This document shows positions 1 through 64,000 of a stretch of 64,000 bases of DNA, in pieces (positions within the stretch are counted from its first letter, which is position 1; the number at the start of each line of letters is the position of its first letter). This DNA is from an uncultured virus (IMG/VR IMGVR_UViG_3300004097_000004) (taxonomy: Duplodnaviria > Heunggongvirae > Uroviricota > Caudoviricetes > Schitoviridae), in the IMG/VR virus record IMGVR_UViG_3300004097_000004. The stretch is one strand, 5' to 3'. Under the pieces are notes generated by a model, which searched no databases, was not told where the DNA came from, and was given only the letters and a program-made list of their open reading frames with translations. A program made the position numbers and the translations under genes.

Positions 1-81
1 CCCCCCCCACTAATCACCATATAAAAAGGATTCTTACTCGTTCTCCGTAAAACGCTTTCACTGCCAACAAGTTGTCAGCTT

Positions 82-96
82 GGGCTATCGCCCTTT
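82..96 (+). promoter_or_regulatory. Putative hairpin promoter, class A (GGGC-TATC-GCCC-TTT)
   Basis: Motif recurs at 542-556 and 3257-3271, each time just upstream of an RBS/ORF; a hairpin followed by a template-strand A-run resembles N4 vRNAP promoters. Confidence 0.65.
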
Positions 97-131
97 CTGT
101 AGCAATGTTGCTAACCTATTGGAGTATTACC

Positions 132-344
132 ATGCAAATGTTATCTGACCTATTCAAAATGCTTAGCTCTTTGTTCCGCATCGTTACTAAAGTCACCACG
201 CCTTTAGAAATCCTTGTGGATCAAACCACTTACAACCTAAGTGAGAGCCGTGACGAAGCAGCTCAGAAGCTAATCGCCAGTCGTAAAGCTCGCAAGATTG
301 ACCAGAAAACATTGGATCAATTAAACAAAGATATCTTCGGTTAA
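132..344 (+). CDS. Early hypothetical protein (70 aa)
   Basis: GGAG RBS at 121 favours ATG132 over the upstream TTG; follows the class A hairpin. Confidence 0.7.
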   Translation: MQMLSDLFKMLSSLFRIVTKVTTPLEILVDQTTYNLSESRDEAAQKLIASRKARKIDQKTLDQLNKDIFG

Positions 345-541
345 GTGTTAACGATCATTGGCCTTATGGTCAGTGATCCACTACAACACAAGTACACAAC
401 AACACAAGCTCGTGACAGTACAGGTGGGCTAGCGTAGCTTACAACTATTCCCCAAATCTGTATTCTACGGGAGAGCACATCTGTCCCTCGCTAGACTGTA
501 CATCTACAACTATGTGAGTTGGTATTCTAGGTAATCCTTCG

Positions 542-556
542 GGGCTATCGCCCTTT
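542..556 (+). promoter_or_regulatory. Putative hairpin promoter, class A
   Basis: GGGCTATCGCCCTTT, identical to 82-96. Confidence 0.65.
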
Positions 557-596
557 GAGTAGAACAATCTCGTTCTAACTTATAAGGAATATCATC

Positions 597-875
597 ATGG
601 CTCGCAACGTAAACAAAGCATCAGCAGCAAACGACAGCACTCAAGAGAAATCTATCCATTGGGTTAATCTCTATCGTAAAGGTGCAGAACGTCATCCAGT
701 TAACTCAATTGGAGGCTTTCCTATTGACCATTGCCCTGATTATGTTCAGGCATGTCAAGCATCGGAAGCATTTGTTCAGAATGCATTCGGTTCAGCAATC
801 GCAGACGCTTATTACAACCAGTCTGGTGTTAGTGCTAAAGAAGCTATCACTCAGGATTTATCAGCCTTCATGTAA
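597..875 (+). CDS. Early protein (position resembles the N4 gp1/gp2 early genes)
   Basis: Strong AAGGA RBS and downstream of a hairpin; function inferred from position only. Confidence 0.7.
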   Translation: MARNVNKASAANDSTQEKSIHWVNLYRKGAERHPVNSIGGFPIDHCPDYVQACQASEAFVQNAFGSAIADAYYNQSGVSAKEAITQDLSAFM

Positions 876-1276
876 ACCTGACACCACTCTTACGGCTAAC
901 TGTGCACTCGCATGGTTAGTCCGTATTTCGTTATCACACAACTTTAGAGAGTAAAAGACATGAACATACATGAGAATAGACTTGAAGCCACTGTAGAGCC
1001 AATCAGCATGGATACAGAGCTTCTATTATGGTTAGCCACCATTGAACTACACCTTGAAACTGTACTTACTAAATAGGAATCTACCTAATGCATACATTTA
1101 ATATTATCACCCGTTGTGCTGTTCACACCCAATACGTAGCACTATCATCATTCGCAGCAGCTAAGATGGCTCGTGATGATGGATGGGTAGTTATGGCTGT
1201 CTACAGAGTGTAATACCAACGGCTACATACAATAGTGTGTGTAGCCACCTAATCCAATAAAACTAAGGATAGTACA

Positions 1277-1558
1277 ATGACTTCAGATAGTATGATTAAA
1301 GAAGTAGTAGCTGAGTTAATTGCAGCTCAAGTACACGGTCAGTGGCCTCAACAGAAAGCAATTAAGTTCCACGAAAACGGTAAAATAGCTACTAACATTA
1401 GACTTGATGTGTCAGAAGCTGATGAGTGTTCATACATTAATGGTTACTTAGTAATGCACGTAAAACCTAATGCTAAAACACTATTGCACAGTGAAACTGA
1501 GTACACTGAATTAGCAAGACCTATACTGATCACCCAAAAGGAAGTTAAACATGATTAA
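1277..1558 (+). CDS. Hypothetical protein
   Basis: ORF with AAGGA RBS. Confidence 0.65.
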   Translation: MTSDSMIKEVVAELIAAQVHGQWPQQKAIKFHENGKIATNIRLDVSEADECSYINGYLVMHVKPNAKTLLHSETEYTELARPILITQKEVKHD

Positions 1559-1723
1559 AGCATTCACAATCCTAATCCTATTCACTGTACTCAGTGCATG
1601 TACAGCAGTGGATAAAGAGTTCACGAATAGTGACGCACGTATTGCATTACACAAGGTGGAATTAGAGGGGTATTAACCTCTCTAGTTCGTAGAGCAAAGA
1701 CAGTAAACGCATGGAGTAATACT

Positions 1724-1987
1724 ATGTATAAGCCACCATCATTTAGCGCACAAGATATAATGGGTAATAGTAACCATGATATATCTAAAGGTAACGTTAA
1801 GACCTTAGCTCGTAAGCTATTCAAGAGTTATGTAGACAATGCAGATATTAAGCTAATACTTACTAACTTACCTTATGGTAAGTCCATAGAAGAGCACCAC
1901 AAGATAGTTAACTATGAATTAACAGATGATCTCTTACTAGAGATAGTTGAATTAATAAGACTTAAACGCTTAGATGAAATCCTATAA
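1724..1987 (+). CDS. C-terminal LxxLDxxL-tail family protein 1
   Basis: Ends IRLKRLDEIL; GGAG RBS. Confidence 0.8.
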   Translation: MYKPPSFSAQDIMGNSNHDISKGNVKTLARKLFKSYVDNADIKLILTNLPYGKSIEEHHKIVNYELTDDLLLEIVELIRLKRLDEIL

Positions 1988-1999
1988 GGAAACCAAAGC

Positions 2000-2197
2000 A
2001 TGCTTACAGTTATAGTAAAAGGTGCATTCACAGGTAAGAGATATATAGCCACTGTTAGAATTGGTACTGTTGATGTAGATGTATCTCACTTACCAGTCAT
2101 AGGTGAGACAAGAGCTGACATAGACAAGGCACTAATAGCTGCTGCTAAAGAAGAGATATTCTTAGCGGGCTTGAAATCAATGGGTAATAAACCATGA
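2000..2197 (+). CDS. Hypothetical protein
   Basis: ORF with AAGGA RBS. Confidence 0.65.
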   Translation: MLTVIVKGAFTGKRYIATVRIGTVDVDVSHLPVIGETRADIDKALIAAAKEEIFLAGLKSMGNKP

Positions 2198-2280
2198 ATA
2201 AAAATGCAGAGATGTCTAGTGAGTTGAAGACCATGCTAATAGAGGCATTAAGACTCCACGATTTAGATAGAATGTTATAG
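2194..2280 (+). CDS. Micro-protein (28 aa), LxxLDxxL-tail family protein 2
   Basis: Hand translation MNKNAEMSSELKTMLIEALRLHDLDRML*; ATGA overlap with the upstream stop; below the ORF-track cutoff. Confidence 0.7.
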   Translation: MNKNAEMSSELKTMLIEALRLHDLDRML

Positions 2281-2281
2281 A

Positions 2282-2299
2282 GCGCACTGGTGCGCTTTT
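2282..2299 (+). promoter_or_regulatory. Putative hairpin promoter, class B (GCGCAC-TG-GTGCGC-TTTT)
   Basis: Related hairpins at 4557, 7895, 37962 and 41402, all intergenic and upstream of RBSs. Confidence 0.6.
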
Positions 2300-2322
2300 A
2301 CCCGATCATTGAGGATATCAAC

Positions 2323-2811
2323 ATGAACAGTAAACAGAAAAAGCTACTAATTCAAGGCTTGAGAGAGATCAAGCCAGATACTAAAAATATTCCATTAGTG
2401 GCTAGCAAAATCATCAATAAGTATGAGGTTACACACGATCAGAAATTAGACCTGAAAAGATTACTACGCATTGTTGTGAGTCCTGAAGACTGTGCTAGTG
2501 ATTACAAACTGCTGCTTAAAACAATAGAAGCAGTAGAGTCACTAGACGCTATTGACCCACCTATGAGTGCTTATGTAGTCTCTCTTGCAGGAAATAAGAG
2601 TGCTATGTATTTGTATACAGATGAGTATAGCTCAATACCTAGTGGTCATTGGACTGAGTATTATACCCAACCTTTACAGCTAATAGTCTATGCCACCTCA
2701 ACTGAACAGGCACAGGAGATGGTTGAAGAAATAATAGTTAAAGATAAGTCACTAGAAAGATACAGTGATTATTCTGTTATAGCCGTCACTCAATCCCTCA
2801 AACTTGAATAG
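2323..2811 (+). CDS. Hypothetical protein
   Basis: GAGG RBS before ATG2323; the track's GTG start lies inside the hairpin. Confidence 0.7.
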   Translation: MNSKQKKLLIQGLREIKPDTKNIPLVASKIINKYEVTHDQKLDLKRLLRIVVSPEDCASDYKLLLKTIEAVESLDAIDPPMSAYVVSLAGNKSAMYLYTDEYSSIPSGHWTEYYTQPLQLIVYATSTEQAQEMVEEIIVKDKSLERYSDYSVIAVTQSLKLE

Positions 2812-2913
2812 CTATTAAACCATGGATATCTCTAAGCTTTTGGGTGAACTACATGAATCTGCCGTAGACCGTTACGGTGCTATACAGATTATCTGTATCA
2901 AGGAGTAAAAACA

Positions 2914-3240
2914 ATGGCTAAAAATGGGTTAGGTATAGTAGTAAATGCTGTGTATAAAAGACCATCATTTGAACCTGCTGCCGATGTATTGAACACTATG
3001 CTATCTTACAGCTACCTGATTGATATCAACAGCGCAGACACAAATGCAATCATTAATGGTATGTTCGCTCAGTTTATATTTGAAACCACAAACAACTTAA
3101 TACGTTCAGATAATACAAAAGAGTTCATAGAGTCTGAGCGTGAATTAATCAAAAGACAAGGTGAACTAGGGCCTTCACCCGCTTTAAGGAAAGCAGTAAG
3201 AAGTGAAATAGAATTAATGAAAATAGATGAAATACTGTAG
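2914..3240 (+). CDS. LxxLDxxL-tail family protein 3
   Basis: Ends IELMKIDEIL; shares YKxPSF with 1724..1987. Confidence 0.8.
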   Translation: MAKNGLGIVVNAVYKRPSFEPAADVLNTMLSYSYLIDINSADTNAIINGMFAQFIFETTNNLIRSDNTKEFIESERELIKRQGELGPSPALRKAVRSEIELMKIDEIL

Positions 3241-3256
3241 TTTAGTTGGGTGCTTG

Positions 3257-3271
3257 GGGCTAACGCCCTTT
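3257..3271 (+). promoter_or_regulatory. Putative hairpin promoter, class A
   Basis: GGGCTAACGCCCTTT, a loop variant of 82-96. Confidence 0.6.
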
Positions 3272-3303
3272 GTGCCCTATGTGTTTAAACAAAAGGAAAT
3301 GAT

Positions 3304-3495
3304 ATGAAACCATCTAAGCAAAGAAAGATGTTGAGAGCAATACAGTCAGACAAGTCACGTAGACGTAATGACAAGCAAGAGATGTTTGATAGACAGACTA
3401 AAGTGATGAATGCTTATGACCCTGAGAGAAAGTTCCGTAGGTATCTCAGAGGTCAGAACATAGACGGTAGAATACACTCAGGATACTGGTGGTGA
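3304..3495 (+). CDS. Basic hypothetical protein
   Basis: AAGGA RBS; Arg/Lys-rich. Confidence 0.65.
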   Translation: MKPSKQRKMLRAIQSDKSRRRNDKQEMFDRQTKVMNAYDPERKFRRYLRGQNIDGRIHSGYWW

Positions 3496-3497
3496 TT

Positions 3498-3746
3498 ATG
3501 GATGAACTAGACCTGTATGACACAGACAGTTTAGCTGAGTACCTAATGAAGAACCACAGAGATACTGGAGCACCTTTGGCTATTGAGGTCAGAGCTATTA
3601 TTACAAGTGCATTGATAACATCAGCAAGCCACAATAGATACGCAGACATACCTAAGATGCGTGCTCAGATGATGGATATGTATCCCGGTATATACCCTAA
3701 AATCACAGAGCTAGTACGGCTCAAGAGGTTGGATAAAATACTATGA
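3498..3746 (+). CDS. LxxLDxxL-tail family protein 4
   Basis: Ends VRLKRLDKIL. Confidence 0.8.
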   Translation: MDELDLYDTDSLAEYLMKNHRDTGAPLAIEVRAIITSALITSASHNRYADIPKMRAQMMDMYPGIYPKITELVRLKRLDKIL

Positions 3747-4024
3747 CTACTCACTTAGATACCGTAGTACAGAATATAGACACCATACTTGCACCTATAA
3801 AACGTAAATCATTGTATGCGCAAGAAGATGAATTACTTAGTGATTTCTCACATAGAGTATTGGTATATCACCTGTATCATTATGCTGATGAAGCAGGTGT
3901 GGTATTCCATGATAGGTCACGATACGTATCGCACTGCTTGGCAGAGATGCTACCTGAAATGCAAGAAATAGTAGCGTACATATCAGAAGAAATATCACTT
4001 ATATTAATGGACAATTTACTATGA
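3743..4024 (+). CDS. LxxLDxxL-tail family protein 5
   Basis: Ends ISLILMDNLL; ATGA-coupled to the upstream gene. Confidence 0.8.
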   Translation: MTTHLDTVVQNIDTILAPIKRKSLYAQEDELLSDFSHRVLVYHLYHYADEAGVVFHDRSRYVSHCLAEMLPEMQEIVAYISEEISLILMDNLL

Positions 4025-4554
4025 GAACAGATAAGCACCACATACAAGCTATGCTTAAATTTAGTGTACTTTTACATATGCACCGTAACAATCAAAGTGT
4101 AGTGACAACTCTAATGCAGAAATATGTAGATAGTCCAGATTACTTTCACAACGTGCATAATACTTTTGGTCCAATACCTAGAATTACACGTATAGAGAAT
4201 CTGCTAACTAATAGTCCTAAGCTGTACAAGAAATTATTAAAAGCTGTAGACAAGCTACGTATTGATACTATGATATCTCCAGAGCGTATATCAACACCCT
4301 CTCAATTAGACGTATCTAATATACTAGAGCAGCTTGAAAGTAGTAAGTATACAACAGACCAATTGGAGTTATTTATACCCTCTAAAATACAAGGCAAAAT
4401 TGAAGAGCACTTGCGTTTCTTAGAGTTATCAGAACCTTTTGACTATAGCAAGTGGTACGATACTAAACACTCTCTTAATGCTGTAGATAAGACACCTCTA
4501 GTAGATGCTGTCATGGATGCATACAAGCTCATTCAGTTAGACAATATCCTGTAA
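4021..4554 (+). CDS. LxxLDxxL-tail family protein 6 (double-length)
   Basis: Ends YKLIQLDNIL; internal degenerate copy VDKLRIDTMI near the midpoint. Confidence 0.8.
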   Translation: MRTDKHHIQAMLKFSVLLHMHRNNQSVVTTLMQKYVDSPDYFHNVHNTFGPIPRITRIENLLTNSPKLYKKLLKAVDKLRIDTMISPERISTPSQLDVSNILEQLESSKYTTDQLELFIPSKIQGKIEEHLRFLELSEPFDYSKWYDTKHSLNAVDKTPLVDAVMDAYKLIQLDNIL

Positions 4555-4556
4555 GG

Positions 4557-4575
4557 GCGCACTCTGCGCTGTATT
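4557..4575 (+). promoter_or_regulatory. Putative hairpin promoter, class B
   Basis: GCGCA-CTC-TGCGC, intergenic, upstream of the RNAP1 operon. Confidence 0.55.
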
Positions 4576-4701
4576 TGAAACCAAACATTAAGGACTTAAA
4601 GATGGGTAAACTAGATGTACTACTGCTGTTGCTTGTGGCTACTATTGTGGTGGCCTATGCAGCTTGCTTAATATTCCCAATGTTCACATAAGGATTAAAC
4701 C

Positions 4702-5013
4702 ATGTTAGATAAAGAGAAGATACTTGAACTAGTGCATAAGGCTGATAAGAAGCGTGACGAGGCTAACAGACTACTTGAAACAACACCCACACCTTTAAAC
4801 CAGACATACCTAAAGCGTGTGCAATATATACAGTCTCACTTAGAGCTGTTGGAGTTAGTACCCGATGTAGGAGTAGTAGCTCACCTACAGAAAGTATTGC
4901 CTGAGTATCTATGGGATATTGAGATCGCTAAAGAGTATGGTAAATACTACTATGATAAAGCCAAGCGTTATGCGGGTGAGGTAGAAGAGTTAAACGAATT
5001 ATTAGACAAGTAA
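4702..5013 (+). CDS. Hypothetical protein
   Basis: ORF with AAGGA RBS. Confidence 0.7.
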   Translation: MLDKEKILELVHKADKKRDEANRLLETTPTPLNQTYLKRVQYIQSHLELLELVPDVGVVAHLQKVLPEYLWDIEIAKEYGKYYYDKAKRYAGEVEELNELLDK

Positions 5014-5041
5014 ATTAATCCCACATAAATAAGGGTAGAAC

Positions 5042-5968
5042 ATGATACGTATAAGTCAGATTAAGATGGAACACCTACTGCACGTACAGCATGTAGAGGA
5101 GAAAGTTAAACAAGAGCTTATTGCTGACCTATACCCACAAGTAGCAAGAGGTGTAGAAGTCTACTCAGAATGGCTAGCAGATACTAAGTGGGAATCCCAT
5201 GAACGTAGGAAGGATGCCATAAGACATATGGATAGAGAGTCAGTAGTAATCAAAGTGCTGACTAAAATATCACGTAATTGTATGAAAGCTCTACCTCTAG
5301 TCAGCATAGCAGGTATGATTAATCTATCTCCTGAATTGGATAAACTAGATAGTATCCAACTCTCATGTGATTTAATAGCTCTATTACAGCCTACAGACCT
5401 CTACAACGTTGAGAAATCTGCCGGAGGTACACAGGTGGTGTATACAACAATAGAGCTGTCAGAGAGCCTTGTGAGACAGATCAGAGTAGGTTGTTATCTA
5501 CCACCTATGATAGAGAAACCACAACGTATCACAAAGAATGATCAGTCAGGCTATTTGACTATCAACAAAGACAGTATGGTACTAGGAGGTGAGTACAATC
5601 AGCACAACGGTAACATCAGTCTTGATGTAATCAACAAGCTAAATGCTAATGAGTACGAGCTAGACACATTCATAACGCAGGAAGGTAAACCATGGCACAG
5701 GGAGTATTTGACACCATTGGATATTTACTGCCTTCGTGAAGCAGACAGGGAGATATACCGCAATGAACTAATCACACGTGAATTATACTTAGAGCAATTC
5801 AATTACCTAAAGACTCTGCTAGCTGAGCGTACACTATGGTTCAACCATAAGCCTGATAAGCGTGGCAGACTGTATTGTCAGGGTTATCACTTCAACACAC
5901 AGGGTAGCTCATACGAAAAAGCAGCAATCAATCTTAAACATAAAGAGTTAATTACTGGAGAATTATAA
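5042..5968 (+). CDS. N4-like RNA polymerase II subunit 1 (gp15-like)
   Basis: T7-type DKRGRLY motif and PPMIEKP; size and position match. Confidence 0.9.
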   Translation: MIRISQIKMEHLLHVQHVEEKVKQELIADLYPQVARGVEVYSEWLADTKWESHERRKDAIRHMDRESVVIKVLTKISRNCMKALPLVSIAGMINLSPELDKLDSIQLSCDLIALLQPTDLYNVEKSAGGTQVVYTTIELSESLVRQIRVGCYLPPMIEKPQRITKNDQSGYLTINKDSMVLGGEYNQHNGNISLDVINKLNANEYELDTFITQEGKPWHREYLTPLDIYCLREADREIYRNELITRELYLEQFNYLKTLLAERTLWFNHKPDKRGRLYCQGYHFNTQGSSYEKAAINLKHKELITGEL

Positions 5969-6141
5969 TGAAAGCATACAAACAATTAATGGCAGCACAG
6001 TTACTAGCAACATTTCAAATGACATCAGTAACTTCACCCTTTGGTTTACCAAGAACCAAGAAGCGTAAGGTGTATCAGGTGTACAACACCAACCAAGAGC
6101 AGGCAAGACGCTTAAAGCAACGTAATAAATAAGGGTTAGTT

Positions 6142-6456
6142 ATGCCTAAGAAAAATGTATTAAAGTTTTCAGATGAGCAGATACTAAAACTAGCTAAAAA
6201 TAAGTTAGGGTTTTTAGTTAATAGACACAATTCTAAAGATAGTGTAAATAACTCAAGAGCCTACAAACTACATAAAAAAGGTTATCTAACCTTTGGACAG
6301 TACGACAGTGCTCATAGGCAATACTGCTTAACTGATGATGGTAAAGAGTATCTTGAAGAACTACAGAAACAGTCAGAATCCTTAATGGGTAGTTCAGATG
6401 GACTTACTAACCTAGCTCCACACATACGGATACCTAAACTAAGACCGTTCAAATAA
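6142..6456 (+). CDS. Hypothetical protein (possible winged-helix)
   Basis: L..KGYL...Y.LT..GKEYL pattern. Confidence 0.55.
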   Translation: MPKKNVLKFSDEQILKLAKNKLGFLVNRHNSKDSVNNSRAYKLHKKGYLTFGQYDSAHRQYCLTDDGKEYLEELQKQSESLMGSSDGLTNLAPHIRIPKLRPFK

Positions 6457-6530
6457 CCCTCACTAGGTGGCTTAGCGTAAGCGGGGCCACCGACACCTAA
6501 TCAATCTCACATAAATAAGAGAGTCATACA

Positions 6531-7724
6531 ATGTTCAATACTTATACCCCAATGCAGTACCTAGCCATTGATATCGCTAATCATTATGGTCTAGACAAGG
6601 AAGTCTATGAAGTACGTATCCAATGGGTTAAAGACAACATAGATAAATTAGAAGAACTGGATGTTGATGCAGATGAGCCAATCCTATACAGAAAGGCAGG
6701 CAATGCTCTACGTATGACCCAACAGGGACTTCCTACAGGACACACAACAGCTTTAGATGCTGTATGTAGTGGATTGCAGCTTATGTCTGTTGTAATGGGC
6801 TGTAAGGCAGGCTGTGCACTCACAGGCCTGATCCATTCAGATGTACGTACGGATGCATACACACTAATCACCCAAGCCATGAACAGAAAGGTATTTGTAG
6901 AGGTGACACGTAAGCAGGCTAAGTCAGCTGTTATGAAAGGCTTATATGGCTCACTAGCAGCACCTAAAGAGGTATTTGGTGACTTAACCCCTCTGTTCTA
7001 TGAAACTCTTAATGAAGAGTGTCCAGGAGCTATGGACTTACTAGAAATGCTTAGAGCAGCATGGAGTGACAAGGTAGACCGTAACTCATGGCAGTTACCT
7101 GATGGGTACTTAGCCATGGTGCCGATCACTCAGAAAGTAGAGTCACGTATCCATGTGGCACAATTGAAATACACGCCTGTAGTCACACACAGTGTTGTAA
7201 CCCCATTAGAGCAAGGTGTAAGCCTTATCGCTAATGTAGTGCATAGTATTGATGCATACGTACTTAGAACTATGGTACGTAGACTGAACTACAGCCCTAA
7301 AATGGTACGTATGCTACTACACACTTTAAAACGTTTTGACGGTGTATACAGAGATTGTGACTCTAACTATCTTGATGTATGGAATGACACTGGCATAGTT
7401 GATATGACTGTCATTGAAGCAACAGACCGTGAGATATATGGTTTCCCTGCCGATATGCGTGAGAAACTTATCAGCATGTTAGAGATGTGTTTAGAACATA
7501 AACCATTTGAATTAGTACTTATTCATGACTCATTCGCTTGTCACCCAAACAACTGCAATCAATTACGTAAGACTTATGCCAACATACTTGCAGACTTGTG
7601 TGACAGCACATTGATTGATGACTTATTAAACCAAGTATATCAGTCAGCTGATGTAGTACAGAAGTACGGCAACACTAAAGAACTAGCAGCAACTATTCGT
7701 CAATCAAATTATGGAATTAGTTAA
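6531..7724 (+). CDS. N4-like RNA polymerase II subunit 2 (gp16-like)
   Basis: Motif A LDAVCSGLQ, motif B RKQAKSAVMKGLYGS, HSIDA, motif C IHDSF. Confidence 0.93.
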   Translation: MFNTYTPMQYLAIDIANHYGLDKEVYEVRIQWVKDNIDKLEELDVDADEPILYRKAGNALRMTQQGLPTGHTTALDAVCSGLQLMSVVMGCKAGCALTGLIHSDVRTDAYTLITQAMNRKVFVEVTRKQAKSAVMKGLYGSLAAPKEVFGDLTPLFYETLNEECPGAMDLLEMLRAAWSDKVDRNSWQLPDGYLAMVPITQKVESRIHVAQLKYTPVVTHSVVTPLEQGVSLIANVVHSIDAYVLRTMVRRLNYSPKMVRMLLHTLKRFDGVYRDCDSNYLDVWNDTGIVDMTVIEATDREIYGFPADMREKLISMLEMCLEHKPFELVLIHDSFACHPNNCNQLRKTYANILADLCDSTLIDDLLNQVYQSADVVQKYGNTKELAATIRQSNYGIS

Positions 7725-7894
7725 TATGATATATGCACAGAAATCTTACCGTTCAACTGAAACAGATGAAATTGTATTTGTATATGATGTAAAGAAGGAC
7801 ACTGTATATTACGAAGACAGCAAAGGTAATATACAAACCCCTTCATTTATATACGATTTTCATGATGAGTTTGTACCAGTGAATTAATTACAGG

Positions 7895-7917
7895 GCGCAC
7901 CTGTGCGCTGTTTCGCT
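7895..7917 (+). promoter_or_regulatory. Putative hairpin promoter, class B
   Basis: GCGCAC-CT-GTGCGC followed by TGTTTCGCT. Confidence 0.6.
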
Positions 7918-7941
7918 CATTCTATTAATAAGGTAAAGACT

Positions 7942-8286
7942 ATGATGGACAATAAATTAGGTAAAATCAGTAAAGCCAGTTTTGGCATAGGTGCTTATAA
8001 TGACACTATGTTAGGGCTACATTTAGAATTGTCATTTAATGGTGGCTCTTCAGGCACTATGACTTCACACTCTATATTGGATTTTAACCGTGTTGAACAT
8101 ACTGAACACACTAAGTGGACAGAAGAAGATCGTGCACAGCAAGCTGTTGAAGTCCTAAAGCACTTGTCAGATACTTTGAAATATGCCAAAGTAAATACTG
8201 TAGAACAGTTGGTAGGCATACCTATCAGAGGACACTTTGATGGTAATACACTACGATCTTGGAGCGTTCTTACTGAAGTTCTCTAA
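7942..8286 (+). CDS. Hypothetical phage protein
   Basis: AAGGT RBS before ATG7942. Confidence 0.7.
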   Translation: MMDNKLGKISKASFGIGAYNDTMLGLHLELSFNGGSSGTMTSHSILDFNRVEHTEHTKWTEEDRAQQAVEVLKHLSDTLKYAKVNTVEQLVGIPIRGHFDGNTLRSWSVLTEVL

Positions 8287-8356
8287 GGCAAAGTATATTA
8301 GGTATCGCAGGTTTCATGGTTATAGACTATCTGAATACACTCAGGAATTTATAACT

Positions 8357-8512
8357 ATGAACCGTAATCTATACCAAAAAATTTCAGACCACTTTAGTCA
8401 GACAGACAGTGAAAAAGAACAGTCAAGAGAAGATGAAATAAACGAGCTACTGTCTGATATAGACATACCTATGGACACTTATGATGATGAGTTATTTATA
8501 ACCTATACATAG
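8357..8512 (+). CDS. Small acidic hypothetical protein
   Basis: AGGA RBS before ATG8357. Confidence 0.5.
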   Translation: MNRNLYQKISDHFSQTDSEKEQSREDEINELLSDIDIPMDTYDDELFITYT

Positions 8513-8530
8513 TGTTAAACACTTACTTAG

Positions 8531-8560
8531 AGACAGCCTTATGGCTGTCTTTTTTCTTTT
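8531..8560 (+). terminator. Rho-independent terminator
   Basis: AGACAGCC-TTAT-GGCTGTCT followed by a T-run. Confidence 0.8.
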
Positions 8561-8575
8561 ATGGAACATTAAAAA

Positions 8576-8953
8576 ATGCCTATTTTAAATATTACCCGCC
8601 ACAAAGCTACTCAAGGTCAATTGGATGACGGAGTAGTTGATCTACCTGAGTACATCATTGACCGTATCAACCGCTTATGTACTTTTCAACCTATCCCTAC
8701 ACTTCAAGAGCTGCGTATCTGTGCAGAGAAAGTGGTGGATATTCTTGAAGAACTTAACCACCCAGACGTAGATGGTGTCATGTGCGGTGGTGCCCCATAT
8801 TTTAATGCCATCTTAGACCGAGCACTAATTAGCCGTGGTTTCGTACCACATTACCCATTCACAGTCCGTAACTACATTCACACTAAAGCCATTAATGGTA
8901 AGACTACGCAAGAAGCAGTGTATGTACATATGGGCTTAGTAAAGACAGCATAG
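8576..8953 (+). CDS. Small Csx20/CARF-like Rossmann protein, candidate cyclic-oligoadenylate ring nuclease
   Basis: Motif order LNITRH..T.GQ / VDLP / FQPIP / MCGG / GFVPHYPFTVR / YVH resembles Csx20-type stand-alone CARF proteins (recalled pattern). Confidence 0.45.
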   Translation: MPILNITRHKATQGQLDDGVVDLPEYIIDRINRLCTFQPIPTLQELRICAEKVVDILEELNHPDVDGVMCGGAPYFNAILDRALISRGFVPHYPFTVRNYIHTKAINGKTTQEAVYVHMGLVKTA

Positions 8954-8960
8954 GCCTTAT

Positions 8961-9146
8961 ATGAACATCAACGAAGCAGAACCAACGTACAACTGTGATG
9001 AATTACTCCAACAGTGTGAAGCAGACTTGGAGTATGCATCAAGCAAAGACTTTCAGATGTTACAACACCGTATTGAAGTCTTAACACACTTAGTGAACTG
9101 TGGTATCCAATACACCACACTCGCTCAATTAAACCAAATTCATTAA
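8961..9146 (+). CDS. Hypothetical protein
   Basis: ORF within an operon. Confidence 0.55.
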   Translation: MNINEAEPTYNCDELLQQCEADLEYASSKDFQMLQHRIEVLTHLVNCGIQYTTLAQLNQIH

Positions 9147-9156
9147 GGAATTAATT

Positions 9157-9369
9157 ATGTCTAGACCAAAGAAGGGTACTAAGTATGTAGTAAGTGTCTG
9201 TGATAGTCACCACCCAGAATTACAAGTAGGTAAGGAACACACAATAGTTGCTTATTCAGGTTCTAACTACACATTGAATACCGGTTGGTATTCACGAATT
9301 GATAACGGTGATATGCTCATTTCAGGTGGTAATACTATATACGCCATTTTAGAGATAACTGACACCTAA
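9157..9369 (+). CDS. Hypothetical protein
   Basis: AAGGA RBS. Confidence 0.6.
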   Translation: MSRPKKGTKYVVSVCDSHHPELQVGKEHTIVAYSGSNYTLNTGWYSRIDNGDMLISGGNTIYAILEITDT

Positions 9370-9431
9370 CACTTGCCAAAAACGTGTTTTGACCTGACAA
9401 CCCCCTAACATCTAACTAAGAGAGATTTAGC

Positions 9432-9704
9432 ATGAAATTGAACCTAAATGAGAAGCAATATATAGCCCAAAGATTCCGTAACGGGGAGCTGCCTGAAGAC
9501 ATTGCAATTGATGTTGGTATCAGTGTAAATGCTGTTAAAAGAGCACTCGCTGATGTTAAAGAAATCAGCCTATCTTGGTACAAAACCAAAGATCAACATG
9601 CCTTGTTAGAGCGTCTGGAGAAGCTAGGCATACATAGTGTCACTGGTTTAAACAACCACTTAAACAAGCTCACTTTTGGAACCAATCCCCTTAATGAGTC
9701 GTAA
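9432..9704 (+). CDS. HTH DNA-binding protein
   Basis: PEDIAIDVGISVNAVKRAL helix-turn-helix pattern. Confidence 0.7.
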   Translation: MKLNLNEKQYIAQRFRNGELPEDIAIDVGISVNAVKRALADVKEISLSWYKTKDQHALLERLEKLGIHSVTGLNNHLNKLTFGTNPLNES

Positions 9705-9963
9705 GATGCAAATTCTTGACTCAGTGATGCAGCACTTCGTAGACCAACCAGACATGCCTATGGACTACTTAATCACTGAAACATGCAGAAAATACTGTGA
9801 CAGTATATTAAGGTCGCAGTTCAGGTCTATAGCTAGTGAAAACCCTGAAGTAAAGAAAGCCTATGACTTAGTAAAACAGACTTTCTTGTACCCTGAAAAT
9901 AATGTGCTAGCAGACTTACTGGAAGAAGCCATATTACTCAAACGTATAGATAGTCTACTTTAG
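9694..9963 (+). CDS. LxxLDxxL-tail family protein 7
   Basis: Ends ILLKRIDSLL; start codon uncertain. Confidence 0.8.
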   Translation: MSRKMQILDSVMQHFVDQPDMPMDYLITETCRKYCDSILRSQFRSIASENPEVKKAYDLVKQTFLYPENNVLADLLEEAILLKRIDSLL

Positions 9964-9971
9964 GAGACATT

Positions 9972-10262
9972 ATGTACAGCACAGAGGAAATAGTAGCTTT
10001 AATTATGGCAGAAGATAGGGATATTGATTCTTCTATATCGCCTAGAGTTACAGCTACATACTGGATTGCAGATTTACATGAATACTTGGGTATAACCTTA
10101 GATGTTATGAAACAAGTTTCTAAATTTAGCAAACTTGATGAAGATACTGAAATGTTTAAAAGACTACAGTACCTTCATGATGTACTGTTGAACCCTTATG
10201 CCGCACTTAATGAACAACTGGCAAATGCTATAAAGCTGATTCTCTTGGACGACATTCTGTAG
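9972..10262 (+). CDS. LxxLDxxL-tail family protein 8
   Basis: Ends IKLILLDDIL; AGGAG RBS. Confidence 0.8.
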   Translation: MYSTEEIVALIMAEDRDIDSSISPRVTATYWIADLHEYLGITLDVMKQVSKFSKLDEDTEMFKRLQYLHDVLLNPYAALNEQLANAIKLILLDDIL

Positions 10263-10271
10263 GAGTCTACT

Positions 10272-10586
10272 ATGCGTAGAGCTAACTTCATTAAGGTACT
10301 GAGACATACAACTCCAGAGGTTGTAGCTGATCAGTTATTTAAAGAAGCACATAGAGACTACATGGATCACCTGTACTCAGATAATTATGATGAATACATA
10401 ATATCCTTATTCAGTGCTTATAGAGAGCAAAACATAAAGTATGTACGTAAGTTAGTAAGAGAGGGTCAATCTAACAAAATGTTAGTCACTATTGCGATAG
10501 TTAATCTAGTGCCTATTGAAGGATGCCCTTTATACAACGCACTCATAGAGTGTATCCACTTAAATAAAATTGATAAAATACTATAG
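10272..10586 (+). CDS. LxxLDxxL-tail family protein 9
   Basis: Ends IHLNKIDKIL; AGGAG RBS. Confidence 0.8.
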   Translation: MRRANFIKVLRHTTPEVVADQLFKEAHRDYMDHLYSDNYDEYIISLFSAYREQNIKYVRKLVREGQSNKMLVTIAIVNLVPIEGCPLYNALIECIHLNKIDKIL

Positions 10587-10592
10587 GAAATA

Positions 10593-11606
10593 TTGCACAT
10601 GAACATCACACTTAAGCAAGTACAACCACTAATTGAAATGGTTTGGTTTGGTAAGAACCCACACACACCTTTCATGCATTCATCACCTGCTATTGGTAAA
10701 TCTTCAGTAGGTCGTCAGCTAGCCAAGAAACATAATTTGAAGTTCATTGATCTACGATTAACTGAGATGGATCCATCTGACTTTAATGGTTTACCCGGTT
10801 TTAGTGAGGGTATTGCTCGCTTCATGCCTTTTGACACATTCCCAACAGAAGATACACCTATACCAGAAGGTTATAGTGGTTGGTTAGTCATGATGGATGA
10901 GATGAACTCAGCTGTGCAGGCGGTGCAAGCCGCGGCATATAAATTCACTCTTGATCACATGGTAGGTCAGCATCGCTTACACCCTAAGCTATACAAATTA
11001 GCTGCAGGTAATCTTGAGTCAGACAATGCAATTGTATCTCCTATGAGTACAGCACTGATCTCACGATTTGCTCACTTCTATATTGATTACAATCATGAAG
11101 ATTGGATGGAATGGGCAGCAGGTAAGATTGATATCCGTCTATACAGCTTCTTTGGCCGTTTCCCTAAGTATGGGTATATGTTTAATGCAGACACAGACAA
11201 GCCATATAGCTGTCCACGTAGTATTAACATGCTGTCCGATGCAACCACCGATAACCAGTTAAACAGTGAGCACAAGCCACTTATAGCTTCATATATTGGT
11301 GATGGTGTTGCTACTGAGTTCATGAGCTTTTTACAGCTCTATAAAGAATTGCCAAGTTTTGAAGAAATCATGGCTGATCCTACAGGCCATAAACCAAGTG
11401 ATAATATGAGTGTACGTTGGGCCACAATGGGCCTAGTAACTCACAATATTGATATGGATAATGCACACCTATGTGAGCAACATTTACGACAGTATGCCCC
11501 TGAGTTGCAGGTATGCGCTTTACGTGATATCAAAGCACGTAATCCAACGGTATTAGCTGCCAAACTCCGTGACTGGCGTATCATGTTATCCCGTGAAATC
11601 ATGTAA
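10593..11606 (+). CDS. MoxR-like AAA+ ATPase (N4 gp24-like)
   Basis: Walker A variant SSPAIGKS, IDLRL, Walker B MMDEMN, AAGN sensor, ALISRF arginine finger. Confidence 0.88.
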   Translation: MHMNITLKQVQPLIEMVWFGKNPHTPFMHSSPAIGKSSVGRQLAKKHNLKFIDLRLTEMDPSDFNGLPGFSEGIARFMPFDTFPTEDTPIPEGYSGWLVMMDEMNSAVQAVQAAAYKFTLDHMVGQHRLHPKLYKLAAGNLESDNAIVSPMSTALISRFAHFYIDYNHEDWMEWAAGKIDIRLYSFFGRFPKYGYMFNADTDKPYSCPRSINMLSDATTDNQLNSEHKPLIASYIGDGVATEFMSFLQLYKELPSFEEIMADPTGHKPSDNMSVRWATMGLVTHNIDMDNAHLCEQHLRQYAPELQVCALRDIKARNPTVLAAKLRDWRIMLSREIM

Positions 11607-11616
11607 GGAATAAACC

Positions 11617-11907
11617 ATGAACATTATAGATGAATCAGTAAAGTTAGTTTTCTCAAACGTAGACTTACCTACAGGTGTTAATGTTCATGTATTTATTGTG
11701 TCCACATTCCTGAGAACCTTAGAAAAGTATTCTAATACTATTGAGGTTCTTGAGAATAGGGAACTACATGAGATGTGTGAGTTTGAAGAAATACACATGA
11801 ACTTGGATCGTCTGTTGGCGCTCAACAAAGACAATGAAGTTGATAAAGAATTTCTCACAGCTGCTGAAGAGTATATGCGGCTAAAAGCTATGGATAAGAT
11901 GCTATGA
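11617..11907 (+). CDS. LxxLDxxL-tail family protein 10
   Basis: Ends MRLKAMDKML. Confidence 0.8.
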   Translation: MNIIDESVKLVFSNVDLPTGVNVHVFIVSTFLRTLEKYSNTIEVLENRELHEMCEFEEIHMNLDRLLALNKDNEVDKEFLTAAEEYMRLKAMDKML

Positions 11908-12209
11908 ATATGCAAATGTCAGACAGTGAGTTAGCTGTAGTAATTTACAAATTCCACAAGAATACTGGATCTATGCTATCTGATTATGCAAGTCTTACCT
12001 TTGCTAAATCTGTGCTGAGTAAATACTATATCTTCATTACCAATCTTCTTGTACATGAGATGCAGTGTGAAAGTATCATCAATCCTGAACACTTAGACAC
12101 CCTAATATTTCTTGATAGATACCTGTATCAACAGTTACATGGTGATCAAGCTTTAGTTCATGCTATCGCAGAGGAGATCAAGTTAAACCAATTGGATGAC
12201 TTACTATGA
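11904..12209 (+). CDS. LxxLDxxL-tail family protein 11
   Basis: Ends IKLNQLDDLL; ATGA-coupled. Confidence 0.8.
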   Translation: MNMQMSDSELAVVIYKFHKNTGSMLSDYASLTFAKSVLSKYYIFITNLLVHEMQCESIINPEHLDTLIFLDRYLYQQLHGDQALVHAIAEEIKLNQLDDLL

Positions 12210-12520
12210 AAAAGTATGTAATGCCTAGTGATAAGGAACTCGCTGCACATATGCTAAAGATTTATTACCTTGGTTTATACCAAAGTATGCCAGCAATCCC
12301 TAGTGACGCTGTTTACATCATTCTACGTGATTATACAGAGTATATGGGTAGGGCACTAAGTGTTATGCGAATACAGAACCTACTTACTGATGACGCTACA
12401 GCCACTTCTACTATGTGTCTCAAGTATGTAACAACCAGTCTACGTAGTAAACAAGATACTAATCTCAAAAGAGAATTAACTGGTTTAGTTAAACTTGAGT
12501 ATTTAGATAATCTTTTATAG
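12206..12520 (+). CDS. LxxLDxxL-tail family protein 12
   Basis: Ends VKLEYLDNLL; ATGA-coupled. Confidence 0.8.
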   Translation: MKKYVMPSDKELAAHMLKIYYLGLYQSMPAIPSDAVYIILRDYTEYMGRALSVMRIQNLLTDDATATSTMCLKYVTTSLRSKQDTNLKRELTGLVKLEYLDNLL

Positions 12521-12549
12521 TTAAACTTTTTAAAACATAGGTAAATATT

Positions 12550-13665
12550 ATGCATACTAAAGAAGTATTAGATAAGGCCTTGTCAGTTGCCAAAATTGAC
12601 ATGATGAAAATGAAGAACACTGTCTTTGTTAGCACTGTTATGTGTTCACTAGATGCTTTCTATGATGACAAAGTACCTACTGCTGCTACCAACGGTAAGT
12701 ACATACGTATTAACCCACACTTCTTTATGGCACTACCACCCACTCAGAGAGTCTTTCTACTAGCCCATGAGACAATGCATGTTGTGTACACTCATATGCT
12801 ACGTAGAGGTGCCAGAGATCATGAGAAGTTCAATATCGCTGCAGACTATGTAATCAATTATGAGCTTGTCCAACAAGGATTAGAGTTTATACCTATTGGT
12901 TTATACGATGAGAAATACAGAGGTATGAGCACAGAAGAAGTATATGACCTACTGCCTGACACTTTACCTAATAATGGTATGGGTGGTGATATTGAAGAAC
13001 CTGACAATGAAGAAGAGGCCGTAGACGTTCAATCTGATGTAGAGAATATAATTAGCAGAGCTACCCAGTTAGCTGATATGCGAGGTGCAGGCGGGTCAGT
13101 ACCAGAGTCTGTAAGACGTATGCTTATCAATATGACAGAACCAAAAGTTAACTGGCGCCATGTCACTCGCAAGTTCTTTACAACTTTAGACAAGCATAAT
13201 TACACTTGGTCCAGACCTAATAGACGATACCAAGAGTTTTACCTACCAAGCGTTCGTAAAGATGTATCTCTAGATAAGATCACCTTTGCTTTAGACGCAT
13301 CATGCAGTGTTACTAATAATCAGTTTGACCAATTCATATCTGAAATATTAGCAGTGTTTAAAACACTCAAACCAAAAGTTATTGAGCTTATGCAGTTTGA
13401 CCACCTATTGCAGAGCGTAGAAGATGTGAAATCTCTAAACCAATTACTCAGTGTTGAGTTCAAGGGTAGAGGCGGTACACGACCTATCGTAGCTATTGAA
13501 GCATTCATGAAATCAAGAGACTCTAAAGCACTCATTGTCATTACTGATGGTGAGTTTGGCACTAACCTACCTAAGCCTAAACAGCCTGTGGTTTGGGTAA
13601 TATTTAATAACCCACGATTTAAAGCCCCTTATGGGAAAGTTATTCACGTTGATATACCACGTTAA
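12550..13665 (+). CDS. Metallopeptidase + vWA domain protein (DUF2201-like, N4 gp25-like)
   Basis: TAATNG, HETMH zincin motif, NIAADYVIN; MIDAS DASCS...GGT...ITDG. Confidence 0.9.
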   Translation: MHTKEVLDKALSVAKIDMMKMKNTVFVSTVMCSLDAFYDDKVPTAATNGKYIRINPHFFMALPPTQRVFLLAHETMHVVYTHMLRRGARDHEKFNIAADYVINYELVQQGLEFIPIGLYDEKYRGMSTEEVYDLLPDTLPNNGMGGDIEEPDNEEEAVDVQSDVENIISRATQLADMRGAGGSVPESVRRMLINMTEPKVNWRHVTRKFFTTLDKHNYTWSRPNRRYQEFYLPSVRKDVSLDKITFALDASCSVTNNQFDQFISEILAVFKTLKPKVIELMQFDHLLQSVEDVKSLNQLLSVEFKGRGGTRPIVAIEAFMKSRDSKALIVITDGEFGTNLPKPKQPVVWVIFNNPRFKAPYGKVIHVDIPR

Positions 13666-13676
13666 AGGAAAGACTA

Positions 13677-14930
13677 ATGATTGTTTTAAACAAAGATCAA
13701 ATGCAAGCCAAGAATAGGCTTGTTGAGTTTATTGAAGGTAATGAGACTAAGCCAATTATTCTTACTGGTTCAGCAGGTACAGGTAAGACTTCTACTATTA
13801 CTCAGGTAATTACAGATATCCGTGAGCTTGAAAAACTTGACGGTATTTTGGATGATAACCCTAAAGCACGTAAATGGTTCTTCACTGCCACTACCAATAA
13901 GGCCAAGCAAGCTATTCAAAAGAGTTTGCCTAATCAGGAAGTGAACACCATTCACTCATTACTGAACTTGCGACCTTACCGTGGTTACTTAACACACAGT
14001 AAGAATGCTCAAGATAAGATTGGGCAACACCCTGCAGTGCTTATCATTGATGAGTGTTCATATATTGATAATAAGCTGTTGGAGTTTATCTCTGACCTTG
14101 TACCTAAAAATGTGAAGATTATCTATATTGGTGATGCTAATCAGCTCACACCAGTTAAGTCTGATCACTGTCCAGTATTTGAGCAAGGTTATGAGTTAAT
14201 CAAACTAACCACTCTAGTACGCCAAACCAATGCACCAAAGATTGGTGACATCTGTGAAGCCTTTAAAGCATTCATTGAGTCAGAAGGTTCTATACCATTC
14301 CCTAAAGTCACACTTAGTGATGAGATCAGCTATTTAGATAATGCAGCCTTTAATCAAAAAATTGAAGATGTGTTTATTACAAATGAAGAGCTGACCCTAC
14401 ACAACCGTGTACTGGCAGGAACTAACGCTGTGGTACAACACCACAACAAGAACCTCTTTCAGATGGCTAACGGACGTACAGAGCTTGTAGGAGGCGATAC
14501 TGTAGTTAGTAATAACTATGTGAAAGGTATCAAGACAGATGAAGAAGTTATCATCATAGATAAGTCAGTGTACAAGTCAGCAATAGACTTCTGTAATGGC
14601 ACCATATTCCACATACAGAGCATGTCAGCCACAGCTGAGGTGTTTGTACCAGACCAACCTAAACAGTGCTTAAAACGCCTTATGGAGATCGTAGATGACC
14701 ATGACTCTCTATATGCACGTGAAGCCAATCAGTTATATGACTCAATGGCTGATCTACGTCCTCTGTATGCAAGTACAGTACACAAGAGCCAAGGTAGTAC
14801 GTTCAAGAACGTCTACATTGATTTAAGCTCACTATCGTATGTGCGTGATCCAGTGGCACTAGCCCGCCTAATCTACGTATCATTCTCACGTGCTTCTGAG
14901 CACATTTACTTAACTGGAGATATTGGATAA
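13677..14930 (+). CDS. SF1 Dda/RecD-like DNA helicase
   Basis: GSAGTGKT, TIHS, IIDECS, GDANQLTPV, TVHKSQGST motifs. Confidence 0.92.
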   Translation: MIVLNKDQMQAKNRLVEFIEGNETKPIILTGSAGTGKTSTITQVITDIRELEKLDGILDDNPKARKWFFTATTNKAKQAIQKSLPNQEVNTIHSLLNLRPYRGYLTHSKNAQDKIGQHPAVLIIDECSYIDNKLLEFISDLVPKNVKIIYIGDANQLTPVKSDHCPVFEQGYELIKLTTLVRQTNAPKIGDICEAFKAFIESEGSIPFPKVTLSDEISYLDNAAFNQKIEDVFITNEELTLHNRVLAGTNAVVQHHNKNLFQMANGRTELVGGDTVVSNNYVKGIKTDEEVIIIDKSVYKSAIDFCNGTIFHIQSMSATAEVFVPDQPKQCLKRLMEIVDDHDSLYAREANQLYDSMADLRPLYASTVHKSQGSTFKNVYIDLSSLSYVRDPVALARLIYVSFSRASEHIYLTGDIG

Positions 14931-15241
14931 TGTTTAAACTAGATCCTTTATGGGAACAGAAAGCCATGGAGCAACAGACCCATGCTCAAAATACTAAAGC
15001 ACACATTGGTAAGATGCTAGAGGATGGTTGTACCTACATACCCGCTATTGCATACAACTCTGACAATGGGAAGTTTAATGTACTCATTGTTAAAGAGGAA
15101 AATGATTTTATTGACAGTAATGGTGATGCATGGGATGCAGCCTATCCTGTAAACATCTACGGTAATCCAATGAGTCTTTATGAGTATGAGCGTATGAAAT
15201 ATGACACGCTTAAAGATAATGGCTTAAAACATTCTAAGTAA
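14930..15241 (+). CDS. Hypothetical protein
   Basis: Coupled ORF; FIDSNGDAWDAAYPV motif. Confidence 0.65.
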   Translation: MFKLDPLWEQKAMEQQTHAQNTKAHIGKMLEDGCTYIPAIAYNSDNGKFNVLIVKEENDFIDSNGDAWDAAYPVNIYGNPMSLYEYERMKYDTLKDNGLKHSK

Positions 15242-15274
15242 TTCACACACGTTTAATATCTGAGGAAAGACAAG

Positions 15275-15769
15275 ATGAAACGACCAACACGACGTAAAAG
15301 AAGTAAAGAGGTTAAGACACTTTTAAGTCCTTACACCATTGCTTGTAGGGTGTATGGGGCAGTAAGTAGAGATGTATCTAAAATGCTTACAGTGATTTAC
15401 AACGAACAAGTTACCGAAATGCAATCTCCTAATTTCTTTTATAAAGGTGAGACTTACATCATTAAAAACAGCTTACCTGTTAACTCACTGGCAGTCTCTC
15501 TAAGACCTGATTTAGATAACTACTTACAATCATTAGCAGCTATTGAGTCAGTGATTAAAAGTTTTAAGTTTGCACTATCAAGACTTATATCAAGCGGGGT
15601 AGAATACCCTGATTTATACTATGTGTTCCCTGAGAGTGCTCATCAATATCTTGAAGGTATTGAACCTGTACCTAAAGACCCTGACTACGTAGCAGATATC
15701 CTAAGCAAGCCGGATATAGCTGAAGTGCAGACACTGGTTAAAGAACAAGCACTCTACGAAATGATCTAA
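15275..15769 (+). CDS. Conserved-position protein upstream of DNA polymerase (N4 gp38-like)
   Basis: Synteny helicase - ORF - polymerase; FFYKGETY motif. Confidence 0.6.
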   Translation: MKRPTRRKRSKEVKTLLSPYTIACRVYGAVSRDVSKMLTVIYNEQVTEMQSPNFFYKGETYIIKNSLPVNSLAVSLRPDLDNYLQSLAAIESVIKSFKFALSRLISSGVEYPDLYYVFPESAHQYLEGIEPVPKDPDYVADILSKPDIAEVQTLVKEQALYEMI

Positions 15770-15776
15770 GGAAGCT

Positions 15777-17520
15777 ATGAAACATTTAACCTTTGCAGGC
15801 AATCTCAAAGAAACCTATACAACCGCTATTCTTATTAAAGAAAAGTATTTTAAAGGGGACAGAATAGCCCAACACTATGTTGACCCTTTAGTGAAATTAG
15901 ATGTTGAACGTAATTCAATAATTGCGTTTGACTTGAGTTACCCAAATGACAAAGTAACAGCTACTAAGGCCAAAGAATATCTTGGATACTTGTTACCGGC
16001 CTTAGTTAAGCTAGGTGTCACAAACATGTTAGTAGCTGATGCAGCCTACTTTAAAATTCTCACAGGCTCTAAGAAAGCTGAGCAACATACTGGTTATGTA
16101 TTGCCTTGTACCATTAAAGGTTTTACTCACATGCATGTGTCTTACTGTATTAATTACGGTGTACTCATGCATAACCCAAACCAAGTTACTAAACTGGACT
16201 TATCTATACAAAGTATGGCAAAGCATCTTAAAGGTGTGGATATTGCTCTAGGGGATTCAGTACTTGTAGACCCTCAGTATTACCGTAACCTACGTGTACA
16301 GGATGCACAACTAGCCTTAGAACGTTTAATGCATAAACCAATGATAACCTGTGACATTGAGACTTATGGTTTACGTATTGATGAAGCAGGTTTAGGTAGT
16401 ATTGCTTTCTCTTGGAACCAGACAGAGGGTGTTTCATTCTTTGTAGGTAACGATAGTGCATCAATGCGTTATATCAAACAGTTCTTTGAACGTTACCGCG
16501 GCAAGATTATCTACCATAACGCTACCTTTGATATTAAACATATCATCTACAGTTGCTTTATGAAGCACTCACTAGACCACGTAGGTATGTTACATGGCTT
16601 AGATGTGATGACTCGTAATATTCACGACACCAAGATTATTGCTTACCTAGCTACCAATAGCACAGCAGGTAATGAACTTGGCTTAAAAGTATTAGCACAG
16701 CCTTACTTAGGTAATTGGGGTGTAGATGTAACGGATATTACTAAGCTGAGTATGTCTGAGTTATTACGTTATAACTTAGAAGACTGCGTAGGTACTTACT
16801 ACGTATTTAATAAGTATTTCCCTATGATGCTGAAAGACGATCAGGAGTCTATCTACAATGAGATTATGATACCTAGTGTCAAACTGATTGTTCAGATGGA
16901 ACTAGTAGGTATGCCTATGGATATGCAGCAAGTGCATGCCACTGAGAAGTATCTACAAGACCTTGAAGCCAAATATTTAGATGTCATCATGACTGATAGC
17001 AATGTACTCAAAGCCAAGCATCTTATACAGGTAGCTGAACTGGCTAAGATCAATGCCAAGTTAAAAACTAAACAGCACGGTATGGATAAGGTAAGAGATT
17101 TACCATTCAATCCTAATAGCTCTAATCAGTTGATTGTACTGTTGCATGAAGTCTTAGACTTACCTGTAATTGATACAACACCTACTGGTGCACCATCCGC
17201 AGGTGCTAAGACTATTGCTAAGCTGAAGAACCATACCAATGATCCACAGGTGAAGATGCTATTAATAGCTCTCATGGATTTGGCTAAAGTTACTATCTTA
17301 CTCAGCACCTTTATCCCTTCGTTCCTTAAAGCCATGCCTAAAGCTAACTGGCACTATCTACATGGTAGTTTCAATATTGGTGGAACACTCAGTGGTAGAC
17401 TGTCTAGTTCTAACCCGAACATGCAGAATATTCCTAGTGGTAGTACTCACTCTAAACCAATTAAACAATGCTTTAAACCTCCTGCAGGTTGGTTATTCCT
17501 TGGTGCAGATTTTGCAAGTT
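15777..17520 (+). CDS. Family A DNA polymerase, N-terminal chain, exon 1 (3'-5' exonuclease, thumb, start of motif A)
   Basis: DIET (ExoI), HNATFD (ExoII), YNLED (ExoIII), TLSGRLSSSNPNMQNIP, GADFAS-L. Confidence 0.93.
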
Positions 17521-18354
17521 TAATTTCTAGACGAGCAGCATAGAAATATGCTGTGTTAAATCCTTTGAAAACGGTGGAAGTCTCTCTGAGATAATACCGT
17601 GTGAAGGCTTGTATTTCTATCTTCTTTCTGTTAAAGTCTGACTTTACCGATGGAGGATAGAGTTATGGAACAAATCATTAAAGATTACCCTGCTTATAAA
17701 ATTACTGACAATGGTGTTATTTACAGCCGTTTTAAGTATAAAACTTCAATCATCATAGATGAGTGGAGAGAGGTTAAGCAGATTTATGACAAATCATGTG
17801 GTTACTACATAGTTACTTTGTGTGATGGTAATGGTAAAAGACAGAATAAGAGAGTCCATAGACTGCTCTTAGAAGCCTTTAAACCTAATCCACTAAATAA
17901 AGCACATGTTAATCACATTGATGGTAATAAGTTAAATAACTCATTAGATAATTTAGAATGGGCTACAGCTTCTGAAAATGCTAAACACGCAGCAGTCACA
18001 GGTTTATGTGATGAAAGACGTAAAGCAACAGAGGTAGCTATAGTACAGATGGATATGGACTACAACGTAGTTGCGGAACATATTTCATTACATCAAGCAG
18101 GTAGAGATACTGGAATAGCTTGGCAAAACATATCTAAAGTAGTTAGGAAATTACGTCATACAGCAGGTGGTTTTAGATGGGAATACAAGCAACATGTAAC
18201 GACTATCCCATAGGGGAGTAGGGCCAAGTGGTCCGAAGCGGAGGACACCTAAACACATAATGGTGTAGGTGAAGATATAGTCTGAACTATATGGCGACAT
18301 ATAGCAGTGGTTAAGATCACGGGCACAGCCTAACGAACTGTGCTGAACACATTG
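17521..18354 (+). mobile_element. Group I intron (834 nt) in DNA polymerase motif A
   Basis: Exon ends in U17520 and intron ends in G18354; splicing restores DFAS-L-EDRI; P1 GTT|TA-ATTTC-TAGAC with U.G; P10 TTCTA/TAGAA; core GACTAT ... GAAGATATAGTC. Confidence 0.92.
17650..18213 (+). CDS. Intron-encoded HNH homing endonuclease
   Basis: VHRLL...VNHIDGNKLNNSLDNLEW; C-terminal NUMOD1-like AGGFRW. Confidence 0.92.
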   Translation: MEDRVMEQIIKDYPAYKITDNGVIYSRFKYKTSIIIDEWREVKQIYDKSCGYYIVTLCDGNGKRQNKRVHRLLLEAFKPNPLNKAHVNHIDGNKLNNSLDNLEWATASENAKHAAVTGLCDERRKATEVAIVQMDMDYNVVAEHISLHQAGRDTGIAWQNISKVVRKLRHTAGGFRWEYKQHVTTIP

Positions 18355-18608
18355 TAGAAGATCGTATCAACGCTCTACTGACCAAAGATACCAATAAGCT
18401 AAAAGTTTACACTGATGGTTATGATGGTCATGCACTACGAGCACATAGTTATTGGGGCCACTTAATGCCACGCATTCAACAAGCAACAGAGAATGAACAG
18501 TGTTATAAGGTTGGTAATACCTCGTTCAAAGCATCAGATACTATTACCCATAAAGGTACTAAATATACTGGTTTTGAGTTCTTTAAAAAATTTGGAGATA
18601 CACAGTAA
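18355..18608 (+). CDS. DNA polymerase N-terminal chain, exon 2
   Basis: Hand translation (L)EDRINALLTKDTNKLKVYTDGYDGHALRAHSYW...FGDTQ*; not in the ORF track; spliced product is 665 aa. Confidence 0.88.
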
Positions 18609-18886
18609 TGATTACACATCAAAAAATGGGTATGAATGCCCACAGAGTCCATATAGGTAAGAATAGTTATATGCTATTTTCTTTTGACACTTTAGTTGCT
18701 TTCAAAGAAAACAATGTGTTGTATGAAGATGAGTATAACTACTCCCGTACTACCAATAAACATATCTCACAGTACGCTCAAGGCTACACAGATATTGTAA
18801 CTCTAAGCCAAGATTCTTTGGTGAATAGAGTGCGTACGTTTATGGCTCTTGAAACTATAGAAAATTTTGATGAGGTGCTGCTATGA
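18608..18886 (+). CDS. Hypothetical phage protein
   Basis: TAATG-coupled to polymerase exon 2; FSFDTLVA...YSRTTNKH motif. Confidence 0.75.
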   Translation: MITHQKMGMNAHRVHIGKNSYMLFSFDTLVAFKENNVLYEDEYNYSRTTNKHISQYAQGYTDIVTLSQDSLVNRVRTFMALETIENFDEVLL

Positions 18887-19074
18887 GCATAGAACGTAAG
18901 TTAATGTCTGTTGAGATTAGTGAGACACGCACATATAACGTCTACGTGCATGCAACAGGTGATTTAGATGCAGAGCAACAGGCCAAGGACATAGTAGGTC
19001 ATGGCCTTATTAAACACACTGTAGTTGATATACAGTGCTTTCCGGAGGTGTATGATGCAAACGTACCCCATTAA
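18883..19074 (+). CDS. Small hypothetical protein
   Basis: GAGG RBS, coupled ORF. Confidence 0.6.
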   Translation: MSIERKLMSVEISETRTYNVYVHATGDLDAEQQAKDIVGHGLIKHTVVDIQCFPEVYDANVPH

Positions 19075-19222
19075 AGTAATAGAGACTAGTGAAGGTCTAC
19101 TATTAATAGAAGCAGAGTCTGAAGCAGAAGCGATAGCTATTGCGGAAAATGATTACTCTCGTGGTCATTGCCCTATGCACACCAGTAACGCAACATACAT
19201 TTATGATAAGGATGCAGAGTAA
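19052..19222 (+). CDS. Small protein, DpnD/PcfM-like (VIET...IEAESEAEA)
   Basis: GGAGG RBS; motif resemblance only. Confidence 0.55.
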   Translation: MMQTYPIKVIETSEGLLLIEAESEAEAIAIAENDYSRGHCPMHTSNATYIYDKDAE

Positions 19223-19223
19223 A

Positions 19224-19379
19224 ATGGAAAACTTTACAGAGTGGTATGCTTTATTGTCTGACATAGCAAGTTCACACGGTGAAAGTGTGTCAGATGTTGA
19301 TGCTTGGCGGGAAGATTACGACATAGGTTTATTACCTGAAGAATCTTTCTACAGTGAGTACCCTGAACACAAACAATAG
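19224..19379 (+). CDS. Small acidic hypothetical protein
   Basis: ATG directly after the previous stop. Confidence 0.55.
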   Translation: MENFTEWYALLSDIASSHGESVSDVDAWREDYDIGLLPEESFYSEYPEHKQ

Positions 19380-19387
19380 AGGTAAAT

Positions 19388-19702
19388 ATGAAACAGATAA
19401 TTCATTTTGGTGTGTACGATGAGTACACAGAGCTTGAGTACGGTCAGTACACAGCATTAGCCAGTAATAGCTTTGAAGTCATTCAAGAAGACTTACAGGC
19501 TCATCTAGGCGCTCAGATTGTACGTATCAAAGAGAACTTACAGTTTGATTGGGCACAACCTGAGTTAGATCACACCCAAGGTATCCTAACCACTGTGAAC
19601 AATGCCAAGACTGTTGAAGACTTTGAAAACAACGGCAATATTCATTACGTGGTTATTGATCTAGTAGGTGACTTTGATGGAAATACAACTAACTTGGATT
19701 AA
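19388..19702 (+). CDS. Hypothetical protein
   Basis: GAGG RBS. Confidence 0.65.
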   Translation: MKQIIHFGVYDEYTELEYGQYTALASNSFEVIQEDLQAHLGAQIVRIKENLQFDWAQPELDHTQGILTTVNNAKTVEDFENNGNIHYVVIDLVGDFDGNTTNLD

Positions 19703-19982
19703 ACAATTTGGTGCCATGGATTTTCTCTATGACACCTTGTGGTCTTACCCTGTCTATGAAAATGAGCATACCTTAGATATCATTAAAGCCATGTTTATCA
19801 AAGAAACTGATGAACTCATTGAGAGTTACAGACAGGACACCATGGATTACAGATCACGTATACAAGATGCTGAAGCACTATTACTTGCTGTACAGCAATG
19901 TGAAACCCTTGATGATTTTCAACGTCTTGAATATACAATATTTGAAAGTACAGAACTTTTAGGGAGTCCCAATGTCCAATGA
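19677..19982 (+). CDS. Hypothetical protein
   Basis: AGGTG RBS; similar size and N-terminal FG motif to 19388..19702. Confidence 0.6.
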   Translation: MEIQLTWIKQFGAMDFLYDTLWSYPVYENEHTLDIIKAMFIKETDELIESYRQDTMDYRSRIQDAEALLLAVQQCETLDDFQRLEYTIFESTELLGSPNVQ

Positions 19983-20676
19983 ATTTGTACTAATTAAGGG
20001 TTATGGTGGCGCTTATGCCATCAATAACCAAGGTGATATAGTCAGCTATAAGCGTGCAGGTAAAACAGTACCTGTAGCGCACGTAGGTAAGCCGGGACAC
20101 GCCAAGAGAGTTAATCTTAGCCCTGATAAGACACAGCAAGATAGTTGCCGTGTGGACAGACTGGTGGCCTTACACTTCGTAGGTAACCCTAACAATTACC
20201 GTTATCTACATAACCTATCAGGTGACCCTGCAGACGTAAGCCATACTAATCTAGAATGGCGTGATTACCCACCACGTAAGTTTATAATGTCTCGTGAAGA
20301 TAGGGCCAAATTAGCTGCAGCATTCTTTGCCTGTAATTTAAGTATTGAAGAATTTGCTAAAGGCTATACTATATCAAGCAGAACAGTTAGATCCTACATA
20401 CTTGAATGGTCTGAAGATAATGATTACAAAGAAGAATATGATGAACGTATGGAGCAGAATGTACGGGATAATATATCCAAGTACCGGCTTAACCGCTCCA
20501 CGCCTGTTTCTCAATATACTGCTAAGGGTGTTCTTGTGCGTGAGTATCGTTCTCTTACTGAAGCATCCAGTCTGACGGATATTCCAGTACAACGTATTTA
20601 CTACTCTGTACACAACCCAAATAAACAAGCAGGTGGCTTTATATGGAAATTGACATTACCGAAGACAACCCCATAG
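19972..20676 (+). CDS. Free-standing NUMOD4/HNH-like endonuclease, active site apparently degenerate
   Basis: IKGYGGAYAINNQG, VDRLVALHFVGNP, NLEW, C-terminal AGGFIW. Confidence 0.75.
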   Translation: MSNEFVLIKGYGGAYAINNQGDIVSYKRAGKTVPVAHVGKPGHAKRVNLSPDKTQQDSCRVDRLVALHFVGNPNNYRYLHNLSGDPADVSHTNLEWRDYPPRKFIMSREDRAKLAAAFFACNLSIEEFAKGYTISSRTVRSYILEWSEDNDYKEEYDERMEQNVRDNISKYRLNRSTPVSQYTAKGVLVREYRSLTEASSLTDIPVQRIYYSVHNPNKQAGGFIWKLTLPKTTP

Positions 20677-21386
20677 CAACACAGATATCTACGCAGACAT
20701 ACAATGTCATGCAGATTAATATGGTTTCTGTGCTTTATAAAGAACTGAGACAGGCAAGTAAAGCACCTACATTTGCACTGTCCTATGCAGGCACTATTTA
20801 CACACTCATGAAGAACTGTGGTTTTACTAAGGAAGAAGCTCAAGCAGTATTTGACAACTTCCATCACCTTTACTTTGAGTCAGCTCAGTGGATTAGAGAC
20901 AGACTTGATGAATGCTGTAGAGATGGTTATGCAACAGTAGCTTTTGGATTACGTGTACGTACCCCAGTACTAGCACGCTCTATCCTAAACACTAGTATCA
21001 CAGCCAGTATCAGCTCCGCAGAAGCTCGCTCAGTAGGTAATGCTATCTCAGGTCAGAGTTATGGCCTGTTAAACAATAGAGCAGCAATAGCCTTTATGGA
21101 TAAGGTATGGAAGTCAGAGTTTAAGTATGACATCTTTGCCATATCACTTATTCATGATGCTATCTATCTTATGGTTAAAGATGACATAGCAGTAGTAAAG
21201 TTTGTTAATGACAATCTGATCGCTGAGATGGAATGGCAAGACCTACCAGAGATTGCTCACCCTGATGTTAAGCTAGGTGCAGAGCTTGATTTATTCCACC
21301 CATCATGGGCTAGTGCAATAACTATACCTAATGGTTTAAGTAAAGATGATTTGAAAAAACATATCATTAATTCCCTAACTACGTAA
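20643..21386 (+). CDS. Family A DNA polymerase, C-terminal chain (motifs B and C)
   Basis: RQASKAPTFALSYAG (motif B), AFGLRVRTP, GNAISGQS, IHDA (motif C). Confidence 0.92.
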   Translation: MEIDITEDNPIATQISTQTYNVMQINMVSVLYKELRQASKAPTFALSYAGTIYTLMKNCGFTKEEAQAVFDNFHHLYFESAQWIRDRLDECCRDGYATVAFGLRVRTPVLARSILNTSITASISSAEARSVGNAISGQSYGLLNNRAAIAFMDKVWKSEFKYDIFAISLIHDAIYLMVKDDIAVVKFVNDNLIAEMEWQDLPEIAHPDVKLGAELDLFHPSWASAITIPNGLSKDDLKKHIINSLTT

Positions 21387-21455
21387 CTAAACCAATCATA
21401 GTAACTAAATGTAAGGTAGACTTCTGCTTTACATTCAATACTATGAGGTTTACTT

Positions 21456-21686
21456 ATGTGGCATAGAGATCCGGCTAAATATGATGAGTTCCCAGGACAA
21501 GACAATGTGATTGTTGGTAATGGAGAACTTGTTATGGTTCGTACTGAAAGAGGGATAGGTTGGATTACTTTATGCCATCACGTTATCTATCAACGAAAAG
21601 ATGCAGTAGCATATGCAACTAAGTTAGATAGTTTAATCAATTTTAATAGGCAGAGAGTTGCCGCACAAAAGGTAAAATATTCATGA
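21456..21686 (+). CDS. Hypothetical protein
   Basis: GAGG RBS. Confidence 0.65.
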   Translation: MWHRDPAKYDEFPGQDNVIVGNGELVMVRTERGIGWITLCHHVIYQRKDAVAYATKLDSLINFNRQRVAAQKVKYS

Positions 21687-22315
21687 TTGACCCAGTATTA
21701 TGTATTAGCCGTAAAGCCATATTGAAAGATATCGGTATCGTAAATCAACCTCAAGGTAACTACGCTTACTCATTTGATATCTCTAATGTCCCTGATAAAG
21801 ATTTTCACTTTCTTGATCGCTCATTAGCTGATAGCCAAAACCCCGAAGACCACGCAGTAGCCCAACACATCCCTCAAGTATTGCCCTATGTATTAGTCAC
21901 TTGTGGTGATGAAGTATTAACCTATTCGCGCGCCAAAGGTGCTGAAAGCCGTCTACATGGTAAGTTATCATGTGGTTTTGGTGGTCATGTAGAGCTATCA
22001 GATATCAACGTTAATATGTTGAATGTAGTAGCTGCCACAATGCGTGAGTTGAACGAAGAGCTGCGTATTGATGATACTAAGCCAATGAAGTTAGATGAGA
22101 CTAAGATCGTCTTGTTGGACACTACAGACAACGTAGGTCAAGTTCACATGGGTTATGTCTATACTCTTGAGTTATCAAGTAAAGATATGATTGACCCAGA
22201 CTTATCTGAAATCCATTTACCTGAATGGAAAACATACGACCAACTTGCTGAAGAAATTAAGCAATATGAAAATTGGTCACAAACACTCATTGGTTTAAAG
22301 TTGGAGGCACAATAA
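21683..22315 (+). CDS. NUDIX-family phosphoesterase
   Basis: QVLPY, ESRLHGKLSCGFGGHV, RELNEEL Nudix box. Confidence 0.8.
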   Translation: MIDPVLCISRKAILKDIGIVNQPQGNYAYSFDISNVPDKDFHFLDRSLADSQNPEDHAVAQHIPQVLPYVLVTCGDEVLTYSRAKGAESRLHGKLSCGFGGHVELSDINVNMLNVVAATMRELNEELRIDDTKPMKLDETKIVLLDTTDNVGQVHMGYVYTLELSSKDMIDPDLSEIHLPEWKTYDQLAEEIKQYENWSQTLIGLKLEAQ

Positions 22316-22797
22316 TGCAAAAGGCTTTAGAGCATAATAGTGATGAAGATAACGAGTATCTACAAAACAACTTGTTACCTCTACTAGAATACATGTGTAC
22401 CCTAAAATCAGACACAGGTGTTTATGGCTTCTTCAAAGAAGATGGTGACAGATTCCACAGTGCTCAAGTAAAAGTAACCATTGTTAATAAACCAAACCAA
22501 GCTAGAGATATGTCAGTTATGGGTGATGGTATTATTGACCTTGGTGAAGCAATGCGTTGGGTCAAGAACGGTGGTAAGATTGCTCGTAAAGGTTGGAATA
22601 GTGATAAGCAATATGTTTACTATGTACCTGCTGCAAGCTACCCCGCACATCGTAATGTAAATGGTACTATGATGGAAGACCCTGATACTATGGTTCCTTA
22701 CAATGCGTACCTAGCAATTATGACACCTAACGGCACGGTATCTACATGGGCACCAAGTGGCTCAGATGCTTTAGCCACTGACTACATCTTACTTTAG
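22315..22797 (+). CDS. DUF2829 / Tad2-like protein with N-terminal extension
   Basis: LGEAM..VKNGGKIARKGWN...WAPSGSDALATDY. Confidence 0.8.
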   Translation: MQKALEHNSDEDNEYLQNNLLPLLEYMCTLKSDTGVYGFFKEDGDRFHSAQVKVTIVNKPNQARDMSVMGDGIIDLGEAMRWVKNGGKIARKGWNSDKQYVYYVPAASYPAHRNVNGTMMEDPDTMVPYNAYLAIMTPNGTVSTWAPSGSDALATDYILL

Positions 22798-22819
22798 TAC
22801 TTGAAGTATTAACCAAACA

Positions 22820-22843
22820 GCCCTAGAACTTTCTAGGGTTTTT
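22820..22843 (+). terminator. Rho-independent terminator
   Basis: CCCTAGAA/TTCTAGGG stem followed by a T-run. Confidence 0.75.
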
Positions 22844-22864
22844 ATTTATTTAAAGGAAAGTATT

Positions 22865-23473
22865 ATGACTACTGTACGTTTAAACAAGACTGACAAAGAC
22901 GCTATAGCTATGGAAGCCCGTAGACAATCACCTATGCACGAAGAACTTACTGAACTGTTAGAAGCTCGCTATGCTATTGCTGAAAGAGTACGTGTACACT
23001 CTATTGGTGGTAAAGAAAAAGCTGCTGAGTATGATAAGGTGCTCAAGGCTATGCAAAAACTGCGTGATACCCTACCTGACAATCTTATTGGATATGGTTT
23101 AGGTATTAAGTTATCAGGTAGTTGCTATGTCAAAATAGAGCATAAAGAAAGACGTATACTACTAAGAGATAACAAACCTGAAGCTGGCGGGTATATTGAT
23201 TTTGACCCGGAGCACCCTATAGCTAAAGACCTCTTAGAAAGCTTAGACAAAGAAAAAAAGCTAAAGAAACAGTTAGATGAGATACAGGCCCAAGTTTACG
23301 CCAGTATCTCAAGTATTACCTCACTCAATAAGCTCTTAAAAGTATGGCCTGAGTCTATTGAAATAATCCCTGATTATCTAAAAGAAGCAAAGGTACATTT
23401 ACCTGCGCTGCAAACCAACCAATTGAATAAGTTAATTGGTTTACCCACTAATAAAACTGGAGCAAAGAAATGA
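22865..23473 (+). CDS. Nmad5-like (nucleotide modification-associated domain 5) protein
   Basis: N-terminal RLNK...I; C-terminal TSLNKLLKVWPE...LPA...LNKLIGLP. Confidence 0.7.
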   Translation: MTTVRLNKTDKDAIAMEARRQSPMHEELTELLEARYAIAERVRVHSIGGKEKAAEYDKVLKAMQKLRDTLPDNLIGYGLGIKLSGSCYVKIEHKERRILLRDNKPEAGGYIDFDPEHPIAKDLLESLDKEKKLKKQLDEIQAQVYASISSITSLNKLLKVWPESIEIIPDYLKEAKVHLPALQTNQLNKLIGLPTNKTGAKK

Positions 23474-23820
23474 AAACACGTACTCAAGTAGTAGATGAAT
23501 TGGCAGTAAATTTTGAAGAGCTGCGTGCTATGCAAGATGAAAGCCATTCTGTAGTTATCTTGTTAGGTAACGAGAAAGAGGCACGTATCTTATCATCAGC
23601 ACCTAATGTAGGGGTTTCTATCTATTTACAAGTATCAGCACTTGCAGATCAGCTATCTAAAGTTGAAGGCGATCCTGAAGCCGTTAGCAAGCTAAAGAGT
23701 GATACTGTCACAACTTTAGTAGGTATGCTTGGTATTGATCTGACTGATGAAGTTGTGGCTACGATGCGTACAGAAATTGAAGAAACTAAAAAAGCTGTAC
23801 AGGCTCAAGCTGCCCAATAA
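23470..23820 (+). CDS. Hypothetical protein
   Basis: Coupled ORF. Confidence 0.7.
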   Translation: MKTRTQVVDELAVNFEELRAMQDESHSVVILLGNEKEARILSSAPNVGVSIYLQVSALADQLSKVEGDPEAVSKLKSDTVTTLVGMLGIDLTDEVVATMRTEIEETKKAVQAQAAQ

Positions 23821-23838
23821 TAATTTTCTTTAGGCAAT

Positions 23839-23868
23839 AAAAAACCCCTCATCATCTGAGGGGTTTTT
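23839..23868. terminator. Bidirectional terminator
   Basis: AAAAAACCCCTCA-TCATC-TGAGGGGTTTTT between convergent genes. Confidence 0.85.
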
Positions 23869-23874
23869 CTTTTA

Positions 23875-24417
23875 TTAATTACCTTCGTAGTGTAAAGCAA
23901 TCTGTTTTGCTACCTCCTTACCTACAAGCCATTTACGAGCATCCCACATCTCCAACTCTTTTGGATTAGTGATGAAGAATAACTCTAGTATGATACCACC
24001 TGCACGTACAAAAGCTAAACGGCTGTGCTGACCAGAGCCTTCACTCTTCCAACCACCCTCAGAGCCACGTACAGTGGTGTTGAGCACATCAGATACAGCT
24101 TTGCATAGTGATTGACAAATAGCCTTGTCATCAGTGCCTGCAAGAGCTTCTACACCCTTAGCTGACTCACTTGTAAATGCATTACAATGAAACTCAATAG
24201 CTAGATCATCAGTACCATGACCCACACGCTTAACTGCTTGGCTTAATGACTCATTGTCTAAGCCTGCACCATCAGTGACAATACTAAAGTTTGTATCTCT
24301 ACGAAGATAGAGAGCGACAATGTTACGCATGTCACGGGCGATATCAGCTTCTTTACGTTTATCTTTATTCACAGCACCGGGATCGGTATTACTGTGCCCT
24401 GCACTTAACAATATCAT
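23875..24417 (-). CDS. Endolysin, N-acetylmuramoyl-L-alanine amidase (Amidase_3)
   Basis: LSAGH..TDPGA...E, EFHCNA, ILELFFITN. Confidence 0.9.
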   Translation of the reverse strand: MILLSAGHSNTDPGAVNKDKRKEADIARDMRNIVALYLRRDTNFSIVTDGAGLDNESLSQAVKRVGHGTDDLAIEFHCNAFTSESAKGVEALAGTDDKAICQSLCKAVSDVLNTTVRGSEGGWKSEGSGQHSRLAFVRAGGIILELFFITNPKELEMWDARKWLVGKEVAKQIALHYEGN

Positions 24418-24605
24418 TTAGTGATACTCCGTTGTTTGATGACCCAACCTAATACGCCTGTAATACCCACTACAACAGGCAGTGCTGCGTCAGGGATTAC
24501 ACCTGCAGCTGCTGTGTCCTTTAGTACAGTGTAGCCAGCACTGGCAAGTATGGGTAACCATACCGCCAATGATTTGTACACCTGTGTCCAATTTTTAACA
24601 ATCAT
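24414..24605 (-). CDS. Small 2-TM holin-like protein
   Basis: Two hydrophobic segments and a basic C-terminus; adjacent to the endolysin. Confidence 0.6.
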   Translation of the reverse strand: MIVKNWTQVYKSLAVWLPILASAGYTVLKDTAAAGVIPDAALPVVVGITGVLGWVIKQRSITK

Positions 24606-24633
24606 GCTTATATTCCTTTTAATTTAGGTAGGA

Positions 24634-24972
24634 TTATCCTACTTTATCTAATCCTGCTTTACCTACTTTATCTACTAATTTCTTAGCTAATGGTGGGCTT
24701 GCAGTTTTAACAGCTTCCATTAGAAAGCCTGCGAACAATCCGGCAAATACACAAATGAAGCAGATAGCAAATAATGAAGTTAAGCCATATTTAGTGCTGA
24801 GCACATCGGCTACTGCGGATCCTGCTATGCATGCTACTGTTATTAATATCACGGATATCTTTGTACCATATTCCTCTTTGTCTATACCGAATAGGCCACC
24901 GATACAACCACCAACCATACCAAATACAACTTGAGGAGTAAGGGCTAACACTACTTCAGCTATGAAGCTCAT
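24634..24972 (-). CDS. Holin-like membrane protein (about 3 TM)
   Basis: Gly-rich hydrophobic helices and a basic tail; lysis cassette. Confidence 0.6.
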   Translation of the reverse strand: MSFIAEVVLALTPQVVFGMVGGCIGGLFGIDKEEYGTKISVILITVACIAGSAVADVLSTKYGLTSLFAICFICVFAGLFAGFLMEAVKTASPPLAKKLVDKVGKAGLDKVG

Positions 24973-24974
24973 AG

Positions 24975-25496
24975 TTACTCCTTGTTTAACACCTTTTCTC
25001 TTTTCTTACCTGCGGATATTCTTTCATAACCCGCTAGGGCTATACCGGCAGCCCAAGTTAGATAAATAACAGGCGCTGTTGTTAAAGTACCATGTCTTGA
25101 ACTTATAAAAGTCCCTGCCATAAACGCCCAAATAGCTGCAGATAGTACAAGACATAAACCACTTACTTTACTGGCACGTATAGATGGTACAAACATAGAT
25201 ACTAACTGAGTTAAACCAAGTATTAAGAAGAGCACCCATTGCCATAACTCAATACTTACGAAGTCTGTGTAACTAGCTAACTCAAATATACTGCCTTGTT
25301 TTACTAGTATGTTATAAATGAATATACTACTGAAACCAATAATAAATATGGCATTAAGCAGCTCTGCGAAGGTTGTACCTATAAATAACCAACGTCTGAA
25401 TAGCGTAATATGATGAGCTGTTTTCTTTATATGGCTCGCTTCACAGAGCCATTTCTTAAATCGTATTAGATTAAACAAAGACTTTTTTATGTCCAT
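24975..25496 (-). CDS. Multi-TM membrane protein of the lysis cassette
   Basis: About 4 hydrophobic segments; co-oriented with the holin and endolysin. Confidence 0.6.
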   Translation of the reverse strand: MDIKKSLFNLIRFKKWLCEASHIKKTAHHITLFRRWLFIGTTFAELLNAIFIIGFSSIFIYNILVKQGSIFELASYTDFVSIELWQWVLFLILGLTQLVSMFVPSIRASKVSGLCLVLSAAIWAFMAGTFISSRHGTLTTAPVIYLTWAAGIALAGYERISAGKKREKVLNKE

Positions 25497-25625
25497 GAGA
25501 TAGCCTTATAGTTAGAAAATAATAATCATAGTAACTACTTAGTAGAAATAGAGCATAATTTAATTGGCTTCAGAGTTATGTTTGCTTTAGACTCATAAGT
25601 CTTATTTAATTATTTAGGAATTATT

Positions 25626-25910
25626 ATGACTACCCACGGTATTAATCTCGTTGTTACACACCCACAATGGGGTGCTCCTATGTCTTTCCACAGTCTTGTA
25701 CGTGCTGAGTTTGATAAAATCAACGATGAGACTTATGCAGTATTTAACAGCTACTACAACAAGTCAGTCTTTGATGCACAAGGTACAGCAATGTCAGTAA
25801 CTACTGTACGTGTTGCAGGTAGTACTTTGTATGATGAAGAAGATTTACTACTTGCTGTCACTGAACAAGAAGATATTACATTCAGTGGTGGTGAGGTTAT
25901 CCCTGTTTAA
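25626..25910 (+). CDS. Hypothetical protein
   Basis: AGGA RBS; has its own terminator. Confidence 0.7.
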   Translation: MTTHGINLVVTHPQWGAPMSFHSLVRAEFDKINDETYAVFNSYYNKSVFDAQGTAMSVTTVRVAGSTLYDEEDLLLAVTEQEDITFSGGEVIPV

Positions 25911-25927
25911 TATTAGTTACTGCCTTT

Positions 25928-25959
25928 AAATAAAGCCCCAATTAAGGGGCTTTATTTTT
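25928..25959. terminator. Bidirectional terminator
   Basis: AAATAAAGCCCC-AATTAA-GGGGCTTTATTT. Confidence 0.85.
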
Positions 25960-25960
25960 G

Positions 25961-26137
25961 CTAGTTTTCAGATACCCATTGCGTATCTGACCAGTACCAC
26001 GATTGCTCATAATCAGGTGGTGCCGTTAATGTGAAATCTAATCCATCATCTATATTCAACATAGCCATATCAGGTGGTGACACAAACTTGTGACTGTATT
26101 TACCATCTAATAATCTGTATACAAATATCGTTATCAT
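25961..26137 (-). CDS. Small tail-fibre-associated (Tfa-like) protein, 58 aa
   Basis: Hand translation MITIFVYRLLDG...FTLTAPPDYEQSWYWSDTQWVSEN; ATGA-coupled to the tail gene. Confidence 0.65.
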   Translation of the reverse strand: MITIFVYRLLDGKYSHKFVSPPDMAMLNIDDGLDFTLTAPPDYEQSWYWSDTQWVSEN

Positions 26138-29100
26138 TTCTTAGCTCCGCTTACCATTAGTGATCTTGCTTTCATTTTTAATGTGATCTCATCTTCGTTA
26201 GTATTTTCAGTTTGTGCTGTAACGGCGTAACGCCTAGAACCTGTTGGTGGCGAATCAAGCATGGTTGCGAAGGTCACAAACTCTCTGATTATTTTATTTT
26301 CATATAATGTTGAGCCAGTGCGCCTTGCCGCCGTGAACTTAATAGTTCGCAGCACAGTGCTGTCACGCTTTAACCGCAGAATTAATGTAGCGCCAGTTCT
26401 GTCACCGTAATCTGATACCGTTAAAGTCTCAAAACCAAAACTTACAGCCACGCTACCCCCTGCAGGATTTATGGTTACTACTGCGACCTCACTCTCAGTT
26501 GCTGCAATGTTAAACGTATCTTCTTGCTCTGAGTAGAAAAGACCTGCCACAGTCACAGCGTTACCTGCTATTTGCAAGGTATCAACTGCTAAAGCTGCAA
26601 TCTTACCATTAGTTACTGCCAAGTTTGCTATCTTAGAGTTATCTACTGCCAGACTAGCTATTTTAGCACTGGTAACAGCTAAACTGGCTATCTTAGCGTT
26701 AGTGATATCACCATCTTTAATTATAGTATTATCAAGGTAAGTAGTACCGTTCACTACTTTAAAAGGTGCAGTAAGATTAGTACCACTCACAACTTTGAAT
26801 ACATTGGCTTGCACAACAAACTGTGAGCTTACACCATCGTTGTATTGTGTGATACCTGATATATACCCATTGATATCTAATTTCACTGACCACTGAGCAC
26901 TTAAACCATTAACAGTAGCAACAGCTTTCTTAGTCTCTTCAATGTTTGCTGATAGTGAGTCCTGCCATGCAGGTATAACCACACCCTCAGTGAACATAGG
27001 AGCAGCTATATTCACTACAACAGAACCAAATGATCTACCTATAACTAACCTCTTAATACCCTCACTTGGCGTATGAGTCCACTTAATCCAATACTTCTGC
27101 CATTCAGTGGTTAAAGTTACATCAATTTCTCCGTTGATTTTATTAGAGGTCTGACCTGTACTACTGACAGCTGAGGTGGTGCTATTAGGTGCATAAAAAT
27201 AGCACCTTACATCATTAGTTGATTTATTTGCTTTTGCGTAGAATGATAGTACGTAATTACCTGCAAGTAGATCAGACAGTTCAACAACCATAGCATTCTC
27301 ATAATTAAGGTTATTACGTGAACCGTTGACTGCAAGAACGCTAAAACCACCATAATACAAGTCAGTCCGGTACGGCTCACCCTCCATGTCTTTAGAGTTT
27401 GGTATTAGATTAGTGCCTGTACCTTGTAACTTGGCTGTCTCTGCCTTGAGAGTGGTTAAACTCTCAGCTACCGATTGGGTATTACCACTAATAGTTTTAT
27501 CAATTCTCGTTATAGCAGAAGCAGCATCTGTAGACTTAGACTCAACATTAACCATTCTGTTAGACATTGCTATGTACTGATCACTTCTAGTCTTACTTTC
27601 CGTTGTGATTAGAGCCTCATTATTAGTAATGTCTAACTCAATATCATCAGCTGCAGGTGACCAATCAGCTACTACACTACCTGATACAAGCATAGGCTTA
27701 GTCATGTAGTTGTTAATAGCTGATGAGGTAAGTCCGTTAAGACGTACCCATAGTAACTTGTTACCTGCCACAGTAGCCTTAGATACCCACTTAACCCATA
27801 CGAAAGTAGGAGTGTTGGTAGCTAACGTGAAAGTGACCATACCATCAACTTGAGTGGTTGAGTACTGACCTTGAGAACCAATAGATACTTCTGTATAACG
27901 ACCTGTCTCGCCTAATGGATTGAAGATAACTTGGAACTGTGATGAAGCACCACCTGTCCATAAATAACAACTAAAAGTGTGCTCTGTTTCCCCAACCTCT
28001 AAAGGTACATTCTGTCTGTACAGTGTTGGGTAGTCCTCATCGTTAGGCAGTCTAGCAAACAAGTAGTTAAACCCTGCTATACCACTACCACCAGTATATT
28101 CAACTAAGGCATCTTGACCCGTAAGTAGTCTACTCTGAAGAAGTAAGTTATTACCACCAAACTTCAACTTACTGAACTTGGCTTCAAGAGAAGAACTACT
28201 CTCTGCCAAGGCTTTATCTAGGTCACTTATAGCTATCTCAGTGTCCTCTACACGTGCCTGAGCATCTTTGGCTACAACATCAATAGCTGAAGTTATTTCA
28301 CCCATAGCTTCAAGCTCTGTAGCTCTCGTAGTGCTTTCATTACGTAGAGAGGCAACATTACTGTTGATATCCAGACCTGATACTTTCCAAGGTGTAGGAT
28401 CACCCTCTTCCACTTTAATCAGTACTGCAGGATCAATGTCTGTAACACCTACGACAACCCCAATACGAATCCATTTAGCATTAGCAGGTATGGATACAGA
28501 TTTGTACACATAGCTAGTGCCATTCATATTTTGCATGTTAACACCACTAGAGATATATGTTTTATCTTCAGCGTAGAATGAAATTCTATTTGTGTTATTA
28601 CTGGTTAATTTATTAGGGTTCCATACCTGTACAGCTAATTTAGTTGATGAACCTGATAGTGGTATATACGTTTGCATGTACTGATGGTTAGGTGTATTTA
28701 CTTTATAGTCACCTGCTAGTTCACTTGCAGCTAGACAATCCCCAAGAGAGAATAAATTATCAGATACGGTAAACGCAGCAGTTAAGTCAATCCCCATCTG
28801 CGCTAAAGCTTCCTCTGCATCACCTTTAACTGTAGTAAGTTCTGATGCAGATGCTTTAGCATCAAGTACCAACCCCATATCGCTTATCTGTTTATCGTAA
28901 TCTGCTTTTAGTTCATTCTTAGCATCCACTAGTGCGCCATCAGCATCAGTTACTATATTATCCACTCTTTCAGAACTGGCTTTACTGTCTACAATAGTAG
29001 TTACTCTGCTAATTTCAGAATCAACTAAATCTACTATGTCTTCAGGGGCGGGTGACCACTCAGTTGCTTTATTACCTTTCTCTATTTTAATAGCAGTAAG

Positions 29101-32100
29101 GTACACAGTAACTCCCAGAACATACATCCGCCCTACGATAAATCTCTTATAATCATCAGACTCTACTTTCTCATAGGTAATCCAATAACGTTCCCAATTA
29201 GTGCTTAGTGAGATAGAAACTGACCCATCATTTGCTTTAGATGTGTTGCCTTGTGAGGTCGTTGAAGAAATGTTGGGGCTATCACCTTGATATAGGTAAT
29301 TACCTATAGTGATAGCAGCATCAGCTTTAGCATAGAAGCTAATAGTTAAGTATTTAGAACCACCTACACCATATATGCTTGCATTAAACCCATCAGCATA
29401 ATTACCTGATGTATTGGCTTTAGCAAGTATGCGAGTTCCCCTGTAGTACTCATCAATAGTTGAACTATAAGAAGACAAATCTCTACTATCAGGGAGTAGA
29501 TTAACACCACCAATTTCTATCAAATCAGTGTATTTATTTGATGCCTCTATTGCAGCTGCCTCTGCAGCTATAGCACTATCTTCGGCGTGTTTCTTGGCTT
29601 CACTTAGTTTGAGAACACTATCAGCAAGTAGCAATTCCTCAGATTCATCTACAATACCATCAGCGTATACTGCAGCTCTAGTCTCAGCAGCTTCAGCTTG
29701 AGCTTCAGAATATTCTTTTGCAGAGTTTATAGCTTCAATTGCTTTATCTGAAGCATTTTCTTTAGCGAGTTCTAATGCGGCCTCAGCTTGTTCTCTAGCA
29801 TAAGTTTGTACATCTGTGATAGTTGTTTCAATAACTTTAGTATATTCACCAGTTAATAGTACCTTAGCTTCGGCTATAGCCTTATTAGCATCATTCACTA
29901 TTTGGTTTACTGTAGTTATGTCAGCTTTACTGCTAATACTGGTATTGACAGTTGTTATCTTACTGTCTATGTAATTAATCAAATCCTCTGGTGCAACTGT
30001 CCAGTCCGTAGCTTTAGTACCCTTTTCAAGTTTGAGTTTGGTAGCATAAAGCACAGCTGTATTATTATCATCAGAACCCAGATTATCAAAACGTATCGTA
30101 GCATCTGACCCGACAATGGACGGAGTTGTAAATGTAAATACGTATCTCTCATATTCCGTAGTTAATGCAATACGTTTGCTTCTATGTCCGTTACCATCAA
30201 AGTTGATAAAGTATATATTAAACCCTCTAAGGTTACTTGTCTGCTTAGCTAAAAACGAAAGAGTATATGTAGTTTCAGCTTCTATAGTATCAAGAGGCAG
30301 CTTAACTTTGCTTAGTGCGGTATTTCCGCCAACCTCTCCTCTACTGTTAGTCATAACATAATCGGTAGTTTCTCTAATTAAGTTCCTACCACCAATCTCA
30401 ATAGCGTCCGTGTATTGATTAGCCAAAAGTAAAGCAGCAGCTTTCGCAGCATCTGCAGTTGTATTAGCATGTACCTTAGCTTCAGCCAGTTTTTTAACAC
30501 TGTCTTCAAGGAGTAGTTCTTCTGCCTCTGAAACTATACCATCAGCGTATACTTGTGCTCTTAAATCAGCAGCTTCGGCTTCAGCCAATGCATACTCATT
30601 AGCTGCTTTTATAGCATCATCTTTCTTTATCTGAGCATCTGCTTTAGCTGCTTTTAGAGCTTCACTAGCTTGAAGAGCAGCATACGTTTTAGTGTCTACT
30701 GTGGTGTCTTCAACAAGTTTGGTGTACTCACCTGTTATTACCACAGTAGCATCTGCTATTGCTTGGTTCGCATCGTTAACAACAGTATCTACTCTTGATA
30801 TATCAGCTTTAGAGTTGACAGTTTCTTTTACTGTATTAATCTCAGTATCTGTGTACTCCATAGCAGCCGTAAGAGCATCTGCTGTAAGTTTGTTTGATAT
30901 GTACTTAGCAGCTTCTTCAAACCTCTTAGAGAGTGTTTTAATAGCTGTCTGGTATTCACTAAACCTAAACTCTACCTCATTACTCTCACCTGTAGTTATA
31001 GCACTGTCAGATATAGATGATGTTATATACGAAACCAAGTTATTAAATGCTGTGTTGTAGGCACTCATAGCTGTGGACAAATTAGTCTTAGCTGTACTCA
31101 ATAGAGCAGCATTATTGTAGACTACTGCATATCTCTCATTCAGACTGTTCTTGTCTACTGTGATCTGATTAATCTCAGACTTAATAGATATGGCTTCAGT
31201 CTCTGAGATAATACCATCCCTGAAACTTGTAGTAATTTCATCTTCCAATTCATTGACAGAGCTAATAGCTGACAAGTAGTAATCAGTATTAGATTTTGCG
31301 TAGGCAGTTGGGGTATTACCCTTTTCTAGTTGTACAGTATTCGTGTCACCTACACTAAAGCTAAGCCTGATGTATGCAGCGTTACTTGGAGTTTCCAACA
31401 CCGCAATACCTGTCAGGTCTGACATCTTAGTAGCAGATATGAATTTCTTACCATTATCATAAAACACTAAGTTGGTTGTAGCACCTGGAAGGTTTATACC
31501 TGTAACAACGTACTGAGTAGATGCATAAACATCTATGTACGCAGTTATTCTCCAACTAGCTGCAATGGACTCACCACCCGTTGAATTAAGGTATTTACCT
31601 ACTATTAACCCTTCATCAAGATGGTTTATTAAGTTACCACCACCAATCTTTATATCACCTACAACATCATCAGAGTATTTTTTAAGACTTGTCACTGCCG
31701 TATTGATCGTAGCGGTGTACTCACCAGTAATTCTAGTCTCAGCAGCTGCTATAGACTGATTGGCATCACTCTCTACAGTATCAACTCTTGAGATATCAGC
31801 CTTAGACTCCACCATTTCAACTACTTGGTTGATAGAACCATCAGTGTAAGTTAAGGCATCTTGCGGTGCCGGTGACCAATCTGTAACTTGATTGCCAAGC
31901 TCTAGTTTAGGCTTTGCAAACCAAGTAACACTTGCAGAAGTTGCAGTCTTTAGTCGCACCCATAAGAGTTTAGTAGCAGCTATGCTAGATAGTGACTTCC
32001 ACTTAATCCATACACGTTGAGGTGTTGTGCCCTTTATATTAAAAGTGACCAAACCATCAAAACCAGATGTTTTAATCTGACCCTGTGACCCATAAGCTTC

Positions 32101-34629
32101 TATTGTATTTACTTCAGAAGTACCTAGTGGATTGAATATGAGTTGAAACTCTGTATTAGCTCCGCCAGTCCACACCCAACAACTAAATACATGCTCAGAC
32201 TCCCCTTCTAGAACATCAACATTTTTGCGGTATATAGTGACGTATTCGTCTGTGATATTAGTGGTGTATTTAGTTATCATGCCAAAACCAATAAACTTGG
32301 TTTTACCAGTGTTTATTGATGATGTGTCCTCAGACATTAGCTTAGTATCAAGCAGTAAGTTCTCACCACCTAAAGCTATGTTATTAAAGGTAGCAGTCAG
32401 ATTAGTTATATCTTCAGCAAATGCTTTATCACTTGCTGACTTGGCATTTTTTATCTCAATGATATCTGCACTGCTTTTATCTGTCTTAGTCTTTAAAGCA
32501 TCAACACTCTCAACAGTGGCTTCATAATCATTTACAAATGCAGTAAAGTTATTTTCATACTCTACCTTATTGTTTTCAAATTCTAGGTCTAGTGTCTCAA
32601 TCAGTTGTGCATTAGCCTCAACATCATTGACAACAATTTCTAGAGCATCTGTGAAATCACCTCTAGCAGCATCAACTTTAGCAGTAAGCACTTCTTTAGT
32701 TGCTACGATACTTTCTTTGTTCGTAGTACTGGCTAAAGATACTCTACTTATCTCTGCAGTGTTCTCACCCACAGTAGCTGACAATGTATCTATAGTTTCA
32801 GCTGTGGCTTCATTAGCAGCTACCTGTACACGTTTGAACTCTGTGATATCTGCAGTAACAGTATCTATTAATTCACCTGTATCTTCAGGGGCTGCAGTCC
32901 AGTCAGTAGCCTTGTTGCCTTGTTCTAGCTTAATGGCAGTTACGGCAAACCAATCGTTAGTCTCAGCACCATTAGCACCAATGATTATACTGCCGTTGGT
33001 TGCGCTGAAGTCTGCTATAAATACCAACTCTGTTCTTACACCTAGTGAAGTAGTTATAGGTGCATTGGGTAGGTTCATTGCACCGTTGCCGGTGCCCCGA
33101 ACCCAAATGTCATTAATTTCGTCAATGCTACCCTCTGCGTAGAAAGACAATACATAGCTTTTACCCGCTACTATATTGATAGTTTGGTAACGCTCTTCCG
33201 GCTCTATACCGAAGTAAGTAGTGTCATCGCCTACGTTAGTAATAGTTAACAAGTTACCTAGTATATTGTCTGTCTCTACAGCCGCTGCAGTACCCCATAA
33301 TTTATAGCCAAGTCTGAAGTCAGAGTTACGCAGTAAGTTACGACCACCAATGTCTATACCATCAATTCTTGCAGATAGGTTATTGGTTGTACTGGCTATG
33401 ACCTCTTCATTATTAGCAGTAATGGTTTCAAGATTAGTAATCTTACCTTTGCCAATTTCACTATCTGCTTCTAGAGTATTCAGTTTGCTTACAACAGTTT
33501 CATACTTGTCTGTGGTGATCGTATTTATCTCTTCTATACGACCTTCATTGGCACCTGTTCTACCCTCTAACGTTTTAGTGGTTTGAGTGAGTGTGCCAAA
33601 CTTCGTAGCATTAGTCTCACGCTCTTCTACTATCTGTGAGCTGTTCTCACCTATTCTACTGTCCATAGCAAGGATAGTAAGTGCTGTGGCTTCGTTGCGG
33701 GTTACTTGAACCTCTTTGAATTCATCAATACTTGATTGCACAGATGAGATGTACCCATCCACATCTTCTGGTGCAGGAGTCCAATCAGTGGCTCTAGTAC
33801 CTATCTCAAGCTTTAGTAGAGATACACTAAACCAGTCTTCAGCTGTGCCTGAGCTTGCGCCTATGACGAAGCCAATATCATTACCACCGATAGGGGCTGT
33901 GAATACTATGTGCCTTCTCTCGCTTAAATCTGTAGACATCTCAATGACTTGCAGTTTAGACAATGTACCGTCAGCACTCTCTAGGTATACCTCATCTAGT
34001 AGCGTTACTGACCCAAAACCATAGAATGACAGTGAGTACTTGTTACCCTGTATCATCTTAATTTGTTTGAACTCATCCAATGCTGAGATACCAAAAGCAC
34101 CTTCACCTGTGCTGTTCATACGGTGCATTGTGCCTATGTAGTGATCAGACTCTACAATGTTTACAGCACCCCAAGACTCATAGCCTTTAGTAAAGGTACT
34201 ATTAACAATTAGGTTTCTACCACCCACAATTATATCGTCAAGACTTGCTTGAAGATTTGTATTAATACTGGCCTGTGCTTTGTTCTGTGATGCTGAAACT
34301 TCACGTATCTCTGTTATAGCTGCAGTTGCATTTACTGCATGTGCTTCTAAGACTTCTGTACGTCTAGCACCTGCACTGAACAGGTCTGCCCATGCTTCTT
34401 GTTGGTCTGTAATACGTGCTGAGTTTTCACCTACAGATATTGTTATCTCATTAAACATACCCTCATAACGGGCACTGAATAAAGCACTACCACTCACAGA
34501 GTACAATAGGGACGCACGTACCTGATATAGATACTCATCACCTAACACTCTGTAGTAGTTGATAGGTACAAAATTACTCATGTACTCTTTAACGCCCTCT
34601 GGATCGTTTTCAATTACACTTAAATCCAT
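26134..34629 (-). CDS. Giant modular tail fibre / host-specificity protein (2831 aa)
   Basis: Nine GGxNL...KLExGxxATDWxPAPED-type beta modules separated by coiled coils; gpJ/DUF1983-like WSVKLDINGYISGI; IxxAKIAxLAV repeats. Confidence 0.85.
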   Translation of the reverse strand: MDLSVIENDPEGVKEYMSNFVPINYYRVLGDEYLYQVRASLLYSVSGSALFSARYEGMFNEITISVGENSARITDQQEAWADLFSAGARRTEVLEAHAVNATAAITEIREVSASQNKAQASINTNLQASLDDIIVGGRNLIVNSTFTKGYESWGAVNIVESDHYIGTMHRMNSTGEGAFGISALDEFKQIKMIQGNKYSLSFYGFGSVTLLDEVYLESADGTLSKLQVIEMSTDLSERRHIVFTAPIGGNDIGFVIGASSGTAEDWFSVSLLKLEIGTRATDWTPAPEDVDGYISSVQSSIDEFKEVQVTRNEATALTILAMDSRIGENSSQIVEERETNATKFGTLTQTTKTLEGRTGANEGRIEEINTITTDKYETVVSKLNTLEADSEIGKGKITNLETITANNEEVIASTTNNLSARIDGIDIGGRNLLRNSDFRLGYKLWGTAAAVETDNILGNLLTITNVGDDTTYFGIEPEERYQTINIVAGKSYVLSFYAEGSIDEINDIWVRGTGNGAMNLPNAPITTSLGVRTELVFIADFSATNGSIIIGANGAETNDWFAVTAIKLEQGNKATDWTAAPEDTGELIDTVTADITEFKRVQVAANEATAETIDTLSATVGENTAEISRVSLASTTNKESIVATKEVLTAKVDAARGDFTDALEIVVNDVEANAQLIETLDLEFENNKVEYENNFTAFVNDYEATVESVDALKTKTDKSSADIIEIKNAKSASDKAFAEDITNLTATFNNIALGGENLLLDTKLMSEDTSSINTGKTKFIGFGMITKYTTNITDEYVTIYRKNVDVLEGESEHVFSCWVWTGGANTEFQLIFNPLGTSEVNTIEAYGSQGQIKTSGFDGLVTFNIKGTTPQRVWIKWKSLSSIAATKLLWVRLKTATSASVTWFAKPKLELGNQVTDWSPAPQDALTYTDGSINQVVEMVESKADISRVDTVESDANQSIAAAETRITGEYTATINTAVTSLKKYSDDVVGDIKIGGGNLINHLDEGLIVGKYLNSTGGESIAASWRITAYIDVYASTQYVVTGINLPGATTNLVFYDNGKKFISATKMSDLTGIAVLETPSNAAYIRLSFSVGDTNTVQLEKGNTPTAYAKSNTDYYLSAISSVNELEDEITTSFRDGIISETEAISIKSEINQITVDKNSLNERYAVVYNNAALLSTAKTNLSTAMSAYNTAFNNLVSYITSSISDSAITTGESNEVEFRFSEYQTAIKTLSKRFEEAAKYISNKLTADALTAAMEYTDTEINTVKETVNSKADISRVDTVVNDANQAIADATVVITGEYTKLVEDTTVDTKTYAALQASEALKAAKADAQIKKDDAIKAANEYALAEAEAADLRAQVYADGIVSEAEELLLEDSVKKLAEAKVHANTTADAAKAAALLLANQYTDAIEIGGRNLIRETTDYVMTNSRGEVGGNTALSKVKLPLDTIEAETTYTLSFLAKQTSNLRGFNIYFINFDGNGHRSKRIALTTEYERYVFTFTTPSIVGSDATIRFDNLGSDDNNTAVLYATKLKLEKGTKATDWTVAPEDLINYIDSKITTVNTSISSKADITTVNQIVNDANKAIAEAKVLLTGEYTKVIETTITDVQTYAREQAEAALELAKENASDKAIEAINSAKEYSEAQAEAAETRAAVYADGIVDESEELLLADSVLKLSEAKKHAEDSAIAAEAAAIEASNKYTDLIEIGGVNLLPDSRDLSSYSSTIDEYYRGTRILAKANTSGNYADGFNASIYGVGGSKYLTISFYAKADAAITIGNYLYQGDSPNISSTTSQGNTSKANDGSVSISLSTNWERYWITYEKVESDDYKRFIVGRMYVLGVTVYLTAIKIEKGNKATEWSPAPEDIVDLVDSEISRVTTIVDSKASSERVDNIVTDADGALVDAKNELKADYDKQISDMGLVLDAKASASELTTVKGDAEEALAQMGIDLTAAFTVSDNLFSLGDCLAASELAGDYKVNTPNHQYMQTYIPLSGSSTKLAVQVWNPNKLTSNNTNRISFYAEDKTYISSGVNMQNMNGTSYVYKSVSIPANAKWIRIGVVVGVTDIDPAVLIKVEEGDPTPWKVSGLDINSNVASLRNESTTRATELEAMGEITSAIDVVAKDAQARVEDTEIAISDLDKALAESSSSLEAKFSKLKFGGNNLLLQSRLLTGQDALVEYTGGSGIAGFNYLFARLPNDEDYPTLYRQNVPLEVGETEHTFSCYLWTGGASSQFQVIFNPLGETGRYTEVSIGSQGQYSTTQVDGMVTFTLATNTPTFVWVKWVSKATVAGNKLLWVRLNGLTSSAINNYMTKPMLVSGSVVADWSPAADDIELDITNNEALITTESKTRSDQYIAMSNRMVNVESKSTDAASAITRIDKTISGNTQSVAESLTTLKAETAKLQGTGTNLIPNSKDMEGEPYRTDLYYGGFSVLAVNGSRNNLNYENAMVVELSDLLAGNYVLSFYAKANKSTNDVRCYFYAPNSTTSAVSSTGQTSNKINGEIDVTLTTEWQKYWIKWTHTPSEGIKRLVIGRSFGSVVVNIAAPMFTEGVVIPAWQDSLSANIEETKKAVATVNGLSAQWSVKLDINGYISGITQYNDGVSSQFVVQANVFKVVSGTNLTAPFKVVNGTTYLDNTIIKDGDITNAKIASLAVTSAKIASLAVDNSKIANLAVTNGKIAALAVDTLQIAGNAVTVAGLFYSEQEDTFNIAATESEVAVVTINPAGGSVAVSFGFETLTVSDYGDRTGATLILRLKRDSTVLRTIKFTAARRTGSTLYENKIIREFVTFATMLDSPPTGSRRYAVTAQTENTNEDEITLKMKARSLMVSGAKK

Positions 34630-34757
34630 TTCTGTTCTCGCTAGTAATAGTTAATGAAGTTATCTTAACTAACTGGTATCCTTTCTACCTAATTTATCAA
34701 GCATTCTGCTTGTCCCCCCGCTGTGCTAAACAGCGTTTAACCCGTCAAGGATTTATA

Positions 34758-34979
34758 ATGTCTTTTTTTAAGTTTGCTAAAAATAGAGGAAAACTTTTCG
34801 TAGTCATACACCGTATGGGTGTAAAGCATGTAAGAGGCTATACCCACATTATTAAGTTGGGACTAGCTGAAAAGCGTTTAGTATTCTGCTTACGACCTGA
34901 AGATATGCTTGAACTTCGTGACCGTTTACTTGAAGAGTACCCTCTTAACGACTACCCAAAAGGAAAATTTGATGAATAA
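34758..34979 (+). CDS. Hypothetical protein
   Basis: AAGGA RBS before ATG34758. Confidence 0.6.
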   Translation: MSFFKFAKNRGKLFVVIHRMGVKHVRGYTHIIKLGLAEKRLVFCLRPEDMLELRDRLLEEYPLNDYPKGKFDE

Positions 34980-35841
34980 TTTAGAACACCAATACATCAC
35001 ATTATGTGAAAGTATTTTAGAGTACGGCAATACCAAGAGTGACCGTACTGGTACAGGTACTAAGTCTATATTTGGTGCCACATTACGTGTAGACCTGCAA
35101 GAAGGCTTCCCTTTATTAACAACCAAGTCAGTTCACTTCAAATCAGTAGTGACTGAATTACTATGGTTTTTAATGGGTGAAACCAGTACTAAGTATCTCA
35201 AAGATCAGAGTAATAGAATTTGGGATGCATGGGCTACAGACGCAGGTGAAGTTGGGCCTATGTATGGTAAGCAATGGCGTAAGTGGTCAGGCCACAGTAC
35301 ACGTGGTGAGTATGTAGAAATTGATCAGATTAAAGAGCTTGTGAATACCATCGTACGTGATCCAGACAGCCGCCGTATGCTTGTTAATGCATGGAATGTG
35401 GCTGACCTACCTAAAAGCGGTGTAACACCACAGGGTAACGCAGAGCATGGTTATATGGCATTAGCCCCTTGCCACCATTCATTCCAGTGTTATGTAGAAG
35501 ATGGTAAGCTGTCTATGCTTGTCAATCAGCGCAGTGCTGACCTATTCCTAGGTGTGCCTTTCAACCTTGCTAGCTATGCTCTATTAACCCATATGCTTGC
35601 TCAAGTTACTAGCCTAGAAGTAGGTGATTTAATTTGGAATGGTGGGGATGTTCATATCTACTCAAACCATGAAGCACAGGTACGCACACAGATTGATCGT
35701 TACTATGCAGGTCAAGTGTTCTCACTGCCTAAATTACATCTCAATCCTGACACACTAAATATTGATGACTTTGGTTTAGAAAACATTGGTATCATCAATT
35801 ATATGCATGCAGGTAAACTAACCGGACCAGTAGCCGTATAA
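34972..35841 (+). CDS. thyA: Thymidylate synthase
   Basis: DRTGTGT, FPLLTTK, ELLWF, ALAPCH, QRSADLFLGVPFN, HIYSNH. Confidence 0.97.
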   Translation: MNNLEHQYITLCESILEYGNTKSDRTGTGTKSIFGATLRVDLQEGFPLLTTKSVHFKSVVTELLWFLMGETSTKYLKDQSNRIWDAWATDAGEVGPMYGKQWRKWSGHSTRGEYVEIDQIKELVNTIVRDPDSRRMLVNAWNVADLPKSGVTPQGNAEHGYMALAPCHHSFQCYVEDGKLSMLVNQRSADLFLGVPFNLASYALLTHMLAQVTSLEVGDLIWNGGDVHIYSNHEAQVRTQIDRYYAGQVFSLPKLHLNPDTLNIDDFGLENIGIINYMHAGKLTGPVAV

Positions 35842-35850
35842 GGAACTACA

Positions 35851-36177
35851 ATGAGTAATAATGTGATGTACCCACCTGAAGATATAAAAAGACAGGCGAT
35901 AGAAAATGCTGAAAACATGTCAGCACGTATGGCAGGTATGGCTATTTTCAATCCTATGGAAAGTAAAGACAGACTGCCTCCATACCTATCACGTATGCAG
36001 AGTGAATTTTTTGAGTTAAACATCAAATATAAGGCACTGCACGCCATGTTATCAAAACCTCAACCCGAGCAAGTTAGCAGTCAAGCTTGGGACTTAATGG
36101 AACAACAATTGGATGCTATGCAAGAGTACCGCAGTACCTTACTAGCTCGTATCACTTTAGCCTTGGAAGAGATGTAA
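35851..36177 (+). CDS. crAss001_48 / Y16Q-like protein
   Basis: RM..E..EL..K..AL...L..QLDAM..Y...L.ARI pattern. Confidence 0.7.
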   Translation: MSNNVMYPPEDIKRQAIENAENMSARMAGMAIFNPMESKDRLPPYLSRMQSEFFELNIKYKALHAMLSKPQPEQVSSQAWDLMEQQLDAMQEYRSTLLARITLALEEM

Positions 36178-36178
36178 T

Positions 36179-36433
36179 ATGAAAATCACACAACAATTTT
36201 TAGAAGACCAAATAGCAGCAATGCCTAAGTATATTTTCCCTACTAAGCGTACTACTATCTGTATTATTACTACCTTAGATGGTAGTGAATTTATTGGCGT
36301 AACCACCTGTGCTAGTGAAGACTCTGTGGATCCTGAAGAAGGTAAGTCACGTTCTTACGCTGCTGCTTTCAAGCAGATGTGGATGCCTTACAACTTTGCA
36401 CTCCGTCAACGTGTATACGAAGCGGGGTTATAG
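36179..36433 (+). CDS. N4 Gp49 / Sf6 gp66-family protein
   Basis: TTICII...G..FIG...C....DPEEGK...A...W...FAL pattern. Confidence 0.75.
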   Translation: MKITQQFLEDQIAAMPKYIFPTKRTTICIITTLDGSEFIGVTTCASEDSVDPEEGKSRSYAAAFKQMWMPYNFALRQRVYEAGL

Positions 36434-36649
36434 ATGTCTTGGGTTTCTGTACAACAGCTACAAGGTAATACCAAACAGCTTGAAACTGAAACCCACCTAT
36501 ACATACTGTTCTTTGACTCAATAGAGAAAATGTTTAAAGTTATCTACATTGAGCATAGTACAGGCAAGGTGGGTAATAAACTATGGTCAACATCAGAACA
36601 GGCAGAAGATTGGGTAGAGAATGTCCATGTGCCTGCTAAGGCTAAGTAA
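36434..36649 (+). CDS. Hypothetical protein
   Basis: Abutting ORF. Confidence 0.6.
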   Translation: MSWVSVQQLQGNTKQLETETHLYILFFDSIEKMFKVIYIEHSTGKVGNKLWSTSEQAEDWVENVHVPAKAK

Positions 36650-36966
36650 TGGCATTTGCATTTAAAGGTTACATGCGTATGTATGTTAAAACCTTACACT
36701 CTAAAACCAATAAAGTTCAGTATACAGAGCAATGGGCTGATAATCACAAGCGTAGTAAGATACTAGGTAAAGCACGCAAGTACTCTATTACTATCTATCT
36801 TTACAACACCTCTGGTCAACATATTGTAGAAACCATGCCCTTAAGCTTTAAGGGTAGCCAAGAGACTCTAAGCACTCTTATTCATCAAGAGGTTAACCGT
36901 ATGATGCAAGAGAACCCATATCAAGAATTTGATTTGATCAACAGCTACATAAACATACGGGTTTGA
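36649..36966 (+). CDS. Hypothetical protein
   Basis: TAATG-coupled ORF. Confidence 0.65.
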   Translation: MAFAFKGYMRMYVKTLHSKTNKVQYTEQWADNHKRSKILGKARKYSITIYLYNTSGQHIVETMPLSFKGSQETLSTLIHQEVNRMMQENPYQEFDLINSYINIRV

Positions 36967-36967
36967 T

Positions 36968-37216
36968 ATGCAATTACCGGCCAGTGTATTCAGAGATGCT
37001 TTAAGCAAACAGCTGATAGCACTCAGAGAGAGTAGAGCACTCACTCGTAGGGCCTTAGCTAAGCAACTAAGCTACAGTTACTACGTTCTTACAGCCAAAG
37101 AGACTGGTGAGTGTCCAGTGAACTCAGATGACCTAGCAGCGTATGCTAGGTTGTTTGGTATATTCCCATCAGATATTGTCTCACTAGCTGAGCAATCATT
37201 AATCAACAGGAATTAA
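36968..37216 (+). CDS. XRE-family HTH protein
   Basis: LRESRALTRRALAKQL...ETG. Confidence 0.75.
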   Translation: MQLPASVFRDALSKQLIALRESRALTRRALAKQLSYSYYVLTAKETGECPVNSDDLAAYARLFGIFPSDIVSLAEQSLINRN

Positions 37217-37217
37217 T

Positions 37218-37424
37218 ATGTTTATAGAAATACAGACACACGAAGCAGAAGCATTAATCTGTTTAAAAGGGGTTAGCCGTATTGCACGAATGGGTAAGAT
37301 CATCAGAGTAATTTATTTGAATGGTTCTGAGGATCGTTTTGAGTTCGTAAATAATGAGGCAGCATCGGAAGCCCATAGAACTACTTGTAAACAAGTAAGA
37401 GATTGGGAGAATTTACTATGCTAA
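37218..37424 (+). CDS. Hypothetical protein
   Basis: AGGA RBS. Confidence 0.6.
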   Translation: MFIEIQTHEAEALICLKGVSRIARMGKIIRVIYLNGSEDRFEFVNNEAASEAHRTTCKQVRDWENLLC

Positions 37425-37960
37425 TAGGTATTCATGGTTTAGCACAAAGCGGTAAAACCACAGTAACTGGTATACTTATGGATTACATACCTAAATGCGG
37501 TACTGACTCATTTGCTGCACCTATCAAACACATGCTAAGTGTTATGGGTGTTGATTGCTCTGAAGACATGAAGAATGTCGTACACCCTAGTTATGGTCAC
37601 ACACCACGTAAGATGATGCAGTCTTTAGGTACAGAATGGGGTCGTGAAATTATAGGTAATGACACATGGATTAAAGCATTGGATATGCGTACCCAACCAC
37701 TTAATCTGATCATTTCTGATGTACGTATGGAGAATGAAGCAGATTACGTACGTGGCAAAGGTGGTATAATTATCCACATACATGGTCGTGGTGGAATAGA
37801 GGGTGGACACTCTAGTGAGGCCGGACTTATAGTAAAGAATGGTGATGCTGTAATCAACAATATTACTTTACCTAATATAAACCAAGAAGAATCACTAGCA
37901 CTACTTCGCACCAAGGTGTTAGAAACTCTTGTAGTTATATTATCCAATAAATATCTTTAA
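37418..37960 (+). CDS. Deoxynucleoside monophosphate kinase
   Basis: IGIHGLAQSGKTT, SFAAPIK, TPRKMMQSLGTEWGR, ISDVR..NE, HSSE. Confidence 0.9.
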   Translation: MLIGIHGLAQSGKTTVTGILMDYIPKCGTDSFAAPIKHMLSVMGVDCSEDMKNVVHPSYGHTPRKMMQSLGTEWGREIIGNDTWIKALDMRTQPLNLIISDVRMENEADYVRGKGGIIIHIHGRGGIEGGHSSEAGLIVKNGDAVINNITLPNINQEESLALLRTKVLETLVVILSNKYL

Positions 37961-37961
37961 G

Positions 37962-37986
37962 CCGCACTCGTGCGGTTTTTCGCTTT
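37962..37986 (+). promoter_or_regulatory. Putative hairpin promoter, class B
   Basis: CCGCAC-TC-GTGCGG-TTTTTCGCT. Confidence 0.6.
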
Positions 37987-38009
37987 AATTATAGTCATTA
38001 AGGACTTCA

Positions 38010-38990
38010 ATGAATTATACAAACACTACCAATATTGCGTTGCCGTTGGCTGTTTTTCTAGCCTGTGATGACTATGATTATCACCCTAATACCATATCAG
38101 CAACATCTATCATGAAGTCCACACGACAGCATGTACTAGGCAAGCGTGTTAAGCCGGATGAAGCTTTCATAGATGTTAGTAGTCTAATAGCATCAAGTCT
38201 AGGTACAGCCATTCACTCAGCTATTGAGAAAGCATGGCTTAGTCCTAAACTCTCTGACATACTTCAAAGATTGGGTATACCAAGCACTACAGCAAACAAT
38301 ATTGTTATCAACCCAACAGCAGAACAGTTAGCTGCTAATGATAAAGCTATACCTGTCTACATGGAGATACGTACTTTTAAAGAGATTATGGGTTACACAG
38401 TCTCTGGTATGTACGACTTTGTAGCTAACGGTAAAGTTAATGACTTCAAGTCAACCTCTGTGTACACGTATATCTATCAAAGTAAGGTTGAAGATTACAT
38501 CACACAGATGAGTATCTATCGTCTACTTAATCCTGACACGATCACTAAAGACACCGCATTAATACATTACGTATTTACTGATTGGTCTAAAGCCAGTGCA
38601 CAGAGAACTAAGGGTTACCCACCCTCTCGTATTCTTACTCAAGAGTTAAAGTTATGGTCTATAGATAAAACCATGAAATACATCAAGAGTAAGTTGCATG
38701 CAATCACAAAGTATATTGATGCTCCTGAGTCTCAGATACCGCTATGTACTTCTAAAGAGTTATGGCGTAAAGAAGATGCTTGGAAATATTATGCCAACCC
38801 TGCAAAGATGGGTAGAGCTACCAGAAATTTCGCATCATCAGCTGAAGCTAGTAAAAAATTTGTAGCTGATGGTTCCAAAGGGATAATAGTGCATGTACCG
38901 GGTAAAGTTATTGCCTGTAATTATTGTCCCGCTTTTTCAGTGTGCAAACAAAAAGATGCACTCATTGCTTCCGGAGAACTTGAATTATGA
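38010..38990 (+). CDS. PD-(D/E)XK exonuclease (N4 gp42-like)
   Basis: GTAIH, G.YD...DFKST, Q.SIY, C-terminal CNYCP...C. Confidence 0.85.
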   Translation: MNYTNTTNIALPLAVFLACDDYDYHPNTISATSIMKSTRQHVLGKRVKPDEAFIDVSSLIASSLGTAIHSAIEKAWLSPKLSDILQRLGIPSTTANNIVINPTAEQLAANDKAIPVYMEIRTFKEIMGYTVSGMYDFVANGKVNDFKSTSVYTYIYQSKVEDYITQMSIYRLLNPDTITKDTALIHYVFTDWSKASAQRTKGYPPSRILTQELKLWSIDKTMKYIKSKLHAITKYIDAPESQIPLCTSKELWRKEDAWKYYANPAKMGRATRNFASSAEASKKFVADGSKGIIVHVPGKVIACNYCPAFSVCKQKDALIASGELEL

Positions 38991-39211
38991 GTTTAAAACT
39001 TACAAAGCTACAACTCATTGCAGCCATTATTGATTTTTTTCAAGATCAAAAAGAGTCTGAGTATAAAGCCTGTAGAAACTGTAATCATGTTTATCTACCT
39101 TTAAAAAGTGACGACCCAAATGTCTCAGTGTGTTTACGCTGTAAGCACCCTAATGAATTACCAGAACATTTGAGAAGTATTAAACTGCAATCAGAATCAA
39201 AAGGTAAATAA
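38987..39211 (+). CDS. Small zinc-finger protein
   Basis: CRNC...CLRC. Confidence 0.65.
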   Translation: MSLKLTKLQLIAAIIDFFQDQKESEYKACRNCNHVYLPLKSDDPNVSVCLRCKHPNELPEHLRSIKLQSESKGK

Positions 39212-39212
39212 T

Positions 39213-41399
39213 ATGATTAGACCATTTGAAGAAATGGAGTATCACCCACTCAGCGACAAGCTAGTTAATATCCTACAAACCAAGACTCAGAATGATAATC
39301 CATTATTCTTTCGTGTCATTGTGGCTTATTACTTAGCTCTAGTAGCCTCTCAGATGCGTTGTAGCATCAAAGGATGGGCAGGACGGGGAACTATTCCAGT
39401 TAATGTTTACGCACTTGCCTTGAGTCCGTCAGGAACAGGTAAAGGCCATGCAGTAGGTTTGATTGAAGAACAAGTAATCAACACATTCCGTAAGCTATTC
39501 TATGAGCACACATTTCCAGTATCTGCCGAAAACCATTGTAATGAGTTGGCAGTCAAACGTGCAGCTCGTACAGGTGAAGACGTACAGGTAGAACTTGAGA
39601 AACTGGCTAAAGACTTTCATGGTCTAGGCTCATTACTCTTTACCTTTGATAGTGCATCAACACCTGCTATTAAGCAGATGCGTCAGAAAGTGCTCATGGC
39701 AAATGCAGGCTCTATTAATCTACAGATTGATGAGATTGGTGCTAACTTTACACAGAGTATTGAAGCACTGACTTCTTACTTAGAGCTTTATGATAAAGGT
39801 AAGATTAAAGATAAGTTGATTAAATCAAACTCTGATAATACCCGCTTTGAGACTATTGAAGGTTATACACCTGCGAACATGATGATGTTTGGTACAGGCT
39901 CTAAACTATTAGATGGTGACAAAGTAGAAGATGCTTTTGTAGAAATGTTAGAGATGGGCTATGCCAGACGTTGCCTATTCTCATTCACTGAGAAGATGAT
40001 TAAGCAGGATGCTAAGAGTGTTACTGATCTCTATGCTGACCTGTTTAATGACACTCAAGATGATTGGCTTGAAGAAGTAAGTGATGACTTTGCTAAACTT
40101 GCTGACCTAGCTCTGATGAACAGAGAGTTAGATATCAAGAAGCCAACAGTTATGTATTTACTGGCTTATAAGCTAGATTGTGAAGAGCGTGCTAAGTCAT
40201 TTACAGATAGTCAGAACATACAACGAAGTGAGATGCAGCATCGTTACTTTAAAGTATTAAAACTATCTGGTGCCTATGCATTTGTGGCAGACCAAGAGGA
40301 AATTACTATCAAGGATTTAGAGCATGCCATGAAACTTGTGGAAGACTCTGGAGAAGCATTTGCTGAATTGATGAAACCTCAACGTCCTTATGAGAAACTA
40401 GCTCGTTACTTAGCTAACAGTCCTGAAGAGATTACGTTACCTGACTTGGACCAAGACCTACCTTACTTTAAAGGTTCGTCTACCCAAAAGGATTACCTAA
40501 TCCAAATGGCTACAGCTTGGGGTTACAAGAACGGTGTAGTTATTAAGAAGTCTTATTCAGATGGTGTACTATTCTTACATGCAGATGCAGTCTTTGAGAC
40601 TGATTTGAGTGAAATGATTATTGCCTATTCTACAAGCCAAATTGCTGAAGGGTTTACCCCACATAAAGTTAACTTTGATAAGTTGCCTAATCTATTTAAG
40701 CAGCCTAACTACCATTGGATAAACCATCATGTAAAAGATGACTATCGTAATGAGGTTAATTGTATTAAAGGTTTCAATCTATTGGTACTGGACGTAGATG
40801 GTGGTGTATCCCTATCAACTGTTAAGTTACTGCTTAATGATTACAAGGCCATCTATTACACTACCAAGCGTCATCAGACTGTTGATGAACACGGTAATAA
40901 CTTAGGTGATAGATTCCGTGTAGTTCTACCTATGAATTACACACTACCTATGGACGCTGACAACTACCGTAAGTTCTATGACAACGTGGTAGCTGAAATG
41001 CCATTCCCAGTAGATGCAGCATGTGGTACACGTTCTAAGAAATGGTTAACCAATGCCAAGACTGAGATACATACCAATGATGGTGTACTGTTTGATGTGC
41101 TCCCATTCATACCTGAAACGGTTAAGAATGAAGAGCGTGAAAACAAGCACATGGAGCAGAAAGATTTAGATAATTTAGAACGTTGGGTAATTAACAACAC
41201 TGGTGATGGTAACCGTAATAACATGTTATTGCGTTTTACTATGATCCTTATGGATGCGGATTTATCGTATAATAGAATCCGTGAACGTACTATTGATTTA
41301 AACAGTAAGTTACCAGACAAACTATCAGAAATGGAATTATCTAAAAGTATTTTTCATACTTTGGCTAACCGTATGGTTGCAGCAGGTAAAGAGGTTTAA
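39213..41399 (+). CDS. Primase-like protein (N4 gp43-like)
   Basis: SPSGTGKG P-loop, LDVDGG, RFRVVLP, PriCT-like GNRNNMLLR. Confidence 0.88.
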   Translation: MIRPFEEMEYHPLSDKLVNILQTKTQNDNPLFFRVIVAYYLALVASQMRCSIKGWAGRGTIPVNVYALALSPSGTGKGHAVGLIEEQVINTFRKLFYEHTFPVSAENHCNELAVKRAARTGEDVQVELEKLAKDFHGLGSLLFTFDSASTPAIKQMRQKVLMANAGSINLQIDEIGANFTQSIEALTSYLELYDKGKIKDKLIKSNSDNTRFETIEGYTPANMMMFGTGSKLLDGDKVEDAFVEMLEMGYARRCLFSFTEKMIKQDAKSVTDLYADLFNDTQDDWLEEVSDDFAKLADLALMNRELDIKKPTVMYLLAYKLDCEERAKSFTDSQNIQRSEMQHRYFKVLKLSGAYAFVADQEEITIKDLEHAMKLVEDSGEAFAELMKPQRPYEKLARYLANSPEEITLPDLDQDLPYFKGSSTQKDYLIQMATAWGYKNGVVIKKSYSDGVLFLHADAVFETDLSEMIIAYSTSQIAEGFTPHKVNFDKLPNLFKQPNYHWINHHVKDDYRNEVNCIKGFNLLVLDVDGGVSLSTVKLLLNDYKAIYYTTKRHQTVDEHGNNLGDRFRVVLPMNYTLPMDADNYRKFYDNVVAEMPFPVDAACGTRSKKWLTNAKTEIHTNDGVLFDVLPFIPETVKNEERENKHMEQKDLDNLERWVINNTGDGNRNNMLLRFTMILMDADLSYNRIRERTIDLNSKLPDKLSEMELSKSIFHTLANRMVAAGKEV

Positions 41400-41401
41400 T
41401 G

Positions 41402-41425
41402 GGGCACTCGTGCCCTTTTCCGCTT
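41402..41425 (+). promoter_or_regulatory. Putative hairpin promoter, class B
   Basis: GGGCAC-TC-GTGCCC-TTTTCCGCT. Confidence 0.6.
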
Positions 41426-41444
41426 TTGTTTAAAGGATTTCACC

Positions 41445-41642
41445 ATGTCATCAGATATGCCTGAGAAAATTGTTATTCTTAACTATCAGTCAGGTCAAGT
41501 ATACATACTTGATTATGACTCTAATATTTACGAAGATGCAGAAGACTTTTTTGCATCTGAAGAGATGTCAGACTTCAGCTATAACGACTGTCATTACATG
41601 GTAGTCAGAGCTGAAGATTTACAAATATCATTCACACCCTAG
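41445..41642 (+). CDS. Small acidic hypothetical protein
   Basis: AAGGA RBS. Confidence 0.65.
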   Translation: MSSDMPEKIVILNYQSGQVYILDYDSNIYEDAEDFFASEEMSDFSYNDCHYMVVRAEDLQISFTP

Positions 41643-41654
41643 TAAGGAAAAAGT

Positions 41655-42368
41655 ATGGCTAATAAACGTGTAGCACTAATTTGTGGAGAAGCCAGTAAAG
41701 GCAAGACCGCAAGTCTACGTAATCTTAAAAAGGTATTACTTGCTAACTGTGAAGCAGGTAAGGATTTACCATTTAAGGGTACTGAATTTAAGAATGTCAC
41801 AGTACAAGACCCGTACCAACTTGAGCAATTCTTTGAGCATCTTGAAGCCAATGATGAACTTGACTATGGTGTGATTGATGGTTTCAACTACCTATTGGAA
41901 ATGTTTGTATCGGTACATATCCGTACAGCAGCAGATGGTCGTGAAGCATGGGGTGAGTATGCAGAGTATATCAAAATGCTTATGCAGCAATACCTAGCAG
42001 CTTGTACTAAGCCTATCTTGTTTACAGCACATACATTCACTGTCTACAATGAATCATCAATGGCAATGGAAACTAAAGTACCTGTCCAAGGTGGTGCAGC
42101 TAAGATTGGTATTGAGAGTTATTTCACTACTGTAGTAGCAGCCAAGGTTATGCCTGTTGATGACCTGAAACCGTACGTAGGTGAGTTATTGACTATCACG
42201 CCACGTGAAGAGGCTATGGGCTTTAAGCATGTCTTTCAAACCATGATTACTAAAGAGACTCTGAGTGAGCGTATACGTTCACCTATGGGTATGTTTGGTG
42301 ATAACGAAGTCTACATGGACAATGATGCAGAGCTTCTATTGAAGCGCATGGATGAGTACTATGGCTAA
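41655..42368 (+). CDS. AAA_24 / Sak4-like ATPase (N4 gp44-like)
   Basis: GEASKGKTASLRNL, VID, FTAH, RIRSPMGMF. Confidence 0.85.
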   Translation: MANKRVALICGEASKGKTASLRNLKKVLLANCEAGKDLPFKGTEFKNVTVQDPYQLEQFFEHLEANDELDYGVIDGFNYLLEMFVSVHIRTAADGREAWGEYAEYIKMLMQQYLAACTKPILFTAHTFTVYNESSMAMETKVPVQGGAAKIGIESYFTTVVAAKVMPVDDLKPYVGELLTITPREEAMGFKHVFQTMITKETLSERIRSPMGMFGDNEVYMDNDAELLLKRMDEYYG

Positions 42369-42888
42369 GCCAACTCAATCAGAATTAGCTGAGTACCTAT
42401 CCTATGACCCTAGCACTGGTGAGCTTACTTGGATTAAGAAAGCAGGTAACAGTACTGTGTTAGGTAGTAGAGCAGGTAGCACATCTAAATCTGGCTACAG
42501 ACGCTTAACTTTTAAAGGTAAGAATTACCAAGAGCATCATGTAATATGGTGCCTTGTATATGGTAGCTTTCCCGCAGACCAGATTGACCATGAAGATCAA
42601 GTACGAGACAACAATGCCTTGTACAATCTCAAAGCAGTTACTAAGGCAGAGAATGCTCGTAACCGTGCCAGACAATCTAATACTTATTTAGATGAAGCAG
42701 GCATATGGTTTTGTAAGCGTAGAAAGCGGTACATAGCAGAAATTACCCATCAGGGTAAGAAAGTATTTCAAAAGTCTTTTAAAGAAATAGAAGACGCAAT
42801 CCAAGAGCGTGCAGCCAAAGCTGAAGAGTTAGGCTTCCACGAAAACCACGGTAAATCCAATAACAGTAACAGGAAATTTTATGACTAA
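42361..42888 (+). CDS. Free-standing HNH endonuclease (HNH + AP2-like)
   Basis: YDPSTG, H.VIW...G, IDHEDQVRDNN...NL...EN.RN. Confidence 0.88.
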   Translation: MAKPTQSELAEYLSYDPSTGELTWIKKAGNSTVLGSRAGSTSKSGYRRLTFKGKNYQEHHVIWCLVYGSFPADQIDHEDQVRDNNALYNLKAVTKAENARNRARQSNTYLDEAGIWFCKRRKRYIAEITHQGKKVFQKSFKEIEDAIQERAAKAEELGFHENHGKSNNSNRKFYD

Positions 42889-43627
42889 CTTATTATCAGG
42901 TATCAAAACAGCAGACAACGTTGAAGAAGTACAAGACGTACTAGCATCTAACAAGTTTGCCAAAGCCGAAAGCGGTATCTATGACGCTACAATTAAGTAT
43001 GCTTACTTGAAGCCTGCATCAACAGGTTCAATTGGTTTACACTTGGAATTTGAATTAGACAACGGTATCTTGATGAAAGAAACTTTGTATGTCACAAATG
43101 CCAAAGGCGAAAACTTTTACGTAGATAAAAAAGATGCGAAGAAAAAACACCTACTTGGTGGTTACGTAACAGCAGACTCTCTAGCATTATTAGGCGTTCA
43201 GAAAGAGTTGTCAGAACTCAAATCTGAAGAGCGTATTATTAAATTACGTGATTACGATCTACAAAAAGATGTTCCAACCCCAGTTAACATGCTTGTTGAA
43301 TTGGTAGACAAACCAGTACGCATTGGCGTTATCAAAATCATTCAAGACAAGACTAAAAAGTCTGACAAGACTGATAGCAATGGTAAAGCAGTATATGTAT
43401 CTACTGGCGAAACCATGGTCAAAAATGAAACTGATAAAGTATTCCACTTAACCAATAACATGACTGTTGCAGAATTGCGTGCAGGTGCCACTGAAGCTGC
43501 CTTCATTGAAAGTTGGAAAGAAAAGTGGGAAGGTAAAACTTACGACAAGTCAACTACCTCTGGCGGTTCTTCAGCTAAATCTGGTGGCGCTTCTAAGCCT
43601 GCTGCGACTAAGAGCCTATTTAACTAA
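42881..43627 (+). CDS. Single-stranded DNA-binding protein (N4 gp45-like)
   Basis: ESGIYDATIKYAY, ETLYVT; Gly/Ser-rich tail ending KSLFN; synteny. Confidence 0.85.
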   Translation: MTNLLSGIKTADNVEEVQDVLASNKFAKAESGIYDATIKYAYLKPASTGSIGLHLEFELDNGILMKETLYVTNAKGENFYVDKKDAKKKHLLGGYVTADSLALLGVQKELSELKSEERIIKLRDYDLQKDVPTPVNMLVELVDKPVRIGVIKIIQDKTKKSDKTDSNGKAVYVSTGETMVKNETDKVFHLTNNMTVAELRAGATEAAFIESWKEKWEGKTYDKSTTSGGSSAKSGGASKPAATKSLFN

Positions 43628-43658
43628 TAGACTAATAGTTTAAACATAGTACGTATAC

Positions 43659-43691
43659 AAAAAAGACTGTAATAAACTGCAGTCTTTTTTT
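43659..43691 (+). terminator. Rho-independent terminator
   Basis: AAAAAAGACTGTA/TGCAGTCTTTTTT. Confidence 0.8.
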
Positions 43692-43731
43692 ACCTCTTTA
43701 ATTTACACAATATTTATAACCAAGGATTAAC

Positions 43732-44088
43732 ATGTCAAATAATATTTTACTTGAGTCAGCTGATGATGTAGCTGTAGTTTGGGCAAACTGGCATCAAGAC
43801 ATTATGCTTATTCTAGATGAAGGTCTAGAAGCTGCAACTAATGATGTAAATACCGGATCAGCTTCTGGTGACCCTGTAGTAGTACAACGAGCAATGGAAA
43901 CTGTAATTGATTTGATTAAAGAAAAACCAATCAACACTCAGTATTACATCAACCAAGATGTTATGAACCGTACTCGTGATTTAGTGAACGGTATTACTGA
44001 AGAGCCTGTAGCGGATGATTGTGATTGCTTTGGTTGCACACTGCGTAGAATGGCTGAAAAAGCTCAAGAGTTACGTGAGCAGCCTTAA
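43732..44088 (+). CDS. Hypothetical protein
   Basis: AAGGA RBS; C-terminal CDCFGC. Confidence 0.7.
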   Translation: MSNNILLESADDVAVVWANWHQDIMLILDEGLEAATNDVNTGSASGDPVVVQRAMETVIDLIKEKPINTQYYINQDVMNRTRDLVNGITEEPVADDCDCFGCTLRRMAEKAQELREQP

Positions 44089-44617
44089 TGTATTAGGCCT
44101 AGACCCTAGTTTAAGAAACTGGGGTATGGCAGCATGCACACTAGTAGATGGTGTGTTGACAGTCATTGACGTACACATTACCAAGACTGCTAACATTAAA
44201 GATCGTAAGGTTAAACAGAACGTATCAGACATACAAGCAGCAAACCAATTATACAAAGGTATGCTTAAAGCTGTGGAGTGGGCTGATGTAATCTGTATTG
44301 AAGTACCTCATGGCTCACAATCTTCAAGAGCTATGGTTTCATATGGTGTCTGTGTGGCTCTCATTGCCATTATACAAGAGCTTAATCCTAATATAGTGCA
44401 AGTATCAGCAAATGACGTTAAGGCTATTGTACGTACAAATAAAGAGCATAAACCATCTAAACAAGATGTTATTGCTTGGGTACGTAATAAACACCCCGAA
44501 GCACCATTACCTTTCACACTGGTAGCAGAGCATATGTGTGATGCAATAGTAGCTGTGTACGCTGCTATGCTTAAACCCCAATTTAAGGAAATGACATGTA
44601 CTACCGTGACAAAATGA
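44075..44617 (+). CDS. RuvC-like Holliday junction resolvase (N4 gp46-like)
   Basis: VLGLDPSLRNWG, IEVP.GSQS, EHMCDA. Confidence 0.85.
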   Translation: MSSLNVLGLDPSLRNWGMAACTLVDGVLTVIDVHITKTANIKDRKVKQNVSDIQAANQLYKGMLKAVEWADVICIEVPHGSQSSRAMVSYGVCVALIAIIQELNPNIVQVSANDVKAIVRTNKEHKPSKQDVIAWVRNKHPEAPLPFTLVAEHMCDAIVAVYAAMLKPQFKEMTCTTVTK

Positions 44618-45039
44618 TTGAGCATTTTAAAACCAGTAATAAACCTGTGCAATGTTACGTTGATGATCTATCAGAAGAACGCGCAAAGAAAGATACAGAC
44701 TACACACAAGTTATGGTGTCTTATGATTTAGCTTCAGATTCTTTCATCAGTAGTGAAGGCCGAACACCTTGGAAGTATGCAGTTCCAGTAGACCCAAAGG
44801 ATATACAAACCATGAGTATTAACACCACCACAGGTCAAGATGGTAAGAAGTCTTCAGTGATTATTCAGCACTTTAATTACCAACACCTACCTACACATCT
44901 GCAAGAAGTTTCAAAACAGTGTCATGACTTAGCTGTTGCTATGGATCAGGCATTACCATCAGGCCCTGAAAAGTCTGCCGGACTACGTAAGCTGCTTGAA
45001 GCAAAAGATTGCTTTGTGCGAGCAAACCTAGCTAAGTAG
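44596..45039 (+). CDS. Two-domain protein with a C-terminal Acb2/Tad1-hairpin-like domain
   Basis: FNYQHLP.HLQEVSK...LA...LPSGPEKSAGLRKLLEAKDCFVRA. Confidence 0.55.
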   Translation: MYYRDKMIEHFKTSNKPVQCYVDDLSEERAKKDTDYTQVMVSYDLASDSFISSEGRTPWKYAVPVDPKDIQTMSINTTTGQDGKKSSVIIQHFNYQHLPTHLQEVSKQCHDLAVAMDQALPSGPEKSAGLRKLLEAKDCFVRANLAK

Positions 45040-45077
45040 TTTAAACTCAACCCAAATAAATTTTAAGGATACACCCA

Positions 45078-45515
45078 ATGCAAATCCAATTAAACGAAGT
45101 AGAATTAGAAGCAGCAGTTACCCAGTACCTAGTGTCTGAAGGTATGGATCTTACTAATAAAATTACTGACTTTGAATTTGAAGGTACATGTGCAATCAAT
45201 ATTGAAGTTGATGAATCTGCTGCAGCCGAGCCGAAGGCTAAGGCAAAGCCTAAGACCCGTGCTAAACGTAAGCCAAAGGCTGAACCTGCTCCTAAAGTTG
45301 AAGAGCCAGTAGAAGCTGAGACAAACCGTCTAAAGCCTGCTGAAGAGCCTGTGGAAGCCATAGAAGAAAAGGTTGAAACAGTACCTGTAGAAGAAGTAGT
45401 TGAAAAACTTGAAGAGCAAACTAAGCCAGTTTCTGAAACTGCAGCAGTAGAGCCAATCCAAGACACAGCTACTCCACCTGAGACTAAAGACAATGCTAAA
45501 TCAATCTTTGCGTAA
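45078..45515 (+). CDS. N4-like protein with acidic low-complexity linker
   Basis: MQIQLNEVELEAAV N-terminus; Glu/Pro/Lys-rich; ends KSIFA. Confidence 0.75.
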   Translation: MQIQLNEVELEAAVTQYLVSEGMDLTNKITDFEFEGTCAINIEVDESAAAEPKAKAKPKTRAKRKPKAEPAPKVEEPVEAETNRLKPAEEPVEAIEEKVETVPVEEVVEKLEEQTKPVSETAAVEPIQDTATPPETKDNAKSIFA

Positions 45516-45684
45516 AGCATTTGGTTTCATTATCTTCATAGCACTAGGTGTAATACTCTTTATGGCTATCACTATGTTTGTCAAAGTGGTAGCTGTAATT
45601 CTTGTAGTAGCATTCCTCATGTGGCTTATTTGGGTAATGAATACTAAGAAGACCAGTACAGACCCTGATGAAAATATCACGTAA
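45493..45684 (+). CDS. Small membrane protein
   Basis: Long hydrophobic stretch. Confidence 0.6.
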   Translation: MLNQSLRKAFGFIIFIALGVILFMAITMFVKVVAVILVVAFLMWLIWVMNTKKTSTDPDENIT

Positions 45685-45735
45685 GATATAAGGTCTGGTG
45701 TTAGTATAGGCATCCCTTAATTACAGGAATACTTA

Positions 45736-46077
45736 ATGCGAACAATTACTTATGCACTAGCAATCATACTATCAATCACTCTAAACGCTACAGCGGCTCA
45801 GGCCGCTACCGCTTCTTGGTATGGTAAACCTTTCCATGGAAGACTCACTGCAAGTGGAGAGCGTTATAACATGAATGCATTAACTGCAGCCCACAACTCT
45901 CTACCTTTTGGTACTATGGTTAAAGTCACAAACCTATCTAATAATAAGTCAGTTAAGGTACGTATCAATGATACTGGTGGCTTTAAGAAGTACGGTAGAG
46001 TTATTGATCTATCCAAGAAAGCCAATTCAATTATAGAGTGTGGCCTATGTAAAGTAACTATTAAGGTACTCAAATGA
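45736..46077 (+). CDS. Secreted RlpA-like (DPBB) lytic transglycosylase-family protein
   Basis: Signal peptide; [36 protein letters not shown]...VRIND...RVIDLS. Confidence 0.9.
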
Positions 46078-46427
46078 ATTACACTAATATTATTATTATC
46101 GTGATTAGCTTAATCACAATATTTAATATCTACTACCTTTACCGTAAAAAGTGTAAAGAGAATGATAAGCTGTGGGGAAGTTTAAATAAAGCACATAGTA
46201 CCAACCATGAGCTACGGGAAAGACTGGAAATAGTAGGTAAAGTTACACCAAATACTCTATGGCAACATTCTAATGGTGCCGTGTATGAAGTAACTGGGTA
46301 TGCCAATTTACAGTCTAAGGATTTAATTAGATACCCAATAAATATCATCTATAAGAACAGTAATAATGATGTCTGGTGTCGTCCACTGTCTGATTGGCAT
46401 CGTAGCTTTACACCATACAATCCTTAG
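46074..46427 (+). CDS. Membrane-anchored protein with DUF1653-like domain
   Basis: N-terminal TM; WQH.NG..Y.V...IIY...VWCRP. Confidence 0.6.
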
Positions 46428-46435
46428 TATACAAT
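46407..46435 (+). promoter_or_regulatory. Sigma70-like promoter for the ncRNA-tRNA transcript
   Basis: TTTACA (46407-12), 17-nt spacer, TACAAT (46430-35). Confidence 0.6.
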
Positions 46436-46441
46436 CCGTAT

Positions 46442-46986
46442 TTACAGATACCCCCATCAAGGGATACCAGAGTTAAGTCTGGCAGCGTTATGTGACCCAC
46501 AAGCCTGTAACCAACGATAGGAGTCGCTATCTGTATGCCCGAGGTTGCTAACTTCCTCAATAAATAAAGTTAGGCACAGGCCTCCAGAGTTTTTCTGTTT
46601 ATCTGGTAAACTAAAACAGTTCAAACATCAAAAAATTTAGTGCGTGTTCAGTTGCTTTTGGACTAAATTTCTAAACTATTAAAAGCAGCCGTCTGGTGTC
46701 GCAAACACCCGTAGTGGATAGGTAGCGTAAGCTATAGATTGCGTCAGGAAGCTACGTTATAATTACTACAGTTTTATATGAGTACCAACACTATCCGAGT
46801 TGGCTAAGTGCAAAGAACTTATTTGTGAACACTCAGTACAGTCCTCCTTGTGGGGTGTAGGGGCAGCGGGTATCCTGAGAAGCTCATATAAAACTGTTAC
46901 TCTAATACAGGCTATAACATAGCCGGTATAACCACTTTCTGAAATTGCTTGTGTGGTTAGAGGGGTGAAAGTCCTCAACAAGCAAA
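46442..46986 (+). ncRNA. Candidate large structured ncRNA (about 540 nt)
   Basis: No credible ORF; 15-bp perfect helix 46768-82/46883-97, several hairpins and multiple loop pairings; lies between a promoter and a tRNA. Confidence 0.7.
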
Positions 46987-46992
46987 CATTAT

Positions 46993-47069
46993 GTGCCTAT
47001 AGCTTAGCGGTCTAAAGCAGTGAACTCATAATTCATTGACCGTAGGTTCAAATCCTACTGGGCGCACCA
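46993..47069 (+). tRNA. tRNA-CAT (Ile2-like; Met possible)
   Basis: Cloverleaf: acceptor GTGCCTA/TGGGCGC, anticodon loop CTCATAA, T-loop TTCAAAT, encoded CCA; C4/C5 as in TilS substrates. Confidence 0.92.
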
Positions 47070-47075
47070 CTCCAT

Positions 47076-47104
47076 ACCCTACTAGAAATAGTAGGGTTTT
47101 CTTT
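47076..47104 (+). terminator. Rho-independent terminator after the tRNA
   Basis: ACCCTACTA-GAAA-TAGTAGGGT followed by a T-run. Confidence 0.8.
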
Positions 47105-47118
47105 TGAGGGTATACTTT

Positions 47119-47292
47119 ATGAATTTCATAATTAACTGCATTTTTCTTTACTTGTGCTCAATGCTGATCCTAACTGCAGTATGTGTTTTCAGTGGTATAG
47201 ATATAGAATTATTACAAGTAACTAAGATACTAGTTCCAATTATTTTAGTAGTTATGACTATTGTTGAACTACTTTCTAAAGTCCCTCGCTAA
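47119..47292 (+). CDS. Small membrane protein
   Basis: GAGG RBS; two hydrophobic segments. Confidence 0.55.
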   Translation: MNFIINCIFLYLCSMLILTAVCVFSGIDIELLQVTKILVPIILVVMTIVELLSKVPR

Positions 47293-47305
47293 AAGGTATT
47301 AAACC

Positions 47306-47542
47306 ATGGATGCTTATCGTGTATTCCCAGATAGTATGAAGAATAAGTCGTATGATCAAATGAGTAAGGAAGAGCAAAAGCTCATGCGGGATTATGTTAA
47401 AATTTTTAAATACTACAACGAAGATAAAGCACAGTTAATATTTATAACTTTTTCTGATCACACACTATCAAGAGTATTAGTACCTGCCCAATCATTTAAA
47501 GCCAAAGTACGTAGATTTCTATACCGTACCTTTAATCCCTAG
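47306..47542 (+). CDS. Hypothetical protein
   Basis: AAGG RBS. Confidence 0.6.
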   Translation: MDAYRVFPDSMKNKSYDQMSKEEQKLMRDYVKIFKYYNEDKAQLIFITFSDHTLSRVLVPAQSFKAKVRRFLYRTFNP

Positions 47543-47599
47543 GAAACTATTACTTGATGTAGTAGTATTAACCCAACCAACTTATAAGAGAGTTTTAAA

Positions 47600-47821
47600 A
47601 TGGCCACATACGTATCATCATCTTCATCAGCAGGCGGTATCGGCTTCTTCGGTCTAGTCTATGCAGGTATCATCTTAGCTAAAGTATTTGGCTTTGTTGA
47701 TTGGTCTTGGTTCAACATTCTATTACCATTCACTATTGTATTTGGTATTATTGTATTCTGCTTTGTTGCATACTTACTTATCCTGTTAGTTGAGGGCATC
47801 TACAAGAAGTATAAAAAGTAG
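47600..47821 (+). CDS. Small membrane protein (GGIGF...LAK..G.VDWSW family)
   Basis: Widespread phage TM motif. Confidence 0.7.
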   Translation: MATYVSSSSSAGGIGFFGLVYAGIILAKVFGFVDWSWFNILLPFTIVFGIIVFCFVAYLLILLVEGIYKKYKK

Positions 47822-47840
47822 ACATAAAAAATTCCTATTT

Positions 47841-47870
47841 AAATATCCTACTGTGTTAGGATATTTTTTT
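47841..47870 (+). terminator. Terminator
   Basis: AAATATCCTA/TAGGATATTT followed by a T-run. Confidence 0.7.
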
Positions 47871-47893
47871 ATCTCAACTAAATAGGTATTGAT

Positions 47894-48256
47894 ATGGAAC
47901 GTAAAGAAGCACTAGGCGCAGTATACGGTAAAGAAACCATGATCGCTCATGAGACTGAACGCTTGCAGAAGATGCGAGATAACATTAAATTAGATGACCC
48001 ATCTAAGTTACCTGTACTCAGTGTTAAGCGCCAATCTCCAGTGACCCCTCACATGGTTACTATGAGCGTAGAACTATTAGCCCGCAACGCAGCCCTTAAA
48101 GCCATTGGTGATTGTGACAATATTGCTGATGAAGAAAATGCATTAGCTAATATTGCAGAAGCTGAAGCCAATGTATATGAAGCAGATACAACCACTGCTC
48201 CAACCAAAACAGTCAAGAAGACTACCGCCAAGAAAACGGAAACTTCTGACACTTAA
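47894..48256 (+). CDS. Hypothetical protein
   Basis: AGGT RBS; Thr/Lys-rich tail. Confidence 0.7.
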   Translation: MERKEALGAVYGKETMIAHETERLQKMRDNIKLDDPSKLPVLSVKRQSPVTPHMVTMSVELLARNAALKAIGDCDNIADEENALANIAEAEANVYEADTTTAPTKTVKKTTAKKTETSDT

Positions 48257-48310
48257 TCCTCGTGCCCTACAGGTCTAACAGTACCTGACACAAACTGTCC
48301 TAACATAAAG

Positions 48311-48337
48311 AAGCCCTCTATTTAAGAGGGCTTTTTA
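48311..48337. terminator. Terminator between convergent blocks
   Basis: AAGCCCTCT/AGAGGGCTT followed by a T-run. Confidence 0.8.
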
Positions 48338-48368
48338 TTATCTAACGAAAGCGTCAGGAACAATTAAT

Positions 48369-51300
48369 TTAATTGCCAAACAATCCAGTGATGGCATCTA
48401 CCGTAGTAATGTTAGCCACAGCCTCATCGTAGTTAAAGATACCTGCAGTGAATGGGTTGTTACCTATACGACCTAGAGCGAACGGATCCATAACACCTGC
48501 TAAACCAGTAAAGTGCTCCACACCTATGTGCTGTGCAATAGTACTACCTGCTTTCTCATTCAGTCTACTTAACAGAACCTGTTGGAAACGGATGAAGAAC
48601 TTAGTAAACATAAACAGACCCATACGGTTCATATAGTCTAAACCTTGGCTTGTAGGTACATCATAGTTAATGAAGTTATCCTGAGCCACAGCAATAGCGT
48701 CCTGCATACTCTTACCCTCTTTCATAAGTTTGGTAGTCAATGAATACTTGGCAGCCAAATCAGAGAACTGTGTGCTGTGAGCCATGAAATCATGTAATGG
48801 TGTACCCGGGTTAGTAACAGCCCAGTTGAAACCCTCAACAACTTGCTTGGGTATATTGTCACCAATCTCTTCCAGTTTCTTCTCAAAGTCAGATTTGAAA
48901 GCTGTATCATCCTTACCTACCTTAACGTCCTCAACGATAGTAGACATAAGACCTGCTTGCATGAAGTCATGCATAGGGTTACGTTCCATTGCTTTCATTA
49001 TCTTACTACGCTCACGTTTCAAGTCTCTAAGCTTATCAGCTCTGTTCTGATTGATGGCAAGCTCTGTCTCAATCTCAACAACACGTACAGCCAGTTTTCT
49101 GTATGAGCCACCATTACGCCATACACTCACAAAGTCTTTAGCCTGCTGAACAGGTGGTACACCATGCAGTGAAAGGAGTAATGAGTTGGCTACAATATTA
49201 CCAATTAGAACTTGTACGTTACGGATAACCACAAAGTCTTTAATCTGACTGATAGCATATTGCCAACTACGCTCACCTTGGATAGCACGCATCTGAGCCT
49301 TATCTTTAAATATGGCTGTAAGCACATTGGTCAAAATCATTTCAATAGCATTCTTCTCACCTGTCACTTTCTCAAACATCTTAGACATAGAGTAAGCTCT
49401 GAAACCAAATACAGAATTATAGACATTGGACCGGACTACGATAGGGTTGCCTTTACCAAATAATTTAGTGGCTTCATTCTTAAATGCATAAGGCATCATT
49501 CTGTACATGGTACGTACATTCTCATCAGATGAGTTAGGATCAAGAGTCACAAACTGTCTTGGATCATTAGCATAACTGGCTGCGAAGTCTTTATGCAGCT
49601 TCTGTGCTAAGTCAATCTGAGACTCCCTAATCTCAGGCTTGAACTGAATGTTACTCTCTAAGGCACCAAGTAAATCAATAGCATTGTTATTACGCTCTAA
49701 GTAAGTATCCCGCAGTGCACCACTCATCTCATAGCCATAGCTTATCAGTGTACCCTCAGACGCATAGTTAGCGATCAACGTACCTCGCTTAGAAGTATTT
49801 GGGTCAAACGCTGTATAACGCTTGCTAGCAGCCCTGTTTCTACGGTCAGCTAGCTTTGCAGCCTGAACACGGTTAAGGTCTTGCATACCCCCTTCATCGT
49901 ACACTGTAGTACCCTTGGCATGAGTGTCTTTCATATCTAAGGCACCAGACACGTAATCCTGATATGAGATGTCATTATGAAACATCAAAGTTCTAGCTGA
50001 AGTTCTATCATGACTATCCTGTTTAAGATCACCTGGCGTTACCTCAACCCATCCTGCACTCTTCAATGAGTCAATCTCTTCAACAGTGTCCGCAAACTTC
50101 AGAGAGCGTAAGTGGTGAGTCTCCTGTGGCATATAACCCTTAGAGAAGTTATACGGGTTATCATTGAAGTCCTCTTTACTACGGGTAATCATATCTCTGT
50201 GAGCCTTTATAGTAGCTTCTACACCGTTAGGGTCTAAAGCTATCAACTCTTTAAGACTTGTACGATTAACCTTATCTGTCATGGTTACAGCATACAGACT
50301 GGCTAACACATCAATGTTATCACGTAGGTCAGTATCCATATCAGACATAGAAGACTCATACCAACTACCTAAACCAATAGCAATGCTCTCAGCATTCTTG
50401 ACCATGTGATCAGTGGCTACTTCTTTTGCCATATATAAACCAAGTGATTTAGTCTGCATTAGCATGTCATTACCGTTAGGTAGATTGGCTAGCTTGCTTT
50501 CATAGTTAGCAATCTCTGTTTGCAGTTTGCTGTCATCAGTAAGTAGTTGCATAACTTTCTTAATACTAAAGCCATTGTTCATAAGGCTAGACATGTCAGT
50601 ACGCAATGCAACCTGAGTCATACTATTCATCATGTCTTTACCAATATCTTTGGCACCGTCTTTAAAGTATTTAAGAATGATAGCCTTGGCCTGAGTCTTA
50701 ACAGTGTTACGTGTTTGACCTGCCTTACTTACTGCACGGATACTCTGCTCTACTTCTTGCTTCATACCTTGTGTACGTGCAAGCTCATTAAGTATCTCAC
50801 CAAAGCCTGATTGACGGTTACTACCATCTCTACCTGCTGCAGCATCATTAGCCACTACTTGGCTTACCAATCCCATGACACCTGTACGCTCTGTCTTAGC
50901 AGCGGCAGACAATACACTAGACAATCCTGATATTGCAGTAGTACTACTTGCAGCAAGATTAAGGCCTTTGAACATGGCTTTAACTAACTTATCTGTCACA
51001 AAGTTGGCCGGTGTTGTAACAGTGCTAGTCACAGCGTTGTACACATTATCAATCATATGTGTTTTGTTGGCTCTGGCCTTAGCATCAATGTTAGCCAAAT
51101 TTTTGAATAGTACATCAAGCTCTGATGGAGTGTCTAAGCCATTAGTACTCATGTACTTAGAGGTTATCCAACTGACCATATCTGCAAACACAGCCATGAT
51201 CTTATTGAACCAACCCTCATTCACTTCAGCTTTAATACTATTTTCTTGCTTGCTAAGAATGCCTCTGAACTCTGCACTGCTTAGTGATAGTGCATACAGA

Positions 51301-54300
51301 CGCTCTAGATGCTCTTGCTTATTCAACTTGTCATTGTTCATAACATAACCAAGCTGCTTACGTGCAATAGCTTTCTCAGTAGCTGTAGCAGTAGATGGGT
51401 CTTTAAGGAAGTCCTCAACCTTTAACTGTCTGATTATGTTGTCATAGATTTTAGACATCTGTGCTGCAGTCTTACTTCCACTATGTTTATCAAGATACGT
51501 CTTACCCACAGCTTTAAGTATCTCCATAACATGCAGCTCTTTATCAGATAAAGTGAAGCCTGCATTAAGCGCACGTTGACTGACTTTCTTTATAATGTCA
51601 TCAGTCTTCTTAGCTTCTTGAGCACTACTCTCATAGTTAGGGGTAATGATAGAATCAATCAAACCATCTAAGTGTGCATCAAACTCATTTGAGATAGAAC
51701 CTTTACCTAATGACTTCAGTACATCAGAGCTTCTAGCGGTATTGAAGTTAATAGTACCTTGTCTGCTCTGCTGATATGAGCCTTTACTCACTGCATCGGC
51801 TAGACGCATAAAGGTGTTCACATTGTTATCAAACTTCTTACTACCACCAAAGAAATCAGTAACAGCTTTAATGAATGCACGTAGTCCCGTACTGGCTTTA
51901 CCAGTAGGTGCTGTGTATTTACCTTTAAGGTTTTCACCGATGAATTGCAGGAAATCTGACTCTGTTAAGCCATACGCAATTAGCTCTTCTACGTTCTCCA
52001 GTTCACGTGTGACTGTGAACCTGTTCTGATCTACTCCACGTAACTCAGTTAACATATCACGTAGCTGCTGCACTGCTTCCTGTGTTACAGGGTCTGTACT
52101 CTTAGTGATATTGTGCACAGATACTGCATGGATTATCTCATGAGCCAACACAACAATCTTTTCACCTGCAGGTATTTTAGAGAACACTTTTCTAGACAAC
52201 TGAATTATGTTGTCATTACCTGCATAATAACCTTGATAACTAGAGTTGTTATTAGGGCCAATAATTTCAGGCACCCATTCAAACTTAATATCAGGATTAG
52301 TGGCAGCCAGTCTATTAGTTACGTAGTCCATAAGAGTTTTTACTGGTGTCACACTACCACCAAGTTCTTCATCAAACTCTGTGAATAATTCAGTCATTGT
52401 TTGAACACCAGTAATCTCTACAGACTCTTCAACCTCGGAAGGGCCCTTTTTTTGGTCTAACACTTTAGTATTAATTTCAAGAATAGCACCCATTGAATCT
52501 AGTAAATCATTGGCTTTACTCTCTGCTTCATCTACTAACTTACTATCACTATTAGAAGTTAGGTATGGAGCGCCTTCACCCGCATACTGATGCACTGTCT
52601 CAAGTCTACGGATGATATCAATCTTATTGGCCTGTGAAGTTCTCACATCGTCTATGATGTTACGTAGTTGATTATTCAAAGAACGTGCACTCGTATCAGT
52701 CATTTTACTTCCGTTGATACCATTAATACCACTTACCACGATATCTCTGTACATAGCTTTATTGACTTCACCAGACTCAACCATAGCTGCTACAGCTGTG
52801 AATGTATCAATCATGGTTTTAAGAGATTGGGTCTGTGTAGCGTAATCTCGTAGTCCCTCATACGTAGCTTTGTTCTGCATGTTAACCATAGCTCTAAAAC
52901 CAGTTAAACCACTGATACCTGCATCATGCACATTGATATTTACCTGACCACCAAACGCACTTGTCCAACCGGCAATGAACGCATCCATACCTTGAACCTG
53001 AGCTGAGTTACCAAAGACACCTACTGACTTCTGTATCTGCTCTTTGACTGGTAGGTTAGAACTCGCTTCAATCAATACACCATCCGCATTTACACGATAA
53101 CCAATTGACTTACTCTGACGGTCTTGTTCAACCTTAGATGTTTCATCAAGCATAACGAAGTTGCCTTCATTGTTATCACTTGAATGGTTGTATGGTGTTT
53201 TAACTGTAGGTACTAAAGCCATTAATTTAGGTGCTACATTCTCAGTAAAGTATTTAGCAGGCATGCCTTCAGCTTTAAACAATTTGTCTGCTTTATCCTT
53301 AGTCATACCACTATCAACTAGAGTCTGTACATAGGCTTCATTACCCTGCTTGACCAGTACATCACGCACAGTTAAATAAGCTTCAGAGGCAGCTCCCTGT
53401 ATTCTGACGTTAAGGTCACGTTGTTCAATAAAGTCTGCAGCATATTCCTGCATAGCTTTCTCAACAACACCGCCAAGTTCAGCTTCATACTTAGTACCTA
53501 GTTTATTGAGTGTCTTCATATCAAACCAATACTCTAAGATATCCTTACCTGTAGGTAGATCAATCTCAGTGCCTGACAGATACTCTAAATTATCCTTTAG
53601 TAGTTTATGTTCAGCTACAACTTTAGGGTCACTAAAATCTTTCTTAGCTAACTGTTTCATAGTACCTTTAACGTCTTGTAGGAATTGACCATAAGCCAAT
53701 GACTTAATACGCTTCATGCCTGCACTATAACCAAATGGAATTAGTAGTGCTTTCATATTGGCACGCTCAAAGAACGAAGTGTTTAAACGCAGTAATATGG
53801 CTTGGTCAGTTGGTTTACCCTTAGCATTTAACAAGTTCTTACCCTGATTCCACTTACTTGTGAATACCTTTTTAAGAACAGTACCAAACCCTTCATAGTA
53901 ATCCTGTAAATCCTTATCAGTACGAGTATCAAAGAAGTTGCTGTACTTACTACCTTTCACGAACATACCCACCTGAGATAGGAACCTGTCAGTAGCTGTG
54001 CCTAGAGATACATTGGCTAGTGCAATACCATTGTTAACACCATCAGAGTGAATACCAATACGTGTATTGAAACTTACATCACCTGACTCTAAAGCCATGG
54101 TTAATTTAGTATATTCCAGTAGACCACGTAGAGACTCTGCACCACCCTTCCATACAGCCACCAGTTCAGCAATCTTTGCAGTATCTGCTTTAGACATGTT
54201 GTTAGGCTTTGTAAGGAGGTTACGAGCTGCTGCGACTGCTTCAGCTACCAATGGGTCAGTAGACATGTACTCATGGAATGCAGGCAAGAACACCTCACCT

Positions 54301-57300
54301 GGAATCTTGTCTTGAGTAAACCCTTTGCTGTACTTAGTACCTTCTAATGCTTTCTCAATGATTTTCTCAGTACCCTCTGCTCTCTCACCCAGTGCTTTGT
54401 AGAATAGGCCAAGTTCAGATAGTTGACCATCTTCATTAAAGAAATTAGGCACATCTGCACGCAAACCATCTAACTCAACTGTAGAATTGAAGTTGTCGTA
54501 TTGACCCATAGAACGATGCAATAAGCTGCTCTGGAAGTTGAACATGTTAGAGTTATAATGCATACGGTTGTTCTTAGCTCCATAAACACCATCATAAAAT
54601 CTAACCAGTTCACCATCTGCTTGTCTAGGTAAGCTACCAATGAAGTCATTGGCATTCTCTAAATCCCGCATGATACCTTCAGCAGCAGACACTAGACTTG
54701 CTCTATCATCTTTATGTTCTTCTGCCAGTGCTTCATCTGTTACTAGTGCACCAATCATCTGCAATGCAGCATCTCTGTCCACACTGATTAGAGTGTTAAG
54801 TGACTTAAACATATCCTCATCAATAGATATGGCTTCGTCCTGCATCTTCTTAGTGAATACAGTTTGGATAGCTGACGTTACTGCTTTAGTACGCTTGATG
54901 GTTGTCTTAACCTTACTGCTAGGTTCTAACGTAGGCGCGCGTAAACCAATCTCAATACCAAACACTTTCTCCATATAACCAAGAGTGTTCTTGTTCTTAA
55001 ATGCAATTTCATTTAAACGTCTATTCTTCTGACCACCATTCACACCACTTACTGAAATGAAGTTAACAACACCATTTGTATTTAGTGCTTGTGTGCTGCC
55101 ACCTCTAAGAGTTGTATCAAGATCGCCACCTACATACTCAATGTTAGCAATATGCTGTGTGGTAGGTATTGTGTGTAAGTGGATTAAGTTAGCTGATTGC
55201 ATAGCGTTGATAGCCCACTCACCTAAGCTACTCTCAAAGGCAGATTGAGCTTCCAATTTAACAAAGTCAGTAGCTTTGATGTTCATAGCACCTGCGGCCG
55301 CTTTACCTATACTAAGCATACTGTATGTTTTTATCTCAGTAAGGAACTGATACTGCTCTCTGATACGGTCAGGTATATAAGCATCTTCATCCGGATTAAG
55401 GTTTAAGAATTTTTTGATATCTTTATCATTTGACAGATTTTTATTACCAAACTCAATCGCCCAGTTATAGGTAGCTAGTGCCACAGATGTGAGAGTGTTC
55501 TCATCAATCTGCCCATCTTCTTGTAAGAAGCCTTTCAAATCCTGATAATTGAAGTCAGCTCCAGTTTTATCTGATTTACCTTTACTCTTGAACGTATCTA
55601 ATAGATGCTGTGACAACTCATCTCTATAAGCCAAGAAGTCTACTAACTGATCTCTCTGTGCCTTTGTAGGGCTTTCAGACACGAGTGAACCCAATCCTTG
55701 CATTAGATCAATCTTTAGCTTAGACGCTAGATTAGCCACACCTGATAAAGGCTTAGACTTGGCAGCTACTTGAGTGAAACCGGCCAGTAGTTGATTGCGC
55801 TGCCAGAACTCTTTACTACGCTCAATCTCTACCTCTTCCTTGATAACATCTTGGAATACCTTGGCTTTACCACCCTCACTTGATTTGAAGTTAACCTCAT
55901 TATTCTTAGACTGAAGCTCTACGGTACGTGATGTGATATCCATCATACGGTCAAACAAAGTAGCTGTTTGGTCGTTACTGGCAATGTTAAAGAACGTGCG
56001 TAAGCTATTAGTTATTTTACGGAATAAGCTACTCTTAACCTTACCCTCAGTAGTAGACACAGAACGTAGGAACTTACCGATAGCAGGGTCACTTACTACA
56101 GCACCTAGTAATTTCTCATTACTAGATAGAGCATCTAATAGTCTGGCTTTCTCTTTACGTGTAAGACCCATGTACTCTTTACCGCTGAGAGTAACAATAC
56201 GCTCAATATCACGCTTGGCTTTAGACAAATCATAGTTAAGCTGAACCATCTGTTTACCTTCAGCTTTGATATTCTCATACGTACTGTCTTGCAAACGAAT
56301 AGCCAAATTAGCAGTAGCACTGTACACAACCATACGTGTAGTTTCTTGTAGGATATTACTACCCTTACTATTAACCTTTACGTAGATAGTATTGTTGGAT
56401 TTATCATAGCTACTTGCTTTCACTGTCTCAGACAAACGTATCTTTAAGCCGGGATTAAAATTAAGAATAGGCTTAATGATTGAAGTATATAACTTACGTT
56501 CTTTAGTACTGACTGTCTCTGACTCAATGTAATCAAACAGAGTGTCAATAACAGGCTCAATTACTGTAGCTTTACGTAGCTCTTTAGGGAAAGTACGCCC
56601 CTTAACATTATCAAGTTCAGGTGTAGTATCTACACTTGCTTCGCTGCTATCTGTTTGTTGTAACACCTGCTTAATACCATTATCTGCTTCAATCTGATCA
56701 ATGATATCGCCATCAGTCATCATGTCATCAAATTCTAGTATGCTACGTACGTTCTTACCTTCAATATCGGTATTGTCCAGTACAACTTTTGCTACTCTGT
56801 TATCTGACTTATTACGCACAATATTAAGCGACCATTGACCACCAGTATTACTAGGGCCACTATAGTTGTTTCTGTATCCACGCTTACCAACAGTAGAAGT
56901 AGTGGTTAACTCATTACTACCTTGTTGTGGTTCAAGTGGGTTAGAAGCCACAGTAGATAGCTTACCTTTACTATTTACAGCACTTCGCTTAGGTACAACC
57001 TTTCTAGGTGCATTAGCCAGTAGAGTAGTATTATCTACTCCTAATTTGCTCTGTAGCTGTTCTTGTAGGTAAGCGTACGTCTTAGGTGCATTGGCCTTTA
57101 ACTTCGCCCCTACGCCCACATCAGGGAACATTACGTTACCTGTTTCAGCAGTAGCTAATACCTTATCAATAGCTGCAGTATTTTTATCTAATGTTTCATC
57201 TGTAGCAACATTTAACCCATATTGATTTTTCTCATTAAAACCAAATGTATCATCAGTTAAATAGATCGCATCATCTACAGTGTCATCTTGCTCAGCAAAT

Positions 57301-60300
57301 ACTGTTGCAGGATTAACTGGTACTACAGGGGTTGGAGACACACTCACAGGAGGCACAGCAGCCGTAGGCGTAGGTGCCGATGCAGTAGTAGTCGTTACAG
57401 GCGTAGTGGGTGTAGGCACGACCACAGGAGCTGTTACCGTTGATGCTACAACTGGGTTCTGTGTATTAATCAAGGTGCTTGATATAACACCCATTGCTTC
57501 CCTAAAATCAGACAGATCATTAGCTTCTGACTGGATAGCTTTAGTTAAACGGTTAGGCCCATTAAATGATAAACCACCTGCTTTCTTAAATTCTGCTTCT
57601 GTGTAAGCACTACGGTCAACAATACCCCATTCATTATTTTCATTAGGAGCAATGGTCAAAGGATTATCACGAGTAGCTGCAGCTATGTTGTCTTGGATTA
57701 ATGTATTTTTACTTGCATGGTTATCTACAAAGTTATCAAGCATACCTAAATACTTATCGGCAGTGTCAGTGTCATTCGTACTTATACTACGAGTGATCAC
57801 TTCTTCATACTGTTGAATACCCAAATTAGACTCTAAAGTAGTAGCACCTTTCTTACCCTTATAGATTTCTGTGCTAACTTTATCAATGTCATTACCTGAT
57901 TTGATTTTCTCTTTGATACCTAACAGTTTACGTAAAGCCACTTTCTGCGCTTGACTGTAAAGAGGACTCTCTTCAATCTCTTTCTCACCTAACACAGAGA
58001 CTAAATCTCTTTTACTTTTGCTTATGTACTTCTCATTTTCGTCTATGAAGGCATCAGTAGATTCTATAAATTCCTCAATGTTTTCTTCTTCTGTAATATC
58101 TACTTCTTCATCAAAAGGAATATCAAGAGGTGCAATCTCTTCAGCATCATAGTCTACCGTTTCTTCTGTATTCTCAGCACTAGATTGACCTGCAATCCTA
58201 CCTGTAACAGACACGTGAATATGACCACCTGTAGCCCCCTCAGACGGATTAGTATATTCATTAAGAACTTTGATTGTGAAACCCTGAGCTTTAGCAGATG
58301 CTTCCAACTTCTTAACGATATCAGCACTTTTAGCTTTGGCTTCAGCTTGCGTACCTTTAATACTGAAATCAAATGCCTGTCCTTTAGGGTGTTGACCGCC
58401 ACGACTACCATGGAAATCATCATTAAAAGATGCAAAATGAACTAGTTCATCACCAACTAAGTCTTGAGTTACTTTAGCAAAGTCAGCAGTATATCCACGT
58501 ACTTCACCATTACCTATAGATTCACCACTCTTAATACGTAGACCTTTTAACTTATCATTACTGACAAAACCATTACCTGAATTGGTAGCAGTACCTACTG
58601 ATCCACCACCTAAGTAACCACGTACTTTACCTACATAACCATCTACTTCAGCTTTACGTGCTGCACTGCCTGAGAATGTACCATTCTTATAGCTACGTAC
58701 ACCGCCACGGCCTGCATTGTATGCAAGGATAGCGTCATCCCAATTGCCAAACTCTTTATATGACTTAGCTAAATCTTGTACGGTAGCATCTACAGCAGCA
58801 TTAGTAACACCAATACTATCCCCTGTTCTTAAGCCATATTCTTTACGGAATATACCAGTGTGTTGTAGTAGACCTACCGCACCTGTTGGACTCTTAGCTG
58901 AGAACTTACCTCCTGACTCTGTTGCAACAATAGCTGTAATTACCCGCATAGGTACACCAAATTTCTCTGATGCTTCTTTGAAGTAAGGAACTTTAGCTAC
59001 AGCAGATTTAGACACTTCCCAAGTTTTACGTTGGTCATCAGACATGTGAGAAGTATCGTCAGAATTAGCAATACCTGTTGAAGTGGTAGATACTTGGTCA
59101 TCTGATCTTGATGGAGTATAACTACCTATCTCTGTACCTCTATCTGCAATAGCTGCATCGTAGCGGGCAGCACGTACTGAAGCAGTGCTTTCAAGTGACT
59201 TAGACACATTGCCTATCATTTCTCTGCTCTGCTCAATAATCTCAGCCTTATTAGCTTTAACACTATTGATATGGTTTTTAACTTCAGCTTCCATTGGTGC
59301 CACATACTTAGCTTCAAACTCTATCAAGTCATTGATAAGCTTTGTCTGTGTTGCAATATCTGTCTCACTGTCAATTGCTTTTTCCATTTCGTCTACACGT
59401 GTGTAGATAGCTTTACTTGCAGCAACAACAGTAAGCTCCGCTTGTGCACGCTCTTCAGGATTACTTGAACCACTCTTGAATAGTGCATCTTTATACGCGC
59501 GTACAGGATTGAATTTATCACTGGTGATATCAACGTTTTCTTCAGCTGTACCATTCTTTCTAGTATCTCTCTGCTCTATAGCAGTACCTACATCAGCTGT
59601 GGCGCTACCTACGACTCCTGGAAGTGTTGTGGCTACGTTAGCATTTATCCCAATTAGCAGACCCTGTGTACCGGCTGCTAGAGCACCCTGATCCAAACGA
59701 ATACGTTTATCCCAGTTATCTATTACTTTCTCGGCAGACTCACCTAAGAACTCTTCTACACCCTCTACTGGAGCACCTATAGCAGCACCTTTAAGAGTAC
59801 GAGCACTGTTACCTGCCATACCTGATAGGATTGTATCCATATCGCCATGTGGGGCTAGTCTTGCGAAACCACCAGTAATACCACCCACAGTTAGGCCTTT
59901 GGCAGCAGCAGCCATAATAGTGCGAGCATCTACATCGTTGTTAGGGTCATCAGCAGCTTCTGAGATAGCGTTACCAAATACTGTACCACTGGTAGCTGTA
60001 CCTACTCTTGCAGCTGCACTCATCTTGTTTAAGCCACGAATACCACTGACAACCTTACCACCTGTGTACATCTCAACCACTGACTGAGGAAGTACCTTAG
60101 CAGTATCAAGTAGTAGCATATCAGGATTATCTTTGTAGTAACCTGCAACAGCTCCTGCACGATCTGTCTCAGACATGTTGGTATTCTTCATGATACCGTC
60201 TAATAAAGCTTGCTTGTTCTTAACAAGATCAGACTTATTCTCTTGTAAGAATTCCTTGGCTTGGTTTAACCCTAGTGCCTGCTTAGTGTTATTGATAGTT

Positions 60301-60665
60301 AGGTCAGTATCAACATCTGTACTACCTTTAGTAACCATGTCATAAATCATTTTGTGACCAGAACCTGCCAGAGCAGCACTAGATGCTAAACCACTAGCAG
60401 CACCAACTAGGCCTGAGCCTATAGCATTAGCCGTATCTTTGAGCACAGCAGTAGCAGTATTGGCTTTAGGCACACGGTTAGCTGCCAGTGTGTTTGGCTC
60501 ATACACTACTTGGTTTGGTTGGTTGAAGTCAGGTATAGGTTCAGCTACCTTAGTGGCTATACCATTTTTAGTCTTGAAGGTATCAAGTGTTGTTGCAACG
60601 TTAGCACGTGCATTCTCAAGATCAATTTTGTTCTGCTCAATATAATCTGTAATGGTATTCGCCAT
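48369..60665 (-). CDS. Virion-encapsidated RNA polymerase (vRNAP, N4 gp50-like), 4098 aa
   Basis: NNRMHY, motif A SDGVNNG, motif B RANMKALLIPFGYSAG, motif C VHDA; C-terminal QFSDL.AKY...FINY; no Cys seen, as in N4 vRNAP. Confidence 0.93.
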   Translation of the reverse strand: MANTITDYIEQNKIDLENARANVATTLDTFKTKNGIATKVAEPIPDFNQPNQVVYEPNTLAANRVPKANTATAVLKDTANAIGSGLVGAASGLASSAALAGSGHKMIYDMVTKGSTDVDTDLTINNTKQALGLNQAKEFLQENKSDLVKNKQALLDGIMKNTNMSETDRAGAVAGYYKDNPDMLLLDTAKVLPQSVVEMYTGGKVVSGIRGLNKMSAAARVGTATSGTVFGNAISEAADDPNNDVDARTIMAAAAKGLTVGGITGGFARLAPHGDMDTILSGMAGNSARTLKGAAIGAPVEGVEEFLGESAEKVIDNWDKRIRLDQGALAAGTQGLLIGINANVATTLPGVVGSATADVGTAIEQRDTRKNGTAEENVDITSDKFNPVRAYKDALFKSGSSNPEERAQAELTVVAASKAIYTRVDEMEKAIDSETDIATQTKLINDLIEFEAKYVAPMEAEVKNHINSVKANKAEIIEQSREMIGNVSKSLESTASVRAARYDAAIADRGTEIGSYTPSRSDDQVSTTSTGIANSDDTSHMSDDQRKTWEVSKSAVAKVPYFKEASEKFGVPMRVITAIVATESGGKFSAKSPTGAVGLLQHTGIFRKEYGLRTGDSIGVTNAAVDATVQDLAKSYKEFGNWDDAILAYNAGRGGVRSYKNGTFSGSAARKAEVDGYVGKVRGYLGGGSVGTATNSGNGFVSNDKLKGLRIKSGESIGNGEVRGYTADFAKVTQDLVGDELVHFASFNDDFHGSRGGQHPKGQAFDFSIKGTQAEAKAKSADIVKKLEASAKAQGFTIKVLNEYTNPSEGATGGHIHVSVTGRIAGQSSAENTEETVDYDAEEIAPLDIPFDEEVDITEEENIEEFIESTDAFIDENEKYISKSKRDLVSVLGEKEIEESPLYSQAQKVALRKLLGIKEKIKSGNDIDKVSTEIYKGKKGATTLESNLGIQQYEEVITRSISTNDTDTADKYLGMLDNFVDNHASKNTLIQDNIAAATRDNPLTIAPNENNEWGIVDRSAYTEAEFKKAGGLSFNGPNRLTKAIQSEANDLSDFREAMGVISSTLINTQNPVVASTVTAPVVVPTPTTPVTTTTASAPTPTAAVPPVSVSPTPVVPVNPATVFAEQDDTVDDAIYLTDDTFGFNEKNQYGLNVATDETLDKNTAAIDKVLATAETGNVMFPDVGVGAKLKANAPKTYAYLQEQLQSKLGVDNTTLLANAPRKVVPKRSAVNSKGKLSTVASNPLEPQQGSNELTTTSTVGKRGYRNNYSGPSNTGGQWSLNIVRNKSDNRVAKVVLDNTDIEGKNVRSILEFDDMMTDGDIIDQIEADNGIKQVLQQTDSSEASVDTTPELDNVKGRTFPKELRKATVIEPVIDTLFDYIESETVSTKERKLYTSIIKPILNFNPGLKIRLSETVKASSYDKSNNTIYVKVNSKGSNILQETTRMVVYSATANLAIRLQDSTYENIKAEGKQMVQLNYDLSKAKRDIERIVTLSGKEYMGLTRKEKARLLDALSSNEKLLGAVVSDPAIGKFLRSVSTTEGKVKSSLFRKITNSLRTFFNIASNDQTATLFDRMMDITSRTVELQSKNNEVNFKSSEGGKAKVFQDVIKEEVEIERSKEFWQRNQLLAGFTQVAAKSKPLSGVANLASKLKIDLMQGLGSLVSESPTKAQRDQLVDFLAYRDELSQHLLDTFKSKGKSDKTGADFNYQDLKGFLQEDGQIDENTLTSVALATYNWAIEFGNKNLSNDKDIKKFLNLNPDEDAYIPDRIREQYQFLTEIKTYSMLSIGKAAAGAMNIKATDFVKLEAQSAFESSLGEWAINAMQSANLIHLHTIPTTQHIANIEYVGGDLDTTLRGGSTQALNTNGVVNFISVSGVNGGQKNRRLNEIAFKNKNTLGYMEKVFGIEIGLRAPTLEPSSKVKTTIKRTKAVTSAIQTVFTKKMQDEAISIDEDMFKSLNTLISVDRDAALQMIGALVTDEALAEEHKDDRASLVSAAEGIMRDLENANDFIGSLPRQADGELVRFYDGVYGAKNNRMHYNSNMFNFQSSLLHRSMGQYDNFNSTVELDGLRADVPNFFNEDGQLSELGLFYKALGERAEGTEKIIEKALEGTKYSKGFTQDKIPGEVFLPAFHEYMSTDPLVAEAVAAARNLLTKPNNMSKADTAKIAELVAVWKGGAESLRGLLEYTKLTMALESGDVSFNTRIGIHSDGVNNGIALANVSLGTATDRFLSQVGMFVKGSKYSNFFDTRTDKDLQDYYEGFGTVLKKVFTSKWNQGKNLLNAKGKPTDQAILLRLNTSFFERANMKALLIPFGYSAGMKRIKSLAYGQFLQDVKGTMKQLAKKDFSDPKVVAEHKLLKDNLEYLSGTEIDLPTGKDILEYWFDMKTLNKLGTKYEAELGGVVEKAMQEYAADFIEQRDLNVRIQGAASEAYLTVRDVLVKQGNEAYVQTLVDSGMTKDKADKLFKAEGMPAKYFTENVAPKLMALVPTVKTPYNHSSDNNEGNFVMLDETSKVEQDRQSKSIGYRVNADGVLIEASSNLPVKEQIQKSVGVFGNSAQVQGMDAFIAGWTSAFGGQVNINVHDAGISGLTGFRAMVNMQNKATYEGLRDYATQTQSLKTMIDTFTAVAAMVESGEVNKAMYRDIVVSGINGINGSKMTDTSARSLNNQLRNIIDDVRTSQANKIDIIRRLETVHQYAGEGAPYLTSNSDSKLVDEAESKANDLLDSMGAILEINTKVLDQKKGPSEVEESVEITGVQTMTELFTEFDEELGGSVTPVKTLMDYVTNRLAATNPDIKFEWVPEIIGPNNNSSYQGYYAGNDNIIQLSRKVFSKIPAGEKIVVLAHEIIHAVSVHNITKSTDPVTQEAVQQLRDMLTELRGVDQNRFTVTRELENVEELIAYGLTESDFLQFIGENLKGKYTAPTGKASTGLRAFIKAVTDFFGGSKKFDNNVNTFMRLADAVSKGSYQQSRQGTINFNTARSSDVLKSLGKGSISNEFDAHLDGLIDSIITPNYESSAQEAKKTDDIIKKVSQRALNAGFTLSDKELHVMEILKAVGKTYLDKHSGSKTAAQMSKIYDNIIRQLKVEDFLKDPSTATATEKAIARKQLGYVMNNDKLNKQEHLERLYALSLSSAEFRGILSKQENSIKAEVNEGWFNKIMAVFADMVSWITSKYMSTNGLDTPSELDVLFKNLANIDAKARANKTHMIDNVYNAVTSTVTTPANFVTDKLVKAMFKGLNLAASSTTAISGLSSVLSAAAKTERTGVMGLVSQVVANDAAAGRDGSNRQSGFGEILNELARTQGMKQEVEQSIRAVSKAGQTRNTVKTQAKAIILKYFKDGAKDIGKDMMNSMTQVALRTDMSSLMNNGFSIKKVMQLLTDDSKLQTEIANYESKLANLPNGNDMLMQTKSLGLYMAKEVATDHMVKNAESIAIGLGSWYESSMSDMDTDLRDNIDVLASLYAVTMTDKVNRTSLKELIALDPNGVEATIKAHRDMITRSKEDFNDNPYNFSKGYMPQETHHLRSLKFADTVEEIDSLKSAGWVEVTPGDLKQDSHDRTSARTLMFHNDISYQDYVSGALDMKDTHAKGTTVYDEGGMQDLNRVQAAKLADRRNRAASKRYTAFDPNTSKRGTLIANYASEGTLISYGYEMSGALRDTYLERNNNAIDLLGALESNIQFKPEIRESQIDLAQKLHKDFAASYANDPRQFVTLDPNSSDENVRTMYRMMPYAFKNEATKLFGKGNPIVVRSNVYNSVFGFRAYSMSKMFEKVTGEKNAIEMILTNVLTAIFKDKAQMRAIQGERSWQYAISQIKDFVVIRNVQVLIGNIVANSLLLSLHGVPPVQQAKDFVSVWRNGGSYRKLAVRVVEIETELAINQNRADKLRDLKRERSKIMKAMERNPMHDFMQAGLMSTIVEDVKVGKDDTAFKSDFEKKLEEIGDNIPKQVVEGFNWAVTNPGTPLHDFMAHSTQFSDLAAKYSLTTKLMKEGKSMQDAIAVAQDNFINYDVPTSQGLDYMNRMGLFMFTKFFIRFQQVLLSRLNEKAGSTIAQHIGVEHFTGLAGVMDPFALGRIGNNPFTAGIFNYDEAVANITTVDAITGLFGN

Positions 60666-60732
60666 TTTATACTCTCTATGTTTAATTGAATAACTGGGTA
60701 TAGTTTATACCACATACAAAACTACAGATAAT

Positions 60733-60757
60733 AAAAAAGCCACCATTTAGGTGACTT
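60733..60757 (-). terminator. Possible terminator after the gp51-like gene
   Basis: Minus-strand AAGTCACC/GGTGGCTT followed by a T-run. Confidence 0.55.
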
Positions 60758-60767
60758 AGTTTAGATC

Positions 60768-62333
60768 TTAGTAATTATTTCTCAGATCGTAGACACTTCG
60801 TGGAGTACCACCACTAGCCTTAGATGGTTTAACTTGATTGCCACTTTTCTCAATAGCAGCGGCAGCTCTTTTAGCTTTTAGTGCCTTGTCCACATACTCG
60901 GGTTTGTCTGTGTAAACAGGGCCTTTGTACTCACTGTTTCTTAATGATGGGGGTAGGTACTTGTTATGCTCACTATCAGGACCCATATTCATAATTTTAG
61001 TTAGTTCAACTGCGTCAACCAGTTTACCTGCACCCCCAAAAAAGTTTGCATACACTTCGGCGATAGCGTTGTTTTCTTTTATAGGTTGTGTCTGTTGACG
61101 TAGGCGGTTAACAAAATTAGGTACTACCTCTTCGTAAAGACCCTCATAGTTAGATACCCCTGCTACGTTCCATGTGCCCGCACTATCAGACTGAAGCTCA
61201 CCTGTTGCCATGGCTTGAATTACAGCCCACTTCTCATCGTCATTGAGTTTAAGTGACTTACCTTGCACATTCTGTAGAGCATAGTTAGTTAAAGACTTCT
61301 GTGCTTGCCCTAACTGAACATTGTCAAGAACCCTATTATCATCAGGGGTTTTCATGTACTCAAGAACACGGTCAGCAAACGGTACAGAGTCTGTAGGGTT
61401 ACGCAGCTTACGTACAGCATCATCTACCTGAGCTGCCAATCCTTGTGCAGCAGCTCCTGCATCAATACTACCATCTTTTTTAAACATCGTAGGTGGTAAG
61501 CCATATAACTCCGCTTTATTACGTACTTCTGCAACCTGAGCTTGTTGTGTTTTAGCTGTACCCTCCTGTATCTTAAAAGACAAGCCAACATTGCCACGAG
61601 TGTTAGCATCAATAGCATTATTAATGTTTGTCTCGGCAGTTTTCTGACGTAGTCTTCTCTCATAAGCATCGTTATTCTGACTTTCACCTAGTGCAAACAG
61701 ATTAGCAGAATCAAGCATATCTATACCATCAGGGTCAGATTTAGCTATGGCCTGATCCATTTCTAATTGGTACTTAGCAGCTTCAGCTTTACCCTCTGGT
61801 GTAGTCATATCCAATGTACCTAAGTAAGCTTCACCACTACTCATTATTTTTAAAATGTCTGAGTACTGTGCTTCTTTCTTGGCTGCAGCAGACGCAGCTT
61901 CTGCTTCACTATTGGTACGTGCGTTAACAATACCTGTCTGTGTCATGTCTTGGGTAGCTGACTGTAGATCAACACCTGCTTGGGCATTACCTATCTGCTT
62001 ACCACCACGGTTGAGTAACGTGTCTTTACGTGTATCCAGTGCTGCTCCTATTACAGTTGGGTCCCAGTTGTTACCTGTTGCTGCTGCCATACCTTTGAAC
62101 TGCTCCATTAGAGCTGCTACGGCAGTAGGGTCATTTATGTTCTCAGGTGTTTGCTGATTAATGATAGCTTGCATATCTGCGTGATTACGGTTCTGTACCG
62201 CACCCATAGCCTCTTGGAATACACCTTGCAAACCAGTTAATGCAGTGTTACCTGATTGGGCTGCCGCTAGGCGCAAAGCATTACTATCATTAAAGTTAGC
62301 TCCTGCAACTTGTCTAAAGTCAATTGTAGCCAT
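60768..62333 (-). CDS. Internal virion / ejection protein (N4 gp51-like)
   Basis: MATIDFRQV N-terminus; Ala/Gln-rich and Cys-free; synteny. Confidence 0.75.
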   Translation of the reverse strand: MATIDFRQVAGANFNDSNALRLAAAQSGNTALTGLQGVFQEAMGAVQNRNHADMQAIINQQTPENINDPTAVAALMEQFKGMAAATGNNWDPTVIGAALDTRKDTLLNRGGKQIGNAQAGVDLQSATQDMTQTGIVNARTNSEAEAASAAAKKEAQYSDILKIMSSGEAYLGTLDMTTPEGKAEAAKYQLEMDQAIAKSDPDGIDMLDSANLFALGESQNNDAYERRLRQKTAETNINNAIDANTRGNVGLSFKIQEGTAKTQQAQVAEVRNKAELYGLPPTMFKKDGSIDAGAAAQGLAAQVDDAVRKLRNPTDSVPFADRVLEYMKTPDDNRVLDNVQLGQAQKSLTNYALQNVQGKSLKLNDDEKWAVIQAMATGELQSDSAGTWNVAGVSNYEGLYEEVVPNFVNRLRQQTQPIKENNAIAEVYANFFGGAGKLVDAVELTKIMNMGPDSEHNKYLPPSLRNSEYKGPVYTDKPEYVDKALKAKRAAAAIEKSGNQVKPSKASGGTPRSVYDLRNNY

Positions 62334-62337
62334 ATTC

Positions 62338-62898
62338 TTATACTCCGTATTTGCTCATGTAGTCGTCAACACTTGCGTAGGTATTAGGGTCTTTAGCTAC
62401 ACGTGTTGCTTGACGATCAGCCAGTGCTGCATTGGTAGTTTTAGCAGATGCTTCAAAGTTTTTATTAAATGAGTCTTTGGTGAATTGAAACTGATCATCA
62501 GCTAGTTTGTTTTGTTGGTAGGCATTGTACATATTATAGACACTCTGTGCTCCGCCCAGCACTGCACTACCTTTTTCACCAAAAGACATCTTATCCCAAC
62601 TTGCAGCACCTTGATCAATTATCTCCCCTGCTCCTTGAGCTACTGCTGAGACATCTGCACCTACACCCGCATAGGTATTAGGGAACTTGGATTGAAGCCA
62701 TTGTTGAACAGAGTTAAGCTGCTTACCTGCACTCACTTGTATATCAGGTGCAACGTTAGAGACACTGTTTACTATAGGTGTAATGCTCCCTGTTTCTGCC
62801 ATACCTCCAGTATTGCTGTAAGGACTTGGAATACTAACATTTGGTGTTTGTGCCCCCTGCAAGATGCTGCTTATTGTGGTAGGAAATTGTATAGCCAT
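62338..62898 (-). CDS. Internal virion / ejection protein (N4 gp52-like)
   Basis: Q.KLA..QF.F.K..FNKN......N..L.DRQ..R...Y..KY pattern. Confidence 0.8.
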   Translation of the reverse strand: MAIQFPTTISSILQGAQTPNVSIPSPYSNTGGMAETGSITPIVNSVSNVAPDIQVSAGKQLNSVQQWLQSKFPNTYAGVGADVSAVAQGAGEIIDQGAASWDKMSFGEKGSAVLGGAQSVYNMYNAYQQNKLADDQFQFTKDSFNKNFEASAKTTNAALADRQATRVAKDPNTYASVDDYMSKYGV

Positions 62899-62909
62899 TA
62901 CTGTAATCC

Positions 62910-64000
62910 TTATGTGATTAATAGTTCTTCAATAGGCTCATTAGGCCTACTGTTGATGGTTTTATATTGAAGTGGTATATCTTTTGCTGCTGCTAAGAAG
63001 TAATCCACTGAATTGTAGGACAAGTCATAAACATCAACAAAGGTGCTTCTAGTATAGAAGTCTTCAGCTGTCTCACCCAAATTTATATTTACCGTGCTTA
63101 TAGGTGTCAGTAGCTGTTCTAAAGTTAAAGGTACAACACCTGTGTTAAGCATCTCTTGGGCTTCAGATAATCTGTCCCACTCACTTTCAGCGTACTCATC
63201 AAACTCTTGCATCTTTTCTTGTACTAGTTTGATCCTTTCTGCTGTCACACGTGCATACATATTAAATGCTTGGTTTGTGGCTTCCATCAAATTTTTAGCA
63301 TCTAGTATCTTACTAAAATCTATCTTACCTGACATAGCCCCTGCTGCTACCAATATCAATGTTATTACAGCTGTAAGTTCAGGGGATAATCCTACAGCCA
63401 CTGCTATCTCTACAGCTATGTTGATAATTACTTTAATGGCTAAACCAGTTAATACAGTGACTACTACCGCCTCCATTAAGGCTGTAAGAGTTAGGCCAGA
63501 ACCCGGTACGATTAAATTCATACCAATAGATATGACTGCCATTACTACTTTAAATATAGTGCTTTCATACCATTTCTCTTTTATGACTTTCTTGGTGCTA
63601 ACAGTTATCTGCATGGCTCTGTTAAGCAGTAACTCTCTTCTATTAAATTGAGATTGCTCAACCACTGTTATATCTAGTGGTACTGTTAAATTCTCATCAT
63701 AGTCTATGGCTGTAACTGTGTTGTTCTGATATATCTGCTTAATCCTGAGATCGTGTAGTGTCAGTTCTATGTACTGGTTATCACCTATCTGGTAAACGAA
63801 TATGTGCTTACTGGTAGTTGAGCCAAATACACTGTTACCTTTGTTTGTACGCACAATACCGTACTTAACACAGAACTCACCTTTAGCTAAATCAGCACCA
63901 TCGTTATTAGTAGTGACACCAGTACGTACTGATTTGCCTGCTTTGGTATAACTTAACACCTGAGTGTATTCACTATCTGTTATGGTTTGAGTCATTCTAC
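62910..64000 (-). CDS. Structural protein (N4 gp53-like), 5'-truncated by the window edge
   Basis: KWYE...FK hydrophobic region, ETAEDFY.R; frame runs to the window end. Confidence 0.75.
   Translation of the reverse strand, partial: RMTQTITDSEYTQVLSYTKAGKSVRTGVTTNNDGADLAKGEFCVKYGIVRTNKGNSVFGSTTSKHIFVYQIGDNQYIELTLHDLRIKQIYQNNTVTAIDYDENLTVPLDITVVEQSQFNRRELLLNRAMQITVSTKKVIKEKWYESTIFKVVMAVISIGMNLIVPGSGLTLTALMEAVVVTVLTGLAIKVIINIAVEIAVAVGLSPELTAVITLILVAAGAMSGKIDFSKILDAKNLMEATNQAFNMYARVTAERIKLVQEKMQEFDEYAESEWDRLSEAQEMLNTGVVPLTLEQLLTPISTVNINLGETAEDFYTRSTFVDVYDLSYNSVDYFLAAAKDIPLQYKTINSRPNEPIEELLIT

Follow-up and report, generated by a model that had tools for sequence, protein, structure and literature searches.

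Why should a dozen small phage proteins with unlike N-terminal parts end in nearly the same ten residues, always directly before the stop codon? The question is raised by a window of 64,000 nucleotides, the whole stretch of DNA analysed here, which represents the left two-thirds of the genome of an uncultured N4-like phage (Schitoviridae). A sequence-only reading of this DNA had proposed a family with variable heads and a strictly conserved tail, h-x-L-x-x-h-D-x-h-L (h, hydrophobic).

Results

The 12 plus-strand open reading frames (ORFs) proposed as members, between positions 1724 and 12520, were all present, with the tails attributed to them. Counting back from the last residue (-1), a residue tally found Leu at -8, Asp at -4 and Leu at -1 in 12 of 12, hydrophobic residues at -10, -5 and -2 in all of them (counting one Tyr at -10), and the motif abutting the stop codon in every case. 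In a six-frame scan of the window, the strict motif stood directly before a stop 13 times, in the 12 tailed ORFs and in a 16-codon stretch of the minus strand, and the core pattern occurred just twice elsewhere, once spanning a stop. Such tails do not arise at background frequency: 200 shuffles of the window gave a mean of 0.04 terminal matches (maximum 2), and of the 121 ORFs of at least 60 aa, 11 carried the motif where 500 residue shuffles averaged 0.002. The conserved module was longer than ten residues and comprised a C-terminal stretch of 18-22 residues, with hydrophobic residues at -18, -14 and -10, Glu at -12 in 8/12, Lys or Arg at -9 in 8/12 and a polar residue at -3 in 12/12. A profile of the last 22 residues, scored on the 323 ORFs of at least 25 aa, picked exactly the 12 members (20.9-31.8 bits; best non-member, 8.2 bits), and its matches were always flush with the C-terminus. 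No strict motif was found on either strand in small ORFs of six other Schitoviridae loci, and the 7346 ORFs from 53 further loci yielded a single case, in a relative (L042) described below.

Codon analysis agreed with the earlier proposal that selection acts on the peptide while codons vary synonymously. Third positions were nearly free: the last 10 codons held 0.95, 1.25 and 0.39 bits at codon positions 1, 2 and 3, over a baseline of 0.20. Leu(-8) was written with five codons drawn from both Leu codon families. Where two members had the same residue, they shared its codon at 159 of 437 pair-positions, close to the 148.5 expected from codon usage; therefore, neither nucleotide-level conservation nor recent gene conversion is indicated. 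The exact end at L(-1) held across four kinds of downstream context: a stop codon with which the ribosome-binding site of the next gene begins (TAGGAG or TAAGGA, four cases), a stop that overlaps the next start as ATGA, a following hairpin, and a gap of at least 30 nt. Codon -5 ended in G in 4/4 ATGA overlaps compared to 1/8 other cases (Fisher 0.010), and the sequence at the very end thus partly serves the translation start of the next gene. These results show that the tail is a real module, strongly selected at the peptide level.

The members, all on the plus strand, lie in two blocks of six. The early block, upstream of the RNAPII genes, begins with ORF 1724..1987 (87 aa, IRLKRLDEIL, 21.1 bits), which has GGAG 8 nt 5' of its ATG. 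It is followed by a 65-aa ORF (2000..2197) with a decayed tail, in which Lys replaces Asp and four extra residues follow; this ORF scored only 2.2 bits with the tail profile; its residues 42-61 were identical to the tail of ORF 11904 at 9/20 positions (BLASTP, single comparison, E 0.004). An ATGA overlap joins its stop to the start of a 28-aa ORF (2194..2280, LRLHDLDRML, 31.1 bits) that is essentially the tail alone, without a head. In-frame stops just upstream rule out that the latter is a read-through of ORF 2000. Then come ORFs 2914..3240 (108 aa, IELMKIDEIL, 24.1 bits), with AAGGAG before its start, 3498..3746 (82 aa, VRLKRLDKIL, 29.3 bits), 3743..4024 (93 aa, ISLILMDNLL, 25.8 bits), with ATGA overlaps at both ends, and 4021..4554 (177 aa, YKLIQLDNIL, 27.3 bits), which has a long head. 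The middle block surrounds a MoxR-like ATPase and a DUF2201/VWA gene. Upstream of the ATPase it holds ORFs 9694..9963 (89 aa, ILLKRIDSLL, 20.9 bits), 9972..10262 (96 aa, IKLILLDDIL, 24.1 bits) and 10272..10586 (104 aa, IHLNKIDKIL, 31.8 bits); 11617..11907 (96 aa, MRLKAMDKML, 28.7 bits) is the first gene past the ATPase, followed by 11904..12209 (101 aa, IKLNQLDDLL, 30.7 bits) and 12206..12520 (104 aa, VKLEYLDNLL, 23.8 bits), the final gene ahead of the DUF2201 metallopeptidase/VWA gene. The N-termini of ORFs 3498 and 9694 are uncertain because earlier starts are possible (GTG 3489, giving 85 aa, and TTG 9676, giving 95 aa). The tailed genes look real: they share a strand, are tightly packed, and for the most part have a Shine-Dalgarno-like sequence before the start or a start coupled through ATGA. 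Searches of Pfam, PDB and large databases found no relatives of the family, and a PHROG search returned phrog_9764 (unknown function) alone, matched by ORF 10272 (E 5.1e-5), a protein for which no relative was found among 5.8 billion proteins.

The architecture of variable head and constant tail was borne out. The heads were largely unalignable, as had been noted by eye, with a best pairwise score of 5.4 bits, and leave-one-out head profiles gave no signal against decoys and shuffles (ranks 3-81 of 84-85). All detectable information lay in the last 22 residues (21-32 bits), the heads scoring no better than shuffles. Heads were between 0 and about 155 residues long, with pI values of 4.5-9.1; Cys was scarce (0-2), and most of the proteins were acidic. 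Head-structure prediction covered two members, ORFs 9972 and 1724, for which AlphaFold proposed all-alpha structures of 4-5 helices at low confidence (pLDDT 60.6 and 59.5). In ORF 1724, residues 1-19 were predicted to be disordered and helices to span 20-39, 42-47, 53-58 and 68-86; in ORF 9972, the terminal helix would span 74-95. The tail, a single long terminal helix, was the most confident part of both models (pLDDT 72-78), and it is thus predicted to be an amphipathic C-terminal helix of 19-22 residues. These data show that the module stands on unlike heads, on a long head (177 aa) and on no head at all (28 aa).

The family was found in this phage (contigs of 75,480 and 75,347 bases) and in one uncultured relative, L042, whose core proteins are 56-64% identical; comparative support therefore comes from six genes on one contig. 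These six tailed genes are syntenic, and all six stop right after the hydrophobic pair, so that the exact terminus holds in 18/18 tailed genes over two phages. In contrast, Asp(-4), present in 12/12 window tails, was found in 1/6 in L042 (N, N, G, R, E, D; Fisher 0.0007). Strict conservation is thus correct within this genome and fails in the relative, whose tails are loose (mean 2.33/10 identical) and keep the hydrophobic pattern alone. Mean identity over the last 10 residues was 4.59 among window paralogues and 2.92 between phages. Three members have full-length homologues in L042, with 23-34% head identity: ORF 2914 (L042 11305-11619, 28% over 96 aa, E 5e-6), ORF 9972 (8259-8528, E 4e-4) and ORF 11617 (10721-11014, 30% over 90 aa, E 4.6e-12). 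In 2/3 orthologue pairs the tail was nearer to in-genome paralogues (3.9, 5.2) than to its orthologue (2, 3), the opposite of the heads, for which BLAST found orthologues only; in 1/3 the head (25/74) was better kept than the tail (4/22). At L042 gene overlaps, the -4/-3 codons read GGAGAA, GAAGAA and AGGGAA. These comparisons show that the tail consensus, and Asp(-4) most of all, belongs to the genome and not to the individual protein, as a genome-wide reader of the tail predicts; tail-to-tail binding predicts it as well.

Two Vibrio phages, vB_VspP_pVa5 and PJN101, also carry recurrent C-terminal tails on small ORFs; Acinetobacter phage Presley shows a weaker case. A post-hoc pattern matched 27/59 small plus-strand ORFs in pVa5 and 14/71 in PJN101, and none in N4, S6, SABI or Presley; a term search of the pVa5 paper (PMC5746245) found no mention of these tails. 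As in the window, these are small early or middle genes of Schitoviridae with a lineage-specific amphipathic C-terminal consensus and heterogeneous heads, some Cys-rich and some not. However, kinship was not demonstrable: the window profile reached at most 7.6 bits there, the pVa5 profile at most 4.7 bits on window ORFs, and hhalign gave a probability of 0.5%. Unlike the window tails, those of the Vibrio phages continue for 1-4 residues after the hydrophobic pair, and their codons include the Shine-Dalgarno site and start of the following gene.

Discussion

We favour, with a probability of about 45%, the reading in which the tail serves as a portable interaction helix for a single putative partner shared by all members. 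It agrees with a module that is non-random, selected as peptide, modular, exact at its end and constrained genome-wide. Against it, the L042 tail is loose and a hard-wired docking site might be steadier, and some of the terminal sequence doubles as signal for translation of the next gene; the low-confidence models would also suit a common helical fold with the tail as its core helix.

C-terminal tails that dock on one hub are known from SSB, from beta-clamp-binding motifs and from phage T4 gp43, gp55 and gp33, which bind the gp45 clamp. Like these, the window tail is a short conserved peptide with hydrophobic and acidic residues that closes proteins with no other kinship, and its position at the very end matters. 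Unlike the clamp motif (QL[SD]LF or QLxLxL), it has Gln at -6 in 2/12 and its hydrophobic residues at -5, -2 and -1, and whereas known docking tails are extended peptides on flexible linkers, it ends a predicted 19-22-residue helix. A further parallel is offered by adaptor families whose members dock through one shared module, the SspB-type ClpX-binding tail being an example. In SPO1, an adaptor-like protein acts on ClpCP (bioRxiv 10.1101/569657), a precedent for a small early phage protein as host-protease adaptor. Such adaptors likewise combine a variable recognition part with a constant one that fits a single machine, but share no sequence likeness with the window proteins, for which a protease or unfoldase link would be hypothetical; a set of twelve in one phage is not described in the literature consulted. 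The same report describes a SPO1 host-takeover module of 26 genes for small early proteins. Like the window genes, those of such sets are many, small, fast-evolving orphans in early regions, and some attack host machines; unlike them, they are not described as having a common terminal peptide. In N4, the family type phage, the 71-aa early protein gp8 is listed with HolA of the clamp loader as target (PMC6466130, Table 1). It ends M-L-E-G-L-L-COOH, that is, hydrophobic, acidic, x, hydrophobic and Leu at the exact end, but with Glu for Asp and Ala at -8, and as a single protein it may be a chance likeness; the tail profile had no match of at least 3 bits in the N4 locus.

Alternatively, the C-terminal helices could zip into homo- or hetero-oligomers, either dimers or one multi-subunit bundle, the tails reading each other. 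This is unlikely in our view. In its favour, the helix is amphipathic and places L(-8), h(-5) and L(-1) in an a/d-like register; K/R(-9), in 8/12, and Asp(-4), five residues on, stand as far apart as the partners of a g-e' salt bridge in a parallel coiled coil; mutual binding would also yield the genome-wide consensus, and several members are coupled in translation by ATGA. In register, however, about 1.3 heptads are short for a stable zipper, the next upstream core positions are Glu(-12) in 8/12 and a variable -15, the hydrophobic stripe further upstream (-18, -14, -10) points in a different direction, and coiled coils do not usually need an exact C-terminal end. It is more doubtful still that the proteins are an ordinary fast-evolving paralogous family with one small helical fold, whose C-terminal helix is the best-kept element and has no partner of its own. 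In its favour, each of the two models is all-alpha and has 4-5 helices, the full-length L042 homologues would make the heads merely fast-evolving, and L042 keeps the hydrophobic pattern alone, as a packing helix would. What such a fold does not predict is an Asp(-4) fixed in one genome and free in another; information confined to the last 22 residues, the coexistence of 28-aa and 177-aa members, the invariant Asp beside a hydrophobic face and the exact terminus in two phages also speak against it.

Quite improbable is a fate signal for a host machine, whether a C-terminal degron that times the removal of early and middle proteins or an export signal like those of type 1 secretion. Known degrons need less than the conserved helix of 18-22 residues seen here. 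ABC-exported proteases carry an extreme C-terminal Asp followed by three hydrophobic residues, and one added C-terminal residue impairs their secretion (PMC2642768). As in type 1-secreted proteases and lipases, the window proteins have an acidic residue four from an exact, exposed end with hydrophobic residues after it and a free carboxylate in 12/12, and few Cys and an acidic character would also fit export. Unlike them, they are small, helical and phage-encoded, have a polar -3 in 12/12 and lack GGxGxD repeats (0 matches in all 12); in L042, position -4 can be N, G, R or E, and it is hard to see why a lytic phage would export a dozen early proteins. Finally, that the tail is a by-product of nucleotide constraints at gene junctions or a recombination cassette is close to refuted for the window. 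Tails of PJN101 and pVa5 do contain xTG-GAG (GGAG) and GAT-G/AAT-G, the next gene's Shine-Dalgarno site and overlapping start, the recurrent NLLG end of Presley sits at record-marked ribosome-binding sites, and the four TAGGAG or TAAGGA stops and the G-ending -5 codons at ATGA overlaps point the same way. But third codon positions hold the least information, codon identity is at usage level, Leu is spelled with either CTN or TTA, Glu never takes the place of Asp even though its codon GAG would give a better ribosome site, and the motif is intact in four genes without a nearby downstream start.

If the tail is instead a portable docking helix, L(-8), h(-5), D(-4) and L(-1) would lie on one face of its last turn, with the free C-terminal end directly behind, and this last turn would fit a surface, the same for all members, on a phage or host protein. 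Docking would bring all family members to the same place, and the heads would supply their differing activities.

Results

The sequence-only reading had reported that twelve small ORFs between 1724 and 12520, named here by their start, close on the same C-terminal pattern, h-x-L-x-x-h-D-x-h-L-stop (h, hydrophobic; negative positions count back from the last residue). All twelve tails were found as quoted, on 11 ORFs of 82-177 aa plus one of 28 aa (2194-2280), with L(-8), D(-4) and L(-1) invariant and positions -10, -5 and -2 hydrophobic throughout (12/12). Position -3 was polar in 12/12 tails, and the pattern extended further back as h(-18), h(-14), E(-12) in 8/12 and K/R(-9) in 8/12. When the window was translated in six frames, the strict motif abutted a stop 13 times, that is, in the twelve ORFs and in one 16-codon stretch of the - strand, and the core pattern occurred only twice elsewhere, once running across a stop. 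The tails stand well above background, since shuffled windows averaged 0.04 terminal matches; likewise, the motif was carried by 11 of the 121 ORFs of at least 60 aa, against 0.002 once residues were shuffled. Scored with a profile of the final 22 residues, the twelve reached 20.9-31.8 bits, always flush with the C-terminus, and the remaining 311 ORFs of at least 25 aa 8.2 bits or less. The shared-tail observation is real and robust. A decayed copy is also present: ORF 2000-2197 (65 aa) matches the tail of ORF 11904 at 9/20 residues (E 0.004), with Lys where Asp stands and four extra residues, and is followed through an ATGA overlap (the stop of one gene overlapping the start of the next) by the tail-only 28-aa ORF 2194-2280. 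The two ORFs of 2000-2280 add up to 93 aa (65 + 28), a size usual in the family, and may have arisen by partial duplication or by the splitting of one gene.

Codon usage bore out the claim that selection acts on the peptide. Over the last ten codons, the first, second and third positions carried 0.95, 1.25 and 0.39 bits of information, compared with 0.20 bits for a random column of 12, and Leu(-8) was encoded by CTC, CTT, TTA, CTG and CTA. The same codon was used at 159 of 437 pair-positions with the same degenerate residue, where 148.5 were expected from the phage codon usage; codon identity at the level of usage implies that the tail copies are old, with saturated silent sites and no homogenising by recent gene conversion, and that their residues are nonetheless conserved. 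The translation start of the following gene does mark the very end of the tail. Most of the twelve starts carry a Shine-Dalgarno-like sequence or an ATGA overlap; the stop codon opens TAGGAG, TAGGAA or TAAGGA in four cases, which places a ribosome-binding site in or after the stop, and the -5 codon ends in G in 4/4 ATGA overlaps versus 1/8 of the other tails (Fisher test, 0.010), yielding a TGGA nine bases before the next ATG that is found inside the tail only in these four overlaps. A tail that was nothing else than a footprint of the gene junction should conserve nucleotides including third codon positions; it should also embed both GGAG and ATG, as the tails of the Vibrio phages pVa5 and PJN101 do. 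The third positions and the codon identity of the twelve tails did not follow this pattern, the motif was intact in four genes with a hairpin or a gap of at least 30 nt behind them, and Glu never replaced Asp(-4) in the 12 tails, though GAG would be the better ribosome site. A ribosome-site artefact is hence hardly credible as the origin of the tail.

The heads, that is, the parts of the proteins upstream of the tail, had been described as unlike one another, and this was upheld. Once the last 20-22 residues were removed, pairwise similarity was absent (best 5.4 bits), and a profile built on ten heads failed to single out the eleventh, whose rank against 84 decoys and shuffles varied between 3 and 81. 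With heads that show neither pairwise nor profile signal and tails at 20.9-31.8 bits, the architecture of variable head and constant tail is supported. Head pI ranged from 4.5 to 9.1. None of the twelve proteins reached a curated Pfam cut-off (best UPF0020, 17.2 bits versus 22.3) and 11/12 were without a PHROGs family at E <= 0.01; ORF 10272 weakly matched phrog_9764 (E 5.1e-5), to which no function is assigned. The family profile recovered only the window's own proteins from 5.8 billion proteins, and six matches at E <= 0.001 from 1.84 billion representatives, of which five were the window's own and the sixth, a 559-aa repeat protein aligned internally, was taken as unrelated; in libraries of these sizes the tail alone (at most 32 bits) cannot reach significance, so that tails on other heads may be missed. 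As a single query against the 5.8 billion proteins, ORF 10272 found only itself, and a PDB sequence search with the tail profile gave a best E of 1.1.

Structure prediction gave all-alpha models in which the tail forms one terminal helix, spanning residues 74-95 of 96 in ORF 9972 and 68-86 of 87 in ORF 1724. Overall confidence of these AlphaFold models was low (pLDDT 60.6 and 59.5, respectively), and the tail helix was the most confident part of both; the heads may therefore still have a fold in common. Queried with ORFs 9972 and 4021, the ESM Atlas returned no usable matches, and its models of the two were of low confidence (pLDDT 0.44 and 0.39). Co-folding of the adjacent ORFs 11904 and 12206 scored 0.00, a value that, obtained without controls, is uninformative either way. 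The tailed proteins make up an orphan family that is new, and their C-terminal helix is a module under selection.

The gene set encoded in the window identifies its owner as an N4-like phage (Schitoviridae). The window as a whole combines what we used to recognise this family, namely a giant virion RNA polymerase, a two-subunit RNAPII and a gp24-like ATPase with a gp25-like VWA gene, in N4 order. The two RNAPII subunits of N4 type lie on the + strand at 5042-5968 (phrog_2166, N4-like RNA polymerase) and 6531-7724 (phrog_2051, N4-like RNA polymerase), followed on the same strand by the MoxR-like ATPase (10593-11606, phrog_1297) and a DUF2201 metallopeptidase/VWA protein (12550-13665, DUF2201_N plus DUF2201). 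Genes are on the + strand up to ~24 kb. A Dda-like helicase is also encoded, and the - strand carries an ORF of 2831 aa and a large one of 4098 aa (48369-60665), the latter assigned to the virion RNA polymerase solely from its size and position. GC makes up ~39% of the window. The best phage matches of the window proteins all belong to Schitoviridae at identities of 41% or less, with the ATPase and the large RNAPII subunit at most 41.4% and 39.3% identical to anything among phage records, and 1700-12600 had no megablast match in a set of 50,697 phage records. Judged by sequence, nothing among these records is close to this phage. Metagenomic contigs of 75,480 and 75,347 bases carry the same proteins as the window, which therefore makes up most of the genome of one uncultured phage. 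Two pieces encode the family A DNA polymerase (15777-17543 and 20643-21386), separated by ~3 kb containing an HNH endonuclease (17650-18213), an HNH-like ORF (19972-20676) and small ORFs. An Nmad5 nucleotide-modification-associated protein (E 6.5e-28) and a protein whose domain resembles Tad2 (Thoeris anti-defence 2; E 1.7e-16) are encoded side by side at 22273-23473.

Three hairpins of the form GCGCA-N3-4-TGCGC, where 0.02 were expected, stand on the + strand at 2282-2295, 4557-4569 and 7895-7908. Their flanks are alike (AG[AG]GCGCAC...T-rich), each precedes a ribosome-binding site and ATG by 30-45 nt, and two of the three are directly 3' of tailed genes. The virion RNA polymerase of N4 uses hairpin promoters, and these hairpins are candidates for such promoters or for terminators. 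With the hairpins taken into account, the genes that follow seem to begin at the ATGs near 2322 and 7939-7942. The ATG behind the 4557 hairpin opens a 29-aa, largely hydrophobic ORF (4602-4691, ...LLLLLVATIVVAYAACLIFPMFT) that may be a small membrane peptide.

Metagenomic relatives of the window ATPase reached 73-83% identity (P0015-P0018, one of them on a contig of 74,701 bases), and those named as Moraxella 51-55%, which, with the 39% GC of the window, makes Moraxellaceae a tentative guess for the host. The closest named relatives (51-57%; P0025, P0069; loci L007, L009-L011) sit either on contigs of chromosome size from Moraxella or on viral contigs that are 97-100% identical to those proteins; an association of N4-like elements, with a GC of ~33%, with Moraxella genomes seems likely. 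The ATPase alone found no matches among viral contigs and metagenome contigs; an alignment including its metagenomic relatives retrieved 51 viral and 2 genome loci, among which the tail profile and the strict motif picked out one, L042. By eye, such tails were absent from the Moraxella-associated loci L007 and L010 and from L012. L007 encodes three small paralogues ending in ...F[FY]YKGL[NR]xL.

L042 is a 52-kb IMG/VR contig, estimated 70% complete, that is syntenic with the window and has core proteins 56-64% identical. Around its ATPase, six small genes end in ...IRMALINRII, ...LKVHQINKIL, ...VLLNSIGEIL, ...SNQLTRELL, ...ILLKKIEEII and ...FKLLALDKIL, with the stop directly after the hydrophobic pair in 6/6. 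Three of the encoded proteins are homologous to window members over their full length (E 4.6e-12, 5e-6 and 4e-4), the heads being 34%, 23% and 26% identical. The ATPase gene itself is interrupted (8820-10711), ~0.9 kb separating an N-terminal piece (8820-9122) from a C-terminal one (10064-10711). In the part of the genome that this contig covers, the early block of the window (1724-4554) has no counterpart, and the closest homologue of the early-block ORF 2914 sits in the middle block, around the ATPase; together these observations imply that the family has grown or moved within the lineage. Asp(-4), present in 12/12 window tails, was found in 1/6 of those of L042 (Fisher test, 0.0007), where the -4/-3 codons double as ribosome sites at gene overlaps. 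Over the last ten residues, window paralogues shared a mean of 4.59 positions, those of L042 2.33 and cross-phage pairs 2.92. Of the three orthologue pairs, two had a window tail nearer to its in-genome neighbours (3.9 and 5.2) than to its own orthologue (2 and 3), whereas in the third the orthologue tail was the closer one (6 versus 4.4). The heads behaved in the opposite manner, with orthologues detectable and paralogues not. This thin comparison, drawn from one relative and six genes, suggests that the tail constraint is largely a property of the genome and not of each protein.

Among other Schitoviridae, no recurrent tail was found in N4, Erwinia phage S6 or Enterobacter phage SABI. Ends of the form h-x-x-h-h-[EDN]-x(0-3), a pattern written post hoc after inspection of the data, closed 27/59 small + strand ORFs in pVa5, typically as ...ELK[LM]xxL[LM]E-x, and 14/71 in PJN101, against none in N4, S6, SABI and Acinetobacter phage Presley and 0-1 on the - strands. 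The tailed heads of pVa5 are heterogeneous, several of them carrying CxxC...CxxC. The sequence-only reading had proposed a profile check in other phages, and for these two it was negative: their tails and those of the window showed no profile or profile-profile similarity, and h-[KR]-[LM]-x-x-[LIM] is common to both by eye only. The tails of dozens of small ORFs in pVa5 and PJN101 include, in frame, the GGAG and ATG of the following gene; their register K(-8)-[LM](-7)-x-x-L(-4)-[LM](-3) is unchanged whether GGAG falls at -7/-6 or at -3/-2. A weaker set of ends, ...NLLG-x, occurs in Presley (4/42). Several small Presley proteins (11280-12679, 14313-14837, 23567-23866) carry ...A-[KRQ]-x-N-L-[LI]-G-x(1-3) at or near the end, the Gly codon coinciding with the ribosome-binding site marked in the record for the next gene. 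Lineage-specific recurrent tails seem common in parts of Schitoviridae, always entangled with translational coupling. A term search of the pVa5 paper (PMC5746245) found no mention of recurrent tails, and full-text searches, with terms within PMC5746245 and PMC10654107, no description of a common C-terminal tail in N4-like phages.

Discussion

The most likely role of the tail, in our view, is that of a helix docking on a common partner, a plausible, unproven reading to which we assign a probability of about 0.45. A constraint that is genome-wide is what is expected if a single surface reads every tail, be it that of one partner or that of the tails themselves, and is unexpected for a helix that merely packs on its own head. 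A plain structural helix of a fast-evolving fold is accordingly quite improbable, because the constraint tracks the genome. Association of the tails with each other would explain the same constraint, and we consider it unlikely. For a coiled coil, which was taken to need hydrophobic a and d positions over at least three heptads, the tail is ambiguous: -8, -5 and -1 fit positions a, d and a, but -12 is Glu in 8/12 tails, -15 is variable and the second stripe (-18, -14, -10) lies on another face.

Several known C-terminal or peptide signals were compared with the tail and rejected. MinD/FtsA-type membrane-targeting C-terminal helices are cationic and amphipathic, and the last 22 residues of the tailed proteins have a net charge of zero or below in 11/12 (-5.2 to +2.5); a transmembrane segment is likewise discarded, the longest uncharged hydrophobic run being 7 residues or shorter. 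The beta-clamp-binding motif, QL[SD]LF or QLxLxL, has Gln at 1 and hydrophobic residues at 2, 4 and 5 or 6, whereas -6 is Gln in 2/12 tails, the hydrophobic residues stand at -5, -2 and -1, and -3 is polar. An ssrA-like ClpX degron ends in L-A-A-COOH, with small non-polar last three residues, and the tails end in polar-[ILM]-L in 12/12. Taken as a whole, a degron or export signal is still more improbable than a plain structural helix. Asp(-4) and the exact exposed end in 12/12 do recall the motif of ABC-secreted (type 1) proteases, described in a section of PMC2642768 as an acidic residue followed by three hydrophobic ones at the exposed extreme C-terminus, with glycine-rich GGxGxD repeats upstream of the signal. 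The polar -3 is at odds with that motif, and GGxGxD repeats had 0 matches in the 12 proteins. Among early proteins of N4, gp8 is entered as a HolA binder in Table 1 of PMC6466130. Encoded at 2593-2808 of the N4 locus, gp8 closes on MLEGLL-COOH; this end is similar to the final five residues of the window tail and is a lead only.

Docking on a common partner can be given a more specific and, we believe, doubtful form, in which the tail would be an address label: a dozen adaptors, unlike in their heads, would use these to seize different host or defence proteins, and the helix would plug them all into one machine, which might be a protease, an unfoldase, a polymerase or some hub of replication. 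The label would then co-evolve with its reader, with Asp(-4) fixed in the twelve tails here and free in the nearest relative, and with Vibrio-phage lineages bearing other labels. The principle is already known from terminal docking peptides held in common and from adaptor sets. As a caution, recurrent C-terminal motifs in packed phage operons can partly be the ribosome-binding site and start of the next gene, in frame, so that a peptide motif should be claimed only after controls at the level of codons.

If true, such a set of address labels would be the bacterial-virus counterpart of the F-box or SOCS-box receptor families. Orphans without an experimental handle account for most of the early genes in lytic phages; with a mutable 10-residue plug in common, one experiment could place a dozen orphan proteins at once, and a tail-binding hub on which the phage relies could also come to light. 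The cultured Vibrio phages pVa5 and PJN101, with their parallel lineage-specific tails, make the idea testable at the bench.

Follow-up and report, generated by a model that had tools for sequence, protein, structure and literature searches.

A candidate pseudoknot RNA module shared by phages and prophages within a modular non-coding region beside a tRNA gene of an uncultured Schitoviridae virus

The window analysed here, a stretch of 64,000 nucleotides from an uncultured virus assigned to the Schitoviridae (IMG/VR record IMGVR_UViG_3300004097_000004), carries on its plus strand genes with PHROG matches to a primase (39213–41399), a Sak4-like protein, an HNH endonuclease, an SSB (42881–43627) and a RuvC-like resolvase, and on its minus strand an ORF of 4098 amino acids (48369–60665). 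The nearest GenBank phages are Schitoviridae, with identities of at most 52.6% for the primase and at most 41.6% for the SSB, and the window is therefore regarded as part of a distant N4-like phage. IMG/VR holds one twin contig, which is 99.8% identical across 900 compared bases. Adjacent to the region described below lies a gene (45736–46077) for a small secreted RlpA-like protein (DPBB, PF03330), for which 2712 homologues of 62–198 amino acids were found, many of them from contigs of 70–97 kb. The window phage has a single tRNA gene, located downstream of the RlpA-like gene. In two loci whose RlpA-like protein is 80% identical to that of the window, L088 and L089, arrays of 20 (1920–4692) and 18 (111–2649) tRNA genes, respectively, are found upstream of the corresponding gene. 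Directly 5′ of the first tRNA of the L088 array there is a match to the abiF RNA (1877–1914; 35.2 bits, gathering score 37). At the syntenic site of the Schitoviridae phage phiA41 neither a comparable gap nor a tRNA was found.

The gap between the upstream neighbour, a gene of 117 amino acids, and the downstream tRNA-Met(CAT) gene comprises 565 bases (46428–46992). Only ORFs of 31–71 amino acids are present in it and none is credible; none of the five searched against PHROG matched at E ≤ 0.01 (best E 0.072), and the largest, of 71 amino acids on the minus strand (46766–46981), has no family support. The description of this region as the longest ORF-free stretch of the genome holds if that ORF is disregarded; otherwise it is exceeded by the 394 nt at 18214–18607. 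The latter, a second stretch without any ORF of at least 60 amino acids, gave no Rfam match at gathering score.

Both 3′ elements that were said to bracket the gap are present on the plus strand: a tRNA-Met with anticodon CAT and encoded CCA (46993–47069), found by ARAGORN and by Rfam (tRNA, 67.4 bits), and an intrinsic-terminator-like hairpin of 9 bp followed by a T-run (47076–47097), found by terminator scan. At the 5′ side the sigma-70-like promoter TTTACA-17-TACAAT (46407–46435, plus strand) is likewise there, with 10 of 12 positions matching and about 17 nt 5′ of the first hairpin of the module called A below; such sites are no commoner in the region than expected (8 observed versus 9.9 ± 2.8), and the promoter may be irrelevant because transcription of the middle genes in N4-like phages is attributed to a phage RNA polymerase. 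A 12-nt tandem duplication (ATACAATCCTTA / ATACAATCCGTA; 46415–46440) yields two TACAAT boxes 14 nt apart where the stop codon of the upstream gene lies.

In the original prediction the gap was proposed to be one RNA, about 540 nt in length, with pseudoknots between distant parts and possibly related to the ROOL and GOLLD RNAs. The complementarities on which this was based are real, the seven pairs tested being perfectly complementary as written, and the pairings of the loop at 46642–46661 with 46681–46687 and 46826–46832 can also be seen in the sequence. The gap contains 14 perfect inverted repeats of at least 8 nt versus 3.2 ± 2.1 in shuffled sequences; the excess of the shorter ones is mostly apparent, since 8 of the 14 are windows of a single 15-bp repeat. 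This 15-bp repeat is longer than any found in 300 shuffles (maximum 13), and among the complementarities proposed it alone is clearly above chance. Contrary to expectation for one co-folding RNA, the minimum free energy of the whole gap (−147.9 kcal/mol) did not differ appreciably from that of shuffled controls (−141.1 ± 6.9; z −0.99), 19 of 100 of which folded as well; the minus strand gave z −1.57.

Membership of ROOL or GOLLD was not borne out: Rfam gave no match to either in 46300–47200 at E ≤ 10 with permissive filters, nor in the whole window at gathering score, and the recommended comparison of the gap with the ROOL, GOLLD, intron, RNase P and tmRNA models returned the tRNA only. Group I and group II introns were discarded, as there is no Rfam match at the gap and the flanking genes are not split; the search method works, because the same search finds a group I intron (40 bits) in the Ralstonia phage DU_RP_I. 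The latter match (gathering score 50, E 5e-8) lies over an endonuclease VII ORF around which the major capsid gene of that phage is annotated in pieces (1853–2445). RNase P RNA was rejected with both the bacterial and the archaeal covariance models. For tmRNA neither Rfam nor ARAGORN, at default or 90% thresholds, gave a match, and a permuted tmRNA proposed by ARAGORN at 80% is spurious, borrowing the real tRNA-Met and having the tag VNTQYSPPCGV. No decayed tRNA was detected in the gap by Rfam at E ≤ 10 or by ARAGORN at 90% thresholds. When GenBank phages were searched with the whole gap, the tRNA was the sole match.

Contigs from four other metagenome runs were compared with positions 46000–47600 by means of difference tables, not alignments. 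All four runs contain contigs with pieces of the gap, in every case with unlike flanks. These contigs carry the pieces separately and once in another order, which argues against one co-folding RNA of 540 nt. Short assembled contigs break at variable sites, so the division into modules could partly be an effect of assembly. Five modules, A to E, all described for the plus strand, were distinguished. The 3′ boundary of module A (46540/46541) is a junction in three contigs from two runs. Module B (46541–46634; fold z −1.02) contains the hairpin CUAACUU/AAGUUAG (46547–46553/46567–46573) and recurs from 46540/41 to 46606 in runs X3 and X7 with 6 differences. Module C (46635–46765; z −0.30) contains the hairpin GGUGU/ACACC (46695–46699/46705–46709) and a second hairpin, UAGC-GUAA-GCUA (46723–46734); it recurs from 46635/52 to 46760 in X7 and X3 with 16–17 differences, among which two double changes (46696 G>A with 46708 C>U, and 46698 G>A with 46706 C>U) keep the first hairpin. 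The variant is a single lineage found in two runs.

Module D (46768–46897) consists of the 15-bp perfect inverted repeat (46768–46782/46883–46897) around 100 nt. A contig of 5469 nt from X3 carries 46770–46891 of it with 7 differences, and there, unlike the order in the window, D is joined through three letters to the start of B. D is the only module that folds clearly better than shuffled sequences (z −2.36 on the plus and −3.42 on the minus strand), the signals of A, B, C and E being weak (z −0.3 to −1.65). As the signal of D is strand-symmetric, a palindrome at the DNA level is equally possible; the two substitutions listed for it (46818 C>G, 46833 U>A) disrupt helices of the minimum free energy structure. 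Module E (46905–46989; z −1.65) ends 3 nt 5′ of the tRNA and contains a hairpin (46910–46915/46919–46924), a candidate H-type pseudoknot (46929–46935/46953–46959 with 46945–46952/46978–46985) and an inner hairpin (46960–46964/46972–46976), the last two proposed from complementarity. It recurs in all four runs (46938–46989, 0–4 differences), as does the tRNA (46993–47069, 1–11 differences), and the sequence after it differs from run to run and by eye resembles the 5′ parts of different tRNAs. None of the runs listed as containing the window's stretch is an RNA run; in two runs labelled RNA-Seq (the label is a guess), the contigs contain module E and the tRNA only.

A search of IMG/VR viral contigs with a module E pattern gave 15 matches, of which one was the twin contig of the window and 14 were unrelated hairpins, strings like GUGAAAGUCC forming a common hairpin. 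The hairpin GGGG-UGAAAGU-CCCC of these 14 unrelated contigs (L210–L223), preceded by TAG, frequently lies between genes with a T-rich tail behind it, and may therefore be a common terminator hairpin. Among 401 Moraxellaceae genomes compared with the gap of the window, module A was the only part matched, in two genomes, and modules B–E did not recur there or, apart from the twin contig, in IMG/VR; eight other matches were stretches of 23–35 nt in other parts of the gap (E 6e-4 to 8e-3).

Module A (46452–46540, plus strand), delimited with homologues, a profile HMM and pair counts, is the part of the gap that is widely conserved. The 160 loci gathered through the RlpA-like gene were searched with the gap, which gave a match of about 45–95 nt (window 46475–46569) in L011, L088 and L089. 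Later members came from pattern scans and short BLAST searches (L173, DU_RP_I, L194, L197, L199, L289 and L203), and a covariance model together with a DNA search added L292, L293 and a truncated copy, L304. The full-length distinct versions now number 12: those of the window, L011, L089, L173, L187 (DU_RP_I), L194, L197, L199, L289, L203, L292 and L293. In the profile HMM the members score 47.6–59.2 bits and chance pattern matches at most 16.2 bits; the score of the window against the 10-member family HMM (48.3 bits, E 9e-13) is partly circular, because the window is among the 10 members. Module A was found in 4 of 151 Psychrobacter genomes, in 2 of 151 genomes of the family sample and, in the class sample (151), in the centre genome only; a search of GenBank phages with the L089 element gave noise only.

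The family follows a common plan: one or two variable hairpins, then an invariant CAGCG, and then a 5-bp stem, S2 (GYGAC/GUCRY), enclosing a loop of 26–28 nt with near-invariant ACCCAC, CCUGU, CGA and GAGUC; the core is about 60 nt long. CAG(C)G is able to pair with CCUG inside the S2 loop (stem S1), which would make an H-type pseudoknot. In the window the variable part corresponds to the predicted pairings P0 (46453–46455/46461–46463) and P1 (46467–46471/46478–46482), S1 to 46483–46487/46504–46507, and S2 to GUGAC with GUCGC (46492–46496/46523–46527) including one G-U pair; S1 and S2 come from pair counts. A variable upstream hairpin was predicted in all 10 members folded (z −0.3 to −3.7), with stems as different as CCAGA/UCUGG (window), CCAGC/GUUGG (L203), CCAUG/CAUGG (L173), AGCGG/CCGCU (DU_RP_I) and CCACU/AGUGG (L292). 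The minimum free energy structure of the window's own module A omits S2.

In 11 sequences, 92.4% of 131 cells of the pseudoknot model can pair, and double changes occur in 3 of its 12 pairs (AU to GC in S1; CG to UA and GC to CG in S2). S2 is paired in 98% of cells with two compensated pairs, and S1 in 100% with one compensated cell (L292, AU to GC), three of its four pairs being invariant. The covariation score is higher than in all 500 shuffles, a control that flatters the model, which was itself built from these sequences, and controls with slid stems pair in only 25–44% of cells. Resting on four compensated cells in 11 related sequences, the covariation gives modest support to the putative pseudoknot. 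The G-U pairs of S2 are compatible with the plus strand alone, which is the strand of the tRNAs, and a reading frame in the core is excluded because indels of 1–2 nt break every frame. The original prediction is thus upheld in part, in that the stretch is non-coding and has conserved structured RNA in it, module A having homologues with compensatory changes and a hairpin of module C being compensated; the single RNA of about 540 nt with long-range pseudoknots is not, its pieces recurring apart and once reordered and its fold giving z −0.99.

For the loop of module A no target in cis was apparent: the complements found in 10 members reached 6–9 nt, as did those of 10–199 of 200 shuffles, and their positions were not consistent across the members. 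Its cross-module partners in the window are at chance level (36 of 200 shuffles) and are absent from 7 of 9 other members tested, and the proposed long-range pair 46503–46509/46906–46912 likewise lacked comparative support, sites complementary to the loop in cis not being enriched.

The contexts of module A are diverse, and modules B–E are absent from all 11 of those outside the window. It lies within the tRNA arrays of L088 and L089, where two extra weak tRNA-like matches fall within the gap that holds it, in a cluster of tRNAs in L173, and 90 nt upstream of tRNA-Arg in L011. In the T7-like DU_RP_I it is found in the leader upstream of the capsid gene; there it is an insertion, about 80 nt long, that is missing from P-PSG-11 and RsoP1EGY, whose flanks are 92–95% identical. 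The order is HNH, module A, TerS/TerL in L197 and module A, HNH, TerS in L292, and in L289 the downstream ORF is HNH-like by eye. L203, L292 and L293 are Psychrobacter loci (prophages or islands), and in L293 the prophage genes lie on the strand opposite to module A. A free-standing RNA gene would fit L203 and L293, because the next gene in both is on the other strand. A strong intrinsic terminator is found within about 20 nt 3′ of module A in 6 of the 12 full-length members, by scan in L203, L292 and L293 and by fold in L194, L197 and L199 (z −4.1 to −4.6 with a U-run). In L293 a sigma-70-like promoter site, GTGACA-17-TACAAT, is placed as in the window; the promoter scan upstream of module A found none in L203 and L292, so that such a site is present in two of the four members of the window-like subtype. 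Outside the window, module A would thus take one of two forms, a free-standing gene closed by a terminator of its own or, within phage tRNA arrays, a spacer.

A P4-type integrase gene lies upstream of module A in both L203 and L304, and the near-identical ends of this gene adjoin the module in each (L203 1440–1570; L304 1500–1600). L203 has the full module, L304 only its 3′ half and the terminator, the pattern expected if the module A RNA gene were the attachment site of the island. Taken together, the contexts show the pattern that a self-contained, horizontally moving small-RNA cassette would leave.

With known phage RNAs of the ornate kind, ROOL and GOLLD, the gap shares its non-coding nature, its association with a phage and its position next to a tRNA gene, and a similar total length only if the whole gap is one RNA. 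It differs in giving no covariance-model match at E ≤ 10, in its separable modules and in having a widely conserved part of just 60–110 nt or so. A likeness is also offered by the tRNA gene cluster of phage T4, which encodes stable small RNAs, species 1 and 2. Like these, module A would be a small non-tRNA RNA among phage tRNA genes (L089, L173), probably also in being released by tRNA-processing enzymes; unlike them it is found in prophages too, there as a free-standing gene with a terminator, and the two are likened by description, not by sequence. Regulatory RNAs from tRNA spacers or trailers, such as 3′ETS-leuZ of E. coli, are short unstructured sponges and work by base pairing. The proposed module A RNA would resemble them as a by-product of tRNA processing acting in trans, and differs in its compact predicted pseudoknot and conserved loops and in that no complementarity to a target was found. 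The immunity RNAs P4 CI and P1 C4 are processed rather than terminated, and their loops pair to sites in the same transcript. They too are small structured phage RNAs, and one member of module A adjoins a P4-type integrase; module A has no Rfam C4 match and its cis-complementary sites are not enriched. With the sponge RNAs of the RsmX/Y/Z type module A shares hairpins followed by a terminator. The weak match of L203 to rsmX (27.2 bits, E 0.1) falls well short of the gathering score, 56, and a conserved GGA loop motif is missing from the bases invariant in the family; membership was therefore rejected.

Rfam 15 returned only tRNAs and sub-threshold noise for the window, its relatives and the other module A members. 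The noise (rsmX, TtnuCD11, CRISPR-DR49 and terminator-driven Trp and Leu leaders) was dismissed. As judged by these searches, module A belongs to no Rfam 15 family. Four of its core strings are absent from the searchable literature. Structured-RNA candidates of phages, about 10,000 in all, were catalogued in 2023 (PMC10690425); the supplements that can be searched gave no match to the core strings or to the contig numbers of the window's twin, L088 or L173, and the family may still be in the catalogue because three supplement files are not searchable. Module A would be of the kind of phage-borne small structured RNAs and tRNA-array spacer RNAs, and would not make a new class of ornate RNA.

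In the reading that best accounts for these data, which we think has about an even chance of being correct, the gap and the tRNA make up a non-coding unit running from promoter to terminator, its small structured RNAs probably separated by tRNA-processing nucleases. About five separately folding RNA modules (A–E, 65–130 nt each) would be followed by tRNA-Met and the terminator. We infer that transcription would start at the sigma-70-like promoter or reach the unit by read-through from upstream genes, that RNase P would cut at the 5′ end of the tRNA and that other tRNA-processing nucleases would help to free the modules, each then a stable small RNA. In trans, module A would bind through its conserved loop a factor conserved throughout the Proteobacteria. 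The case that module A is an RNA gene is fair, given its conservation and strand, the covariation, the terminators, the one promoter and the finding of A as an insertion cassette; the evidence on module C is suggestive, and that on B, D and E weak. A further step is put forward tentatively, as a possibility we hold to be doubtful: module A would represent a new phage and prophage class of pseudoknot RNA, a cassette of about 80–110 nt moving among unrelated carriers (N4-like and T7-like phages, siphophages with HNH and terminase genes, and Psychrobacter islands) and binding a conserved proteobacterial host factor through its invariant loops. Its roles might be those of a decoy against a defence nuclease or of a modulator of RNA polymerase or tRNA processing. 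In that case the window would show a non-coding RNA operon in which several such RNAs depend on the tRNA as maturation handle.

A different account sees in the gap a graveyard of selfish or recombined DNA, mobile or shuffled elements tolerated in an accessory region with no RNA function, D being MITE-like with 15-bp terminal inverted repeats and A an insertion. Much of what was observed would suit it: the recent insertion in DU_RP_I relative to close relatives, the perfect inverted repeats at the ends of D with equal signal on both strands, the shuffled module order in another contig, the truncated copy of A beside an integrase and the phiA41 syntenic site devoid of such a region. What makes it rather unlikely in our view is that the compensatory, G-U-containing pairs of A suit one strand only, that A constantly has the orientation of the flanking tRNAs or genes, and that terminators follow it in half of the full-length members, together with the compensated hairpin of C; mobility and RNA function can, moreover, coexist. 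That A is instead a cis-acting leader, an attenuator or antiterminator for downstream tRNAs or late genes with B–E as tRNA processing signals, appears improbable. In L292 and L197 A and a terminator do precede HNH and TerS genes on the same strand, and A lies upstream of the HNH-like ORF of L289, of the capsid gene of DU_RP_I, and of tRNAs in the window, L011, L089 and L173; yet L203 and L293 have their downstream gene on the other strand, the genes that follow A have no function in common, and a conserved alternative antiterminator pairing is lacking.

One large RNA of about 540–640 nt with multiple pseudoknots, forming a new class similar to ROOL and GOLLD, seems to us more improbable still. 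The long ORF-free stretch between a promoter-like site and a tRNA with terminator, the many complementarities, some of them linking distant parts, and the occurrence of ROOL and GOLLD near tRNAs in phages speak for it; against it stand the empty Rfam search at E ≤ 10, the z value of the whole region, the pieces found apart and in another order, the 11 contexts in which A occurs without B–E, and the chance-level long-range partners of its loop. Very improbable, and already largely refuted, is decay of a protein-coding gene or of a tRNA array. The 18–20 tRNAs of L088 and L089 in the same neighbourhood, where the window has one, would agree with such decay, but the gap holds no tRNA-like remnant (Rfam E ≤ 10, ARAGORN 90% thresholds), its small ORFs have no family match, and the indels of the conserved core disrupt all reading frames.

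For the annotation of phage genomes the region carries a caution, in that a long ORF-free stretch rich in complementarities need not be one ornate RNA. Phage tRNA arrays are usually annotated as tRNAs and meaningless spacers, and here at least one spacer appears to be a conserved pseudoknot RNA. Since module A is found as a spacer, as a free-standing gene and as a recent insertion, phages may trade small RNA cassettes as they do tRNAs and morons, and if the partner of module A were found, a new way of taking over the host or countering its defences through RNA could come to light.
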